44,620 nucleotides of DNA, from IMG/VR virus record IMGVR_UViG_3300048598_000594, positions 1-44,620 of that record; one strand, given 5' to 3'. A program made the position numbers and the translations under genes. The notes under the pieces are model-generated. The model saw only the letters and a program-made list of their open reading frames with translations, ran no database searches and was not told the DNA's origin. Source of the DNA: a virus. Lineage: Duplodnaviria > Caudoviricetes. The stretch's first letter is position 1. Each line of letters starts with the position of its first letter. Shown one piece after another: positions 1 through 44,620 of this stretch.

Positions 1-44
1 TCATAATCCGCGTGTCGGGGGTTCAAGTCCCTCTCCCGCTACCA
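1..44 (+). tRNA. 3' part of tRNA with CAT anticodon (probably elongator tRNA-Met), truncated by window edge; phage integration target
   Basis: TCATAA anticodon loop (CAT at 2-4), T-arm GGGGG-TTCAAGT-CCCTC, acceptor strand ending GCTACCA at 44. Confidence 0.85.
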
Positions 45-1614
45 CCTTACCCCCCCATGGTTTTTGGGTGGGGAAGTGGTCTCCACCGATCAATTTGGTC
101 AGGTGGCCTTCAACGGAAATCGCAGGGTTTTCGCCGGCAGGCGCTGGGTGCACCGTCACGGTCGCGATCAGCTCGCGCAGGGCCGCCTTCGATTCGGCGC
201 CAAAGGCCTCGCCGGCCTTGATCATCTGCTCCAGCGTCGCGACCGCCGCCAGGTAGTGATTCACCGCGGCCGGATGCAGCGTGACCAGCTTCGGCGGCTC
301 GTCCAGTTCCGCGAGCTCATCCTGAAGACGCTTCTTCTCCGCGCGCAGCCGCGGCAGTTCGCGGGCCGATTCCTCCTCGTCGATGATCCCGTCGATGTAC
401 CCGCGATAGGCGCGGTCATAGGACCGCTCGGCGGCTGCGAGCCGCTTCTCAGCCTGGGCTCGCTGATTGACGACGTCTGCCGCCAGCCGCAGGCGCTCGT
501 CGTTATAGGTTTTCACATAGAGGGCGATGGCGTCGCGCTCGCCCAGCCGCTCGCGCAGGCCTCCGACGACGGCGGCCTCGATATCCTCGAGGTAATAGGC
601 GCGCCCGTCGGGGCAGGTTCGCGCCTCGGTCGCCTGGGTGCAGCGGATCCGCGTGCGATCCTTGCGGCGATCCTTGACCGACATGCCGGCGCCGCAGGCG
701 CCGCAACGCAGCAGGCCGGACAGAAGGTGGCGCGGCGCCACGCGCTCGCGCGGTGAGCGCTCCTGCCGCTCGCCGCGGCGCGACTGCACCGCGTCATAGG
801 TCGCGCGGTCGACGATCGCGAGCTCCGGCGCGTCCTGTTCCTGCCAGTCTGCTTCGGCGTTCGCCCGCGAGACGCGCCGTCCGGTCGCCGGATCCTTGAC
901 CATCCGGACGCGGTTCCAGACGCGCTTGCCGGCATAGAGCGGATTTAGCAGCAGGCCGTGGCCGCGCTGGCGGTTGCCATTGATCGTGACCGCCGCCCAG
1001 AAGCGCCCGCGCGGCGGCGGGACGCCCTCCTGGTTGAGGCGCCCGGCGATGGCGCGGGGCGACTCCCCCGCGAGATATTCGGCGAAGATCCGGCGGATGA
1101 TGGTGGCTTCGGCCTCGACGATCGCGAGCTCGCCCGGCCGGCCCGGCACCGGGCTATAGCCATAGGCCCGGCCGCCGGCGCTGCGCCCATCCCTGACCAC
1201 GCCGGCGAGGCCGCGGCGGACCTTCTGCGCCAGCCCCTTCAGGAACAGCGCCGACATCGTGCCCTTGAGCCCGATATGCATCTCGCTGATCTCGCCGTCG
1301 GCGACGGTCATCAGCTTCACGCCGGCGAACTGCGCCGTCTCGTAGAGCCGGGCGATATCGGCGAGGTTGCGCGAGAGGCGGTCGAGATCCTCGGTCAGGA
1401 TCGCGTCGAACTGGCCGGCGAGTGCGAGACCGATCAGGCGCTGATAGTCCGGCCGGCCATGGATCGAGGCGCCTGAGGCGGCGCGATCGGCAAAGACGTC
1501 GGTGACGGTGAGGCCGAGGCGGCCGGCATGGGCGCGGCAAAGCTCGACCTGGTCCTCGACCGAGCGGTCACTTTGCAGGTCTGTCGAGAACCGAGCGTAG
1601 ATCGCCGCGCGCAT
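1..1614 (-). CDS. int: Large serine recombinase (phage integrase)
   Basis: YARFS catalytic motif, DLDRLSR, recombinase domain (GGRAYGY, NPLYAG), zinc ribbon LLSGLLRCGACG, coiled coil; last codons read antisense through the tRNA. Confidence 0.95.
   Translation of the reverse strand: MRAAIYARFSTDLQSDRSVEDQVELCRAHAGRLGLTVTDVFADRAASGASIHGRPDYQRLIGLALAGQFDAILTEDLDRLSRNLADIARLYETAQFAGVKLMTVADGEISEMHIGLKGTMSALFLKGLAQKVRRGLAGVVRDGRSAGGRAYGYSPVPGRPGELAIVEAEATIIRRIFAEYLAGESPRAIAGRLNQEGVPPPRGRFWAAVTINGNRQRGHGLLLNPLYAGKRVWNRVRMVKDPATGRRVSRANAEADWQEQDAPELAIVDRATYDAVQSRRGERQERSPRERVAPRHLLSGLLRCGACGAGMSVKDRRKDRTRIRCTQATEARTCPDGRAYYLEDIEAAVVGGLRERLGERDAIALYVKTYNDERLRLAADVVNQRAQAEKRLAAAERSYDRAYRGYIDGIIDEEESARELPRLRAEKKRLQDELAELDEPPKLVTLHPAAVNHYLAAVATLEQMIKAGEAFGAESKAALRELIATVTVHPAPAGENPAISVEGHLTKLIGGDHFPTQKPWGGKVVAGEGLEPPTRGL
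26..45 (+). repeat. att core, left copy (AGTCCCTCTCCCGCTACCAC)
   Basis: Identical to 42929-42948; equals the tRNA 3' end. Confidence 0.93.
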
Positions 1615-1753
1615 GCGCCTGCCCCTTCATCTGGGCGCCCTGCCCTGTCGCCGCCGCATGATCGCGGCGCGCCGCCTCGCGCGCAAGCGCCTCGATCAGC
1701 CGGGCAAGGCCGGGATCGAGCGTGCTCGCGGTCGTGGCGGCGGCGCGGGCCAT
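1568..1753 (-). CDS. Small helical protein overlapping integrase start (candidate directionality factor)
   Basis: ATG at 1753 coupled to upstream stop; 61 aa. Confidence 0.55.
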   Translation of the reverse strand: MARAAATTASTLDPGLARLIEALAREAARRDHAAATGQGAQMKGQAHARGDLRSVLDRPAK

Positions 1754-2175
1754 CAGTCGACCGCCTCGCAGACCGGCCGGTTCGCCAGCTCGAGCAGCAC
1801 GTCGGCGTGGCAGGGCGCGCCGGGCGCGCAGGCGCAGGCGAGGTTCTTGCCGGCAAGGCGATCCACGATCATCCGTTGTGTGGGCGGATACCACCGGCCG
1901 CCGGTTCCGGTCCCCGTGATCCAGGCGCGGTACCAATGGACTGAAAGTGTGGCCGGGTCCTTGATCGGAGCGACTTCGTCGGGATCGTCAGCGGGAGCTC
2001 GCCCCTTAAGGACGTAGTCCAGGTGCGCCTTCGCCTCGGCGACTGGGAAGGGATTGCCCCAGATGCCGGGCCGCGTCACCTTCACCGCCTGCAGGCCGTT
2101 GGTGGCGAGCGACAGCGCCTGAAGGTTGAAGCCCTTGCGGCGCGAGAGCTGGAGGCGGACGGGCGCAGTCTTCAT
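1753..2175 (-). CDS. DUF4326-like protein
   Basis: RPGIWGNPF and LAGKNLACAC..PCHADVLLELAN motifs. Confidence 0.85.
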   Translation of the reverse strand: MKTAPVRLQLSRRKGFNLQALSLATNGLQAVKVTRPGIWGNPFPVAEAKAHLDYVLKGRAPADDPDEVAPIKDPATLSVHWYRAWITGTGTGGRWYPPTQRMIVDRLAGKNLACACAPGAPCHADVLLELANRPVCEAVD

Positions 2176-2612
2176 TCCGCGGCCTCCCGCTCATTCGCCT
2201 CGGCGATCTGGTCGGCTGCTTCCTTCGCCCCGAAGCGGAATTCCTCGAACAGGGTGGTTGCGAAGTCGCGCAGGGGCGCGTCGTCCTTGAGGATGCTGGC
2301 GAGCGCGTACATCGAGACGGTGCCCATGGTGCGCGGCAGCAGCTGGATCAGCTTCACCGCGTCGCCGCCGGCCTCCGCTTCCTGTCGCAGGCTCTCGACG
2401 GCGGCGACCATCTGCGCGCGTAGCAGCCGGACAAAAAGCTGCTCCTGCTCGGTGCCGGCTTTCAGCATGGCGTAGTCGAGCGCGAACATGCGCTCGACCC
2501 AATCCACGAAGCCCTCGCCGCGCCCTTCACCAAGATGCTCGTCGAGCGAGGGCAGCTTGCGATTCATCGCACGGTCGAGGCCGGCGGCATTCTTGCGGCG
2601 TGCCTCACCCAT
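2172..2612 (-). CDS. Hypothetical phage protein (MGEARRK start)
   Basis: Overlapping start/stop with neighbours in the leftward operon. Confidence 0.7.
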   Translation of the reverse strand: MGEARRKNAAGLDRAMNRKLPSLDEHLGEGRGEGFVDWVERMFALDYAMLKAGTEQEQLFVRLLRAQMVAAVESLRQEAEAGGDAVKLIQLLPRTMGTVSMYALASILKDDAPLRDFATTLFEEFRFGAKEAADQIAEANEREAAE

Positions 2613-2997
2613 GGCGAACCCCGCTAGCGCTCGACACGATCGCGACCCGGCTGCGACACTCGGCAATCCGAGCCAGGCGCAGCGTGCCGGCGGCGACCCT
2701 TTCAGGCTGGGCGCTGTAGATCTCGGCGCGCGCCAGAAATTCCAGCGGCCCGAACCTGTCGGTCAGGATCGCGCCGGCGGCGATGGCCCTGGCCTTGCAG
2801 CCGAGCGAGATGTCGAAATGCACCCAGGACGCATCGCGGTGCCTGCCGTGGCTCAGCGTCGGATGGCCCTGAATCCATTTCCGCGCGACGCCGATCCGGT
2901 CGGCCATGGCGAGCAGCTCAGCGAGCGTGTCGGCCCACATATGACACATGACCATGCGGCCGAACTGGTGGCGGACGTCGTCGACATAGACGCTCAT
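2605..2997 (-). CDS. DUF4031-like protein
   Basis: MSVYVDD..MCHMWADTLAEL..HFDI..KARAIAAGA pattern. Confidence 0.85.
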   Translation of the reverse strand: MSVYVDDVRHQFGRMVMCHMWADTLAELLAMADRIGVARKWIQGHPTLSHGRHRDASWVHFDISLGCKARAIAAGAILTDRFGPLEFLARAEIYSAQPERVAAGTLRLARIAECRSRVAIVSSASGVRHG

Positions 2998-4073
2998 TGG
3001 CGCACCTCCGGCATGGCATTGTGCGTGGCGCCGTCGAGCAGGCGGCCGGCGCGAGATTTGCCCACACGGCGCAAGACCGTCGCTGAGCAATGCGGGCCGT
3101 GTCCTGCATGCCAGACGCGCTCGCCGACCTGCCGTCTGTCCGAGGAGGATGTGACCGTGTACTTCTCAAGCGAGCCTGCATTGCCGGGAGCTGTGTATGC
3201 GGTGATCGCGCCCCACTCGCCCCATTGCTTGAAAAAGAACGCAGTGCCGGCGGCGGCGCACTGGTCGCGGATCTGGCGCGCCCAGTCGGGATGCATCGGC
3301 CGGGCGTCCGGCCCGCTTTCGCCGCCGACGATGATCCAGTCGAGTTTCGGGTCGGGGTTGTCGATGACGCCCGGCACGGCGCCCTCGCAATCGCTGTGCA
3401 GGCCTGTCAGCGCGTCGAGCGGCAGGAGGCTGTCGGCGCGCAGATAGGTGAAATCGATCGGCCCGAGCAGGGGCTCGGCGCTGACGAAGCGGATGGCTGC
3501 CGGCGTCGCGAGCAGATCGGGAATGCGCTCGTCGGCGCGGCGCTGATCCTCGGCCGAGACGCCTTTCCAGACGTTCGGGAGGGGCCACCGAAACACCCAC
3601 TTCGGCGAGAAGGGCGTGCCCTGGCTGGGGCGGATCCTCTCGGCCGCAAGCTCGATTTCATTGAGCCGAAGCGGGTTCGAGAGATACTCCCGCATCCGAT
3701 CCGCGCGCTTCGTCAGGACCTGAAAGGTGTGCTGCGGCGCCAGCGCCATCACGGCGAAGACTCGGTCGATCCATGCGTCGGGCACGTCCTCGTGGAAGAG
3801 GTCGCCCATCGAATTGACGAACCAGGTGGTCGGCTTGCGGCGGCGCAGGGGCTCCAGCAGCACATGCTCCGGCGCCAGCGCCATCCTGCCGGTCCAGACC
3901 GGGCCGGCCTTGCTCGCCCTGGTCAGTCCGGCATAGTGCGGGGCACCACCCATCCGCTCGATGCGAGCGGCCTGCCGCATGGCGTAGCAGTTGGTGCAGC
4001 CGGGCGAGACGACAGAGCAGCCGACCACGGGGTTCCAGCTGTGCTGCGTCCATTCGATGGCGGTCTCACCCAT
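2994..4073 (-). CDS. Phage Gp37/Gp68 (DUF5131) family protein
   Basis: IEWT..WNPVVGC..SPGCTNCYA, FVNSMGDLFH, QVLTKR, SAEPLLG, WIIVGGESG, FFFKQWG. Confidence 0.92.
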   Translation of the reverse strand: MGETAIEWTQHSWNPVVGCSVVSPGCTNCYAMRQAARIERMGGAPHYAGLTRASKAGPVWTGRMALAPEHVLLEPLRRRKPTTWFVNSMGDLFHEDVPDAWIDRVFAVMALAPQHTFQVLTKRADRMREYLSNPLRLNEIELAAERIRPSQGTPFSPKWVFRWPLPNVWKGVSAEDQRRADERIPDLLATPAAIRFVSAEPLLGPIDFTYLRADSLLPLDALTGLHSDCEGAVPGVIDNPDPKLDWIIVGGESGPDARPMHPDWARQIRDQCAAAGTAFFFKQWGEWGAITAYTAPGNAGSLEKYTVTSSSDRRQVGERVWHAGHGPHCSATVLRRVGKSRAGRLLDGATHNAMPEVRQ

Positions 4074-4287
4074 GGCGCACCTCCGGGTGACCGTTGAGCG
4101 CCGCGGCGCAGGCCTCGGCAACGTCGCGCGGCACGAACAGCGCGAGCGGGGCTTCGTGCCAGTGCAGGCAGTTCACGCCATCGGCGCCGTGGACAAACCA
4201 GTACGGCCAGTCATCCGTCCTGTCGGAAGCCGAGCGCGCGACATAGGGGCCGGGGCGCGTGGCATGGAAGGCGGCAGCTTCAGCCAT
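4066..4287 (-). CDS. Hypothetical protein (73 aa)
   Basis: ATG at 4287 with upstream GGAGG; overlaps neighbours. Confidence 0.6.
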   Translation of the reverse strand: MAEAAAFHATRPGPYVARSASDRTDDWPYWFVHGADGVNCLHWHEAPLALFVPRDVAEACAAALNGHPEVRHG

Positions 4288-4462
4288 TGGGCGGCACCTC
4301 CGTGACGTCGCCGTATTCGCGGGCGTGAGGATCGCGAGGGGGCTCGCGGCGGGCGCGGTCCAGCAGCCGGGCAAGGCCGTAGCCGATGCCGCAGGCGAGC
4401 AGGAGGAAGGCGCCAAGCGCCGGATCGAGCGGCGGAACGATGGCGTCGAGCGCGGCGATCAT
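4280..4462 (-). CDS. Small membrane protein
   Basis: One hydrophobic helix ALGAFLLLACGIGYGLA; ATGA coupling. Confidence 0.6.
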   Translation of the reverse strand: MIAALDAIVPPLDPALGAFLLLACGIGYGLARLLDRARREPPRDPHAREYGDVTEVPPNG

Positions 4463-4755
4463 GTCGCCCTCGCGCGCCGGAGCGAGGCTTCGAGATCGAA
4501 GCCGGGTGCGGGTTGCCGGCCGGCGGCGTCGGCCAGCTCGACATGCCCGACGATCAGGCCCTGGTGCTCGCCGGCGAGGCGGCGGCAGACCGGCGTGGCG
4601 GCCGGGCCGAAACCTTCCCAGCCGAGCGCCTGCCAGCCGTGGAATTCATGCCAGCGCAGCAGATAGAGCGTGCCGTGCCGGTCGGCGCCGAGAAAGGCGC
4701 GCGGCGAGCCGGCCGGCGGCTGGCCGGGGATGAGGTCGACATGAAGCGGCCTCAT
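4459..4755 (-). CDS. Hypothetical protein
   Basis: ATG at 4755 coupled to upstream stop; fills operon. Confidence 0.6.
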   Translation of the reverse strand: MRPLHVDLIPGQPPAGSPRAFLGADRHGTLYLLRWHEFHGWQALGWEGFGPAATPVCRRLAGEHQGLIVGHVELADAAGRQPAPGFDLEASLRRARAT

Positions 4756-5276
4756 GCCTCTACCCCTTCCGCGACCATCTGCGCATAGCGCTCCGGATCG
4801 GCGACCTGCCAATCGACCAGCTTCATGCAGCCTTCGCAGACAGCTTCATCGCCGACAGCGTGGCCGGTATTCTGCGGGTCGGTCTCCTCACTGCAGCGGC
4901 TGCATGTGTAGCCGAGGCCGGCACGCATCCAGTCGCCGGGCGTCGGCTTGGCGATGTCGTCGAACTGGTCCGCACGGCTGGCGCGAGTCTCCCAGGCGCA
5001 GGCCACGCATTCACACGGGCTGGCGGGGTTGCCGTGCTCATCCTCCTCGTAATCATGCTGGCAGTTGTCGGCGCACCAGAGCTCGATGGCCTTCTCGCTG
5101 GTGCTGGCCCGGACGATCTCCCAGTTGTATTCGCCGGGCGTGCCGACCACCCAGGCCGGCAGCGGCGGCGCAGCAGCAGGCGCCGCGACTTCGGCGGCGA
5201 GCGCGGGCACGGCCGGAATGGCGGCGGCTGCGGTGGTGACCGCCGCGGCGGCCAGCAGGAAGCGGCGCGTCATCAT
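4752..5276 (-). CDS. Cys-rich protein with twin-arginine-like N-terminal leader
   Basis: TRRFLL + Ala-rich hydrophobic stretch + ALA; CxCxxC and two CxxC motifs. Confidence 0.7.
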   Translation of the reverse strand: MMTRRFLLAAAAVTTAAAAIPAVPALAAEVAAPAAAPPLPAWVVGTPGEYNWEIVRASTSEKAIELWCADNCQHDYEEDEHGNPASPCECVACAWETRASRADQFDDIAKPTPGDWMRAGLGYTCSRCSEETDPQNTGHAVGDEAVCEGCMKLVDWQVADPERYAQMVAEGVEA

Positions 5277-5569
5277 GGCTGGGCTCCTTGGCTGAGCCTT
5301 TCCAGCGCCGCAGTGTCGATGCGGTAGCGGTTCGGCGAGCCGACCGGCTGCTTCTCGGGGCGCTTGATCACGATGATTCCGGCGTCGACGAGGGCGAGCA
5401 GCGCCGTCTCAGCTTCCGGAATAGTCTGGCCGGACTGCGAAGCGACCAGCGCGATGGTCGGCCACGCGACACCGTCAATGTCCGCGCAGTCGGCCAGGCT
5501 CAGCAGGGTGAGCTTCTGCGCCGTGGGGAGTTGTGCCCCCATCGCCTTGGCAAACAGAACGAGGCTCAC
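5273..5569 (-). CDS. Stand-alone winged-helix protein resembling replication-initiator N-terminal domain
   Basis: [38 protein letters not shown] aligns by eye with N-terminus of 15334..16533. Confidence 0.75.
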
Positions 5570-5835
5570 GGCGTCTCTCCCACAGCCTGCAAATAGAGAT
5601 CGAGGATCGCGTCTTCCTCCTTGCGCTCGTCGAGGTCGCGCTTTCGCAGCGCGATGACCTTGCGCAGGATCTTGACGTCGTAGCCGTTGGCCTTCGCCTC
5701 GCTGTAGACCTCCTTGATGTCGTCGGAGATCGTCTTCTTCTCCTCCTCCAGCCGCTCGATGCGCTGGACGATGGAAAGCAGCTGATCGCCCTGGATCGGG
5801 TCGTCGCCGCCGGTGTCATTCTGTGGATAGGCCAT
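5566..5835 (-). CDS. gapR: GapR/DUF2312 nucleoid-associated protein homolog
   Basis: [44 protein letters not shown] signature. Confidence 0.92.
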
Positions 5836-5838
5836 GGC

Positions 5839-6420
5839 TCAGCGCCTCCGCTCGGTCAGCAGGGCGCGCATGGCGTCACGGTGGCCGCCGAGGCCGCCCG
5901 CGAGACGCGTCAGCTCGGCGATGCGGGCGGTGGTGCGCTCATTGTCGCGGATGGCGAGACTGATCTCGTCGCGCGCCTGCTGGATGCGCGGGCCGATGCG
6001 GGCGGCGACGGTGGAGAGCGCGGCCAGCTCCTCGCTGATCGCCGCCAAGGCCTCGTCGAAGCGCTCGATCGCCGCCTGGGCCGGCAGCGGCACGCGCGGG
6101 ACGCCGACATGCAGGCCGCCGATTTTGGCATAGGCCTCCTCGCCGGCGGCAGTGAGCAGGGCGCACCAGCGCGTCAGGCTGGCGCCCTCATAGCTGGTGA
6201 CCTGGCAGAAGCCGCGCCGCTCCAGCGCGACGATGGTCTGATCGGCGACGGCGGCCTCGTCCTTCTCGCGGCTGCGCCAGGTGCCGACCTGCGCCGTCGG
6301 CTTGCGCGGACCGCTCATGAAGAGCGGGCCGAAATGCAGCCAGCCGAGCGCCAGGCGCATCGGCAGCGATGGCCGCTCAGCCGCGGCAGCGGCCGGCGCC
6401 AGAGCGACCACGGCGCCCAT
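5839..6420 (-). CDS. Hypothetical protein (possible wHTH plus coiled coil)
   Basis: TIVALERRGFC..LTAAG then heptad-rich C-terminus; operon coupling. Confidence 0.65.
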   Translation of the reverse strand: MGAVVALAPAAAAAERPSLPMRLALGWLHFGPLFMSGPRKPTAQVGTWRSREKDEAAVADQTIVALERRGFCQVTSYEGASLTRWCALLTAAGEEAYAKIGGLHVGVPRVPLPAQAAIERFDEALAAISEELAALSTVAARIGPRIQQARDEISLAIRDNERTTARIAELTRLAGGLGGHRDAMRALLTERRR

Positions 6421-6623
6421 CAGTGACGGGCCTTGCCGTTGCGACGGGCGAGCTGCTTCGCCGTTTCGAAGTGGCGGTCGATCTGATCGTCGGTGAAATC
6501 GAGCAGCAGATCGTCACGCGTCACGCCGCCGGCGGACGCCGTGTGGCGGGTGATGAAATCGGCCATCCGTGCGGCGACAGAGCGCTCGGCGGGGCGGGAG
6601 GCGGTGGCGGGAACTGCAGACAC
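6420..6623 (-). CDS. First gene of leftward early operon, hypothetical
   Basis: GTG start with upstream GGAG; TGATG coupling to next gene. Confidence 0.6.
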   Translation of the reverse strand: MSAVPATASRPAERSVAARMADFITRHTASAGGVTRDDLLLDFTDDQIDRHFETAKQLARRNGKARH

Positions 6624-6656
6624 AGGCGTGCTCCATCGGGTTGCGATGGCGCATCA

Positions 6657-6725
6657 TTGCCATATGGCAAATTCACCTGTCAATTGTTTTTGCCAAACGG
6701 CAAATCAGACTGTGCCGAACGGCAA
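6657..6725. promoter_or_regulatory. OL-type operators and leftward promoter
   Basis: TTGCCATATGGCAA 6657-6670, TTGCCAAACGGCAA 6690-6703, GTGCCGAACGGCAA 6712-6725; minus-strand TTGACA at 6678-6683. Confidence 0.8.
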
Positions 6726-6730
6726 TCTCG

Positions 6731-7384
6731 CTAGAGAGCTTCGCGCACCTTTCTTTGAATGCCGCGCCTCGCGTGATCCTTGATCCGGCGAACCTGGGCG
6801 GCGCGCACCACGGTGATAACCTCGCTGACCCATGTCACGCGCACGTCGCGCATCACCGGCGCGTTATGGCTCTCCAGATTGAAGAGCCCCCGCCGCGACC
6901 CTTCGATGACCCGCTTCAGGTAGCGCTTGCCCTCGTCGGTCGCGACGGCAGCCTCGAAGCCGATGACGCCCGAAACATCGCTGCCGTGCATCGAAACGAT
7001 GACAACGTCGCCATGGTCGTAGCGCGGCCACATGCTTTCGCCGTGGATCTCAAGCGCCAGCGCATCGGCCGGGAGCGCGAATGGCGGCTCGATCTCGAAA
7101 AGCGGATGCGCCAGGTCGAATTGCTCTGTCGACGTATCGATCGAGCCGCCGGCTCCGATCCTGCCTACTACGGGGACCGGGGCCGGCTCCTCGTCCTCGC
7201 CAATCAGCACGGCGACAGGCACGCCGAGGCGGTGCGAAATCTTGATGATCTCGTCGAGCCGCGGCTCGCGCTCGTCGCGCTCGATTCGTGAAACCTGCGA
7301 AACCGAGATGCCAACCGCCTCGGCCAGCTGCTCCTGGCTGACCTCGGCCTGCTCACGAAATTCTCTGATGCGTGTCCTTGCCAT
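6731..7384 (-). CDS. cI: CI-like repressor, XRE HTH plus S24 autopeptidase
   Basis: HTH SQEQLAEAVGISVSQVSRIERDEREP; VGRIGAG cleavage region; GESMWP Ser and LKRV Lys. Confidence 0.92.
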   Translation of the reverse strand: MARTRIREFREQAEVSQEQLAEAVGISVSQVSRIERDEREPRLDEIIKISHRLGVPVAVLIGEDEEPAPVPVVGRIGAGGSIDTSTEQFDLAHPLFEIEPPFALPADALALEIHGESMWPRYDHGDVVIVSMHGSDVSGVIGFEAAVATDEGKRYLKRVIEGSRRGLFNLESHNAPVMRDVRVTWVSEVITVVRAAQVRRIKDHARRGIQRKVREAL

Positions 7385-7470
7385 ATGGCGAGGATCACTG
7401 GCCGACGCGTCGGCAACCAGAGCCAATTGGCAAATCTGATTGACGTTAGATTTGCCATATGGCAAGTCAA
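7378..7470. promoter_or_regulatory. OR-type operators and divergent promoters
   Basis: TTGCCATATGGCGA 7378-7391, GAGCCAATTGGCAA 7420-7433, TTGCCATATGGCAA 7452-7465; TTGACG at 7440-7445. Confidence 0.8.
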
Positions 7471-7475
7471 CGAAC

Positions 7476-7784
7476 ATGAACCTCGCGTCCTACCTCGCAA
7501 AGAACAATCTCAAGCCGACGACGCTAGCCGCTCGCGCTGGCGTTCCTGCGTCGACGATCACGCGCATTCTCAGCGGCGCTCGCCGCCCCCTCTTCGACAC
7601 TGTCGTCAAGATCTCGGAGGCGACGGGCGGCGAGGTGGCGCTGAACGACTTCGTTCAGGTCGCCGATCCCGCCGAGGTCTCCTCTTCCGACCAGCCTGGA
7701 GCCGACCGCCCCGCTTCTAGCAGCGGCGATGGTCCTCGCCCGCATGGAAACGTTGCCGCTCATTCCACCGGAGGGCCGCGATGA
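7476..7784 (+). CDS. cro: Cro-like HTH regulator
   Basis: LAARAGVPASTITRILSGARRP..KISEATGGEV; divergent from cI. Confidence 0.85.
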   Translation: MNLASYLAKNNLKPTTLAARAGVPASTITRILSGARRPLFDTVVKISEATGGEVALNDFVQVADPAEVSSSDQPGADRPASSSGDGPRPHGNVAAHSTGGPR

Positions 7785-8254
7785 GCCGCGCGCGCGATGC
7801 CGATTTCTACCAGATCAAGGGCGGGTTCCGGGACCTGTTCGAGCGCTGCGGCAAGCTCGCCCGCTCCGGCCGCCTCGTCGGCCTGTCGACGGCGATGATG
7901 GGCAAGGTCAATGACCGCGAGGACGCCGCCTTCCTCTCGATCGACGCGACGCTGAAGCTCGAACGCGACTGCGGCCAGCCGATCGTCACCCGGATCATGG
8001 CCGAGCTGCTCGGCTACCGGCTGGAGCGGATCGAGCCGGCGCCGGTCGAGGCCGAGGGCTGCCCGCTGAGCGCCCATGCCGCCGTCATGCAGGAGGTCGG
8101 CGATGTCTGCCGCGCCTTCGCGCAGGGCCAGGCGGACGGCCGCTATTCGCGCGCCGACGCGATCAGCGTCAGCCGCGAGCTGGCGGAGCTCCGCCGCACG
8201 ATCGAGCGCTTCGAGCGTGTCAACGCCAAGACGATGGCCGGAGGGGCCGAGTGA
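7781..8254 (+). CDS. CII-like phage regulatory protein
   Basis: Position after cro; LERDCGQPIVTRIMA..AQGQADGRYS..RELAEL pattern. Confidence 0.65.
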   Translation: MSRARDADFYQIKGGFRDLFERCGKLARSGRLVGLSTAMMGKVNDREDAAFLSIDATLKLERDCGQPIVTRIMAELLGYRLERIEPAPVEAEGCPLSAHAAVMQEVGDVCRAFAQGQADGRYSRADAISVSRELAELRRTIERFERVNAKTMAGGAE

Positions 8255-9087
8255 TGCGCAGCATAGACGCCTCCGATATCGGCCGCATCGAGCGGCCCGC
8301 GAGCTTCGGGCCGGTTTCGCAGCTGCAATGGCTGCAAATCGCGCAGCTCTTCGTCGATCCGCGCTATCAGCGCGAGATCAGCGCCAAGGGCAGGCGCAAC
8401 GTCCGCGCCATCGCCGAGGCGTTCTCATGGGGCAAGTTTGCGCCGGTCGTCGTCGCGCCCCTGGAAGGTGGCGGCTATGCCATCGTCGACGGCCAGCACC
8501 GGACGACCGCGGCGGCGGCGCTCGGAATCGAGACCGTGCCTTGCCTGATCGTGCAGGCCGACCCCGGCGAGCAGGCCCGCGCCTTCCGCGCGATCAACGC
8601 ACAGGTGACGCGGATCAGCCGCGTCCAGTTGTTCAGCGCCGCCGTCGCCGCCGGTGAGCCCGATGCGCTCGACGTCGCGGCGATGTGCGCGGCGGCCGAT
8701 GTCAGCATCCGCCGCTCTCCGACGGCTATCAGCCTTATTAAGCCCGGTGAGACCACCTCCATCGGGGCGCTGTATCGGCTGGCCCGTGAGCCGCGCGCGC
8801 TGGCGCTCTGCCTGCTGCGCGGTATCCGCTCGCAGGCGATAGAGGGCACGAACCCGTTTCGCGAGCTGATCCTCGACGCGCTGCGGCTGGCGCTCGTCGA
8901 TCATCCCGCCTGGTGGGGCGACGAGGGGCGCTTCATCGCGGTGCTCGACGAGATCGACCTCGACGATGAGGTTCGCCGCGCCATGGCCCGCAAGGCCCGC
9001 GAGCGCGGGCTGAGCGCGGTCGACGCGCTCTATGCCCGCCTCGTCGACAAGCTCCAGCGCTCGCTGAAGTTCACTGGCCCTTCGTAA
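8251..9087 (+). CDS. ParB/Srx-fold domain protein
   Basis: VDPRYQR..FAPVVV..IVDGQHRT..ARAFRAIN. Confidence 0.8.
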   Translation: MMRSIDASDIGRIERPASFGPVSQLQWLQIAQLFVDPRYQREISAKGRRNVRAIAEAFSWGKFAPVVVAPLEGGGYAIVDGQHRTTAAAALGIETVPCLIVQADPGEQARAFRAINAQVTRISRVQLFSAAVAAGEPDALDVAAMCAAADVSIRRSPTAISLIKPGETTSIGALYRLAREPRALALCLLRGIRSQAIEGTNPFRELILDALRLALVDHPAWWGDEGRFIAVLDEIDLDDEVRRAMARKARERGLSAVDALYARLVDKLQRSLKFTGPS

Positions 9088-9184
9088 CCAGTCGCGTGGC
9101 GTTCGCCGGCCCCAGTTCCGCGTGCCGGCTCCCCCTTTTTTCCGCTCTTGCCGCCGGCTTTCACCCCTTTGGCCGGCGGCGAGG

Positions 9185-9228
9185 GGCGGCCCCGCCGTTC
9201 GAGGCCCGGCGGGGCCGCCTTCCCTTTC
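9185..9228 (+). terminator. Putative intrinsic terminator in early right operon
   Basis: 13-bp stem GGCGGCCCCGCCG / CGGCGGGGCCGCC followed by TTCCCTTTC. Confidence 0.45.
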
Positions 9229-9246
9229 AACCTCCGGAGGCAGGCA

Positions 9247-9561
9247 GTGGATGCACTCTCCCCAGCGACCGCGAGCGGCGCGCCCTGGCGCAACGCCTGC
9301 GTCCATTGCGGCATCGTGGCGCCGCTGATCCGCCTGCCCGTCTCCTCGCTCGCGCCGGGCGAATTGCTCTCCAGCGATGGCTGGATCGCGACCGCCACGA
9401 TGCTGGAGGCGGCGGGGGCGTCGCTGATCGAGCGCACGAGCGGCGAAGGCCGCTTCAACCAGGCGCAGGCCCGCAGCACCGCCGGGAAGCTGCGCGAGGC
9501 CGCCGCCGAGATCCGCGCCAACCTTGCCCTCGAGGAGGATTTCGCATGCCGGACGCGCTGA
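9247..9561 (+). CDS. Hypothetical protein (CxxC)
   Basis: GTG at 9247 with GGAGG upstream. Confidence 0.55.
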   Translation: MDALSPATASGAPWRNACVHCGIVAPLIRLPVSSLAPGELLSSDGWIATATMLEAAGASLIERTSGEGRFNQAQARSTAGKLREAAAEIRANLALEEDFACRTR

Positions 9562-10871
9562 CGGGCCGGGCCGTCCTGCTCAGCATCGCGGGCCTGCGGC
9601 GCGATGGCGGCACGCAGCCGCGCGCCATGCTCGACCCTTCCACCGTCGAGGCCTATGCCGACGCGCGGCGGGACGGCGCCAGCTTTCCGCCGGTCGTCGT
9701 GTTCTATGACGGCACGAACCATTGGCTCGCCGATGGCTTCCACCGCACGGCCGGGCATGAGGAGGCCGGCGAGGCCGAGATCGAGGCCGATATCCGGCCC
9801 GGCACGCAGCGCGACGCGATCCTGTTCGCCTGCGGTGCGAACGCGACCCACGGCCTGCGCCGCACGACCGGCGACAAGCGCCGCGCCGTCCTGCTGCTGC
9901 TCGGCGATCCCGAATGGCAGAGATGGAGCGACCGCGAGATCGCCCGGCATGCCCGCGTGTCCAACACCTTCGTCGGCACGCTGCGCGCCGCCACTGTCAA
10001 CGTTGACAGTGAGCGGACCTTCCAGACCCGGCACGGCACCGTTGCCAAGATGGACACCGCCGCCATCGGCAGGCGGGCCGCCGACATGGCGACGCTGCGC
10101 TCTGTCCCGATCGACGCCCTGCATCAGCTCGTCAGCGAGCAGCACCGGGCGAAGCAGGAGAGGAAGAAGGCCCGGCGGGACGAGCGCGAACTGCAGCTCG
10201 GCGAGAAGATAGCGGCCGGAAATGCGGCCCTGGCGGCGGCCGGTGCGGCGGGCAAGCGCTATGGCGTGATCTATGCCGATCCGGAATGGCGCTTCGAGCC
10301 CTGGTCACGCGAGACCGGCATGGACCGGGCGGCGGACAACCACTATCCGACCTCGCCGGTCGAGGCGATCATGGCCCGGCCGGTCAATGCCATCGCGGCC
10401 CATGACAGCGCCCTGTTCCTCTGGGCGACGCGGCCGATGCTGCCGCACGCGCTGCGCGTGGTCGAGGCCTGGGGCTTCGCCTACAAGTCCTGCACGGTCT
10501 GGGGCAAAAGCCGCGAAGGCGACGGGCGCGGCCCCGGCTACATCTTCACCGACGAAAGCGAGCTGCTGCTCTACGCCACGCGCGGCACCGTGCCCGCCCC
10601 TGCGCCGGGCACGCAATGGCCCTCGCTGATCATGGCGCCGGTCGGCGAGCACTCGGCCAAGCCGGCCCGGTTCCGCCAGCTGATCGAAAGCTATTTCCCG
10701 AGTCTCCCCAAGATCGAGCTCAACGCCCGCGAGGCGCATGAGGGCTGGGACTGCTGGGGCGCGGAAGCGCCGATCACGATCGGCGTCGACCTCTCCCTCA
10801 GCCCCGACCAGTACGCCGAAGTGGCCGTCCATGCCGACGGCTCGCTGACCTCCAGAGAAGGGCAGCGGTGA
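9546..10871 (+). CDS. ParB-fold/HTH - MT-A70 family N6-adenine methyltransferase fusion
   Basis: PPVVV..LADGFHR; HTH WSDREIARHARVSNTFV; MT-A70 motifs YADPEW, NHYPT, LFLWAT, WGFAYKS, ELLLYATRG, EHSAKP, IELNAR, GWDCWG. Confidence 0.88.
   Translation: MPDALTGRAVLLSIAGLRRDGGTQPRAMLDPSTVEAYADARRDGASFPPVVVFYDGTNHWLADGFHRTAGHEEAGEAEIEADIRPGTQRDAILFACGANATHGLRRTTGDKRRAVLLLLGDPEWQRWSDREIARHARVSNTFVGTLRAATVNVDSERTFQTRHGTVAKMDTAAIGRRAADMATLRSVPIDALHQLVSEQHRAKQERKKARRDERELQLGEKIAAGNAALAAAGAAGKRYGVIYADPEWRFEPWSRETGMDRAADNHYPTSPVEAIMARPVNAIAAHDSALFLWATRPMLPHALRVVEAWGFAYKSCTVWGKSREGDGRGPGYIFTDESELLLYATRGTVPAPAPGTQWPSLIMAPVGEHSAKPARFRQLIESYFPSLPKIELNAREAHEGWDCWGAEAPITIGVDLSLSPDQYAEVAVHADGSLTSREGQR
9992..10011. 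repeat. Perfect 20-bp palindrome CACTGTCAACGTTGACAGTG (candidate parS-like site)
   Basis: Direct inspection; AT-richer than flanks; immediately after the HTH-coding segment. Confidence 0.75.
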
Positions 10872-12025
10872 TGGGCGCAACGGTTTCCCCCGCAACAGAG
10901 AGGCCTGCAATGGACTTCGTCACGGTCGAGGGCCGCGCCCTCAAGCACGCCTTGCGCATCCTTCTCGAAGCCGTCGACCGGCGCCGAACGATCCCGATCC
11001 TCGGCTACGTCAAGCTGACGTTGACGAAGGACGGGCTCCGGCTGGAGGCGACCGATCTCGACGTCTGGGTTACGACGCTGATTGACGTGATCGACGGCGA
11101 CCGGGCCGGCGGTTGGAGTTTTTGCCTGCCGGCGCAGGCCCTGGCGGCGATGGCGCAAGTGGCGGGCGTGATGCCATTGCGCATCGAGCCCGGCGACAGG
11201 GCCACTATCACGCTCGGCGACGGCGAGGCGATCTACACCCTGCCGCCGCTGTCTGCGAGTGACTTTCCCGACGCGCCGCTGCCGCGCGGCGAGCTCATCG
11301 AGCGCTTTGGCAACGGCCGACTGGTCGCGCATCTCGACAAGGTGCGCGCCTTCATCTCGCGCGAGGAGGTGCGCTACTACCTCAACGGCGCGGCGTGGCA
11401 GCGCGGTGCCTTCGGCTCGCGCTTCGCAGCGACGGACGGACACCGGATGGCGGTATGCCGCTATGACCGCGAAGCGGTTGAACTGGCGGCAACGCGGATC
11501 ATCCCGCACAAGGCTGTCAGCCTGCTGGTGAAGCACTTCGCAGGACGTGACGTCGCTGCTTTCGCGGCGGCGGACGGCAGGCTCGGCATCGTCTTCGAGA
11601 GCGAGCGGCTGACCTTGGCCACGAAGCTGATCGACGGCACCTATCCCGATATCGACAAGATCATCGAGCCGTGCATCGAGCGCGCCAAGGCCTTCACGCT
11701 GGCGTTGAAACGGCCCGAAGCGCTCGCGGCCGTCGAGCGACTGCAGGTGTTCGGCCGCGACATCGGCCGCGCAATCCGCTTCGACAGGCACGATGACTGC
11801 CTCGTCATGGCGCGTAGCGGCGGCGACGAGGGCGCGCGTGTCCGGACCTCGTCGCCGTGGCCGGAGGGGCTCGGCGCCTTCGGCATTAATGCCGTGTACT
11901 TCGGCGACGTGATCGCGGCCTGCGCCAGCGACATCACCCTCGGCCTCGCCTCGCCCGGCGACCCGCTGCTGGTGTCCGACGGCGACGCTGAGATGACCCG
12001 CGTCCTCATGCCGATGCGGGTGTAG
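10868..12025 (+). CDS. dnaN: DNA polymerase III beta sliding clamp homolog (start may be 10910)
   Basis: IPILGYVKL, LEATDLD, EEVRYYLNG, AATDGHRM, KLIDGTYPD, C-terminal VLMPMRV. Confidence 0.9.
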   Translation: MMGATVSPATERPAMDFVTVEGRALKHALRILLEAVDRRRTIPILGYVKLTLTKDGLRLEATDLDVWVTTLIDVIDGDRAGGWSFCLPAQALAAMAQVAGVMPLRIEPGDRATITLGDGEAIYTLPPLSASDFPDAPLPRGELIERFGNGRLVAHLDKVRAFISREEVRYYLNGAAWQRGAFGSRFAATDGHRMAVCRYDREAVELAATRIIPHKAVSLLVKHFAGRDVAAFAAADGRLGIVFESERLTLATKLIDGTYPDIDKIIEPCIERAKAFTLALKRPEALAAVERLQVFGRDIGRAIRFDRHDDCLVMARSGGDEGARVRTSSPWPEGLGAFGINAVYFGDVIAACASDITLGLASPGDPLLVSDGDAEMTRVLMPMRV

Positions 12026-12027
12026 GG

Positions 12028-14232
12028 ATGCGTGAGCTGATCCTCGATTCCTTCGCCGGCGGCGGCGGGGCTTCCACCGGGATCGAGATGGCGCTCGGCC
12101 GCTCTCCCGATATCGCGGTGAACCATGACCGGATCGCGCTGGCGATGCACCGCGCGAACCATCCGGATACGCGGCACATGCTGCAGGACGTCGCGACAGT
12201 CGACGCGGTCGGGATGTGCCGGGGCCAGCCGATCGGCATGCTCTGGATGTCGCCGGACTGCACCGACCATTCCAAGGCCAAGGGCGCAGCGCCCCGGCGC
12301 GACGGCGAGACGACGACGCGCGGCATCGGCTGGGCAATCTATGGCTGGGTCAAGCGCCTGCCGAAATGGCAGCGCCCGCGCGTGATCTTCCTCGAAAACG
12401 TCGAGGAATACGTCGAGTGGGGGCCGCTGCTGGAAAGCGGCAAGCGCTGCCCGAAGCGCAAGGGCGAGACCTTCAAGGCCTTCGTCGAGGCGTGGCAGGC
12501 GCTCGGCTTCGTCGTCGAGTATCGCGAGCGCCGCGCCTGGTGGTCGGGCTCCGGCACGATCCGGAAGCGGTTGTACATGGTCATGCGTCGTGACGGCGAG
12601 CCGATCGTCTGGCCGGAGCCCGGCCACGGCAATCCGAACCTGCCGGCCGATGCGCTCCGGATCGACGCCGGCGAGCTCAAGCCCTGGGTCACGATCAGCG
12701 AATGCATCGACTGGTCGCGGCCGATCCCGTCGATCTTCGACAGCGCCGCCCAGATCAAGGCCAAGCTCGGCCTGACCGCCAAGCGCCCGCTGGCGCCGAA
12801 GACGATGGCGCGGGTGGCCAAGGGCGTCGAGCGCTACGTGCTGAAAGCGGCGAAACCGTTCGTCATCAAGGTCAATCACACCGGCCGCGACGAGGCGCGC
12901 GACCGCCGGCTCGACGTGCCCTTGACCGCTATGACCGGCAAGCGCGACGATGCGCTGGTCACGCCCTTCGTGGCCGGGCTGGCGCATGGCGACAGCGGCG
13001 GGCGGCGCGAGTATGCCGCGACCGAGCCGCTGACGACCGTCCATGCCGGCGGCGGCAACCACGCTCTCGTGACGCCCTTCGTGACGAAGTTCCGGACCGG
13101 GGCGGTCGGCCATCGCGCTGACGAGCCGGTCCACACGATCACGGCGCATTCCAGCGAAACGCATGGCGGCGGCGCGGCGCCGCTCGGCATCGTCACGCCC
13201 TTCGTCGCCTACGCCCAGCAGGGCGGCGGGCTGCGGCCGGCCGAGGCGCCGGCGCAGACCTTCACGGCGTCGCCCAAGGATCAGAACACCGTCGTCGCGC
13301 CCTACCTCGTGCCGCGCTATGGCGAGAGACCCGGCCAGGAGCCGCGAACCGCGGCGGCAGATCAGCCCGGCCCGACGATCGTGCCCGACGGGAACGAAGG
13401 CAGCATGGCCGTCGTTCACCTGACGCGCCAGTTCGGCAACTCGGTCGGCTCGGGCGCGGACGAGCCTGTCGGCACGATCACGGCGGGCGGCGATGGCAAA
13501 GCTGGCGTCGTCGCGGCCTTCCTCGCGCAGCATAATGACGGTCCGCGGCCGGGCGCGCCGGCGCACCCTGCCGACGAGCCTGTTTCGACGATCTCGACAC
13601 GCGGCGCTCAGCAGCAGCTCGTCGCGGCCTCCATGGTCACGCTGCGCGGCAGCGACAGGCGCGGCGCCAGCGCCGAAGAGCCGGGCCGCACAGAATCGGC
13701 TGGCGGCAATCACAATGGCGTCGTCGCCCTGCCGCTGATGACTGTCTATTACGGTTCGGAGACGGACGGCGCGGCGGCCAATGCCCCGGGCCGCACCGAG
13801 ACGACGCGCGACCGCTTCGGGCTGGTGAGCGCGACCGCCATGGCACCGCCTTTCGGGCCGGAGCACGAGGCGCGCGCCCGCGAGGTCGCCGCGTTCCTGC
13901 GCGAGCACGGATGCTGGGACGAGCGCGAGTTCGTCATCGTCGATCTCGACGGCGCGACCTTCGTCCTCGTCGACATCTGCATGCGGATGCTGACGCCGCG
14001 CGAGCGCTACACCGCGAACGGCTTCCCGGCGAACTACATCATCGACCACGGCATCGACGCCGACGGCTCGATCGTCCCGTTCACGCTGGAGCAGCAGGGG
14101 CACATGTGCGGCAACGCCGTCTGCCCGACCGAGGCGCGCGACCTCGTCGCCGCGAACTACCAGCCGCGCCTGCGCAAGCGCCCTGGCAAGCCGGCGGCGG
14201 AACTGCCCTTCTTCATGGAGGCGGCGGAGTGA
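12028..14232 (+). CDS. DNA cytosine-C5 methyltransferase with repeat-expanded variable region
   Basis: FAGGGG motif I, SPDC motif IV, LENVEE motif VI, TIRKRL VIII, RMLTPRE IX, GNAV X. Confidence 0.92.
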   Translation: MRELILDSFAGGGGASTGIEMALGRSPDIAVNHDRIALAMHRANHPDTRHMLQDVATVDAVGMCRGQPIGMLWMSPDCTDHSKAKGAAPRRDGETTTRGIGWAIYGWVKRLPKWQRPRVIFLENVEEYVEWGPLLESGKRCPKRKGETFKAFVEAWQALGFVVEYRERRAWWSGSGTIRKRLYMVMRRDGEPIVWPEPGHGNPNLPADALRIDAGELKPWVTISECIDWSRPIPSIFDSAAQIKAKLGLTAKRPLAPKTMARVAKGVERYVLKAAKPFVIKVNHTGRDEARDRRLDVPLTAMTGKRDDALVTPFVAGLAHGDSGGRREYAATEPLTTVHAGGGNHALVTPFVTKFRTGAVGHRADEPVHTITAHSSETHGGGAAPLGIVTPFVAYAQQGGGLRPAEAPAQTFTASPKDQNTVVAPYLVPRYGERPGQEPRTAAADQPGPTIVPDGNEGSMAVVHLTRQFGNSVGSGADEPVGTITAGGDGKAGVVAAFLAQHNDGPRPGAPAHPADEPVSTISTRGAQQQLVAASMVTLRGSDRRGASAEEPGRTESAGGNHNGVVALPLMTVYYGSETDGAAANAPGRTETTRDRFGLVSATAMAPPFGPEHEARAREVAAFLREHGCWDEREFVIVDLDGATFVLVDICMRMLTPRERYTANGFPANYIIDHGIDADGSIVPFTLEQQGHMCGNAVCPTEARDLVAANYQPRLRKRPGKPAAELPFFMEAAE

Positions 14233-15104
14233 GCGAACCCTCGCGTCCCCTGCTGCGCTGGCATGGCGGCAAATGGCTGCTGGCGCCCTGGATCATCGGC
14301 CATTTCCCGCCGCACCGGGTCTATGTCGAGCCGTTCGGCGGCGCGGCCAGCGTGCTGCTGCGCAAGCCGCGCGCCTATGCCGAAGTCTATAACGATCTCG
14401 ATGCCGAGCTGGTGAACCTCTTCCGTGTGCTTCGCTCGAAGGAGGCCTCCCGGCTCACCGAACAGCTGCGCATGACGCCCTTCGCACGCGACGAGTTCCT
14501 CGCCGCCTATGAGCCGTGCGCCGAGCCTGTCGAGCAGGCCCGACGGATGATCATTCGCAGTTATATGGGCTTCGGCAACGCTGGCGCGCTCGGCCGGTCG
14601 ACCGGCTTCCGGGCCGATAGCAACAAGAGCGGCACGACGCCGGCCCATGCCTGGGCGAACTTCCCGGATGCCGTGCCTGCGATCATCTCGCGGCTCTCCG
14701 GCGTCGTGATCGAGAACCGTGACGCGCTCGTGGTGATGGCCGCGCACGACGGGCCCGACACCCTGCATTACGTCGACCCGCCCTATGTCCACCAGACCCG
14801 CTCGGGCGGGAACCCCTACTGCGCGAAGCACAAGTATCGTCATGAACTCGACGACGCGGCCCATGCCGCGCTGCTCGAGGCGCTGCGCGGGCTTGCCGGC
14901 AGCGTCGCGCTCTCGGGCTATCCCTGCCCGCTCTATGACGAAGCCCTCGCCGGATGGCGGCGCGTCGAGCGGGCAGCGCTGGCGGACGGCGCCCGCGAGC
15001 GCACCGAAGTGCTCTGGATCAATCCTGCGGCTGCGAACGCCCTGGAGCGGCAGCGCAACCGCACGCAGACGCCGCTGCTGGAGCACCTGGAGGCGGCAGA
15101 ATGA
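14229..15104 (+). CDS. Dam/D12-class N6-adenine DNA methyltransferase
   Basis: GTGA coupling; RWHGGKW, EPFGGAASV, YNDLD, YVDPPY, LSGY. Confidence 0.92.
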   Translation: MSEPSRPLLRWHGGKWLLAPWIIGHFPPHRVYVEPFGGAASVLLRKPRAYAEVYNDLDAELVNLFRVLRSKEASRLTEQLRMTPFARDEFLAAYEPCAEPVEQARRMIIRSYMGFGNAGALGRSTGFRADSNKSGTTPAHAWANFPDAVPAIISRLSGVVIENRDALVVMAAHDGPDTLHYVDPPYVHQTRSGGNPYCAKHKYRHELDDAAHAALLEALRGLAGSVALSGYPCPLYDEALAGWRRVERAALADGARERTEVLWINPAAANALERQRNRTQTPLLEHLEAAE

Positions 15105-15337
15105 GTGCCGAACGCATCTCAATCGGCCAGCAGCTGGAGGCGGTGCGCTACGCCGCCGAGCGGCAGGCCATCCTCGGCCGGGGCGGCTCGGTCCGCGACC
15201 AGCGCCCGGAATCCGTCCGCGACTATGAGCTGCAGCGCCTGCTGGCGGCTGTCGAGACGCTGACCTGGCTCAAGAACAATGCCGAGGCCGTGAAGGCCGC
15301 GCACCGCGCCCTGGCGGCGGCAGGAGGTGGATCGTGA
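15101..15337 (+). CDS. Hypothetical protein
   Basis: ATGA/GTGA overlaps at both ends. Confidence 0.7.
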   Translation: MSAERISIGQQLEAVRYAAERQAILGRGGSVRDQRPESVRDYELQRLLAAVETLTWLKNNAEAVKAAHRALAAAGGGS

Positions 15338-16533
15338 GCGCCGCCCTTCTCGGTCTCGCATGGCAAGCCAAGGTCGGCGACAGCAAGACGCGCAAGCTCG
15401 TGCTGATGAAGCTTGTCGACTGCTGCGACGACGATGGCTCCAACATCTATCCGGCGCTGGCGACCGTGGCCGACCATGTCGGCTGCTCGACGCAACAGGT
15501 CCGGCGCACGCTGAAGGACTTCTGCGGCGTCGGCCTGCTACGCAAGGTTCGCGACGGTGGGCGCGGCGCCGGCTCGACCGCCCGCTACGAGCTCGACATT
15601 GACATGCTGGCCCGCCTGCGCCGTGCCGAGATGTGGCCGGCGCTTGAGGCCGCTGCCGCGCGCGACCCGTTGCCCGATTCCGACGATGACGAGGCGTCAG
15701 GCCATGCGCCGAACGCATCTTCGGAGGCGAGCGACGCCCCCGCCGCAGCGTCAAATAAGGGTGACATGGTGTCACCCTTACATGGTGTAAGCCTTACACC
15801 AGCGATCGATAAGGGTGACATCTGGAGTCACCCAACCCCTCATAGACCCCTTAGTTCTGAGAGAGAGAGCGCGGGCGCTGGCGCAGGGGCGCCGGCTGGA
15901 TCGGGCGATGCGCCCGATGCAGGGCATGCAGCCGACGCAGAGCCTCCGGCGACACTGGCCGCGTTCCTCGCCAGCTATCCGCACGCCTCGGCGGACGATC
16001 AGGTCACCCTCGCCTCGGCCTGGGAGGGAGTGCCCTTCGCCGAGCGCCGGGCTGCGATCGATGGGATTCCCGGCTTCGTTGCCGAACGGAAGGCGGCGGG
16101 CTTCGACAAGCGCCTTTCCGGGCCGAAATACCTCTCCGGCCGGAACTGGCGCCATGTGCCGAAGCTGGCCGCCGAGCGGGCCGCGGCGCAGGCCGCCGGG
16201 GCGTCCGGCATGATCAGCGGCTATTCCCGCGATTGGTGGCTGCTGCTGCTCGACCGGATCTTCGCCGGCAAGTCTCCGGGCTTCTGGATGCAGCAGGCCG
16301 AGGCGCGCAAGCTGCTCTCGGCTTCCGGCGCCGACCTCGCCGCGGCGGCCAAGCGCATCGGCGAGTTGCACGCCTATCTCTGCGACGGGCCGGAGATCGA
16401 GGCTTGGCGGCCCTGGCTCGCCGCCAGAGGCGCCCGCATCCCGGCCTTCCGCGGCGACTTCCGCGTGTTCCTGCCGAAGCCGCTGCCGCCGGGCGGGCGA
16501 GCCGACCAAGGTGATGATGATGTGGCATTCTGA
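15334..16533 (+). CDS. Replication initiator (N-terminal HTH, lambda O-like organisation)
   Basis: KLVLMKLVDCCDDDG..YPALATVADHVGCSTQQVRR; internal inverted repeats. Confidence 0.8.
   Translation: MSAALLGLAWQAKVGDSKTRKLVLMKLVDCCDDDGSNIYPALATVADHVGCSTQQVRRTLKDFCGVGLLRKVRDGGRGAGSTARYELDIDMLARLRRAEMWPALEAAAARDPLPDSDDDEASGHAPNASSEASDAPAAASNKGDMVSPLHGVSLTPAIDKGDIWSHPTPHRPLSSERESAGAGAGAPAGSGDAPDAGHAADAEPPATLAAFLASYPHASADDQVTLASAWEGVPFAERRAAIDGIPGFVAERKAAGFDKRLSGPKYLSGRNWRHVPKLAAERAAAQAAGASGMISGYSRDWWLLLLDRIFAGKSPGFWMQQAEARKLLSASGADLAAAAKRIGELHAYLCDGPEIEAWRPWLAARGARIPAFRGDFRVFLPKPLPPGGRADQGDDDVAF
15756..15833. promoter_or_regulatory. Putative phage replication origin repeats
   Basis: TAAGGGTGACA-TGG-TGTCACCCTTA 15756-15780; TGGTGTAAG-C-CTTACACCA 15783-15801; TAAGGGTGACA..GTCACCC 15810-15833; local AT enrichment. 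Confidence 0.7.
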
Positions 16534-16548
16534 CGGGAGCGCAGGCTG

Positions 16549-17220
16549 ATGGGGCATCAGAAGAAGCGTCCGCGCCCGGATTTCCATGGTCATGGTCGCG
16601 CGCTGTTGGAAACGAAGGTTCCGGCTCCCGCCGATCTCGACCTCGGCGCCGACTGGTACCTCGTCTACACCGCGCCTCGCATGGAAGCGAAGGTGGCGAA
16701 GGGGCTGGCCGATGCCGGCTGCAAGGTCTTCCTGCCCGCCATCCATCGGGTGATCACACAGCGCTATCGCAGGCTCGAGCACGACGTCGCGACCTTCCCG
16801 CGCTACCTTTTCACCGCCGGCGTGCCCTTCCGCTGGCGCGGGCGCGACTTCGTCGGGGAGGATGGTGTCTCGGTGGTCACGGTCGACGGCCGGCCCGTGG
16901 TCGACATCCGCGATATCGACGGTGTGATCGATGTCGTAGGCACGCCGCGCGGCTGGCTCAAGGTTCCCGGCAAAGCCGTCGGCGCGGTCGCAGCGTTCCA
17001 GAACGACTATGTCGCGCCCTGCTCCAACGTGCTCGCGCCGCCGAAGCCGCGTCGCCTGCTCGCTGCGGGTGAGCGCGTCAAGGTGATCGACGGGCCGTTT
17101 GCCTCCTTCCAGGCGACAGTCGTCGACATGATCGGGCTCGAGCGGGCCGAGGTGCTGGTCGACATATTCGGACGGTCGACGCCGCTCGATATCGACCTGC
17201 GGCAGCTCGACGCCGCCTAG
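16549..17220 (+). CDS. NusG-family (NGN plus KOW) antiterminator paralog
   Basis: WYLVYTAPRME..FPRYLF..; GERVKVIDGPFASFQATV..VDIFGRST. Confidence 0.9.
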   Translation: MGHQKKRPRPDFHGHGRALLETKVPAPADLDLGADWYLVYTAPRMEAKVAKGLADAGCKVFLPAIHRVITQRYRRLEHDVATFPRYLFTAGVPFRWRGRDFVGEDGVSVVTVDGRPVVDIRDIDGVIDVVGTPRGWLKVPGKAVGAVAAFQNDYVAPCSNVLAPPKPRRLLAAGERVKVIDGPFASFQATVVDMIGLERAEVLVDIFGRSTPLDIDLRQLDAA

Positions 17221-17251
17221 TGGAAAGCGGTTTCCACTTTCAACTTGCGCC

Positions 17252-17422
17252 GCGCCCATTGACTCCGGCAGTGCGAATCGGAATCCATGGGCGCACGGTT
17301 ATTCCGGTAGTGTGATCGCCGCCCTGCGGAGTTGTATCTCACGGAACCCGCGTCAGCCTCACCAGCTACCAAGTGCGAAGCTATGTCCGCCCGCCGCCGC
17401 AAGGTCGGCGGGTTTCGTGTTT
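17252..17422 (+). promoter_or_regulatory. Late promoter, structured leader and terminator
   Basis: TTGACT 17259-17264; GGTAG/CTACC stem 17306-17370; CCCGCCG..GCAA..CGGCGGG + TTTCGTGTTT 17390-17422. Confidence 0.6.
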
Positions 17423-17435
17423 CGGCACATAGGGC

Positions 17436-17849
17436 ATGCCTTATCGTCCTCCAGTCTTCCGGCCAGCCAATGGCCTGGGTTCGCTAGCCGACACCGAGCA
17501 GGCTAATCGAGACTATGAGCAGAGGCGCGGCAGCGCGCGGGATCGCGGATATGATGCGCGATGGGATCGCGAGCGGCTGCGATTCATTGCTCGCCACCCG
17601 CTCTGCCGCGGGTGTGAATCTCGCGGCGAGGTAACGCGCACCGCAATCGTAGATCACGTCATCCCGCACAAGGGCGACATGGTCCTCTTCTGGGATGAGC
17701 AGAACTGGCAACCCAGCTGCCAGTGGGATCATGACGTGCTCAAGCAGAAGCTCGAAGGCCTCTGGCTCAAGGGCGAGATCGACGTTTCCGAGCTGCGGCT
17801 CGATAGCACGACCGCTCGCCGCCTCGGCCCGCCGCTCCGCTGCACCTGA
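17436..17849 (+). CDS. HNH endonuclease (HK97 gp74-like packaging cofactor)
   Basis: RGYDARW, HPLCRGC, VDHVIPHKGD, NWQPSC; precedes terS. Confidence 0.9.
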   Translation: MPYRPPVFRPANGLGSLADTEQANRDYEQRRGSARDRGYDARWDRERLRFIARHPLCRGCESRGEVTRTAIVDHVIPHKGDMVLFWDEQNWQPSCQWDHDVLKQKLEGLWLKGEIDVSELRLDSTTARRLGPPLRCT

Positions 17850-17953
17850 CGGGAGGGGGAGGGTCGAAATCGCAGGCCCTCCAGCACCCGGACCGGGTGC
17901 CTAACTCCGCGCAAATCTCCGCGGAATTCTGAGAAAAAAAGGTTGCTCCTCCG
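17850..17953. other. Probable cos region
   Basis: Non-coding gap between HNH and terS with G-run, palindrome GCACCCGGACCGGGTGC and A-tract; positional inference only. Confidence 0.45.
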
Positions 17954-18535
17954 ATGGCCCCTCGTGGTCGCAAACCGAAACCCGATGCGCTGAAGAAGCT
18001 GCAGGGCAATCCCGGCAAGCGGAAGATCGCGAAGGCCTCGCAGGACCAGGCCGAGGCGACCTCTCCGCTCGGCGCGCTCGCGCCGCCCGCTTCGCTGACC
18101 GATGCCGAGCGCAAGATCTGGGAATCCCAGATCGGCGCGCTCGAACAGCTGAAGTTCGTCCGCGTCTCCGACCTGCGCGCCTTCACCCGCTTCGTGAAGA
18201 TGCAGGCGCTCTTCGACGCCGTCGCGCCGATGGTGACGGCCGAGAATCTCGTCGAGATCACCGTCTCGGACAAGGTCACGATGGAGCGGCTCAACAAGCG
18301 CTTCCTGGCGATGCTGCATCTCGACAAGCGCCTGCTGGATTACGACCAGCAGTTCGGCACGACGCCCGCGGTCCGCCAGGCGATGATGTCGCGGCTCGCC
18401 GCTCGTGCCCCGCAGCTGCCTCTCGGCGATCAGCCTTCGAAGCCCGCGGATTCGGCGCCTACGCCTTCCGCGCCGGAGCCGCCGCCGCCCCCGGCGCGTC
18501 CCGCCTCGCCCGTCGGGTTCGGCCGGCTGAACTGA
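17954..18535 (+). CDS. terS: Terminase small subunit (P27-like)
   Basis: RGRKPKP..KLQGNPGKR N-terminus, FGTTP..R motif. Confidence 0.88.
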   Translation: MAPRGRKPKPDALKKLQGNPGKRKIAKASQDQAEATSPLGALAPPASLTDAERKIWESQIGALEQLKFVRVSDLRAFTRFVKMQALFDAVAPMVTAENLVEITVSDKVTMERLNKRFLAMLHLDKRLLDYDQQFGTTPAVRQAMMSRLAARAPQLPLGDQPSKPADSAPTPSAPEPPPPPARPASPVGFGRLN

Positions 18536-18540
18536 CGCCC

Positions 18541-20238
18541 ATGGCAGCGTTGGCCGTCCCCGTCTGGGTCGGCGCCCTGGCCGCCGATCCCGTGCACGAT
18601 TGGGTGCGCACCGAATGGGAGCGTGCCGGCAAGACTGCCGGCGCGTGGTTCGACGAGGTCGCGGCCGAGAAGGCGGCGCGGTTCTTTCCGGACTACCTCG
18701 TCCACACCAAAGGCAAGTGGGCCGGCCGGCCCTTCCGCCTGTCGCCCTGGCAGGACGCGATCGTGCGGATGGTCTTCGGCTGGAAGACGGCCGAGGGAAA
18801 AAGGCTGTTCCGGCGGGCGCTGATCTGGATCGCGCGCGGCAATGGCAAGAGCGAGTTCGCCGCCGGCCTTCTGCTGCTCGCCTTCCTGTTCGATGGCGAG
18901 CTCGGCGGCGAGGCCTATGTCATCGCCGCGGACAAGAAGCAGGCCGGCATCGTCTTCACGATGGCGACCCGCATGGTGCAGCTCTCGCCGTCGCTGGCCG
19001 AGCATATCGAGACCTTCAAGACCTCGCTCTATTGCGCCGAGCTGCTGGCTTCGATCCAGCCCATGTCGGGGCAGGCCGAGGGCAAGCATGGTCTTTCCTG
19101 CTCGGTGCTGGTCGGCGACGAGATGCACGAATGGGCGCATGGCGACCTCTATGAGTTCGTCAAGCAGTCGGAGATCAAGCGCGAGCAGCCGATCGAGATC
19201 CTGATCTCGACAGCCGGCCAGGCCCGCCGCGGCTATGGCTGGGTGCTCTGGGAGGAATCGCTCAAGATCAAGGACGGTACCTTCGACGATCCGACCACGC
19301 TCGTCGTGATCTATGCCGCCGGCGCGAACGACAATTGGAAGGAGCCGGCGACCTGGGCGAAGGCCAACCCCAATCTCGGCGTCTCGGTCCAGCTCGACGA
19401 TATGCAGAAGCTGGTCGAGCGCGCCCTGCATTCGCCGCGCCTCGAGACCAATTTCAAGCGCTATCATCTCGATATCTGGGTCGGCCAGGACCTGCGCTGG
19501 CTCGATATCGACGCCTGGCGCAAAGGCTCCGGCATGCCCAGCCTCGCCGGCGATGCCGGCTGGCGGGCGATGGCTGAGCGCTGCAAGGGGCGCGTCTGCT
19601 ATGGCGGGCTAGACCTCTCCTCGGTCAGCGACCTGACCTGCCTGCTCTGGCTGTTCCCGCCGGACGAGACCGAGAAGAACTGGCTGGCTCTGCCCCGTTT
19701 CTGGGTGCCGGCGGACAACATCGAGCGCCGCGCCCGGCGCGACCGCGTGCCATACGACATCTGGCAGGCGCGAGGCGCCGTCGAGCCGACGGTCGGTAAC
19801 GTCGTCGACTACGATCCGGTGATTGCCGCCATCCATGAGGGCATGGCGCAGTTCACGGTCCGGTCGGTCGCCTACGACCCGCACAATGCGACGGCGACGG
19901 TCAACACGTTGATGAATGAGGGCGCGCCGATGGTGCTGATGCGCCAGGGCATTCCCTCGCTCGGCGCCGCCTCGAAAGAACTGGAGCGGCTGACGCTGAA
20001 AGGCGCGCTCGACTGCGGCCAGCACCCGGTCATGGACTGGATGGCCGGCAATGTCGCCAAGCATGAGGATCGCAACGGCAACATCATGCCGGATAAGGGG
20101 CGTTCCTCGGAAAAGATCGACGGCATCTCGGCGCTGGTCAACGCGCTCGCCGTCGCCCCCGTGCAGGTCGAGACGGTGGCCGCCTCGCCCTGGGATGATC
20201 CGAATTTCTCACTCCGGAAGATGATGAGCGCAGCATGA
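18541..20238 (+). CDS. terL: Terminase large subunit
   Basis: Walker A ARGNGKS, Walker B VGDEMH, ISTAG, GLDLS, KIDG. Confidence 0.96.
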   Translation: MAALAVPVWVGALAADPVHDWVRTEWERAGKTAGAWFDEVAAEKAARFFPDYLVHTKGKWAGRPFRLSPWQDAIVRMVFGWKTAEGKRLFRRALIWIARGNGKSEFAAGLLLLAFLFDGELGGEAYVIAADKKQAGIVFTMATRMVQLSPSLAEHIETFKTSLYCAELLASIQPMSGQAEGKHGLSCSVLVGDEMHEWAHGDLYEFVKQSEIKREQPIEILISTAGQARRGYGWVLWEESLKIKDGTFDDPTTLVVIYAAGANDNWKEPATWAKANPNLGVSVQLDDMQKLVERALHSPRLETNFKRYHLDIWVGQDLRWLDIDAWRKGSGMPSLAGDAGWRAMAERCKGRVCYGGLDLSSVSDLTCLLWLFPPDETEKNWLALPRFWVPADNIERRARRDRVPYDIWQARGAVEPTVGNVVDYDPVIAAIHEGMAQFTVRSVAYDPHNATATVNTLMNEGAPMVLMRQGIPSLGAASKELERLTLKGALDCGQHPVMDWMAGNVAKHEDRNGNIMPDKGRSSEKIDGISALVNALAVAPVQVETVAASPWDDPNFSLRKMMSAA

Positions 20239-21491
20239 GATTTGCGATCGAGATCGGCCGGGGCCGGGAAGCGCGCTCGGGCAGCATCGAGAACCCGACG
20301 GTTCCGGTCGGCCAGACGCAGGAGTTCCTGACCTTCTTCGGCATGGACGGCGTGACGTTGCCGTCGGTGACGATCGCCTCGGCCTTGCGTGTCCCGGCCG
20401 TCAACGCGGCCGTCAACTTCCTGTCGCGCACCATGGCGGCGCTGCCGCTGCATGCTTTCGAGCACAAGGACGGCAGCACTGATCGCGAGAACGGTCAGGT
20501 CGAGAAGGTGCTGCGCTATCCGACGCCGGAAATGGACGGCTTCAAGGCCCGGCAGTACTTCTGGCAGAACGTCTTCACCGGCGGTCGCGGGCTGATCTGG
20601 ATCGAGCGCAAGGGCGGCGATCCGGAATATCTCTGGCCGCTCAACCCGAACAAGGTCTCAGTTCGGCGGCGAGGCCTGCGCACCGTCTATGTTCATGACG
20701 GTCAGGAGTATCCGGCCGAGGACGTGATCGATATCCCGTTCATGTTGCGGGAGGATCAGCTCGGCCATCGTGGGCCGGTGATGCTCGCCAGCAAGGCGAT
20801 CCAGCTCGCCCTGGCGATGAACGACTACGCCAGCACCTTCTTCGCCGGCGGCGGCGTCCCGCCGTTGTCGATGTCGGGGCCGCTTGCCTCCGGCAACGAG
20901 GCGCTGAAGCGCACCACGAACGATGTCGAGGAGGCGATCCGGTTCGCCCGCGTCAACAACAGCAAGATCCTGCCCATCCCCGGCGGCTACAAGCTGGAGC
21001 CGGTCGGTATCGACCCGGCCAAGGGCCAGATGACCGAGGCCCGGCTCTATCAGGTTCAGGAAATCGCGCGCGCCTGGCAGTTGCCGCCGGTCTTCCTGCA
21101 CGATCTCTCTAAGGGCACCTTCGCCAATGTCGAGCAGCAGGACTTGCACCTGGTCAAGCATCTGATCGGCCAATGGGCCAAGGCGTTCGAGGCGCAGGCG
21201 ACGCTCAAGCTTTACGGCCGGGACAAGGCCGGCGCGGCCTATGTCGAGCACAATCTCGACGGGCTGATGCGCGGCGACCTCAAGAGCCGGATCGAGGCGA
21301 TCGGGCGGGGCATCCAGACGTCGCAGCTCACTCCGAACGAGGGGCGCGGTCTCGATAATCGGCCGAAGCACAAGAACCCGATGGCGGACGAGCTGCTGGT
21401 TCAGGGCGCCACCGTCGTCCTCGGCCAGCAGCCTGTGCAGGCGGCGGCGAACGAACCGAAGCAGGATGGAGAAGGCGATGAAAAAGCCTGA
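20235..21491 (+). CDS. HK97-family portal protein
   Basis: LRVPAV..AALPL, EIARAWQLPP, ANVEQ, TPNEGR. Confidence 0.95.
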   Translation: MRFAIEIGRGREARSGSIENPTVPVGQTQEFLTFFGMDGVTLPSVTIASALRVPAVNAAVNFLSRTMAALPLHAFEHKDGSTDRENGQVEKVLRYPTPEMDGFKARQYFWQNVFTGGRGLIWIERKGGDPEYLWPLNPNKVSVRRRGLRTVYVHDGQEYPAEDVIDIPFMLREDQLGHRGPVMLASKAIQLALAMNDYASTFFAGGGVPPLSMSGPLASGNEALKRTTNDVEEAIRFARVNNSKILPIPGGYKLEPVGIDPAKGQMTEARLYQVQEIARAWQLPPVFLHDLSKGTFANVEQQDLHLVKHLIGQWAKAFEAQATLKLYGRDKAGAAYVEHNLDGLMRGDLKSRIEAIGRGIQTSQLTPNEGRGLDNRPKHKNPMADELLVQGATVVLGQQPVQAAANEPKQDGEGDEKA

Positions 21492-22074
21492 TGGCCCCGA
21501 GTTGCGCTCGCTGGTCGCGAAGGTCGAGCGTCGGGCGGCCGAGGACGGCAAGGTCAGCGTCGCAGGTTATGCCGCGGTCTTCGGCGAGCTCGCCGATATC
21601 GGCGGCTGGTTCTCCGAGACGCTGGCGCGCGGCGCCTTCACCGAGACGCTGAAGACCGCCGACGTCCGGGCCTATTTCGATCATGACCGGGGCCGCGTCC
21701 TCGGGCGCAGCACGGCCGGCACCCTGCGGCTGGCGGAGGATGCCAAGGGCCTGCATGTCGAGATCGACTTGCCCGACACCACTGACGGCCGCGACGTCGC
21801 GACGCTGATCGAGCGCGGTGACGTCACCGGCATGTCCTTCGGCTTCCGTGTCCTGCGCGAGGAGTGGGACGAAACCGAGAAGACGCCGAAGCGGACCATC
21901 CTCGAGGTCGCGCTGCACGAGGTCAGCATCGTCTCCGAGCCGGCCTATGACGGCGCTACCATCGCGCTGCGCTCGCTCGAGCAGGCCCGGAAGGAAAGGC
22001 GCGAGCATCCCGCCCATCGCCGGATCGAGGCGCGCCGGGCCGAGATGGAACAGCGCATCCGGCGCATCCGCTAG
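21478..22074 (+). CDS. HK97-family prohead protease
   Basis: GYAAVF, FDHD..VLGR, MSFGF, EVSIVSEPAY. Confidence 0.95.
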   Translation: MKKPDGPELRSLVAKVERRAAEDGKVSVAGYAAVFGELADIGGWFSETLARGAFTETLKTADVRAYFDHDRGRVLGRSTAGTLRLAEDAKGLHVEIDLPDTTDGRDVATLIERGDVTGMSFGFRVLREEWDETEKTPKRTILEVALHEVSIVSEPAYDGATIALRSLEQARKERREHPAHRRIEARRAEMEQRIRRIR

Positions 22075-22140
22075 CGCGGCATCGCAGTTTCCCCGGCCAT
22101 GCCGGAGGTGGCGCGGCAGCATCCCGCTTCCCGCCCTAAC

Positions 22141-22161
22141 GCCCGCTTCGGCGGGCTTTTT
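22141..22161 (+). terminator. Terminator-like hairpin upstream of major capsid gene
   Basis: GCCCGC-TTCG-GCGGGC-TTTTT. Confidence 0.6.
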
Positions 22162-22190
22162 GACGTGGTCATAGGAAGAAAGGACTTACG

Positions 22191-23456
22191 ATGACCCTTC
22201 GCCAGTTGCAGGAGAAGCGGGAAAAGCTCGTTGCCGATGCCCGCTCCGCTCTCGACGAGATCCGCAAGAACACCGACGACGCCCGCGTCGCCGAGCTCGA
22301 AAAGCGCCATGACGACTTCATGGGCGATCTCGACCGGCTCGACAGCCAGATCGCCCGCGAAGAGCGCATGGCGAAGCTGGAGACGGCCGAGGAGGAGCGC
22401 CGTTCTCGCCGTCGCCCGAATCCGGGGGATGGCGAGCGGCGTGGTGACGATGACGACAAGCCGATCGAGTACCGTCAGGCTTTCCATCGCTGGTTGCAGG
22501 TCGCCGGAGACATGTCGGCCCTGAACGACGAGGAGCGCGCCGCCCTGCGCGCCGGCGTCGCTCCGAAGGAGGTCCGCATGCAGACCGTCGGGACGCCTGC
22601 CGGCGGCGGCTACACGGTGCCGACCGAGCTGGCCACCGAGATCATCAAGTCGATGAAGGCCTGGGGGCCGATGTACGACGAGGACGTTTGCACCTCGCTG
22701 CCGACGGCCTCCGGCAATCCGATCGACATGCCGACGCTCGATGACACCTCCAAGACGGTCGACAAGCATACAGAGGGCGGCGCGACGACCGATGACGGCA
22801 GCAAGGATGCGGTCTTCGGCAAGAAGACGCTCAGCGCCCATGCCTATGACACGCAATGGGTGAAGTTCAGCTATGAGCTGGCGCAGGATTCCATCTTCAA
22901 CATGGAATCCCTGCTCGGCGGCCTGCTCGGCGAGCGTCTCGGTCGGCGTGCCAATACCGAGCTGACCACAGGCGACGGCGTCGGCGATCCGCAGGGCATC
23001 GTCACCGGCTCGGGCCTCGGCAGGACTTCCGTGGCCGCGGCGGCGATCACCTATGACGAGATCATCGACCTGATCCATTCGGTCGACCCCGCCTATCGCG
23101 GCGGGCCCAAGGTGCAGTTCCAGTTCCACGACACCACGCTCGCGGCGCTGCGCAAGCTGAAGGATGGCGAAGGGCGATATATCTGGTCGGCCGGCGACGT
23201 GCAGAACGGCGTGCCCGGCACGATCCTCGGCTATCGCTACCGCATCAACCAGGCGATGGACACACTGGCAGCGGCGAAGAAGGTCATGATCTTCGGCGAC
23301 CACGCCAAGTATTTCGTGCGCAAGGTCGGCGGCATCGTGCTCTTCACCGCCCGCGAGCGCTTCGCGCCGGATATCGGCCTGCTCGGCCTTGTCCGTCTCG
23401 ATGGCGGCCTCGGCGACACGGCCGCCGTCAAGCACCTGATCACCGCTGCGTCCTGA
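22191..23456 (+). CDS. HK97-fold major capsid protein
   Basis: Coiled-coil delta domain, GGYTVP, LRKLKDGEGRYIW, ILGY, FGD. Confidence 0.96.
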   Translation: MTLRQLQEKREKLVADARSALDEIRKNTDDARVAELEKRHDDFMGDLDRLDSQIAREERMAKLETAEEERRSRRRPNPGDGERRGDDDDKPIEYRQAFHRWLQVAGDMSALNDEERAALRAGVAPKEVRMQTVGTPAGGGYTVPTELATEIIKSMKAWGPMYDEDVCTSLPTASGNPIDMPTLDDTSKTVDKHTEGGATTDDGSKDAVFGKKTLSAHAYDTQWVKFSYELAQDSIFNMESLLGGLLGERLGRRANTELTTGDGVGDPQGIVTGSGLGRTSVAAAAITYDEIIDLIHSVDPAYRGGPKVQFQFHDTTLAALRKLKDGEGRYIWSAGDVQNGVPGTILGYRYRINQAMDTLAAAKKVMIFGDHAKYFVRKVGGIVLFTARERFAPDIGLLGLVRLDGGLGDTAAVKHLITAAS

Positions 23457-23521
23457 TCGCACTGGCTTGAACCGGTGGGCGCCGTTCGCGGCGCCCACTT
23501 CTCAAGCCAATGGAGGATTCG

Positions 23522-23704
23522 ATGAAACTCAAGATGAGGATCGGCCTGGCCGGTTCGGATTTCTCGCTGGCGCCTGGCGAAGAGACCGAGCGTTTCAGCG
23601 TCGAGGAGGCGCAGCGCCTGATCGACGCCGACTATGCTGAGCTCGTCGCAGAGACGAAGCGCGAGGTCGCCACGAAAAAGGCAGCGCCGGAGAAGCGCGG
23701 CTGA
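23522..23704 (+). CDS. Small head-associated protein
   Basis: GGAGG RBS; EAQRLIDADYAE motif typical of post-capsid small proteins. Confidence 0.75.
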   Translation: MKLKMRIGLAGSDFSLAPGEETERFSVEEAQRLIDADYAELVAETKREVATKKAAPEKRG

Positions 23705-24219
23705 TGTGGTACGGCCAGACCATCTCGGATCTGACCGAGCCTGTGACGTTGGTGGAAGCCAAGGCGCAGTGCCGGGTCGATCATGACGGCGAGAACGACA
23801 AGATCGAGCTGCTGATCCCGGCGGCGCGACAGCATGCCGAAAAGTATTGCGGCCAGTCATTCGCCAAGGCCACCCTCGTCGCCAAGGCGACCGACTGGGC
23901 CGACCTCGCCCGTCTGCCGACCCGCCCGATCACATCGATCGCCATCGCCTATGTCGATGGCGAGGGTGTTGAGCGGATACTGCCGTCGGGCAATTACACG
24001 CTGATAGAGCGGGCCGTCGTCCCGGCGCCCGGCGGCATCTTGCCGCGCCGGGCTCCCGGCTCGGCCATCACCGTGACGCTCGCCGTCGGCGATGCCTGCC
24101 CGGCCGCAGTCAAGCAGGCGATCCTCTTGCGGGTTCAGGATTTGTGGGAGGCGCGCGGCAGCACTCCGGACGCTGCGCCGTCATCCTTCGACAGCCTGCT
24201 CTGCAATCACCGCTACTGA
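23704..24219 (+). CDS. Head-tail connector (gp6-like)
   Basis: EPVTLVEAKAQCRVD..AVKQAILL..WEAR. Confidence 0.9.
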   Translation: MWYGQTISDLTEPVTLVEAKAQCRVDHDGENDKIELLIPAARQHAEKYCGQSFAKATLVAKATDWADLARLPTRPITSIAIAYVDGEGVERILPSGNYTLIERAVVPAPGGILPRRAPGSAITVTLAVGDACPAAVKQAILLRVQDLWEARGSTPDAAPSSFDSLLCNHRY

Positions 24220-24230
24220 CGGGAACTCTG

Positions 24231-24584
24231 ATGCTCTCCTCCGGCCAGCGCAATCATCGCGTCCGCTTCGAGCGGCGCGTCCCGGGGGCCGATGGCGGCT
24301 ACGGCAACACCTTGCCGGCGAACTGGACGGTTCTCGTCGAGGCCTGGGCCGGCTTTCGCCCGAAGTTCGGCCGCGAGCAGCTTGCGGCCGGGCGGCTCGA
24401 AAGCACCTTGCAGGGCGTGCTGACCGTGCTGTCATGGTCGGCGACGAGCGCGGTCACGCCGGCCGATCGCGTCGTCTTCCTCGCCGGCCCCTATGCCGGC
24501 AAGGCCTGCCAGATCCGCTCGATCGTGCCGTCTCCGGACAATCGCGAGATCGAGTTCATGCTCGAGGAAGGCCCGGCGACCTGA
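24231..24584 (+). CDS. Head closure / head-tail adaptor
   Basis: RVRFERR..DGGYGN..W..WA; synteny. Confidence 0.85.
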   Translation: MLSSGQRNHRVRFERRVPGADGGYGNTLPANWTVLVEAWAGFRPKFGREQLAAGRLESTLQGVLTVLSWSATSAVTPADRVVFLAGPYAGKACQIRSIVPSPDNREIEFMLEEGPAT

Positions 24585-24811
24585 TGCCCCGCGTGACATT
24601 CCTCCGCGACTTCACCTGTCCCTTCCCGGGCGGGTTCGTCGAGTACAAGGCCGGCGGCCCGAAGCTCATCCCCCATACTCATGCCGAGCGCGCCCGCGCC
24701 GCTGGAGTTCTTGCCGATGGCAAAAACCGCGAAATCCGCACAGAGCGCCGCCCGGCTGCGCAAGCGCCTGGAGCGGGTGCCGATGGACGTCCGCGCCGCA
24801 GCGGCGACTGA
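24584..24811 (+). CDS. Small hypothetical virion-region protein
   Basis: TGATG coupling; VTFLRDF..EYKAG..ARAAG. Confidence 0.5.
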   Translation: MPRVTFLRDFTCPFPGGFVEYKAGGPKLIPHTHAERARAAGVLADGKNREIRTERRPAAQAPGAGADGRPRRSGD

Positions 24812-25154
24812 GGCCCTGCTGCAGGCGCAGGCGCTCGGCCGGGCGATCCAGCGAAATGCCCCCCTCGGCGAGGGTGATCTCAAGGCGACGGTCAGGGTCG
24901 AGGGCGGCAAGCGCGGCGACCGCTTCTATGTGAAAGCGGGCGGGCCGAAGACGACGAAACCGGTGCGCAGCGCCGGCAAGGGCCATGCGCCGCAATACGA
25001 CTACGCCAACGCGGTCGAGTTCGGCACGCAGAAGAAGCCGCCGCGGCCCTTCTTCTATCCGACATGGCGGGCCTCGAAGAAGGCAATCCGCTCCGGCATG
25101 GAGGCGACGATCCGCAAGGCGGCGGCGAAGTTCAACGGTCAGGGCAGCGAATGA
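24717..25154 (+). CDS. HK97 gp10-family tail component
   Basis: GDLKAT..YANAVEFGT..PRPFFYP. Confidence 0.9.
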   Translation: MAKTAKSAQSAARLRKRLERVPMDVRAAAATEALLQAQALGRAIQRNAPLGEGDLKATVRVEGGKRGDRFYVKAGGPKTTKPVRSAGKGHAPQYDYANAVEFGTQKKPPRPFFYPTWRASKKAIRSGMEATIRKAAAKFNGQGSE

Positions 25155-25549
25155 GCGATCCCTCCCTCGCCCTGCAGGGCGCCATCAACACCCGACTGCG
25201 CGCGCAGGTTTTAGCCGTCTCCGGCCGCGTCTTCGACGAGGTCCCGCAGGACGTCGCCTTCCCCTATGTCGAGCTCGGCGAGTTCCAGACGGTCGACGAC
25301 GGCGCCCAGTGCCATGACGGTCAGGAGGTCTTCGCGACCTTGCATGTCTGGTCGCGCGCTGCCGGGCAGGTCGAGGCGAAGACCATCGCCGGCGCCGTGC
25401 GCGGCGCGCTGCACGAGGCCGAGCTCGCCCTCGGCGCCGCCTGGCAGTTCCTCGAGATCGCGCATCAGGACACGCGATATCTGAAAGACCCGGATGGCCT
25501 CACCAGCCATGCCGTCCTGAGCTTCCGCGCGCTCGTCGCCGCGGCCTGA
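25151..25549 (+). CDS. Tail completion / terminator (DUF3168-like)
   Basis: DPSLALQGAI..VFDEVP..FPYV..LHVWSR..DPDGLTSH. Confidence 0.9.
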   Translation: MSDPSLALQGAINTRLRAQVLAVSGRVFDEVPQDVAFPYVELGEFQTVDDGAQCHDGQEVFATLHVWSRAAGQVEAKTIAGAVRGALHEAELALGAAWQFLEIAHQDTRYLKDPDGLTSHAVLSFRALVAAA

Positions 25550-25589
25550 ACCACCACTCGCATCACCGGCTCATTCAACGGAGGCCATC

Positions 25590-26054
25590 ATGGCGCAGCC
25601 GACTGTTCTGTCGTTCGGGAAGGGGGTCGTCTTCGTCGGCGACGGCGCCTCGCCCGACGAGGTCTTCACCAAGCTCTGCGGCTTCAACTCGATGTCGCTG
25701 ACCATCGAAAAGGACACCAACGACGTCACGGTGCCCGATTGCGACAACCCCGATGCGCCGGCCTGGCAGGCGACGGATGTGCTCTCGCTCGCCTGGAGCA
25801 TGGAGTTCGAGGGCGTCTATGCCAAGGAAAGCTCCGAGCTGCTCTGGGGCGTCTCGACCGATGGCCAGTCGCGCAGCATCCGCCTGCATCTGGTCGGCGG
25901 CGGCACCGGCAGCGGCACGCCGGATCTGCGCTTCTCCGGCAAGGGGCATTTCGGGCTCGGGCTCACCGGCGAGCGCGGCTCGAAATGGCAGAACGCCGTC
26001 AACGTCACCGGCGACGGCCCCCTGGCCCGCGCCAGCGTGGCGGCGCTGTCATGA
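25590..26054 (+). CDS. Major tail tube protein
   Basis: GDGASPDEVF..CG..VPDCDNPDAPAW; synteny. Confidence 0.9.
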   Translation: MAQPTVLSFGKGVVFVGDGASPDEVFTKLCGFNSMSLTIEKDTNDVTVPDCDNPDAPAWQATDVLSLAWSMEFEGVYAKESSELLWGVSTDGQSRSIRLHLVGGGTGSGTPDLRFSGKGHFGLGLTGERGSKWQNAVNVTGDGPLARASVAALS

Positions 26055-26458
26055 GCCTCTGCAAGATTGATCTCGAATGGGCGGATGGCACTTACCCGTT
26101 TGCACTGCCGATGGTGCAGCTCGAGGAGCTTCAACGTCTCTGCGATGCTGGCCCGGTCGTAATCGCCGGCCGGCTGGAAGCGGGCACATGGTTGGTCGGA
26201 GACATTTATCACACGCTCCGCCTGGCTCTGATCGGCGGGGGGGTGGCGCCTGTCGCCGCCCTGCGCCTTTGCAAGCTCTATGTGCTGGATCGCCCGTGGG
26301 TCGAGAGCGTGATGCCCGCCATGGCTGTCCTGCAAGCCGTGCTTGTCGGGAAGCCGGATGAGCCGGTGGGAAAATCGCCGGCGGTCGGGGAGGAGAGCGC
26401 CCTGCCCGCCCGAACGGAAAGCTCGACTTCCGCGAGTTCTACGGGCTCGGCGTCGTGA
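26051..26458 (+). CDS. Tail assembly chaperone (gpG; GTA-gp10-like)
   Basis: WADGTYPF..LEELQ..CDAGP..LRLALIGGG; slippery GGGAAAA 26368-26374. Confidence 0.85.
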   Translation: MSLCKIDLEWADGTYPFALPMVQLEELQRLCDAGPVVIAGRLEAGTWLVGDIYHTLRLALIGGGVAPVAALRLCKLYVLDRPWVESVMPAMAVLQAVLVGKPDEPVGKSPAVGEESALPARTESSTSASSTGSAS

Positions 26459-26628
26459 TGGGTCTCTCGCCGCAGCAGGTCGGCGAGATGTCCCTCTGGC
26501 AGTTCATGGCCTGCGCCGATGGCTGGGTGCGCGCCAATTCGGCGGGAGCTGCCAAGCTCACGAACGATGACGACGATGAAGCCGGTGTGCGGGCGCTCTT
26601 CGAAACGGCGCCCGACGTCATGCTCTAG
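26374..26628 (+). CDS. Frameshift extension of tail chaperone (gpT part of gpGT)
   Basis: -1 frame open from slippery site: ..GKLDFREFYGLGVVMGLSPQQVGEMSLWQFMACADGW..DVML*. Confidence 0.8.
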   Translation: MAGGRGGERPARPNGKLDFREFYGLGVVMGLSPQQVGEMSLWQFMACADGWVRANSAGAAKLTNDDDDEAGVRALFETAPDVML

Positions 26629-26636
26629 TCATGAGC

Positions 26637-26924
26637 TTATCGGTTCCCGCGGCTCTTCCACGAGACCACGGGATCGGCTTTCGGGGCCGGGTCAACGGGG
26701 CTGGTCTCTGTTGTCTGCTCCGATCCCGTCATCGGAAAGCGAGCCCTCAGAAAATCGAGGATGCTCGCCAGATAGTTGGCGACAACACCCAGCGCCAGCA
26801 CGACCGCGCCGAGCCCGATTCCTGTGGCGGCCAGGATTTCGTGAAATGCACTCTTGGCGACCAGGGCGACCAGGCCGCCAGTGACCATCATCAATATGCC
26901 GATCACTTTTAGAAAAGCCGTCAT
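26637..26924 (-). CDS. Small two-TM membrane protein (moron; candidate superinfection exclusion)
   Basis: Opposite strand within tail operon; purine-rich RBS; two hydrophobic helices. Confidence 0.75.
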   Translation of the reverse strand: MTAFLKVIGILMMVTGGLVALVAKSAFHEILAATGIGLGAVVLALGVVANYLASILDFLRARFPMTGSEQTTETSPVDPAPKADPVVSWKSRGNR

Positions 26925-26972
26925 CGGCCGCTCCCCCCGCCCATTCCTTCCGATTTAGCAGGCTAGCGAACC

Positions 26973-28847
26973 GTGGCAAACGATCTCGTCATTAGCGTCG
27001 GCGCCTCGATCCGAGATCTTGAGCGCCAGATGAAGGCGGCTTCGCAGGTCGCGGCGAAGCGTGCTGAGGAAATCGAGAACGAGTTCAGGCGCCGGAACCC
27101 GTCGCTTGCCGGCGACTTTGGGCTCGGTGTCCTGAAAGGGGCGATCGCCGGGCTGGCCTTCGACAAGATCACTCGCGAGATGATGTCGGCGAACAAAGAG
27201 ATCGCCAGCTTCGGCGACAGCGCCAAGCGCGCCGGTATTGATCTCGCCAGATTTCAGGAGCTTCGGCTCGCCGCTCAGGGGCAGGGGATTGAGGGCAAGG
27301 CTTTCGATGCCGGCATACAGGGTCTGGCGAAATCTCTCAACGAGGCTCGGCGCGAGGAGACCGAGCTGACGAAGCTCCTCGACGCCAACGGCGTCAAGTA
27401 CAAGAACCGCAAAGGCGAGATCGTAAGCACGAACGAGGCCCTCGCCATCGCGGCCGATCTCATCAGCCGCGCCGCGACCGAGCAAGACAAGATCGCTCTT
27501 GCAGAGCGCTTCGGCCTGCCTGCCGACTTTGTCCCATTGCTGGAGGGTGGTGCGGCCGCGCTTCAGAAGCTTGCGCGAGATGCCGGCGAGGCGGGTACGA
27601 TCCTCGATTCCGATGTGATCGCCAAGGCAAAGCAGTTTGACGTCGCGTGGGAAACCGGGTGGGCGTCGTTCGCCTCCAATTCGAAAGCTGCGATCGTCGC
27701 GGCAGGCATCGGATTGTCGGGGCTCATTGCGAGTGCCGGCGACTACTTGAAGACAGTCAACGCAGCTAACATCGCTCAGTCGCAATCGGCAGAGAGGCGC
27801 GCGCGTCGCGATCAGGCGCTCGACATGTCACTCGGCAACGCTGGGGGGCGGGCGGCCCAGCGCGCCGAAGAAGAAACCGCAACCCGCAAGGCGGTGTCGA
27901 ACTTTCGTGCCGCTGAGATCGCCTATCGCAACGCCGTCAAGGAGGGGCAAACGCTCCCACCTTCCCGCCCGCCTGGGCTCGTTGTGGGTAAGCATGCCGT
28001 CATCCCTGCCAAGCAGTCCGGCGGCGGCTCCTCCGGCGGCAAGTCCGAGGACGAGCAGGCGCAGGACCGGCTCGACCGCTATATCGAGGGCCTGGTGCGC
28101 CAGCGCGCCGTGATGGAAGCGGAGATCGCGACCGTCGGCAGGTCGAATGCCGAGCGCAAGGCCGCGGTCGAGATCGCCAAGGCGCAGGTCGACCTCGAAA
28201 AGCTCAGCACCAGCGAGAAAGCGAGCTACATCGCCAGGCTGACCGAGGAGGTCGGCAAGAACGAGGAGGTCCGCGCCTCGAAGGAGCGGCTGGAGAAGGC
28301 CCAGAAGGGGCTGAACGACGCCCAGACCTACTTCGGCAATGCCGCGGTCGATGCGCTGGAAGACATGATCATCAATGGCGCCAAGGCCGAGGATGTGATG
28401 AAGCGCCTCACCGCCTCGCTGGCCAAGGCTGCGCTCCAGGCGGCGCTGATGGGCAACGGGCCGCTTGCCGGCCTGTTCGGCACCTCGGGCACGAACGGCG
28501 CGCCCGGCGGGCTGTTCGGCGGCATCGGCGCGCTGTTCGGCCGGGCGACGGGCGGGCCGGTCAACGCCGGCCAGCCCTACCGCGTCGGCGAGCGCGGCCC
28601 GGAGACCTTCGTGCCGACGACGCCGGGCAGGATCCTCCCGGCCGGGCGCGGCGGCGCCCCGCAGGTCAAGGTCAATGTCATCAACAATGCCGGCGCGCAG
28701 GTCTCCACCGGCCAGGGCGCGAATGGCGACATCAGCGTGCTGATCGACGCGGCCGAGGCGCGCATGGGGGACCGGCTGGCGCGCGGTCAGGGTGCGCTCA
28801 GCGCAGCGTCGCGCGCCGTCGGCAGCGGCCGGCAACTGAGGGGCTGA
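26973..28847 (+). CDS. Tape measure protein
   Basis: Ala-rich helical; C-terminal RATGGPV..YRVGERGPETFVP..VNVINN. Confidence 0.92.
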   Translation: MANDLVISVGASIRDLERQMKAASQVAAKRAEEIENEFRRRNPSLAGDFGLGVLKGAIAGLAFDKITREMMSANKEIASFGDSAKRAGIDLARFQELRLAAQGQGIEGKAFDAGIQGLAKSLNEARREETELTKLLDANGVKYKNRKGEIVSTNEALAIAADLISRAATEQDKIALAERFGLPADFVPLLEGGAAALQKLARDAGEAGTILDSDVIAKAKQFDVAWETGWASFASNSKAAIVAAGIGLSGLIASAGDYLKTVNAANIAQSQSAERRARRDQALDMSLGNAGGRAAQRAEEETATRKAVSNFRAAEIAYRNAVKEGQTLPPSRPPGLVVGKHAVIPAKQSGGGSSGGKSEDEQAQDRLDRYIEGLVRQRAVMEAEIATVGRSNAERKAAVEIAKAQVDLEKLSTSEKASYIARLTEEVGKNEEVRASKERLEKAQKGLNDAQTYFGNAAVDALEDMIINGAKAEDVMKRLTASLAKAALQAALMGNGPLAGLFGTSGTNGAPGGLFGGIGALFGRATGGPVNAGQPYRVGERGPETFVPTTPGRILPAGRGGAPQVKVNVINNAGAQVSTGQGANGDISVLIDAAEARMGDRLARGQGALSAASRAVGSGRQLRG

Positions 28848-28848
28848 G

Positions 28849-29226
28849 ATGGCTGTTCCAAGCTGGCCGGCCGGCGTGCCGAGCAAGCCTGTCCTGTCGG
28901 GCCTTTCGGTCGGCCAGACATATCGTCCGCCGCTGGTCAGCGAGACGGATGGCGGCCCGGCGATCATGCGCCGCCGGCCCGGCCCTCGCGCGACCGAGAT
29001 ACCGTTCCAGAGCGTGCTCCTGTCGCGTGCGCAGTGGTCGACGCTGGAAACCTTCCTGCGCGAGACCCTGATCGACGGCACGCTGGTCTTCACCATGCCG
29101 GTCTTTCGGCCTGATGGCTGCATGGTGACGCGGCACGTCCAGATCAAGGATGGGCTTTGGCAAACCGATATGTCGGCCGTCAGCCGGTTCCGCGTCTCCT
29201 TGACCCTGATCGTCTACAACTGGTGA
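28849..29226 (+). CDS. Distal tail protein
   Basis: WP..SETDGGP..RRR..LIDGTLVFTMP; follows TMP. Confidence 0.75.
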   Translation: MAVPSWPAGVPSKPVLSGLSVGQTYRPPLVSETDGGPAIMRRRPGPRATEIPFQSVLLSRAQWSTLETFLRETLIDGTLVFTMPVFRPDGCMVTRHVQIKDGLWQTDMSAVSRFRVSLTLIVYNW

Positions 29227-29230
29227 GCCG

Positions 29231-29746
29231 GTGAGCATTTCTGCTGCACTCGAAGAAGCCTATGCCAGCGTCGACCAGGACGGTGATGTCTGGGAGACGA
29301 TCGAGATCGACCATGTCGCGCTGACGGGACCGCAGCGCTTCGTGCAGGGCACGCCGGTCAAAGACCTGTTCGAGACGATGGGTTTCCCCGTCGAATTCGG
29401 TGGCCCGGACGTGCCGTTCACGGTTGCGCAGTTCGGTTTCGTCCGGCCGAGCCAGGAGGAAGGCGGCCCCGGGCGCGGCCGGATCCGGATCGGCAACGTT
29501 TCGCGCCACCTGCAGCCGGTGCTGCGCGCCGCGGTGCAGTCGGATCAGCCGATCCGCGTGATCTATCGGGTCTACCATTCGACCGACAAGGCGAATCCGG
29601 AGGTCTTTTCCGGGCTCAATCTCGGCAATGTCTCGCTGACCGCGCTCTCGGCGAATGGGGACCTTTACTATCGCGAGATCGAGCTCAAGGCCTTCCCAGG
29701 CAAGACCTACGAGCTTGAGCTCTTTCCTGCGCTCTACGGGCAGTGA
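29231..29746 (+). CDS. Minor tail protein (DUF1833-like)
   Basis: ALEEAYAS..ETIEIDH..IGNVSR..VIYRVY..FPALY. Confidence 0.8.
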   Translation: MSISAALEEAYASVDQDGDVWETIEIDHVALTGPQRFVQGTPVKDLFETMGFPVEFGGPDVPFTVAQFGFVRPSQEEGGPGRGRIRIGNVSRHLQPVLRAAVQSDQPIRVIYRVYHSTDKANPEVFSGLNLGNVSLTALSANGDLYYREIELKAFPGKTYELELFPALYGQ

Positions 29747-29755
29747 GGCGAGCCA

Positions 29756-30196
29756 ATGGTGAGGTTCCTCGCAAGGCCCGTCCGCCCCGGTCAAGATGAG
29801 CTCGCCTTCGTCGACCGCATGATCGGCCGGCCCTACGAGCCCGCCGGCCTGCATTGCTGGGAGCTTACCCGGCAGTGCCAGCGCGAGGTCTTCGGGCGCG
29901 ATCTGCCGGCGGTGCTGGCGGCGCCTGAGAGCAAGCGCGATCTCGTTCGCCTGATGGGCCAGCGCCATGACTACAGCGGCTGGCGCGAGGTGGCGCAGCC
30001 GGAGAACGGCGCCATCGTCTTTATGACCCGTCGCGGCCATGGACCGGGCCGCGCCGCCTGCCATGCCGGCACCTGGCTCGACATCGAGGGCGGCGGCGTC
30101 CTGCACACGGACGCGCCGCACGGCGTCGTCTTCGAAAGCCTGATCGAACTCACCGCCCGCAACTGGGCCGAACCGAGCTTCTTCATACCGGCATGA
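29756..30196 (+). CDS. NlpC/P60-like tail protein
   Basis: IGRPY..LHCWEL..HAGTWL..VLH. Confidence 0.82.
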   Translation: MVRFLARPVRPGQDELAFVDRMIGRPYEPAGLHCWELTRQCQREVFGRDLPAVLAAPESKRDLVRLMGQRHDYSGWREVAQPENGAIVFMTRRGHGPGRAACHAGTWLDIEGGGVLHTDAPHGVVFESLIELTARNWAEPSFFIPA

Positions 30197-33100
30197 CCAC
30201 TGTCATCTTCCAGCGTTGCGACGGGAAGCCTGCTGGCGACCCGATCGACCTGCCGCGCGCGCGGAGGCCGCTTCTGTCTGCTCTGGCCAAGAAGCACGCC
30301 GACCGATCGCGCCCGCATATCGTCTGCGTCTATCGCAGGGGCGAGCCGTGGGCGCCGACCGATTTCAGCGTGCGCCTGCGCAAGACGTGGCGCCATACCC
30401 GCATCGGGCCGAGCGACACGGTCGCGATCATCTATGCCCCGCGCGGCGGCGGCGGTGGTGCAGCCGGCGGCAGTCGCGCCGGCAAGGCGGCCGGGATCGG
30501 CCTGATCGTCGCGACGATCGCCCTCGCAGCGATCGGCCAGTTCTGGGCGATCGGTGCGCTCAACGGTGCCATGGGCCTTGCCGCGACCAGCGCCGTCGGC
30601 GGCGCCATCTGGGCCGCCGGCTCGGCCGCCCTGCTTGCCGGGGCCGGCTATCTGCTCTCGCGCGCAACGCGGCCGAAGGCCAACAAGGACGACAACAGCC
30701 GGCCGCTTTATGGCGTCTCGGGCGGTGGCAACCTGGCGCGCCTCGGCGACCGCATCCCGGTGATCTACGGCCGCTGCTGGACCACGCCGGACCTTTCCCA
30801 GCCGGACTACACCACCTTCGAAGGCGACAACCAGACGCTCTACAAGCGGATGACGGTCGGGCTCGGCAGCTATGCGGTGAAGACGATCCGCGTCGGCAGC
30901 GCGGTGATGTGGACGGCAACCGGTGGCGTGCAAGCGCCCTTCATCGGCGCTTCGGTCGAGGTCATCGCGCCGGGGGCGATGTCCTGGCTTGTGCCCGCCC
31001 AGGTCGCGACCGCGCCGGCTGTCGCGAGCCTCGAGGTGCCGCGGGTCACGGACACGCCGCAGAATGCCGGCCCGTTCAGCTTCCCGGCCGACACGCCGCC
31101 GCAGAGCCGGGTTCAACTCGACTGGTCGTTGCCGCAGGGAATCTATGCGGTCGGAACGGGCAACTTTGCAGGCAAGCAGTATCCGACCGATTGGGGCGTG
31201 CATTTCGAATACGCGCCTTGCGACGAGGACGGCACTGTCACCGGCGACTGGGCGACGCTTTACGTCGAGAACGGCCGGACAATGACGACCAAGCCGCGGC
31301 GGGTGACGACGCTGGTCGACATCCCCGCCGGCGCCGGCCGCTATGCCTACCGGGCGCGCAATCTCGGCGCGCCGCCGGTGGTGAACGGCTCAGACATCGT
31401 CAACACGGTGTTCTGGGAGGGGCTGCGCTCGCATATCCCGGAGACGATCGTTCGCGACCACGTCACCGAGATCGCGATCAGGGTCAGCTCCGGCCCGGGC
31501 CTCGGCGTCACCGCCTTCGCGAATGTCGAGGTCGAGGTCCAGCGCCTGCTTCCGGTCTGGAACGGGGTGACCTGGACGCTTGAGGAAACCCGCAAGGCGG
31601 TGTGGGCGGCGGTCGATGCCCTCGCCAATACCAGCTACGGCGCCGGGCTCGACCACGCACAGATCGATCTGCCGCGCTTCCTCCACTACGCCTCCACCGT
31701 CATAGCTTATGACACCTATGACGGCGTGATCCGCGGGCCGGTTTCGGTCTATGAGGCGCTGTCGACCGTGCTCGGCGTGATGCGTGCTTCGCCGCTGCGC
31801 CTCGGCAATGTCTGGTCGATGGTGCGCGACGATCAGAAGCTCGTCCGCAAGCATGTCATCACGCGCCGGCAGATCCTGAAGGATTCCCACGGCCAGCAGT
31901 TCAACCTCGACCTGTCGGACGGCTCGGCAAACGTCATCGTCGAATGGTCGGCCGGGGGCGACCCGAAGCGCCAGCGCGACGAGCGGGTGAACTTCGGCGC
32001 CGTGACCAACGCGCCGCGGCGCATGCGGGCCGAGGGCGTGTCGACGACGGAGCACGCGATCCATATCGCAACCTGGGCGGCCTCGACGGCCTATCGCCGG
32101 CGCGAGCGGCGCACCTTCACGATGGAGCTCGCCGGCCGGCTGATCCTGCCGAACGACAAGTGCTCGATCGACGCCTGGTATTTCGACGGCAAGGAAGCGG
32201 TCGGCATCGTCGCGCACTCCGGCCTCAACCTGACGCTCGACCAGCCGCTGGCGCTCCCGGGCACCCCGACCTTCGGCGTGCTGCGCGCCCGCGACGGCCG
32301 GGAATGGGGGCCGGTCCAGCTGACGCAGGTCGACGACAGCACCGTTGCGATGAATGCCGACGATGTCGCGGCGGCGCAGTCGCAGACCGGGCTGACGATC
32401 GCGCAGGTGATCAACACAGCGACCCAGGCGATGACCTCGATGACGGTCGGCGCTCTCGATGTCGTCACCGATAGCTGGCTTGTCCGCTCGATCCGCTTCA
32501 GCGGCGAGAGCCAGGTCGAGATCGAGGCGATCATCGACGATCCCGGCGTCTGGACCGACCTCGGCGAGGCGATCATCGGCCCGCCACCGCCGCCCTCATC
32601 GGGCCTCGTCAACCAGGCTGCGATCGATATCGTCTACATCTCCGCGACCGCTGCCCAGCGCGGTACACAAATGTATATGGACTGGTCGGCCGGGCGCCCG
32701 CGGGTGCCGGTCAACTATGTCGTCCGGATTTCCTATGACGACTGGGAGACCTATGAGGACGCGTATCATGGGCCTCAGTCCTCGGGCTCCTATCCGGTTC
32801 AGGACACCAACGGCTTCATCAAGGTCAGAGCCTTCGCCTATTCGGCCGACGGCCAACGCAGCGCGATCCGCGAGACGCAATTCACCGCGCCGCAAGCGGT
32901 GATCTCGGGCCAGACGGCCAGGGTCCGGATCGACTACGAAGAGCTGATGGCGGGAATCCGCTATCGCACCTCGCTGATCCCTGAACTCTCAGACTTGTTC
33001 GACCTCGTCGCCGAAGGCCAGGTCGAGGCCTTCCAGGGCAAGCGTCTGGCGGAGACCGGTATCCGCCGGACCGAGCAGGTCAAGACGGAGCTGACGACCG

Positions 33101-34071
33101 CGCTGGCGGCGACGCGCACGCAGCTCTCGGCGACGATCGACGCCAACAAGGCGGACGTCGACACGAAGATCGTCGCGCTGGTCGACGAAGACGAGGCGCT
33201 TGCCGCCCGGCAGGACGATTTCGACGTCGAGTTCGGCCAGACCAAAGCCGCGCTGCAGCAGGAGATCGTGACGCGCGCGACCGAGACGCAAGCGATTGCC
33301 CAGCAGTTCATAGCGATGAACGCCTCGGTCAACGGGCGCTTCGCCTCGGTATCGAGCGGGATGCAGGCGCTGTCCAACCAGCAGGGTGCCTTCGCGCAGC
33401 AGATGGCGGAACTTAACGTCGCGTTCGGCGGGTTCTCTGCCGGCGGGAAGGTCCAGTTCGCTGCGGTCGCTGCGCCGGCGGGCGTATTCGCCCGCTATTC
33501 GGTGGTGCTCAACGCTTCCAACGGCAACAGCTACGAGAGCGGGCTCTACTACGAGCTGATCCAGAGCGGCGGCGGCTTCTACTCGCAGTTCTTTATCGAT
33601 GCGAGCCGGTTCTACATCGGCAACCCGCTGACCCGCACCGTTCCGTTCTCGGTGGTCGACGGCGTCACCTATATCGACAACGCGGTGATCCGCTCCGGCA
33701 CGCTCAGCCGCCACGCATCGGCCGAAGGCTCGACGACGGTTGCGGCCCCGATCCCGGTTCAGCCGGGTGGCCGGGTCACGGTCCTGGCGGTCTACACCGG
33801 CGGTCAGCAGCTCGCCAATGGTGGGGCGGCTTATCTGCACCTCTATCGCAGCGGCTCCTGGTTGAAGTCGCAGCTGGTAAGCCTCGCTCAGATCCCGGTC
33901 TCCGGCGGGTCGAACCTCTCGACCTATGGAACCACCATTGTCCAGGCCAGCTACGACACGGACCAGGCTGGCACAGAAACGATCTCCGCGGTGCTCGGTG
34001 CGGCAGCAAGCCCGACGTCAAGCCTGCAGCTCAGCGGCCTGACGATGCAAGTCTCCTCCTACATGAAGTGA
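30193..34071 (+). CDS. Tail tip / host-specificity protein (TipJ-like)
   Basis: NLARLGDRIPVIYGR..PDL; coiled coil; VPFSVVDGVTYIDNAVI. Confidence 0.9.
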   Translation: MTTVIFQRCDGKPAGDPIDLPRARRPLLSALAKKHADRSRPHIVCVYRRGEPWAPTDFSVRLRKTWRHTRIGPSDTVAIIYAPRGGGGGAAGGSRAGKAAGIGLIVATIALAAIGQFWAIGALNGAMGLAATSAVGGAIWAAGSAALLAGAGYLLSRATRPKANKDDNSRPLYGVSGGGNLARLGDRIPVIYGRCWTTPDLSQPDYTTFEGDNQTLYKRMTVGLGSYAVKTIRVGSAVMWTATGGVQAPFIGASVEVIAPGAMSWLVPAQVATAPAVASLEVPRVTDTPQNAGPFSFPADTPPQSRVQLDWSLPQGIYAVGTGNFAGKQYPTDWGVHFEYAPCDEDGTVTGDWATLYVENGRTMTTKPRRVTTLVDIPAGAGRYAYRARNLGAPPVVNGSDIVNTVFWEGLRSHIPETIVRDHVTEIAIRVSSGPGLGVTAFANVEVEVQRLLPVWNGVTWTLEETRKAVWAAVDALANTSYGAGLDHAQIDLPRFLHYASTVIAYDTYDGVIRGPVSVYEALSTVLGVMRASPLRLGNVWSMVRDDQKLVRKHVITRRQILKDSHGQQFNLDLSDGSANVIVEWSAGGDPKRQRDERVNFGAVTNAPRRMRAEGVSTTEHAIHIATWAASTAYRRRERRTFTMELAGRLILPNDKCSIDAWYFDGKEAVGIVAHSGLNLTLDQPLALPGTPTFGVLRARDGREWGPVQLTQVDDSTVAMNADDVAAAQSQTGLTIAQVINTATQAMTSMTVGALDVVTDSWLVRSIRFSGESQVEIEAIIDDPGVWTDLGEAIIGPPPPPSSGLVNQAAIDIVYISATAAQRGTQMYMDWSAGRPRVPVNYVVRISYDDWETYEDAYHGPQSSGSYPVQDTNGFIKVRAFAYSADGQRSAIRETQFTAPQAVISGQTARVRIDYEELMAGIRYRTSLIPELSDLFDLVAEGQVEAFQGKRLAETGIRRTEQVKTELTTALAATRTQLSATIDANKADVDTKIVALVDEDEALAARQDDFDVEFGQTKAALQQEIVTRATETQAIAQQFIAMNASVNGRFASVSSGMQALSNQQGAFAQQMAELNVAFGGFSAGGKVQFAAVAAPAGVFARYSVVLNASNGNSYESGLYYELIQSGGGFYSQFFIDASRFYIGNPLTRTVPFSVVDGVTYIDNAVIRSGTLSRHASAEGSTTVAAPIPVQPGGRVTVLAVYTGGQQLANGGAAYLHLYRSGSWLKSQLVSLAQIPVSGGSNLSTYGTTIVQASYDTDQAGTETISAVLGAAASPTSSLQLSGLTMQVSSYMK

Positions 34072-34075
34072 TCTC

Positions 34076-35017
34076 ATGACCGGCAATCCGATCTATCCCG
34101 AGTTCATCTTCTTCTCGGGCGGGCTGATCACCGTCACGAATGGCAGCGACGAGGTTACCGGCTCGATCAATGCCGTCGCGGGCACGGTGCCGGTCTGGAC
34201 CTCGTCCGCGTTCGTCGGCGACACGATCGCGATCGGTCCGACGCGCCATTACATCAAGCAGATCGTCGACGACGATACGATCATCCTGACCGAGCCATGG
34301 TCCGGGGCAAGCGCTGGGCCGGTGGCCTATACCGGTGTCCGCTCGCCCTGGCATCTCGATGGCCGGGCGATCGCCTACAAGATGGCGAAGTTCCTCGAGC
34401 AAGATGCCACCGCCTCGGCCACGGCGGTGATTGCGCGCGACGAGGCACTGGGTTTCCGCAACGAGGCGCAAGGCTTTCGCAACGAGAGCGAGGCCTGGTC
34501 GAACCGCCCGGCGGGGCAGGATGTCACCACGCCGGGAACGCGCTCGGCGCTTCATCATGCGCAGGCGTCGTCGACCAGCGCGACGGCGTCCGAAACGGCG
34601 CGCGCTGCGGGTGTTGTCGCGCGGACCGGGGCCGAGACCGCCGCCACGCTCGCGCAGGCCTGGGCGAGCCGAGCGGTCGATCAGGACGTCACAACGGCCG
34701 GCACGCGCTCGGCGCTTCATCATGCGACCAAGGCCGCCGCCAGTGAGACGGTCGTGGTGGCCAATGCGGCGACGGCGGTTGCTGCCAAGGATGGTGCCGA
34801 AAGTGCGCGCGGTCTGTCCGAGGAATGGGCGCGAAAACCCCATGGCCAGTCTGTCACCGGCACGGCCGACGGGCGCTCGTCGCTGCACTATGCGACCGAG
34901 GCCGCCAATTCGGCTGCCGCAGCCGCAGCCCTCGTCCATGCCGCCGTGAACTATATTGACTACGGCTTCATCACCGACCTGCCGACCGATGTCGCCGACT
35001 ACGGAACCCTGTCATGA
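34076..35017 (+). CDS. Tail fibre / adaptor with ~55-aa repeats and C-terminal DYG motifs
   Basis: ITVTNGS N-terminus; three W..QDVT..RSALHHA-type units; ends IDYGFITD..ADYGTLS. Confidence 0.78.
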   Translation: MTGNPIYPEFIFFSGGLITVTNGSDEVTGSINAVAGTVPVWTSSAFVGDTIAIGPTRHYIKQIVDDDTIILTEPWSGASAGPVAYTGVRSPWHLDGRAIAYKMAKFLEQDATASATAVIARDEALGFRNEAQGFRNESEAWSNRPAGQDVTTPGTRSALHHAQASSTSATASETARAAGVVARTGAETAATLAQAWASRAVDQDVTTAGTRSALHHATKAAASETVVVANAATAVAAKDGAESARGLSEEWARKPHGQSVTGTADGRSSLHYATEAANSAAAAAALVHAAVNYIDYGFITDLPTDVADYGTLS

Positions 35018-35220
35018 GCGATGTGATGACCGCGGTCGTCGTCGACGTCGACGGCGGGGCTGAATCTCTCGCAGCCGAGGTCATGCGGGCCGAAGCCGAC
35101 CCGTCGATTGTGCTGCTCGTCATCCATTCCGGCCGCGATCAGATCCGCATCACCGGCCTCGCCCCCGAGCATGCGCGGCTGGTCGCGCTCGCCGTCAACG
35201 CGCCCTTTTCCGAGGACTAG
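35014..35220 (+). CDS. Small hypothetical protein
   Basis: ATGA coupling; fills gap between fibre genes. Confidence 0.55.
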   Translation: MSDVMTAVVVDVDGGAESLAAEVMRAEADPSIVLLVIHSGRDQIRITGLAPEHARLVALAVNAPFSED

Positions 35221-35223
35221 ACC

Positions 35224-36522
35224 ATGGCCATCCAAGTGCAGAACCGCCGCGGCACCGCCGCGGCAAACGCGGCTTTTATTGGCGCAGTTGGCGAGCTTAT
35301 CTGGCTCATCGACGAGAAGCGTTGGGTTGGGCACGATGGCTCCACCGCCGGCGGCGTCAAGATGGCGCGCCTCGACGAGGTCAGCGAGGACACCTATCGC
35401 GAGGTCGGCAATGCCAACGTCACAATTCAGGTGACTGATGGCCGTGTCGCGCTGAATGCCAGCCTGACCGCTCCTCGCACCGCGACGCTGCCGGCGGCGA
35501 ACGCAGTGCCGGCCGGCAAGACCTTCCGCATCGGCGACAAATTCGGCGGCATCAACGGTGCCAATGTCCTCAATCTGACGCCTGCGGGCAGTGACACGAT
35601 CAATGGAACCGGCGTGGCTTTCCCGCTGGCGACGCCGCGCGGTGGCTGGGAAGTGACCAGCGACGGCGACGCCAAATGGATGGTGAAGCTGACGGCGGCT
35701 TCCACGGTCGTGGTCGCGCCGATCTCCGGCCTGTCGGCCACGACGGCGCAGGGCGCGCTGGAAGCCCTGGCGGCGCGCGGGCTCGGGCCGCGCCATCTCT
35801 CCGGGCTGGGGCTGGCGAACAATGCCAGCGACGCCACCAACGATATCGACGTTGCGCCGGGTGCGGCGCGCGACGATGCCGACACCGGCGATCTCGTGCT
35901 GGCGGCGACGGTGGTCAAGCAGATCGACGTCGCCTTCGCCGAATACGTGGCGCCCGGGACACCGTCGGGCGGCCGCGACAGCACCGACAATCTGACCGGC
36001 GCAAAATGGTTCGACGTCTACGTCATCGGCGGTGCCGGCAAGAACGCGCAGCCCTTCTACACGACATCGGCGACACCGACGTTGCCGAGCGGCTTCACCC
36101 GCAAGCGCTTCATCGGCTCGGTGCTGTGGATGGGCTCGTTCCTTAAGGGCTTCGTGCAGTTCGGCAGCCGCTTCCTGTTCCTGGCGCCGCCGGCGCTCGA
36201 CATCGACGCGACGATCGGCGCCTCGGCAACCAACTACACGCTCGCCGTGCCGCGCAATCGCCGCGTCACGGCCCTGCTCAACCTCTATGTGTTCAACGGT
36301 AGTTCGGCGGCAGTCGTCTATGCCCGCGCGCCGGACCAGGCCGATGACGGCCCGTCCCAGACGGCGACGCCGATGCCGAGCATGGCGGCATCCACCGGCG
36401 CGATCGCTTCCGGACAGGTGCAGGTGCTCACCAACACCTCGGGACAGGTCACGCTGCGGGCGCAGAACGCCAGCACGCTGGTCCGGGCCTCGACCATCGG
36501 CTGGATCGACCAGCTTCAGTAA
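35224..36522 (+). CDS. Receptor-binding protein with Mtd-type N-terminal domain
   Basis: QVQNRRGT..FIGAVGEL..HDGSTAGG; LANNASDATNDIDVAPGAA; LPSGFT..RFIGS. Confidence 0.8.
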   Translation: MAIQVQNRRGTAAANAAFIGAVGELIWLIDEKRWVGHDGSTAGGVKMARLDEVSEDTYREVGNANVTIQVTDGRVALNASLTAPRTATLPAANAVPAGKTFRIGDKFGGINGANVLNLTPAGSDTINGTGVAFPLATPRGGWEVTSDGDAKWMVKLTAASTVVVAPISGLSATTAQGALEALAARGLGPRHLSGLGLANNASDATNDIDVAPGAARDDADTGDLVLAATVVKQIDVAFAEYVAPGTPSGGRDSTDNLTGAKWFDVYVIGGAGKNAQPFYTTSATPTLPSGFTRKRFIGSVLWMGSFLKGFVQFGSRFLFLAPPALDIDATIGASATNYTLAVPRNRRVTALLNLYVFNGSSAAVVYARAPDQADDGPSQTATPMPSMAASTGAIASGQVQVLTNTSGQVTLRAQNASTLVRASTIGWIDQLQ

Positions 36523-36540
36523 ATCCAGGAGATCATCGTC

Positions 36541-38028
36541 ATGAACTGGTCAACCTCGCTGCGCGGGGCCGCTTCGCTGCGCCTTGCCGCCACCGTGACG
36601 CTCGGCGCCGATCGCGGCCAGCCGCTCGGCACCGTCCTGCAGCTGCGCCGCGGCGGCGAGCCTGTCATCGGGCTCGGCTTCCCGCAGGTGATGAACCATT
36701 TCACCCGCGCCAATCCGCGCATGCTCGCCGGCTTCGCCCGCTCCGATGCGCCGCTGACACACACCGCGACGGTGCTCGGCTCGGCGACGAAGGTGCGCTA
36801 TCGCACCGCGGTCTTCGACGGCGACCTGACCGACCTTTCGAACCTCGAGCGCTTCGATGAGGCCAGCGGCGAATGGCTGCCGCTGCCGGCCGACTGGGCC
36901 GGGCTCTCGCTCCGCCCGGGCGAGCATCTCTATTCGATCCAGCGGATCGGCCCGGCCGTGCTCGCGGTTTCGACCGAGCGGGTGATCTGCGACGGCGCCA
37001 CCATCTACGAGATGAACACGCTCCCTTGGGGCGCCTGCGCCTTCTGGCACGATGGCTGGTTGCATGTCTGCTGCCCCTTCTATGGCGAGATCAGGTCCTT
37101 CGTCTGGTCGCCGGGATCTGGGCCGGTCGGCGTGCCGGCGCTGACCTACGCGCTCGGGCCGCACTATGGCCGCGCCTTCGGCGTGCTCGGCGGCAAGGTT
37201 CTGATGGCGACGCATGCCGGCGGCCTGCACCGTTTCGACGGCGTGGCATGGGATGCGGTGCAGTGGTCATTCCCCGGCGAGTTCTATGCCCTCGCGCAGG
37301 TCGGCGAGACGCTGCGCCTCGGCGATTACGGCACCGGCGACCAATGGCTCTACGATCCAGCCCTGGCGCCGGTCCTGCAGAAGCTCGGCGGCAACCCGCC
37401 GGCCGAGCCCGGCGCGCAGAAAGCCTCCGGCCGCGAGATCCAGAGCTTCGCCCTGCATGGCGGTGCGCTTTATCACGGCGTCTACCCCTGGGGCGCGGTG
37501 CACTGGCGCGACCTCTTGAACTGGACCTGGGGCCATCAGCGGCTGTTCTCCGGCCCGCCGATCGATGCGGCGCTCGGCGCCTTCACGGCCGATCTGACGG
37601 CGCAGGGCGTCGACCCCGGCGTCTTCCCCGGCATCTCGCGCTGGTGCCAGCGTATCACGGCGCTGACGGCGTGGCGCGGCGGCATCGTCGCCTCCTGCAC
37701 CAACATGTCGGGCGATCTTGTGCTGCCTACGCCGGCTCAGACCGCGATGCTCGGCAGCCTGCATGGCGAATATGGCCGCACCATCCTGCTGCAGGGGCCG
37801 CCCGCCTGCGCCGGTGAGATCGCATGGCGCGACGTGCCGACCGAGCTCGCGCTCGAGGTCGACGCCGGCCATGTGCGCTTGCTTCAGGACGGCGTGCCGA
37901 TCAGTGAGGGGCCGGGCCTCGCTCTGGCGGAGCTCGCCGCCGGCGATCTGACGCTCGATGTCGGGAAAGGTCAGTTCGGCCAGTTCGGCGGCGCGGCGAT
38001 GCGCGGCTACTCAGTCAGCTCGGAATGA
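36541..38028 (+). CDS. Hypothetical 495-aa protein, probable beta-propeller
   Basis: AGGAG RBS; repeated short beta-blade-like motifs (FDGVAW, HGGALYHGVYPWG). Confidence 0.75.
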   Translation: MNWSTSLRGAASLRLAATVTLGADRGQPLGTVLQLRRGGEPVIGLGFPQVMNHFTRANPRMLAGFARSDAPLTHTATVLGSATKVRYRTAVFDGDLTDLSNLERFDEASGEWLPLPADWAGLSLRPGEHLYSIQRIGPAVLAVSTERVICDGATIYEMNTLPWGACAFWHDGWLHVCCPFYGEIRSFVWSPGSGPVGVPALTYALGPHYGRAFGVLGGKVLMATHAGGLHRFDGVAWDAVQWSFPGEFYALAQVGETLRLGDYGTGDQWLYDPALAPVLQKLGGNPPAEPGAQKASGREIQSFALHGGALYHGVYPWGAVHWRDLLNWTWGHQRLFSGPPIDAALGAFTADLTAQGVDPGVFPGISRWCQRITALTAWRGGIVASCTNMSGDLVLPTPAQTAMLGSLHGEYGRTILLQGPPACAGEIAWRDVPTELALEVDAGHVRLLQDGVPISEGPGLALAELAAGDLTLDVGKGQFGQFGGAAMRGYSVSSE

Positions 38029-38236
38029 GATCGAGGGCGGCGAGGAAGGCATATCCTCCGCCGACCAGCATCGCGCGGCGCAGCCAGCGCCAGAGCCAGC
38101 TCGCCCGCAGCTTCGCCAGCAAGAGCGGCAGGGTATCCTTGATCTCGAGCAGGGCGCCCCACAGCAGGCTCGCAGCGATGATCGCCAGCTCGAGCTTGCT
38201 CGCAGGCATCCGGCGAAAGGCGAACCGCGTTGACAT
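38015..38236 (-). CDS. 73-aa hydrophobic/basic protein downstream of structured RNA
   Basis: GAGGGG RBS 6 nt before ATG; two hydrophobic segments. Confidence 0.6.
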   Translation of the reverse strand: MSTRFAFRRMPASKLELAIIAASLLWGALLEIKDTLPLLLAKLRASWLWRWLRRAMLVGGGYAFLAALDLIPS

Positions 38237-38251
38237 ACCCGTCCCCTCGAC

Positions 38252-38362
38252 TGGTGCCGGGGAGTTAGGAACTCGTCCGAAGAAGAGCGCCGTCGCCTTT
38301 AGGGGTTGCCCCCATTGGACATGACCGCGCCTTTCGGCACGGGACGACGGCCTCCCCGACAT
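38252..38362 (-). ncRNA. tRNA-like structured RNA, C4/CI-type antisense RNA candidate
   Basis: Closing stem TGTCGGGGAG/CTCCCCGGCA + 3' CCA; inner stem GCCGTCGTC/GGCGACGGC; GAAA and GCAA tetraloop hairpins; complementary to upstream 38401-38418. Confidence 0.7.
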
Positions 38363-38515
38363 AGAGACGGGAAGTGCAGTTCTACGGTCGCACTAGACCG
38401 CTTCAGACGGGGTTCCTACGCCCCAGGCCACCTACGGCGACCCGCGCGGACCTTAACCCACGCCTCGCTCCTTTGCCAGCCGCCGCCGGCGGCGCTTTCA
38501 GATCCGGAGAATGCC

Positions 38516-39367
38516 ATGACTGCGCAGAATTTCGCGCCGGCGCTGGCGCGCGCCCTCGTCCATGAAGGCGGCTACGCCAATCATCCGAAAGACCCGGGTG
38601 GCGCGACGATGAAGGGCGTGACGCAGCGCGTCTACGACGCCTATCGCGTTCGTCGCGGCGAGCCGCGCCGTTCTGTCCGGCTGATCGACGATGCCGAGCT
38701 GAAGGCGATCTACCGCCGCCAGTATTGGGACGTGGTGAAGGCCGACAGCCTGCCGGCCGGCGTCGACTACGCGGTCTTCGACGGGGCGGTGAACTCCGGC
38801 CCGGCGCAGGCGGTGAAGTGGCTGCAGCGCGCGCTCGGTTCGATCAAGGTCGATGGCGTCGTCGGCGAGGCCACGCTCGCCGCGGTCGAGGCCTATCCTG
38901 ATCACGACCGGCTGATCGCGCTGATGCTCGCCCGGCGTCTCGCCTTCCTCGAGGCGCTGCGGACCTGGTCGACCTTCGGGCGCGGCTGGAGCGCACGCGT
39001 CGCGCAGGTCCGGCAGATCGGCCAGGCCTGGGCGAGCGGCTCGGTCGGCCCGGTGCCGGCCTTCGCCGCCGGCGGCAATGCCAAGGCGACCATCGACCAG
39101 GCGAAGGCGCTGCCGGCCAAGGGCGGCGCCGACGCGACCACGGGCGCCGGCATCGGCTCAACCGGGCTCGGCGGCGTGCTCGAGCAGGCGCGCCAGCAGC
39201 TCGACCCGCTGGCCGCGAGCTCGGAGCTGATCGGCCACGTCGTCGCGGCGCTGGTGGTGACCGGCGTGCTGCTGACCGTCGGCGGTGTCGCCTATCGCTG
39301 GCTGGCCGCCCGCCGCGCCCGCTCGCTGGCCGATGCGCTCGACCTGCCGCAGGGCGTCGCGGCATGA
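38516..39367 (+). CDS. Endolysin, GH108 family with PG-binding domain and C-terminal TM segment
   Basis: HEGGYANHPKDPGGATMKGVT, FDGAVNSG, LQRALG..DGVVG..TL, FGRGW. Confidence 0.93.
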   Translation: MTAQNFAPALARALVHEGGYANHPKDPGGATMKGVTQRVYDAYRVRRGEPRRSVRLIDDAELKAIYRRQYWDVVKADSLPAGVDYAVFDGAVNSGPAQAVKWLQRALGSIKVDGVVGEATLAAVEAYPDHDRLIALMLARRLAFLEALRTWSTFGRGWSARVAQVRQIGQAWASGSVGPVPAFAAGGNAKATIDQAKALPAKGGADATTGAGIGSTGLGGVLEQARQQLDPLAASSELIGHVVAALVVTGVLLTVGGVAYRWLAARRARSLADALDLPQGVAA

Positions 39368-39609
39368 GCGCGCTGCTGGCGGGCATGCGTCTCGTCGCCG
39401 GGGCTCTGCCCTGGCAGGCCTGGGCCTTGGCCGCGCTCATCATCGGCGGTGGCCTCTATGGCTGCCACGAATTCCGCCGCGGCGAGCGCGCTGCGGCGAT
39501 CGGTCAGGAACGCAAGCAACAGGAGGCGGCCGATGCGGCGCGCAAGGAAGTGGATCGCCTGCGCGGTGGCGCTGACCGCAGCCGGGTGCAGCAGTTCGAC
39601 CGTGATTGA
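39364..39609 (+). CDS. Putative i-spanin (Rz-like)
   Basis: N-terminal TM, short periplasmic coiled coil. Confidence 0.7.
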   Translation: MSALLAGMRLVAGALPWQAWALAALIIGGGLYGCHEFRRGERAAAIGQERKQQEAADAARKEVDRLRGGADRSRVQQFDRD

Positions 39610-39727
39610 CGGCTGCCGGATCTTCTCGGCGATCCATGGCTCGTCGCGCGATACGCCCGAGACGCGGGCGCAGGTCGACCAGCACAATGCCAGGGGCGTC
39701 GGCGCCTGCGGCTGGAGGGCGCGTTGA
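39533..39727 (+). CDS. Putative o-spanin lipoprotein (Rz1-like)
   Basis: AGGAGG RBS; MRRARKWIACAVALTAAG|C lipobox; overlaps i-spanin; DTPET..HNA..C. Confidence 0.78.
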   Translation: MRRARKWIACAVALTAAGCSSSTVIDGCRIFSAIHGSSRDTPETRAQVDQHNARGVGACGWRAR

Positions 39728-40260
39728 TGGCGGATCTGACCGACCAGCAATGGCGCAACAATGTCGAGACCGAGATCGTCCTGCTCAAGGCCGGGATGAC
39801 CGAGGTCAAGACAGATATCGCTGCATTCCGTGACGAATGGCGGACCAAGGCCGAGGAGGACAGGAAGGCGCATCGCTCCTCGCGCATGACCTTCCCGCAG
39901 CTGGTCGCGACGCTGGCCACCACCGTGACGATGACGGCCGTGCTGCTCGGCGGTCTGATGTACCTGATCAATATCTCGACCGCCTCGGTCCGCTCGGACC
40001 TGACCAGTCAGGTCGCGTCGTCCAAGCAGTCGGCCGAAGCTGCCACCGCGCAGGTCGGCCTTGCGGTGCGCGGCCAGGGCGACGCCGTGACGGCCCTCAA
40101 CGCATCGTTCCAGCAGATGCAGCGCGAGCAGGCGGCCGTCGCGAACACCCGTTTCATCGATCAGGCGCAGGGCTTCGACGCGCTGATAGCGCGCCATGAC
40201 GAGCGGTTGAAGGCTGCCGAGCAGCTGGTCCGGGAGATCGCCGCCCGCCGCCAGCCTTGA
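39727..40260 (+). CDS. Single-TM coiled-coil protein (holin/antiholin candidate)
   Basis: One TM LVATLATTVTMTAVLLGGLMYLI flanked by coiled coils; in lysis cassette. Confidence 0.55.
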   Translation: MADLTDQQWRNNVETEIVLLKAGMTEVKTDIAAFRDEWRTKAEEDRKAHRSSRMTFPQLVATLATTVTMTAVLLGGLMYLINISTASVRSDLTSQVASSKQSAEAATAQVGLAVRGQGDAVTALNASFQQMQREQAAVANTRFIDQAQGFDALIARHDERLKAAEQLVREIAARRQP

Positions 40261-40315
40261 GGGAGCGGCCCCACCGATCCGCGCCGGCGGTTTCCGGCAT
40301 CAGAAGGAGAAGACC

Positions 40316-40564
40316 ATGAACGTCCGCGCCAAGTTCTACGTGACCGCGGTCACCCATTTCCACAACGGATCGCCCGGTTCCGACCAGGCTGGGGAGGTCA
40401 AGCTCGCGCCGGTCTATGCCGGCAAGGATGGCAACCCGGCCAATAGCGACTGGTCGAGGCACACACCGAACGGCGAGATCAAGATGACAATCACCAACCC
40501 GAAGGCGCTGGAAGCTTTCGCCCCCGGTCAAAGCTTCTTCGTCGATTTCACGCCGGCGGAATAG
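40316..40564 (+). CDS. Small phage protein of unknown function
   Basis: AGGA RBS; VRAKF..N..WS..TP.GEI.MTI.NP.A..F..G..F.VDF pattern recognised from phage genomes. Confidence 0.8.
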   Translation: MNVRAKFYVTAVTHFHNGSPGSDQAGEVKLAPVYAGKDGNPANSDWSRHTPNGEIKMTITNPKALEAFAPGQSFFVDFTPAE

Positions 40565-40612
40565 CCGGCGGTCCGCCATCGCCTCGGCGATCGCCTGGCC
40601 CTCGCAAGGGGC

Positions 40613-40680
40613 TGCCCTCCTTGGGCGTTTCCTCCCTCAACTGGCCCCGTCAGCTTCGGCTGGCGGGGCCTTTTTCGTTT
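40613..40680 (+). ncRNA. suhB/MmgR (alpha-r8)-like small RNA with intrinsic terminator
   Basis: GCCCTCCTTGGGCGTTTCCTCCCT..ACT then GGCCCCGTCAGC-TTCG-GCTGGCGGGGCC-TTTTT. Confidence 0.8.
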
Positions 40681-40695
40681 AGGGGCAGATCGGCG

Positions 40696-41217
40696 TCACC
40701 TCCGCGACGAAGGCCACATCTCCCGGTCCCGCTCGGCGAGGTCAACCGCAACCCGCTGGCGCAGCGGCCTCGGCATGTCCTTGAACCGCGCCAGCGCTTC
40801 CACCAGAAGCGACAGCCGGGCCTCCTCGACGGTCCCCTCCAGGCAACCCGCGAGCGCCTCGATCTGAACGGGCGCGGCCTGCATCTCATCCTCGTAGATG
40901 AACATGCGCGTCGGCACGCCAAGCTGCTCACGGCGCTGGCGCTCCAGCACGCCGTCATATTCGAGTTCGGCGAGATAGTCGGGAAACCGCTCCCGGAGCG
41001 TCGCCTTCGCCTCGTCCAGCGTTTCGCTCCGGCCGGCGTAATCCGGGCGATGGCGGTACTGGAAGGCCCCCAAGGACCACCCCCACGAAGGCGTTCCAGC
41101 CGGGAGGTGCTTGTCCTTGCCGATACGCCCGATCGTGGCGTCATTCTCGTTCAGCACGATAAAGTCGTCGGGCGCGTCGGGAGCGACCTGGCGGAGGCGG
41201 AGAACGACGGGCATCAT
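40696..41217 (-). CDS. Hypothetical protein
   Basis: ATGA coupling to upstream gene; DDFIV..IGRI..WGWS..LDEAK pattern. Confidence 0.7.
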   Translation of the reverse strand: MMPVVLRLRQVAPDAPDDFIVLNENDATIGRIGKDKHLPAGTPSWGWSLGAFQYRHRPDYAGRSETLDEAKATLRERFPDYLAELEYDGVLERQRREQLGVPTRMFIYEDEMQAAPVQIEALAGCLEGTVEEARLSLLVEALARFKDMPRPLRQRVAVDLAERDREMWPSSRR

Positions 41218-41468
41218 GCGGCCCTGATCTGCTCTTCGAATTCCTCCGGAATCTCGCCGTGCCGGGCGAGGACATCGATCGAGGCGACTTCACCGGTCTC
41301 GTCGTCGGCGACGACGTGCACTACGGCTACGCCTTCGGCGGTTCGCGCCAGGCGCTCGCCATCCTGCAGTGCGTGGTGCTTCGTCTTCGCCGGCACGCGC
41401 TGGCCGGGTACGAGACGCTTCCGGTGGGTCTTGAACGGTTGAAGGAAGAAGGCGTCGACGTTGGCCAT
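41214..41468 (-). CDS. Small hypothetical protein, putatively SOS-regulated
   Basis: GGGAG RBS; FFLQPF..RLVPG..VLARHGEIP. Confidence 0.75.
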   Translation of the reverse strand: MANVDAFFLQPFKTHRKRLVPGQRVPAKTKHHALQDGERLARTAEGVAVVHVVADDETGEVASIDVLARHGEIPEEFEEQIRAA

Positions 41469-41493
41469 GGCTTGACTCCCTGACGAAGAATTT

Positions 41494-41508
41494 GTTCTCT
41501 TTGCGTTC
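41494..41508. promoter_or_regulatory. Alphaproteobacterial LexA (SOS) box
   Basis: GTTC-TCTTTGC-GTTC between divergent genes. Confidence 0.8.
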
Positions 41509-41529
41509 TCATATGCGAGAGCGAGAACG

Positions 41530-41751
41530 ATGTCATCAGCCGAGCCGCAGGCGGCGCCGGAGCGCGACGAATTGGAATGGGAGATCGTCGAGCTCGTCGC
41601 TGAGCACGGCAGCGAGCGCGCGGCTTTGCGGGCGCTCCTGCACGACTTCCATGTGCTGCTTACCGACGCCGACCGGTCCTCCTCGCGTGGTTTCCTGCGC
41701 GGCCTGTTCTCGGCGGGCGCAAGGCCGGTGGCGGGCGATGACGAGCCTTGA
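41530..41751 (+). CDS. Small helical protein
   Basis: First gene after SOS box; HGSERAALRALL..SRGFLRG. Confidence 0.7.
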   Translation: MSSAEPQAAPERDELEWEIVELVAEHGSERAALRALLHDFHVLLTDADRSSSRGFLRGLFSAGARPVAGDDEP

Positions 41752-42130
41752 CCAGACACCGCACCCGGAGACGACGCTCGAGCATTATCCGTGGGTCATC
41801 GTCCGTTTTCGTTGCACGCGATGCCTCCGCCATGGCGATGCTCGGCTGGCGCGGCTCGCGGAAAAGTTCGGCGCCATGGAGACGATCGCCGCGCTGGTCA
41901 GCCGGTTTCACGCAACCTGCCCGCATCGTCCGGCAAAGCGTAACGGCCGCCCTATGAGCCGCGACCAGCCCTGTGGCGGTTACTGCCCGGATCTCGGGGC
42001 AACCATCCCGCCCGATCTTCCGCCCGGTCTGTCAGGGTTGACCTTGATCGAGGGCGGCAGGGGCGACATGCTGCCGGTCGAGCCGATGGCGCCACAGCGG
42101 CGCCGGCGCGTCGGGGGCGAGGATGTGTAA
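41738..42130 (+). CDS. Putative zinc-binding protein
   Basis: CTRC..G..RLAEKFG..CP..C; overlaps neighbours. Confidence 0.7.
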   Translation: MTSLDQTPHPETTLEHYPWVIVRFRCTRCLRHGDARLARLAEKFGAMETIAALVSRFHATCPHRPAKRNGRPMSRDQPCGGYCPDLGATIPPDLPPGLSGLTLIEGGRGDMLPVEPMAPQRRRRVGGEDV

Positions 42131-42812
42131 TCGCTACAGCCATATGCGCTCGGTCGACGCCATCCGGAAGCTCTACGGCGGTTTCAGCGACGGCGGAACG
42201 AACCTGGCGCCGCAGTCCGGCATCTTCCCCGATTACGAGGCGCCGGTCATCCGCAATGAGCCGGGCGGCGCGCGGCTCGCCATGACGCGATGGGGCATGC
42301 CCTCGCCCGCCTTCGCCCTCGAGGGCCGCAAGACCGACCCGGGCATCACGAATGTGCGCAATACCAAAAGCCCGCATTGGAAGCGCTGGTTGGGCGTCGA
42401 GAACCGCTGCCTCGTGCCGTTCACCAGCTTCAGCGAGTTCAACAAGGCCGCCGGAGGCGACATCTGGTTCGCCCTCGACGAAGAGCGGCCAACCGCGTTC
42501 TTCGCCGGGATCTGGACGCCGAAATGGAAAAGCGTCCGCAAGCTGAAAGAGGGCGAGGTCGAGGCCGATCTCTATGCCTTCCTGACGACCGACCCGAATG
42601 CCGAGGTGAAGGCGATCCACCCCAAGGCGATGCCGGTCATCCTGACGACGCCGGAGCAGTGCCAGACCTGGATGACCGCGCCCTGGGCGGTGGCCAGCTA
42701 TCTGCAGCGGCCGCTACCCGATGACAGCCTGAAGATCGTGGCGAGGGGCGTGCCGAAGGACGGGCCAGCGGCGCTGATGTCCGAAGGCGGCACGCTGGTC
42801 GGCGGCGGGTAG
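42123..42812 (+). CDS. SOS response-associated peptidase (SRAP/YedK/HMCES family)
   Basis: N-terminal MCN, RWGMP, TNVRN, RCLVP..FSE, FFAGIW, IHPKAMPVIL. Confidence 0.94.
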   Translation: MCNRYSHMRSVDAIRKLYGGFSDGGTNLAPQSGIFPDYEAPVIRNEPGGARLAMTRWGMPSPAFALEGRKTDPGITNVRNTKSPHWKRWLGVENRCLVPFTSFSEFNKAAGGDIWFALDEERPTAFFAGIWTPKWKSVRKLKEGEVEADLYAFLTTDPNAEVKAIHPKAMPVILTTPEQCQTWMTAPWAVASYLQRPLPDDSLKIVARGVPKDGPAALMSEGGTLVGGG

Positions 42813-42928
42813 CTCAAGCTGCCGGCGTGCCGGCGGGAGCCTGCTGCCCAAGTTGGCGTTACAGCCCTGCCCTACTGGCGACCGCGCGATAGCTGAACCT
42901 GATTTGTTCTGCGTGGGGGGTGAGTAAG

Positions 42929-42948
42929 AGTCCCTCTCCCGCTACCAC
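42929..42948 (+). repeat. att core, right copy (displaced tRNA 3' end)
   Basis: Identical to 26-45. Confidence 0.93.
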
Positions 42949-43317
42949 TACTTTCCGTAGTGAAATCAAGAACGTTGACCGGATCACGCCTGAGAACAGA
43001 GCGTGATTTGGTGCTGTCTCCGCTCGCAGCGCGTTTCATTTGATTTCAACGACTTACAAGGGGGCGGCGGCACCTCCACGCAACATCGCCGCAAGACAAT
43101 CTCCCATCCCTTCCCCTGAGCCGATCGATCAGGCCCGATTTCGACACAAGCCGATTGCCGCTTTGGGCGCCGCTCGGCTTCGCCGGCGCTATGGAGAAGC
43201 AGTGACTCGAGCTGTACCGCGGCGGGCAGATTGATGCGGAAACGCTGATGCCCCGCAAGCTGGCGAGGGCAGGCTGATGGCGTCTGATCAGGTTTATGAC
43301 GCGGTGCGCGGCCAGCC

Positions 43318-43471
43318 TATCGGCGCCGCAACATCATCGAGCGCATGTTCGGAAAGCTCAAAAACTGGAAGCGCATCGCAACGCGTTACGACCGCCTCGC
43401 CGCCAATTACCTCGCGGCAATCGCGCTCGTTGCTCTTGCAACTCAGTGGCTCAAATGAGTCCCCTACCTAG
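43318..43471 (+). pseudogene. IS5-family transposase C-terminal remnant with right end
   Basis: YRRRNIIERMFGKLKNWKRIATRYDRLAANY..WLK* (stop 43456-43458) followed by GTCCCCTACCTAG; no N-terminal part. Confidence 0.85.
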
Positions 43472-43509
43472 CGTGATAGGAAGTGCGTCGGCGGAGGCGG
43501 AGCAGCGCG

Positions 43510-43538
43510 TTGACGTTTCGATAATTGCTGTATACAGC
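43510..43538 (+). promoter_or_regulatory. Host promoter with palindromic operator
   Basis: TTGACG 43510-43515; GCTGTATACAGC 43527-43538 (GntR-family-like). Confidence 0.45.
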
Positions 43539-43573
43539 TAGGCAGATATGCACAATAATGAGGGGCCATCGAT

Positions 43574-44620
43574 ATGAAGCTGCTTCGAACGGGCGCCGCG
43601 CTCGCGTCTCTGCTCTGCATGGCCGCCATCGATTCACCGGCCCAGGCTGGCCCCGTGCTCGACAAGATCAAGGCCGACGGCAAGATCATCTGCCTGGTCA
43701 ACCCGAACTCTCCCGGCTTCTCCGTGCCCGACAGCCAGGGGGCCTTCCAGGGCTTCAATGTCGAGTTCTGCCGGATGGCGGCCGTGGCCATTTTCGGCGA
43801 TGCCTCGAAGGCCGAGATGCGCGGGATCGGCTTTTCCGACAGCCTCAAGGCGCTCATCAGCGGCAGCGCCCACATGGCCTCGCGCGGGATCACCGCCACC
43901 GGAACGCGTGACGCGGATCCCGGCGTCTCCTTCGTCGTGCCGACCTTCTTCGACGGCCAGGGCTTCATGGTGCCCAAGAGCCTCGGCATGACGAAGCTCT
44001 CAGATCTCTCCGGCGCCACCATATGCGCCGAAGAAGGCTCGACGACGCTGCTCTACCTCGCCGATTGGTTCGGAGCCGCCAAGCTGCCCTACAAGGTCGA
44101 GAACATCGCCGACAAAACCGCGCGGCTCCAAGCCTTCTTCTCCGGCAAGTGCGACGCGGTTGCGAGTTCGGTTTCGGCGCTCGCCGCTGACCGCCTGCTG
44201 GCACCGAAGCCGGGCGACTACGTCCTGGTTCCGCAGCAATCGGCGACCGAACCGCTGGCATTGGCTGCTCGCCCCGATACGGAACTCGAGAAGACGCTGT
44301 TCTGGGGGCTCCAGCTGATGCTGTCGGCCGAGGAGTTCGGCATCACCTCCGCCAATGTCGACCAGAAGCTCGCAGGCCTGAAGGACCTGCCCGTAGATGC
44401 GCAGCGGTTGCTGTCGTCGACTGGCCCGACCGTCGATATGGCCAAGAAGCTCGGCCTCCATCCGGAGTGGAGCCAGCGCATCCTGAAGCAGGTCGGCAAT
44501 TATGGCGAGGTCTTCGAGAAGCATCTCGGCAAGGGCTCGCCGCTGGCCATGGACCGCAGCACCTCACCCAACCGCCTCGCCCGCGACGGCGGCATGATGT
44601 TCGCTTTCCCGATCCGCTGA
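43574..44620 (+). CDS. Host amino-acid ABC transporter substrate-binding protein (AapJ/BztA-like)
   Basis: Signal peptide; PGFS..GFNVEFCR..AIFGD; FFDGQGFMV; QVGNYGEVFE..PIR. Confidence 0.9.
   Translation: MKLLRTGAALASLLCMAAIDSPAQAGPVLDKIKADGKIICLVNPNSPGFSVPDSQGAFQGFNVEFCRMAAVAIFGDASKAEMRGIGFSDSLKALISGSAHMASRGITATGTRDADPGVSFVVPTFFDGQGFMVPKSLGMTKLSDLSGATICAEEGSTTLLYLADWFGAAKLPYKVENIADKTARLQAFFSGKCDAVASSVSALAADRLLAPKPGDYVLVPQQSATEPLALAARPDTELEKTLFWGLQLMLSAEEFGITSANVDQKLAGLKDLPVDAQRLLSSTGPTVDMAKKLGLHPEWSQRILKQVGNYGEVFEKHLGKGSPLAMDRSTSPNRLARDGGMMFAFPIR

Follow-up and report, generated by a model that had tools for sequence, protein, structure and literature searches.

What is a structured RNA doing on the minus strand of a prophage, pointing against the late genes and standing in front of a 73-aa orphan frame? 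The DNA analysed here (44,620 nucleotides, referred to as the window) is a provirus record with a serine recombinase, a repressor, methylases, a NusG-like protein, HK97-type head and tail genes and a GH108 endolysin, and the RNA cassette has the endolysin gene on one side and, on the other, a 495-aa gene from the end of the tail region. A first-pass annotation had described this cassette as a tRNA-like antisense RNA that pairs with its own leader, and had proposed that it gates a toxin, abortive-infection or exclusion function, or that it acts in trans on other phages.

The RNA cassette and its site in the prophage

All the motifs described earlier were located on the minus strand (Table 1), along with two that had been overlooked, an anti-RBS segment and a probable pseudoknot. 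Three descriptions stood only in part. Complementarity to the leader exists, but instead of one run it is made of box a (7 bp) and box b (8 bp, with one G-U). A GAAA hairpin of the GNRA type is present, but as an insertion of 19 nt confined to the window and its 96% identical twin (L106). The term tRNA-like stands for a C4-type junction: ARAGORN and Rfam found no tRNA cloverleaf (D, anticodon and T arms) in the window, and a CCA near the 3' end is present in only 57 of 89 relatives.

The consensus promoter scan returned nothing at 38450..38479. The TA---T hexamer of the probable promoter is equally spaced from the leader in each of the five window-type copies, and transcription would start at about 38445-38443. 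The anti-RBS segment and the RBS region change together in four relatives (L106, L107, L103 and L132), and pseudoknot-type folds with 10 bp or more were predicted behind box b for 49 of 89 relatives, compared with 46 of 445 shuffles. The core is found as a single copy within the window. Two additional frames were discarded: one of 115 aa running from 38362 through the RNA, which has no SD and is not conserved, and one on the plus strand (38025-38324) that by inspection mirrors the cargo ORF.

Table 1. Features of the cassette and its flanking genes (positions in the window).
Feature	Positions	Strand	Remarks
495-aa gene, end of tail region	36541..38028	+	Flanks cassette; 14-nt overlap with the stop of the cargo ORF
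73-aa cargo ORF	38015..38236	-	One or two hydrophobic stretches
Ribosome-binding site	38243..38248	-	3' boundary of the portable cassette
C4/sRNA-Xcc1-like core RNA	38252..38361	-	Closing stem, inner stem with conserved internal loop, b' hairpin, a' strand, ACCA
ACCA	38255-38252	-	3' end of core
Closing stem	38361-38352 with 38264-38255	-	Fold
b' and a' strand	b' 38282-38275; a' 38272-38266	-	Antisense segment spans 38282-38266
19-nt GAAA-hairpin insertion within core	38325..38343	-	Absent from 22/23 aligned cores; common to window and L106
Anti-RBS segment	38363..38371	-	Predicted partner: RBS (38247-38238) or 5' arm of closing stem
Hairpin, probable pseudoknot	38373..38401	-	Fold; loop can pair with 38377-38373 (predicted pseudoknot)
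Target box b, variable address	38401..38408	-	Covaries with b' loop
Leader hairpin 2 with target box a	38409..38424	-	Fold; box a TAGGAAC, 38418-38412
Leader hairpin 1 (first hairpin of c4-a1b1/IsrK-type leader)	38425..38443	-	Fold; sequence-changed version in relatives
Probable sigma70-type promoter CTGGCA-18-TAAGGT	38450..38479	-	CTGGCA 38479-38474, TAAGGT 38455-38450
GH108 endolysin	38516..39367	+	Flanks cassette, head to head

The proposal that the cassette had been inserted was borne out. Seven close endolysin relatives (L011-L017, 75-84% identity) carry other DNA and no cassette at the same site in front of the endolysin, so that the site is a variable cargo slot. The five window-type copies all stand head to head with an endolysin gene, the endolysin families being different. 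In two contigs (L008/L009) found via the upstream gene, the RNA region is 96% identical, but the endolysin is another one and the ORF is an unlike hydrophobic one of 28 aa. Contigs from four public sequencing runs show 95-99% identity within 38234-38425 and then diverge directly after the RBS; the divergence point of these contigs and of L008/L009 falls at 38239-38234. Four runs that carry the label RNA-Seq were flagged as probably DNA and say nothing on expression. The first ORFs of the window-type copies are mutually unlike, with 73 aa in the window, 28 in L106, 72 in L107, 36 in L103 and 46 in L132 (from Bosea eneae), and hydrophobic peptides make up three of the five.

The 73-aa ORF has a coding-like GC3 of 0.85, similar to its neighbours, and a peak 19-residue hydropathy of 1.6. 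Pfam, PHROGs and homologue searches returned only the ORF itself and no family, and the matches of an atlas search were all under 0.8. Weak partial matches to proteins of 855 and 403 aa, in several stretches each, were treated as low-complexity. As had been noted, no antirepressor stands behind the window cassette, its place being taken by this orphan. The toxin or abortive-infection role suggested for it found no support, because the ORF is an exchangeable cargo without homologue, which differs among the closest relatives and in some of them is not hydrophobic.

Other features of the prophage can be mentioned here. A suhB/mmgR small RNA (RF00519, 55.5 bits) is encoded at 40607-40683 on the plus strand, directly after the lysis region. 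The early region (9096-15104, plus strand) contains three DNA methyltransferases of the MT-A70, C5 and D12 classes and a DNA polymerase III beta-clamp homologue. The NusG-like gene (16549-17220, plus strand) precedes the late operon, and in four related phages (L011, L017, L107 and L132) a hairpin with a T-run is found before the endolysin; together, these suggest antitermination.

Kinship with C4 and sRNA-Xcc1 RNAs

C4 and CI RNAs are processed from their own precursor by RNase P. The c4 RNAs have been reviewed (PMC12197685) and the corresponding Rfam motifs defined (PMC2864571); in the accessible parts of the literature, IsrK is given two folds and P4 CI is paired with seqA and seqC (PMC4825925), and IsrK is equated with seqA and C4 with CI (PMC3632133).

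The core of the window RNA folds with -60.6 kcal/mol (z = -4.9 relative to 300 dinucleotide shuffles). When 23 cores were aligned, 99.2% of the cells were paired and 9 of the 21 pairs had changes on both sides; in three of five measures, covariation (with the structure drawn from the same 23 sequences) was higher than in any of the 500 shuffles, and it was far above slid controls. The stems thus covary across relatives, a point on which the first-pass annotation had made its proposal depend. A check that it had suggested, a comparison with the Rfam C4 models, was negative: neither at the gathering cut-off nor up to an E value of 10 did the window give a C4 match or anything relevant. The window likewise gave no match to the sRNA-Xcc1 model (RF02221), and none of five genomes or records scored above its cut-off of 53 bits; relatives range from 25 to 41.5 bits (L103 41.5, L107 32). 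Even so, L103, L160 and L165 align to the sRNA-Xcc1 model over its full length, internal-loop arm included, the leader of L125 resembles Rfam c4-a1b1 with an E value of 0.0046 that is below the cut-off, and the a and a' boxes are identical in L100, a classical C4 locus that matches the Rfam models of C4, isrK and c4-a1b1.

Searches for further members gave a variable yield. Comparison of the cassette with phage and plasmid records by blastn returned chance matches only, and the early searches for relatives also consisted mostly of chance matches, from which 4 of 8, 6 of 7 and 7 of 19 were kept by eye (the last set includes L100). A pattern made of the leader hairpin and a' alone located 27 genome loci, mostly in Sphingomonadales. 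With a core-only covariance model, matches were obtained in 30 of 151 genomes of one family sample (the family of G001), a single genome having up to 9 copies, and one core-model element was found to match 384 plasmid records, among which 275 had been typed as conjugative. A sphingomonad subtype (L116, L118-L121, L126, L127, L131, L136 and L138) has about 170 nt of extra structured leader between the core and a lipoprotein or DUF805 cargo; two of these loci are near a tRNA gene.

The likeness to C4 of P1/P7 (RF01695), to c4-a1b1 (RF03163) and to P4 CI/seqA begins in the leader, with two hairpins carrying a and b boxes. With C4 and P4 CI the window RNA also shares the core (closing stem, first arm, b' hairpin and single-stranded a') and the variation of the address, and the covarying upstream a1b1 target in the own leader of C4 has its counterpart in the window family. 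Unlike C4, the window has a first arm formed by an 8-bp stem with a conserved internal loop, there is no downstream a2b2/seqC target, and control of the RBS is predicted to go through an anti-RBS helix. Nor was a terminator found after the leader of the window cassette; icd/kil and antirepressor genes are absent, and the cargo is usually not an antirepressor. The sRNA-Xcc1 RNAs have the same fold over the full model and are found on mobile DNA upstream of a gene (symE); in the consulted portions of the reports on them (PMC12189769; bioRxiv 2025.06.18.660453) they are treated as trans-acting sRNAs under HrpG/HrpX control, and not, as proposed here for the window family, as leader-addressed switches.

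The RNA cassette is real and forms part of an alphaproteobacterial branch of the C4/sRNA-Xcc1 RNAs. The kinship with C4 and CI RNAs put forward earlier is supported; we infer that the RNA works like C4 and descends from the C4 group, although it fails several C4 membership tests. No description of such a branch, or of a C4-like traM leader, was found in the literature covered, which leaves aside subscription papers and bioRxiv supplements.

Addresses and the predicted switch at the ribosome-binding site

A search of the window for the a+b target pattern gave two matches, the leader and its own complement, and none in 100 shuffles, in support of the antisense pairing with the own leader. No downstream target was found within the window, in agreement with the first-pass annotation. 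Across relatives, box b and the b' loop gave -14.1 kcal/mol in cognate and -7.4 kcal/mol in non-cognate combinations (0 of 10000 permutations). The upstream a+b target was present in 69 of 87 relatives, the remaining 18 failing the strict test, and a downstream target in 4 of 87, against a background from random pairings of 11/1480 and 13/1480, respectively; the classical C4 locus L100, used as control, was positive both upstream and downstream. In elements retrieved with the core-only model, which contains no leader, the upstream target was found in 49 of 66. Leader-antisense covariation alone leaves cis and trans pairing indistinguishable.

The multi-copy genomes bear on this point. In six genomes with 4-9 copies, the own leader was matched by 31 of 37 RNAs and the leader of another copy in 1 of 210 combinations, a cross-match rate close to that between genomes (11/1480). 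Comparison of paralogues shows differences at 241 of 385 positions (63%) for the five central bases of b', while in the same set a' differs at 35%, fourfold-silent sites of the cargo at 771 of 2550 (30%) and the stems at 1-5%. Divergence was counted in 33 of the 37 copies, four being left out for differences in register or cargo; the paralogue pairs are not independent, and gene conversion of the cargo could lower the silent-site figure. That the address loop changes faster than silent sites points to selection for private addresses and to recognition between molecules, because slower change than at silent sites would be expected of a helix that serves in cis alone.

The direction of a possible switch was examined by equilibrium folding, which takes into account neither pseudoknots nor co-transcriptional kinetics. 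In the lowest-energy fold predicted for the precursor, the leader is paired with a'b' and the anti-RBS segment with the 5' arm of the closing stem. When the leader was forced to be single-stranded, as a stand-in for binding in trans, the predicted probability of the closing stem in the window rose from 0.12 to 1.0, the anti-RBS segment then pairing with the RBS, and opening the start region was predicted to cost 15.5 instead of 10.0 kcal/mol. The predicted cost increased by 2.3-4.3 kcal/mol in the four closest relatives and from 3.4 to 8.5 kcal/mol in pTiC58; for 53 relatives (model matches whose leader could be located and whose start lay no more than 100 nt away), the mean went from 7.7 to 10.5 kcal/mol, with changes larger than 1 kcal/mol upwards in 38 and downwards in 3. 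Blocking the first 20 nt as a control had no effect in these 53 (mean 7.4 kcal/mol). The behaviour is not uniform: L103 keeps the cloverleaf without blocking, L132 does not form it when blocked, and the mean unpaired probability of the SD does not follow the opening cost (0.25 vs 0.34 in the window, 0.17 vs 0.28 in L106), the RBS being fully open in neither predicted state. Overall, the model predicts that occupancy of the leader closes the RBS, so that folding prediction supports the gating of the ORF by the RNA that had been suggested.

The explanation that we favour, to which we give about an even chance, is that the cassette is a portable promoter-leader-RNA unit of the C4/sRNA-Xcc1 type with a single upstream target, acting as a self-silencing switch that is on at entry and controls the cargo. 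In a fresh transcript, cis pairing between a'b' and the leader would keep the closing stem from forming, the anti-RBS segment would be drawn away and the cargo would be translated. Once accumulated, the RNA, either as a processed core or as a stable leader transcript in the cloverleaf fold, may bind new leaders in trans, allowing the cloverleaf to form and the RBS to be paired, with the cargo turned off. A burst of cargo would be produced when the phage or plasmid enters a cell devoid of RNA with the same address, and the established lysogen would be largely silent, while the fast-changing a/b address could keep co-resident copies from silencing each other. Our guess for the 73-aa peptide is a short-lived membrane function at entry, such as exclusion.

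Cargo genes, the traM leader and competing explanations

Besides membrane peptides, the genes found behind the element include P22_AR_N antirepressors (2 of 22 cargos scanned), TraM, stand-alone PF10074 (DUF2285), HTH_3 and DUF805 proteins. Seven elements (L153, L155, L156, L157, L160, L166 and L211) are located before stand-alone PF10074 genes in ICE-like loci; these genes converge on a longer PF10074 gene, mostly near repA, and we take the stand-alone PF10074 proteins beside repA to be QseM-like. Three members (L147, L164 and L195) precede P22_AR_N or Rha-like genes, L147 lying among Mu-type Gam and GemA genes; L195 has a downstream second target and forms a bridge to classical C4. In the six multi-copy genomes (G129, G046, G103, G044, G086 and G124; L145-L150, L165-L169, L176-L209), the 4-9 chromosomal copies per genome are situated among housekeeping genes, the cargos are a paralogous N-terminal membrane, HTH_3 or small helical protein, and nearly all addresses differ.

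The element was also found in the leader of traM. Among six annotated plasmid regions it stands directly before traM in three and before traM with an IS between them in one; in the other two it precedes an HTH gene and a hypothetical gene adjoining virB11. Family members occupy the traM leaders of Ti and related plasmids (L212, L214, L215 and L217), and in pTiC58 the 234-nt traM leader (149937-150170; L218:14938-15171) is filled by the element, family model R1 scoring 54 bits at 150025-150110 with complementary leader boxes. This homologue has CTGGCA-18-TATAAA 6 nt before the published start site, mapped at 149937 by Lee et al. 2013 (PMC3738593), whose transcript pTi_149938F covers 149938-150154. 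According to that work, pTi_149938F is the most abundant of 47 Ti ncRNA candidates in plasmid-carrying C58 (Table S3-D), with 2545-4465 RPKM without TEX and 6638-17365 with TEX, and the traM leader is called at least 10-fold deeper than adjacent regions (Table S3-D). The RNA is 217 nt long, enriched by TEX and ends 17 nt before traM, and is not a short processed core. As far as these published data extend, they confirm that the homologue is transcribed from the predicted position and that the signal drops before the ORF in resident cells. It belongs to the same family as the window RNA but has no CCA and has an extra hairpin before the RBS. The traM leader of Ti and related plasmids is thus a member of this RNA family, published, in the portions consulted, only as an abundant 5' UTR, with no structure or mechanism given (PMC3738593). 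Two papers on TraM (PMC5924552 and PMC3907764) make no mention of a leader RNA in their accessible text, and in the latter the regulation of TraM is said to be still in need of critical examination.

The favoured switch has to be weighed against other explanations. A somewhat unlikely one dispenses with any RNA in trans: the a/b pairing would be the long helix of a conformational switch or attenuator, flipped by a protein, a ligand or folding kinetics. Leader-antisense covariation is equally expected in that case, and the RNA of pTiC58 is reported to accumulate as the whole primary leader, ending shortly before traM; yet b' changes about twice as fast as silent sites while remaining complementary, and the other stems hardly change. 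The opposite polarity, with a silent cis-paired form and a short leader RNA, own or from an incoming element, turning the cargo on, seems very unlikely to us. It has an experimental precedent in the isrK-orf45-anrP locus of Gifsy-1, in which, in the sections available, the cis-paired form is inactive and leader RNA activates in trans (PMC4825925), and with which the window family shares two alternative folds, one of them leader-paired, a leader of the same c4-a1b1/IsrK type and probably also an RNA of the locus acting in trans. However, the IsrK (RF01394) leader is terminated and activates a frame starting inside the RNA, while the window has no terminator, and conservation of an orf45-like internal frame was not seen: an SD precedes the ATG at the 5' end of the core in 1 of 44 cases, and the frame from this ATG runs through the RNA without a stop in 24 of 44. 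In the folding predictions it is the cis-paired form that favours an open RBS, and the predicted polarity of the window cassette is accordingly the reverse of that of IsrK.

The remaining two explanations differ in purpose or in target. In an RNA-gated addiction or abortive-infection module, which we consider unlikely, the RNA would serve as antitoxin and the 73-aa peptide would kill upon loss or titration of the RNA; the switch would be that of our preferred explanation, put to a different purpose. Hydrophobic peptides among the window-type cargos, the multi-copy chromosomal modules with distinct addresses and the position of sRNA-Xcc1 before symE in Xanthomonas cassettes, as described in the text consulted (bioRxiv 2025.06.18.660453), are in its favour. 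The window ORF, taken as a putative small toxic protein of a type I toxin-antitoxin system, has a hydrophobic stretch but no homologue. Against such a module, near-identical cassettes carry unrelated cargos (73, 28, 46, 72 and 36 aa) with no Pfam or PHROGs family, many cargos of the family are regulators, and such a module, being on at entry, would poison the very infection that brings it in, except with a mild peptide. An RNA aimed at other phages or plasmids with the same address, the ORF being incidental, is barely credible. Phages that differ in their lysis genes carry cassettes with 96% identity, which makes cross-talk between them possible, and the idea has been raised for lambdoid IsrK-C4 copies in the accessible part of PMC3632133. 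But the a+b address was found in three host genomes only at the cassette itself, with no second target, which goes against the earlier suggestion of action in trans on other elements. A viral scan for foreign targets returned about 1400 stretches, the level expected by chance, and carries no information on this point.

Returning to the self-silencing switch, a broader and more tentative proposal, to which we give a little less than an even chance, is that a privately addressed RNA, a C4 derivative with one target, is common to phages, plasmids and ICEs of Alphaproteobacteria and senses newcomers. It would provide a burst of expression on arrival in a naive cell, followed by silencing, to any gene plugged behind it, would time TraM on Ti, At and Sym plasmids, and would have addresses under diversifying selection, as immunity groups do.

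A few phages are known to have C4 and CI RNAs as immunity factors. The alphaproteobacterial branch, unannotated and with no Rfam model reaching the cut-off, is common and is plugged before many unrelated genes of mobile elements, including traM of Agrobacterium Ti plasmids. The interest of the locus comes mostly from the RNA family and the link to traM, the cargo peptide of the window being its least informative part. Orthogonal RNA addresses would be useful as regulatory parts for Alphaproteobacteria. The membership of the traM leader makes a textbook circuit newly testable and, if the proposal is true, a previously unrecognised RNA layer would be added to quorum-controlled conjugation.
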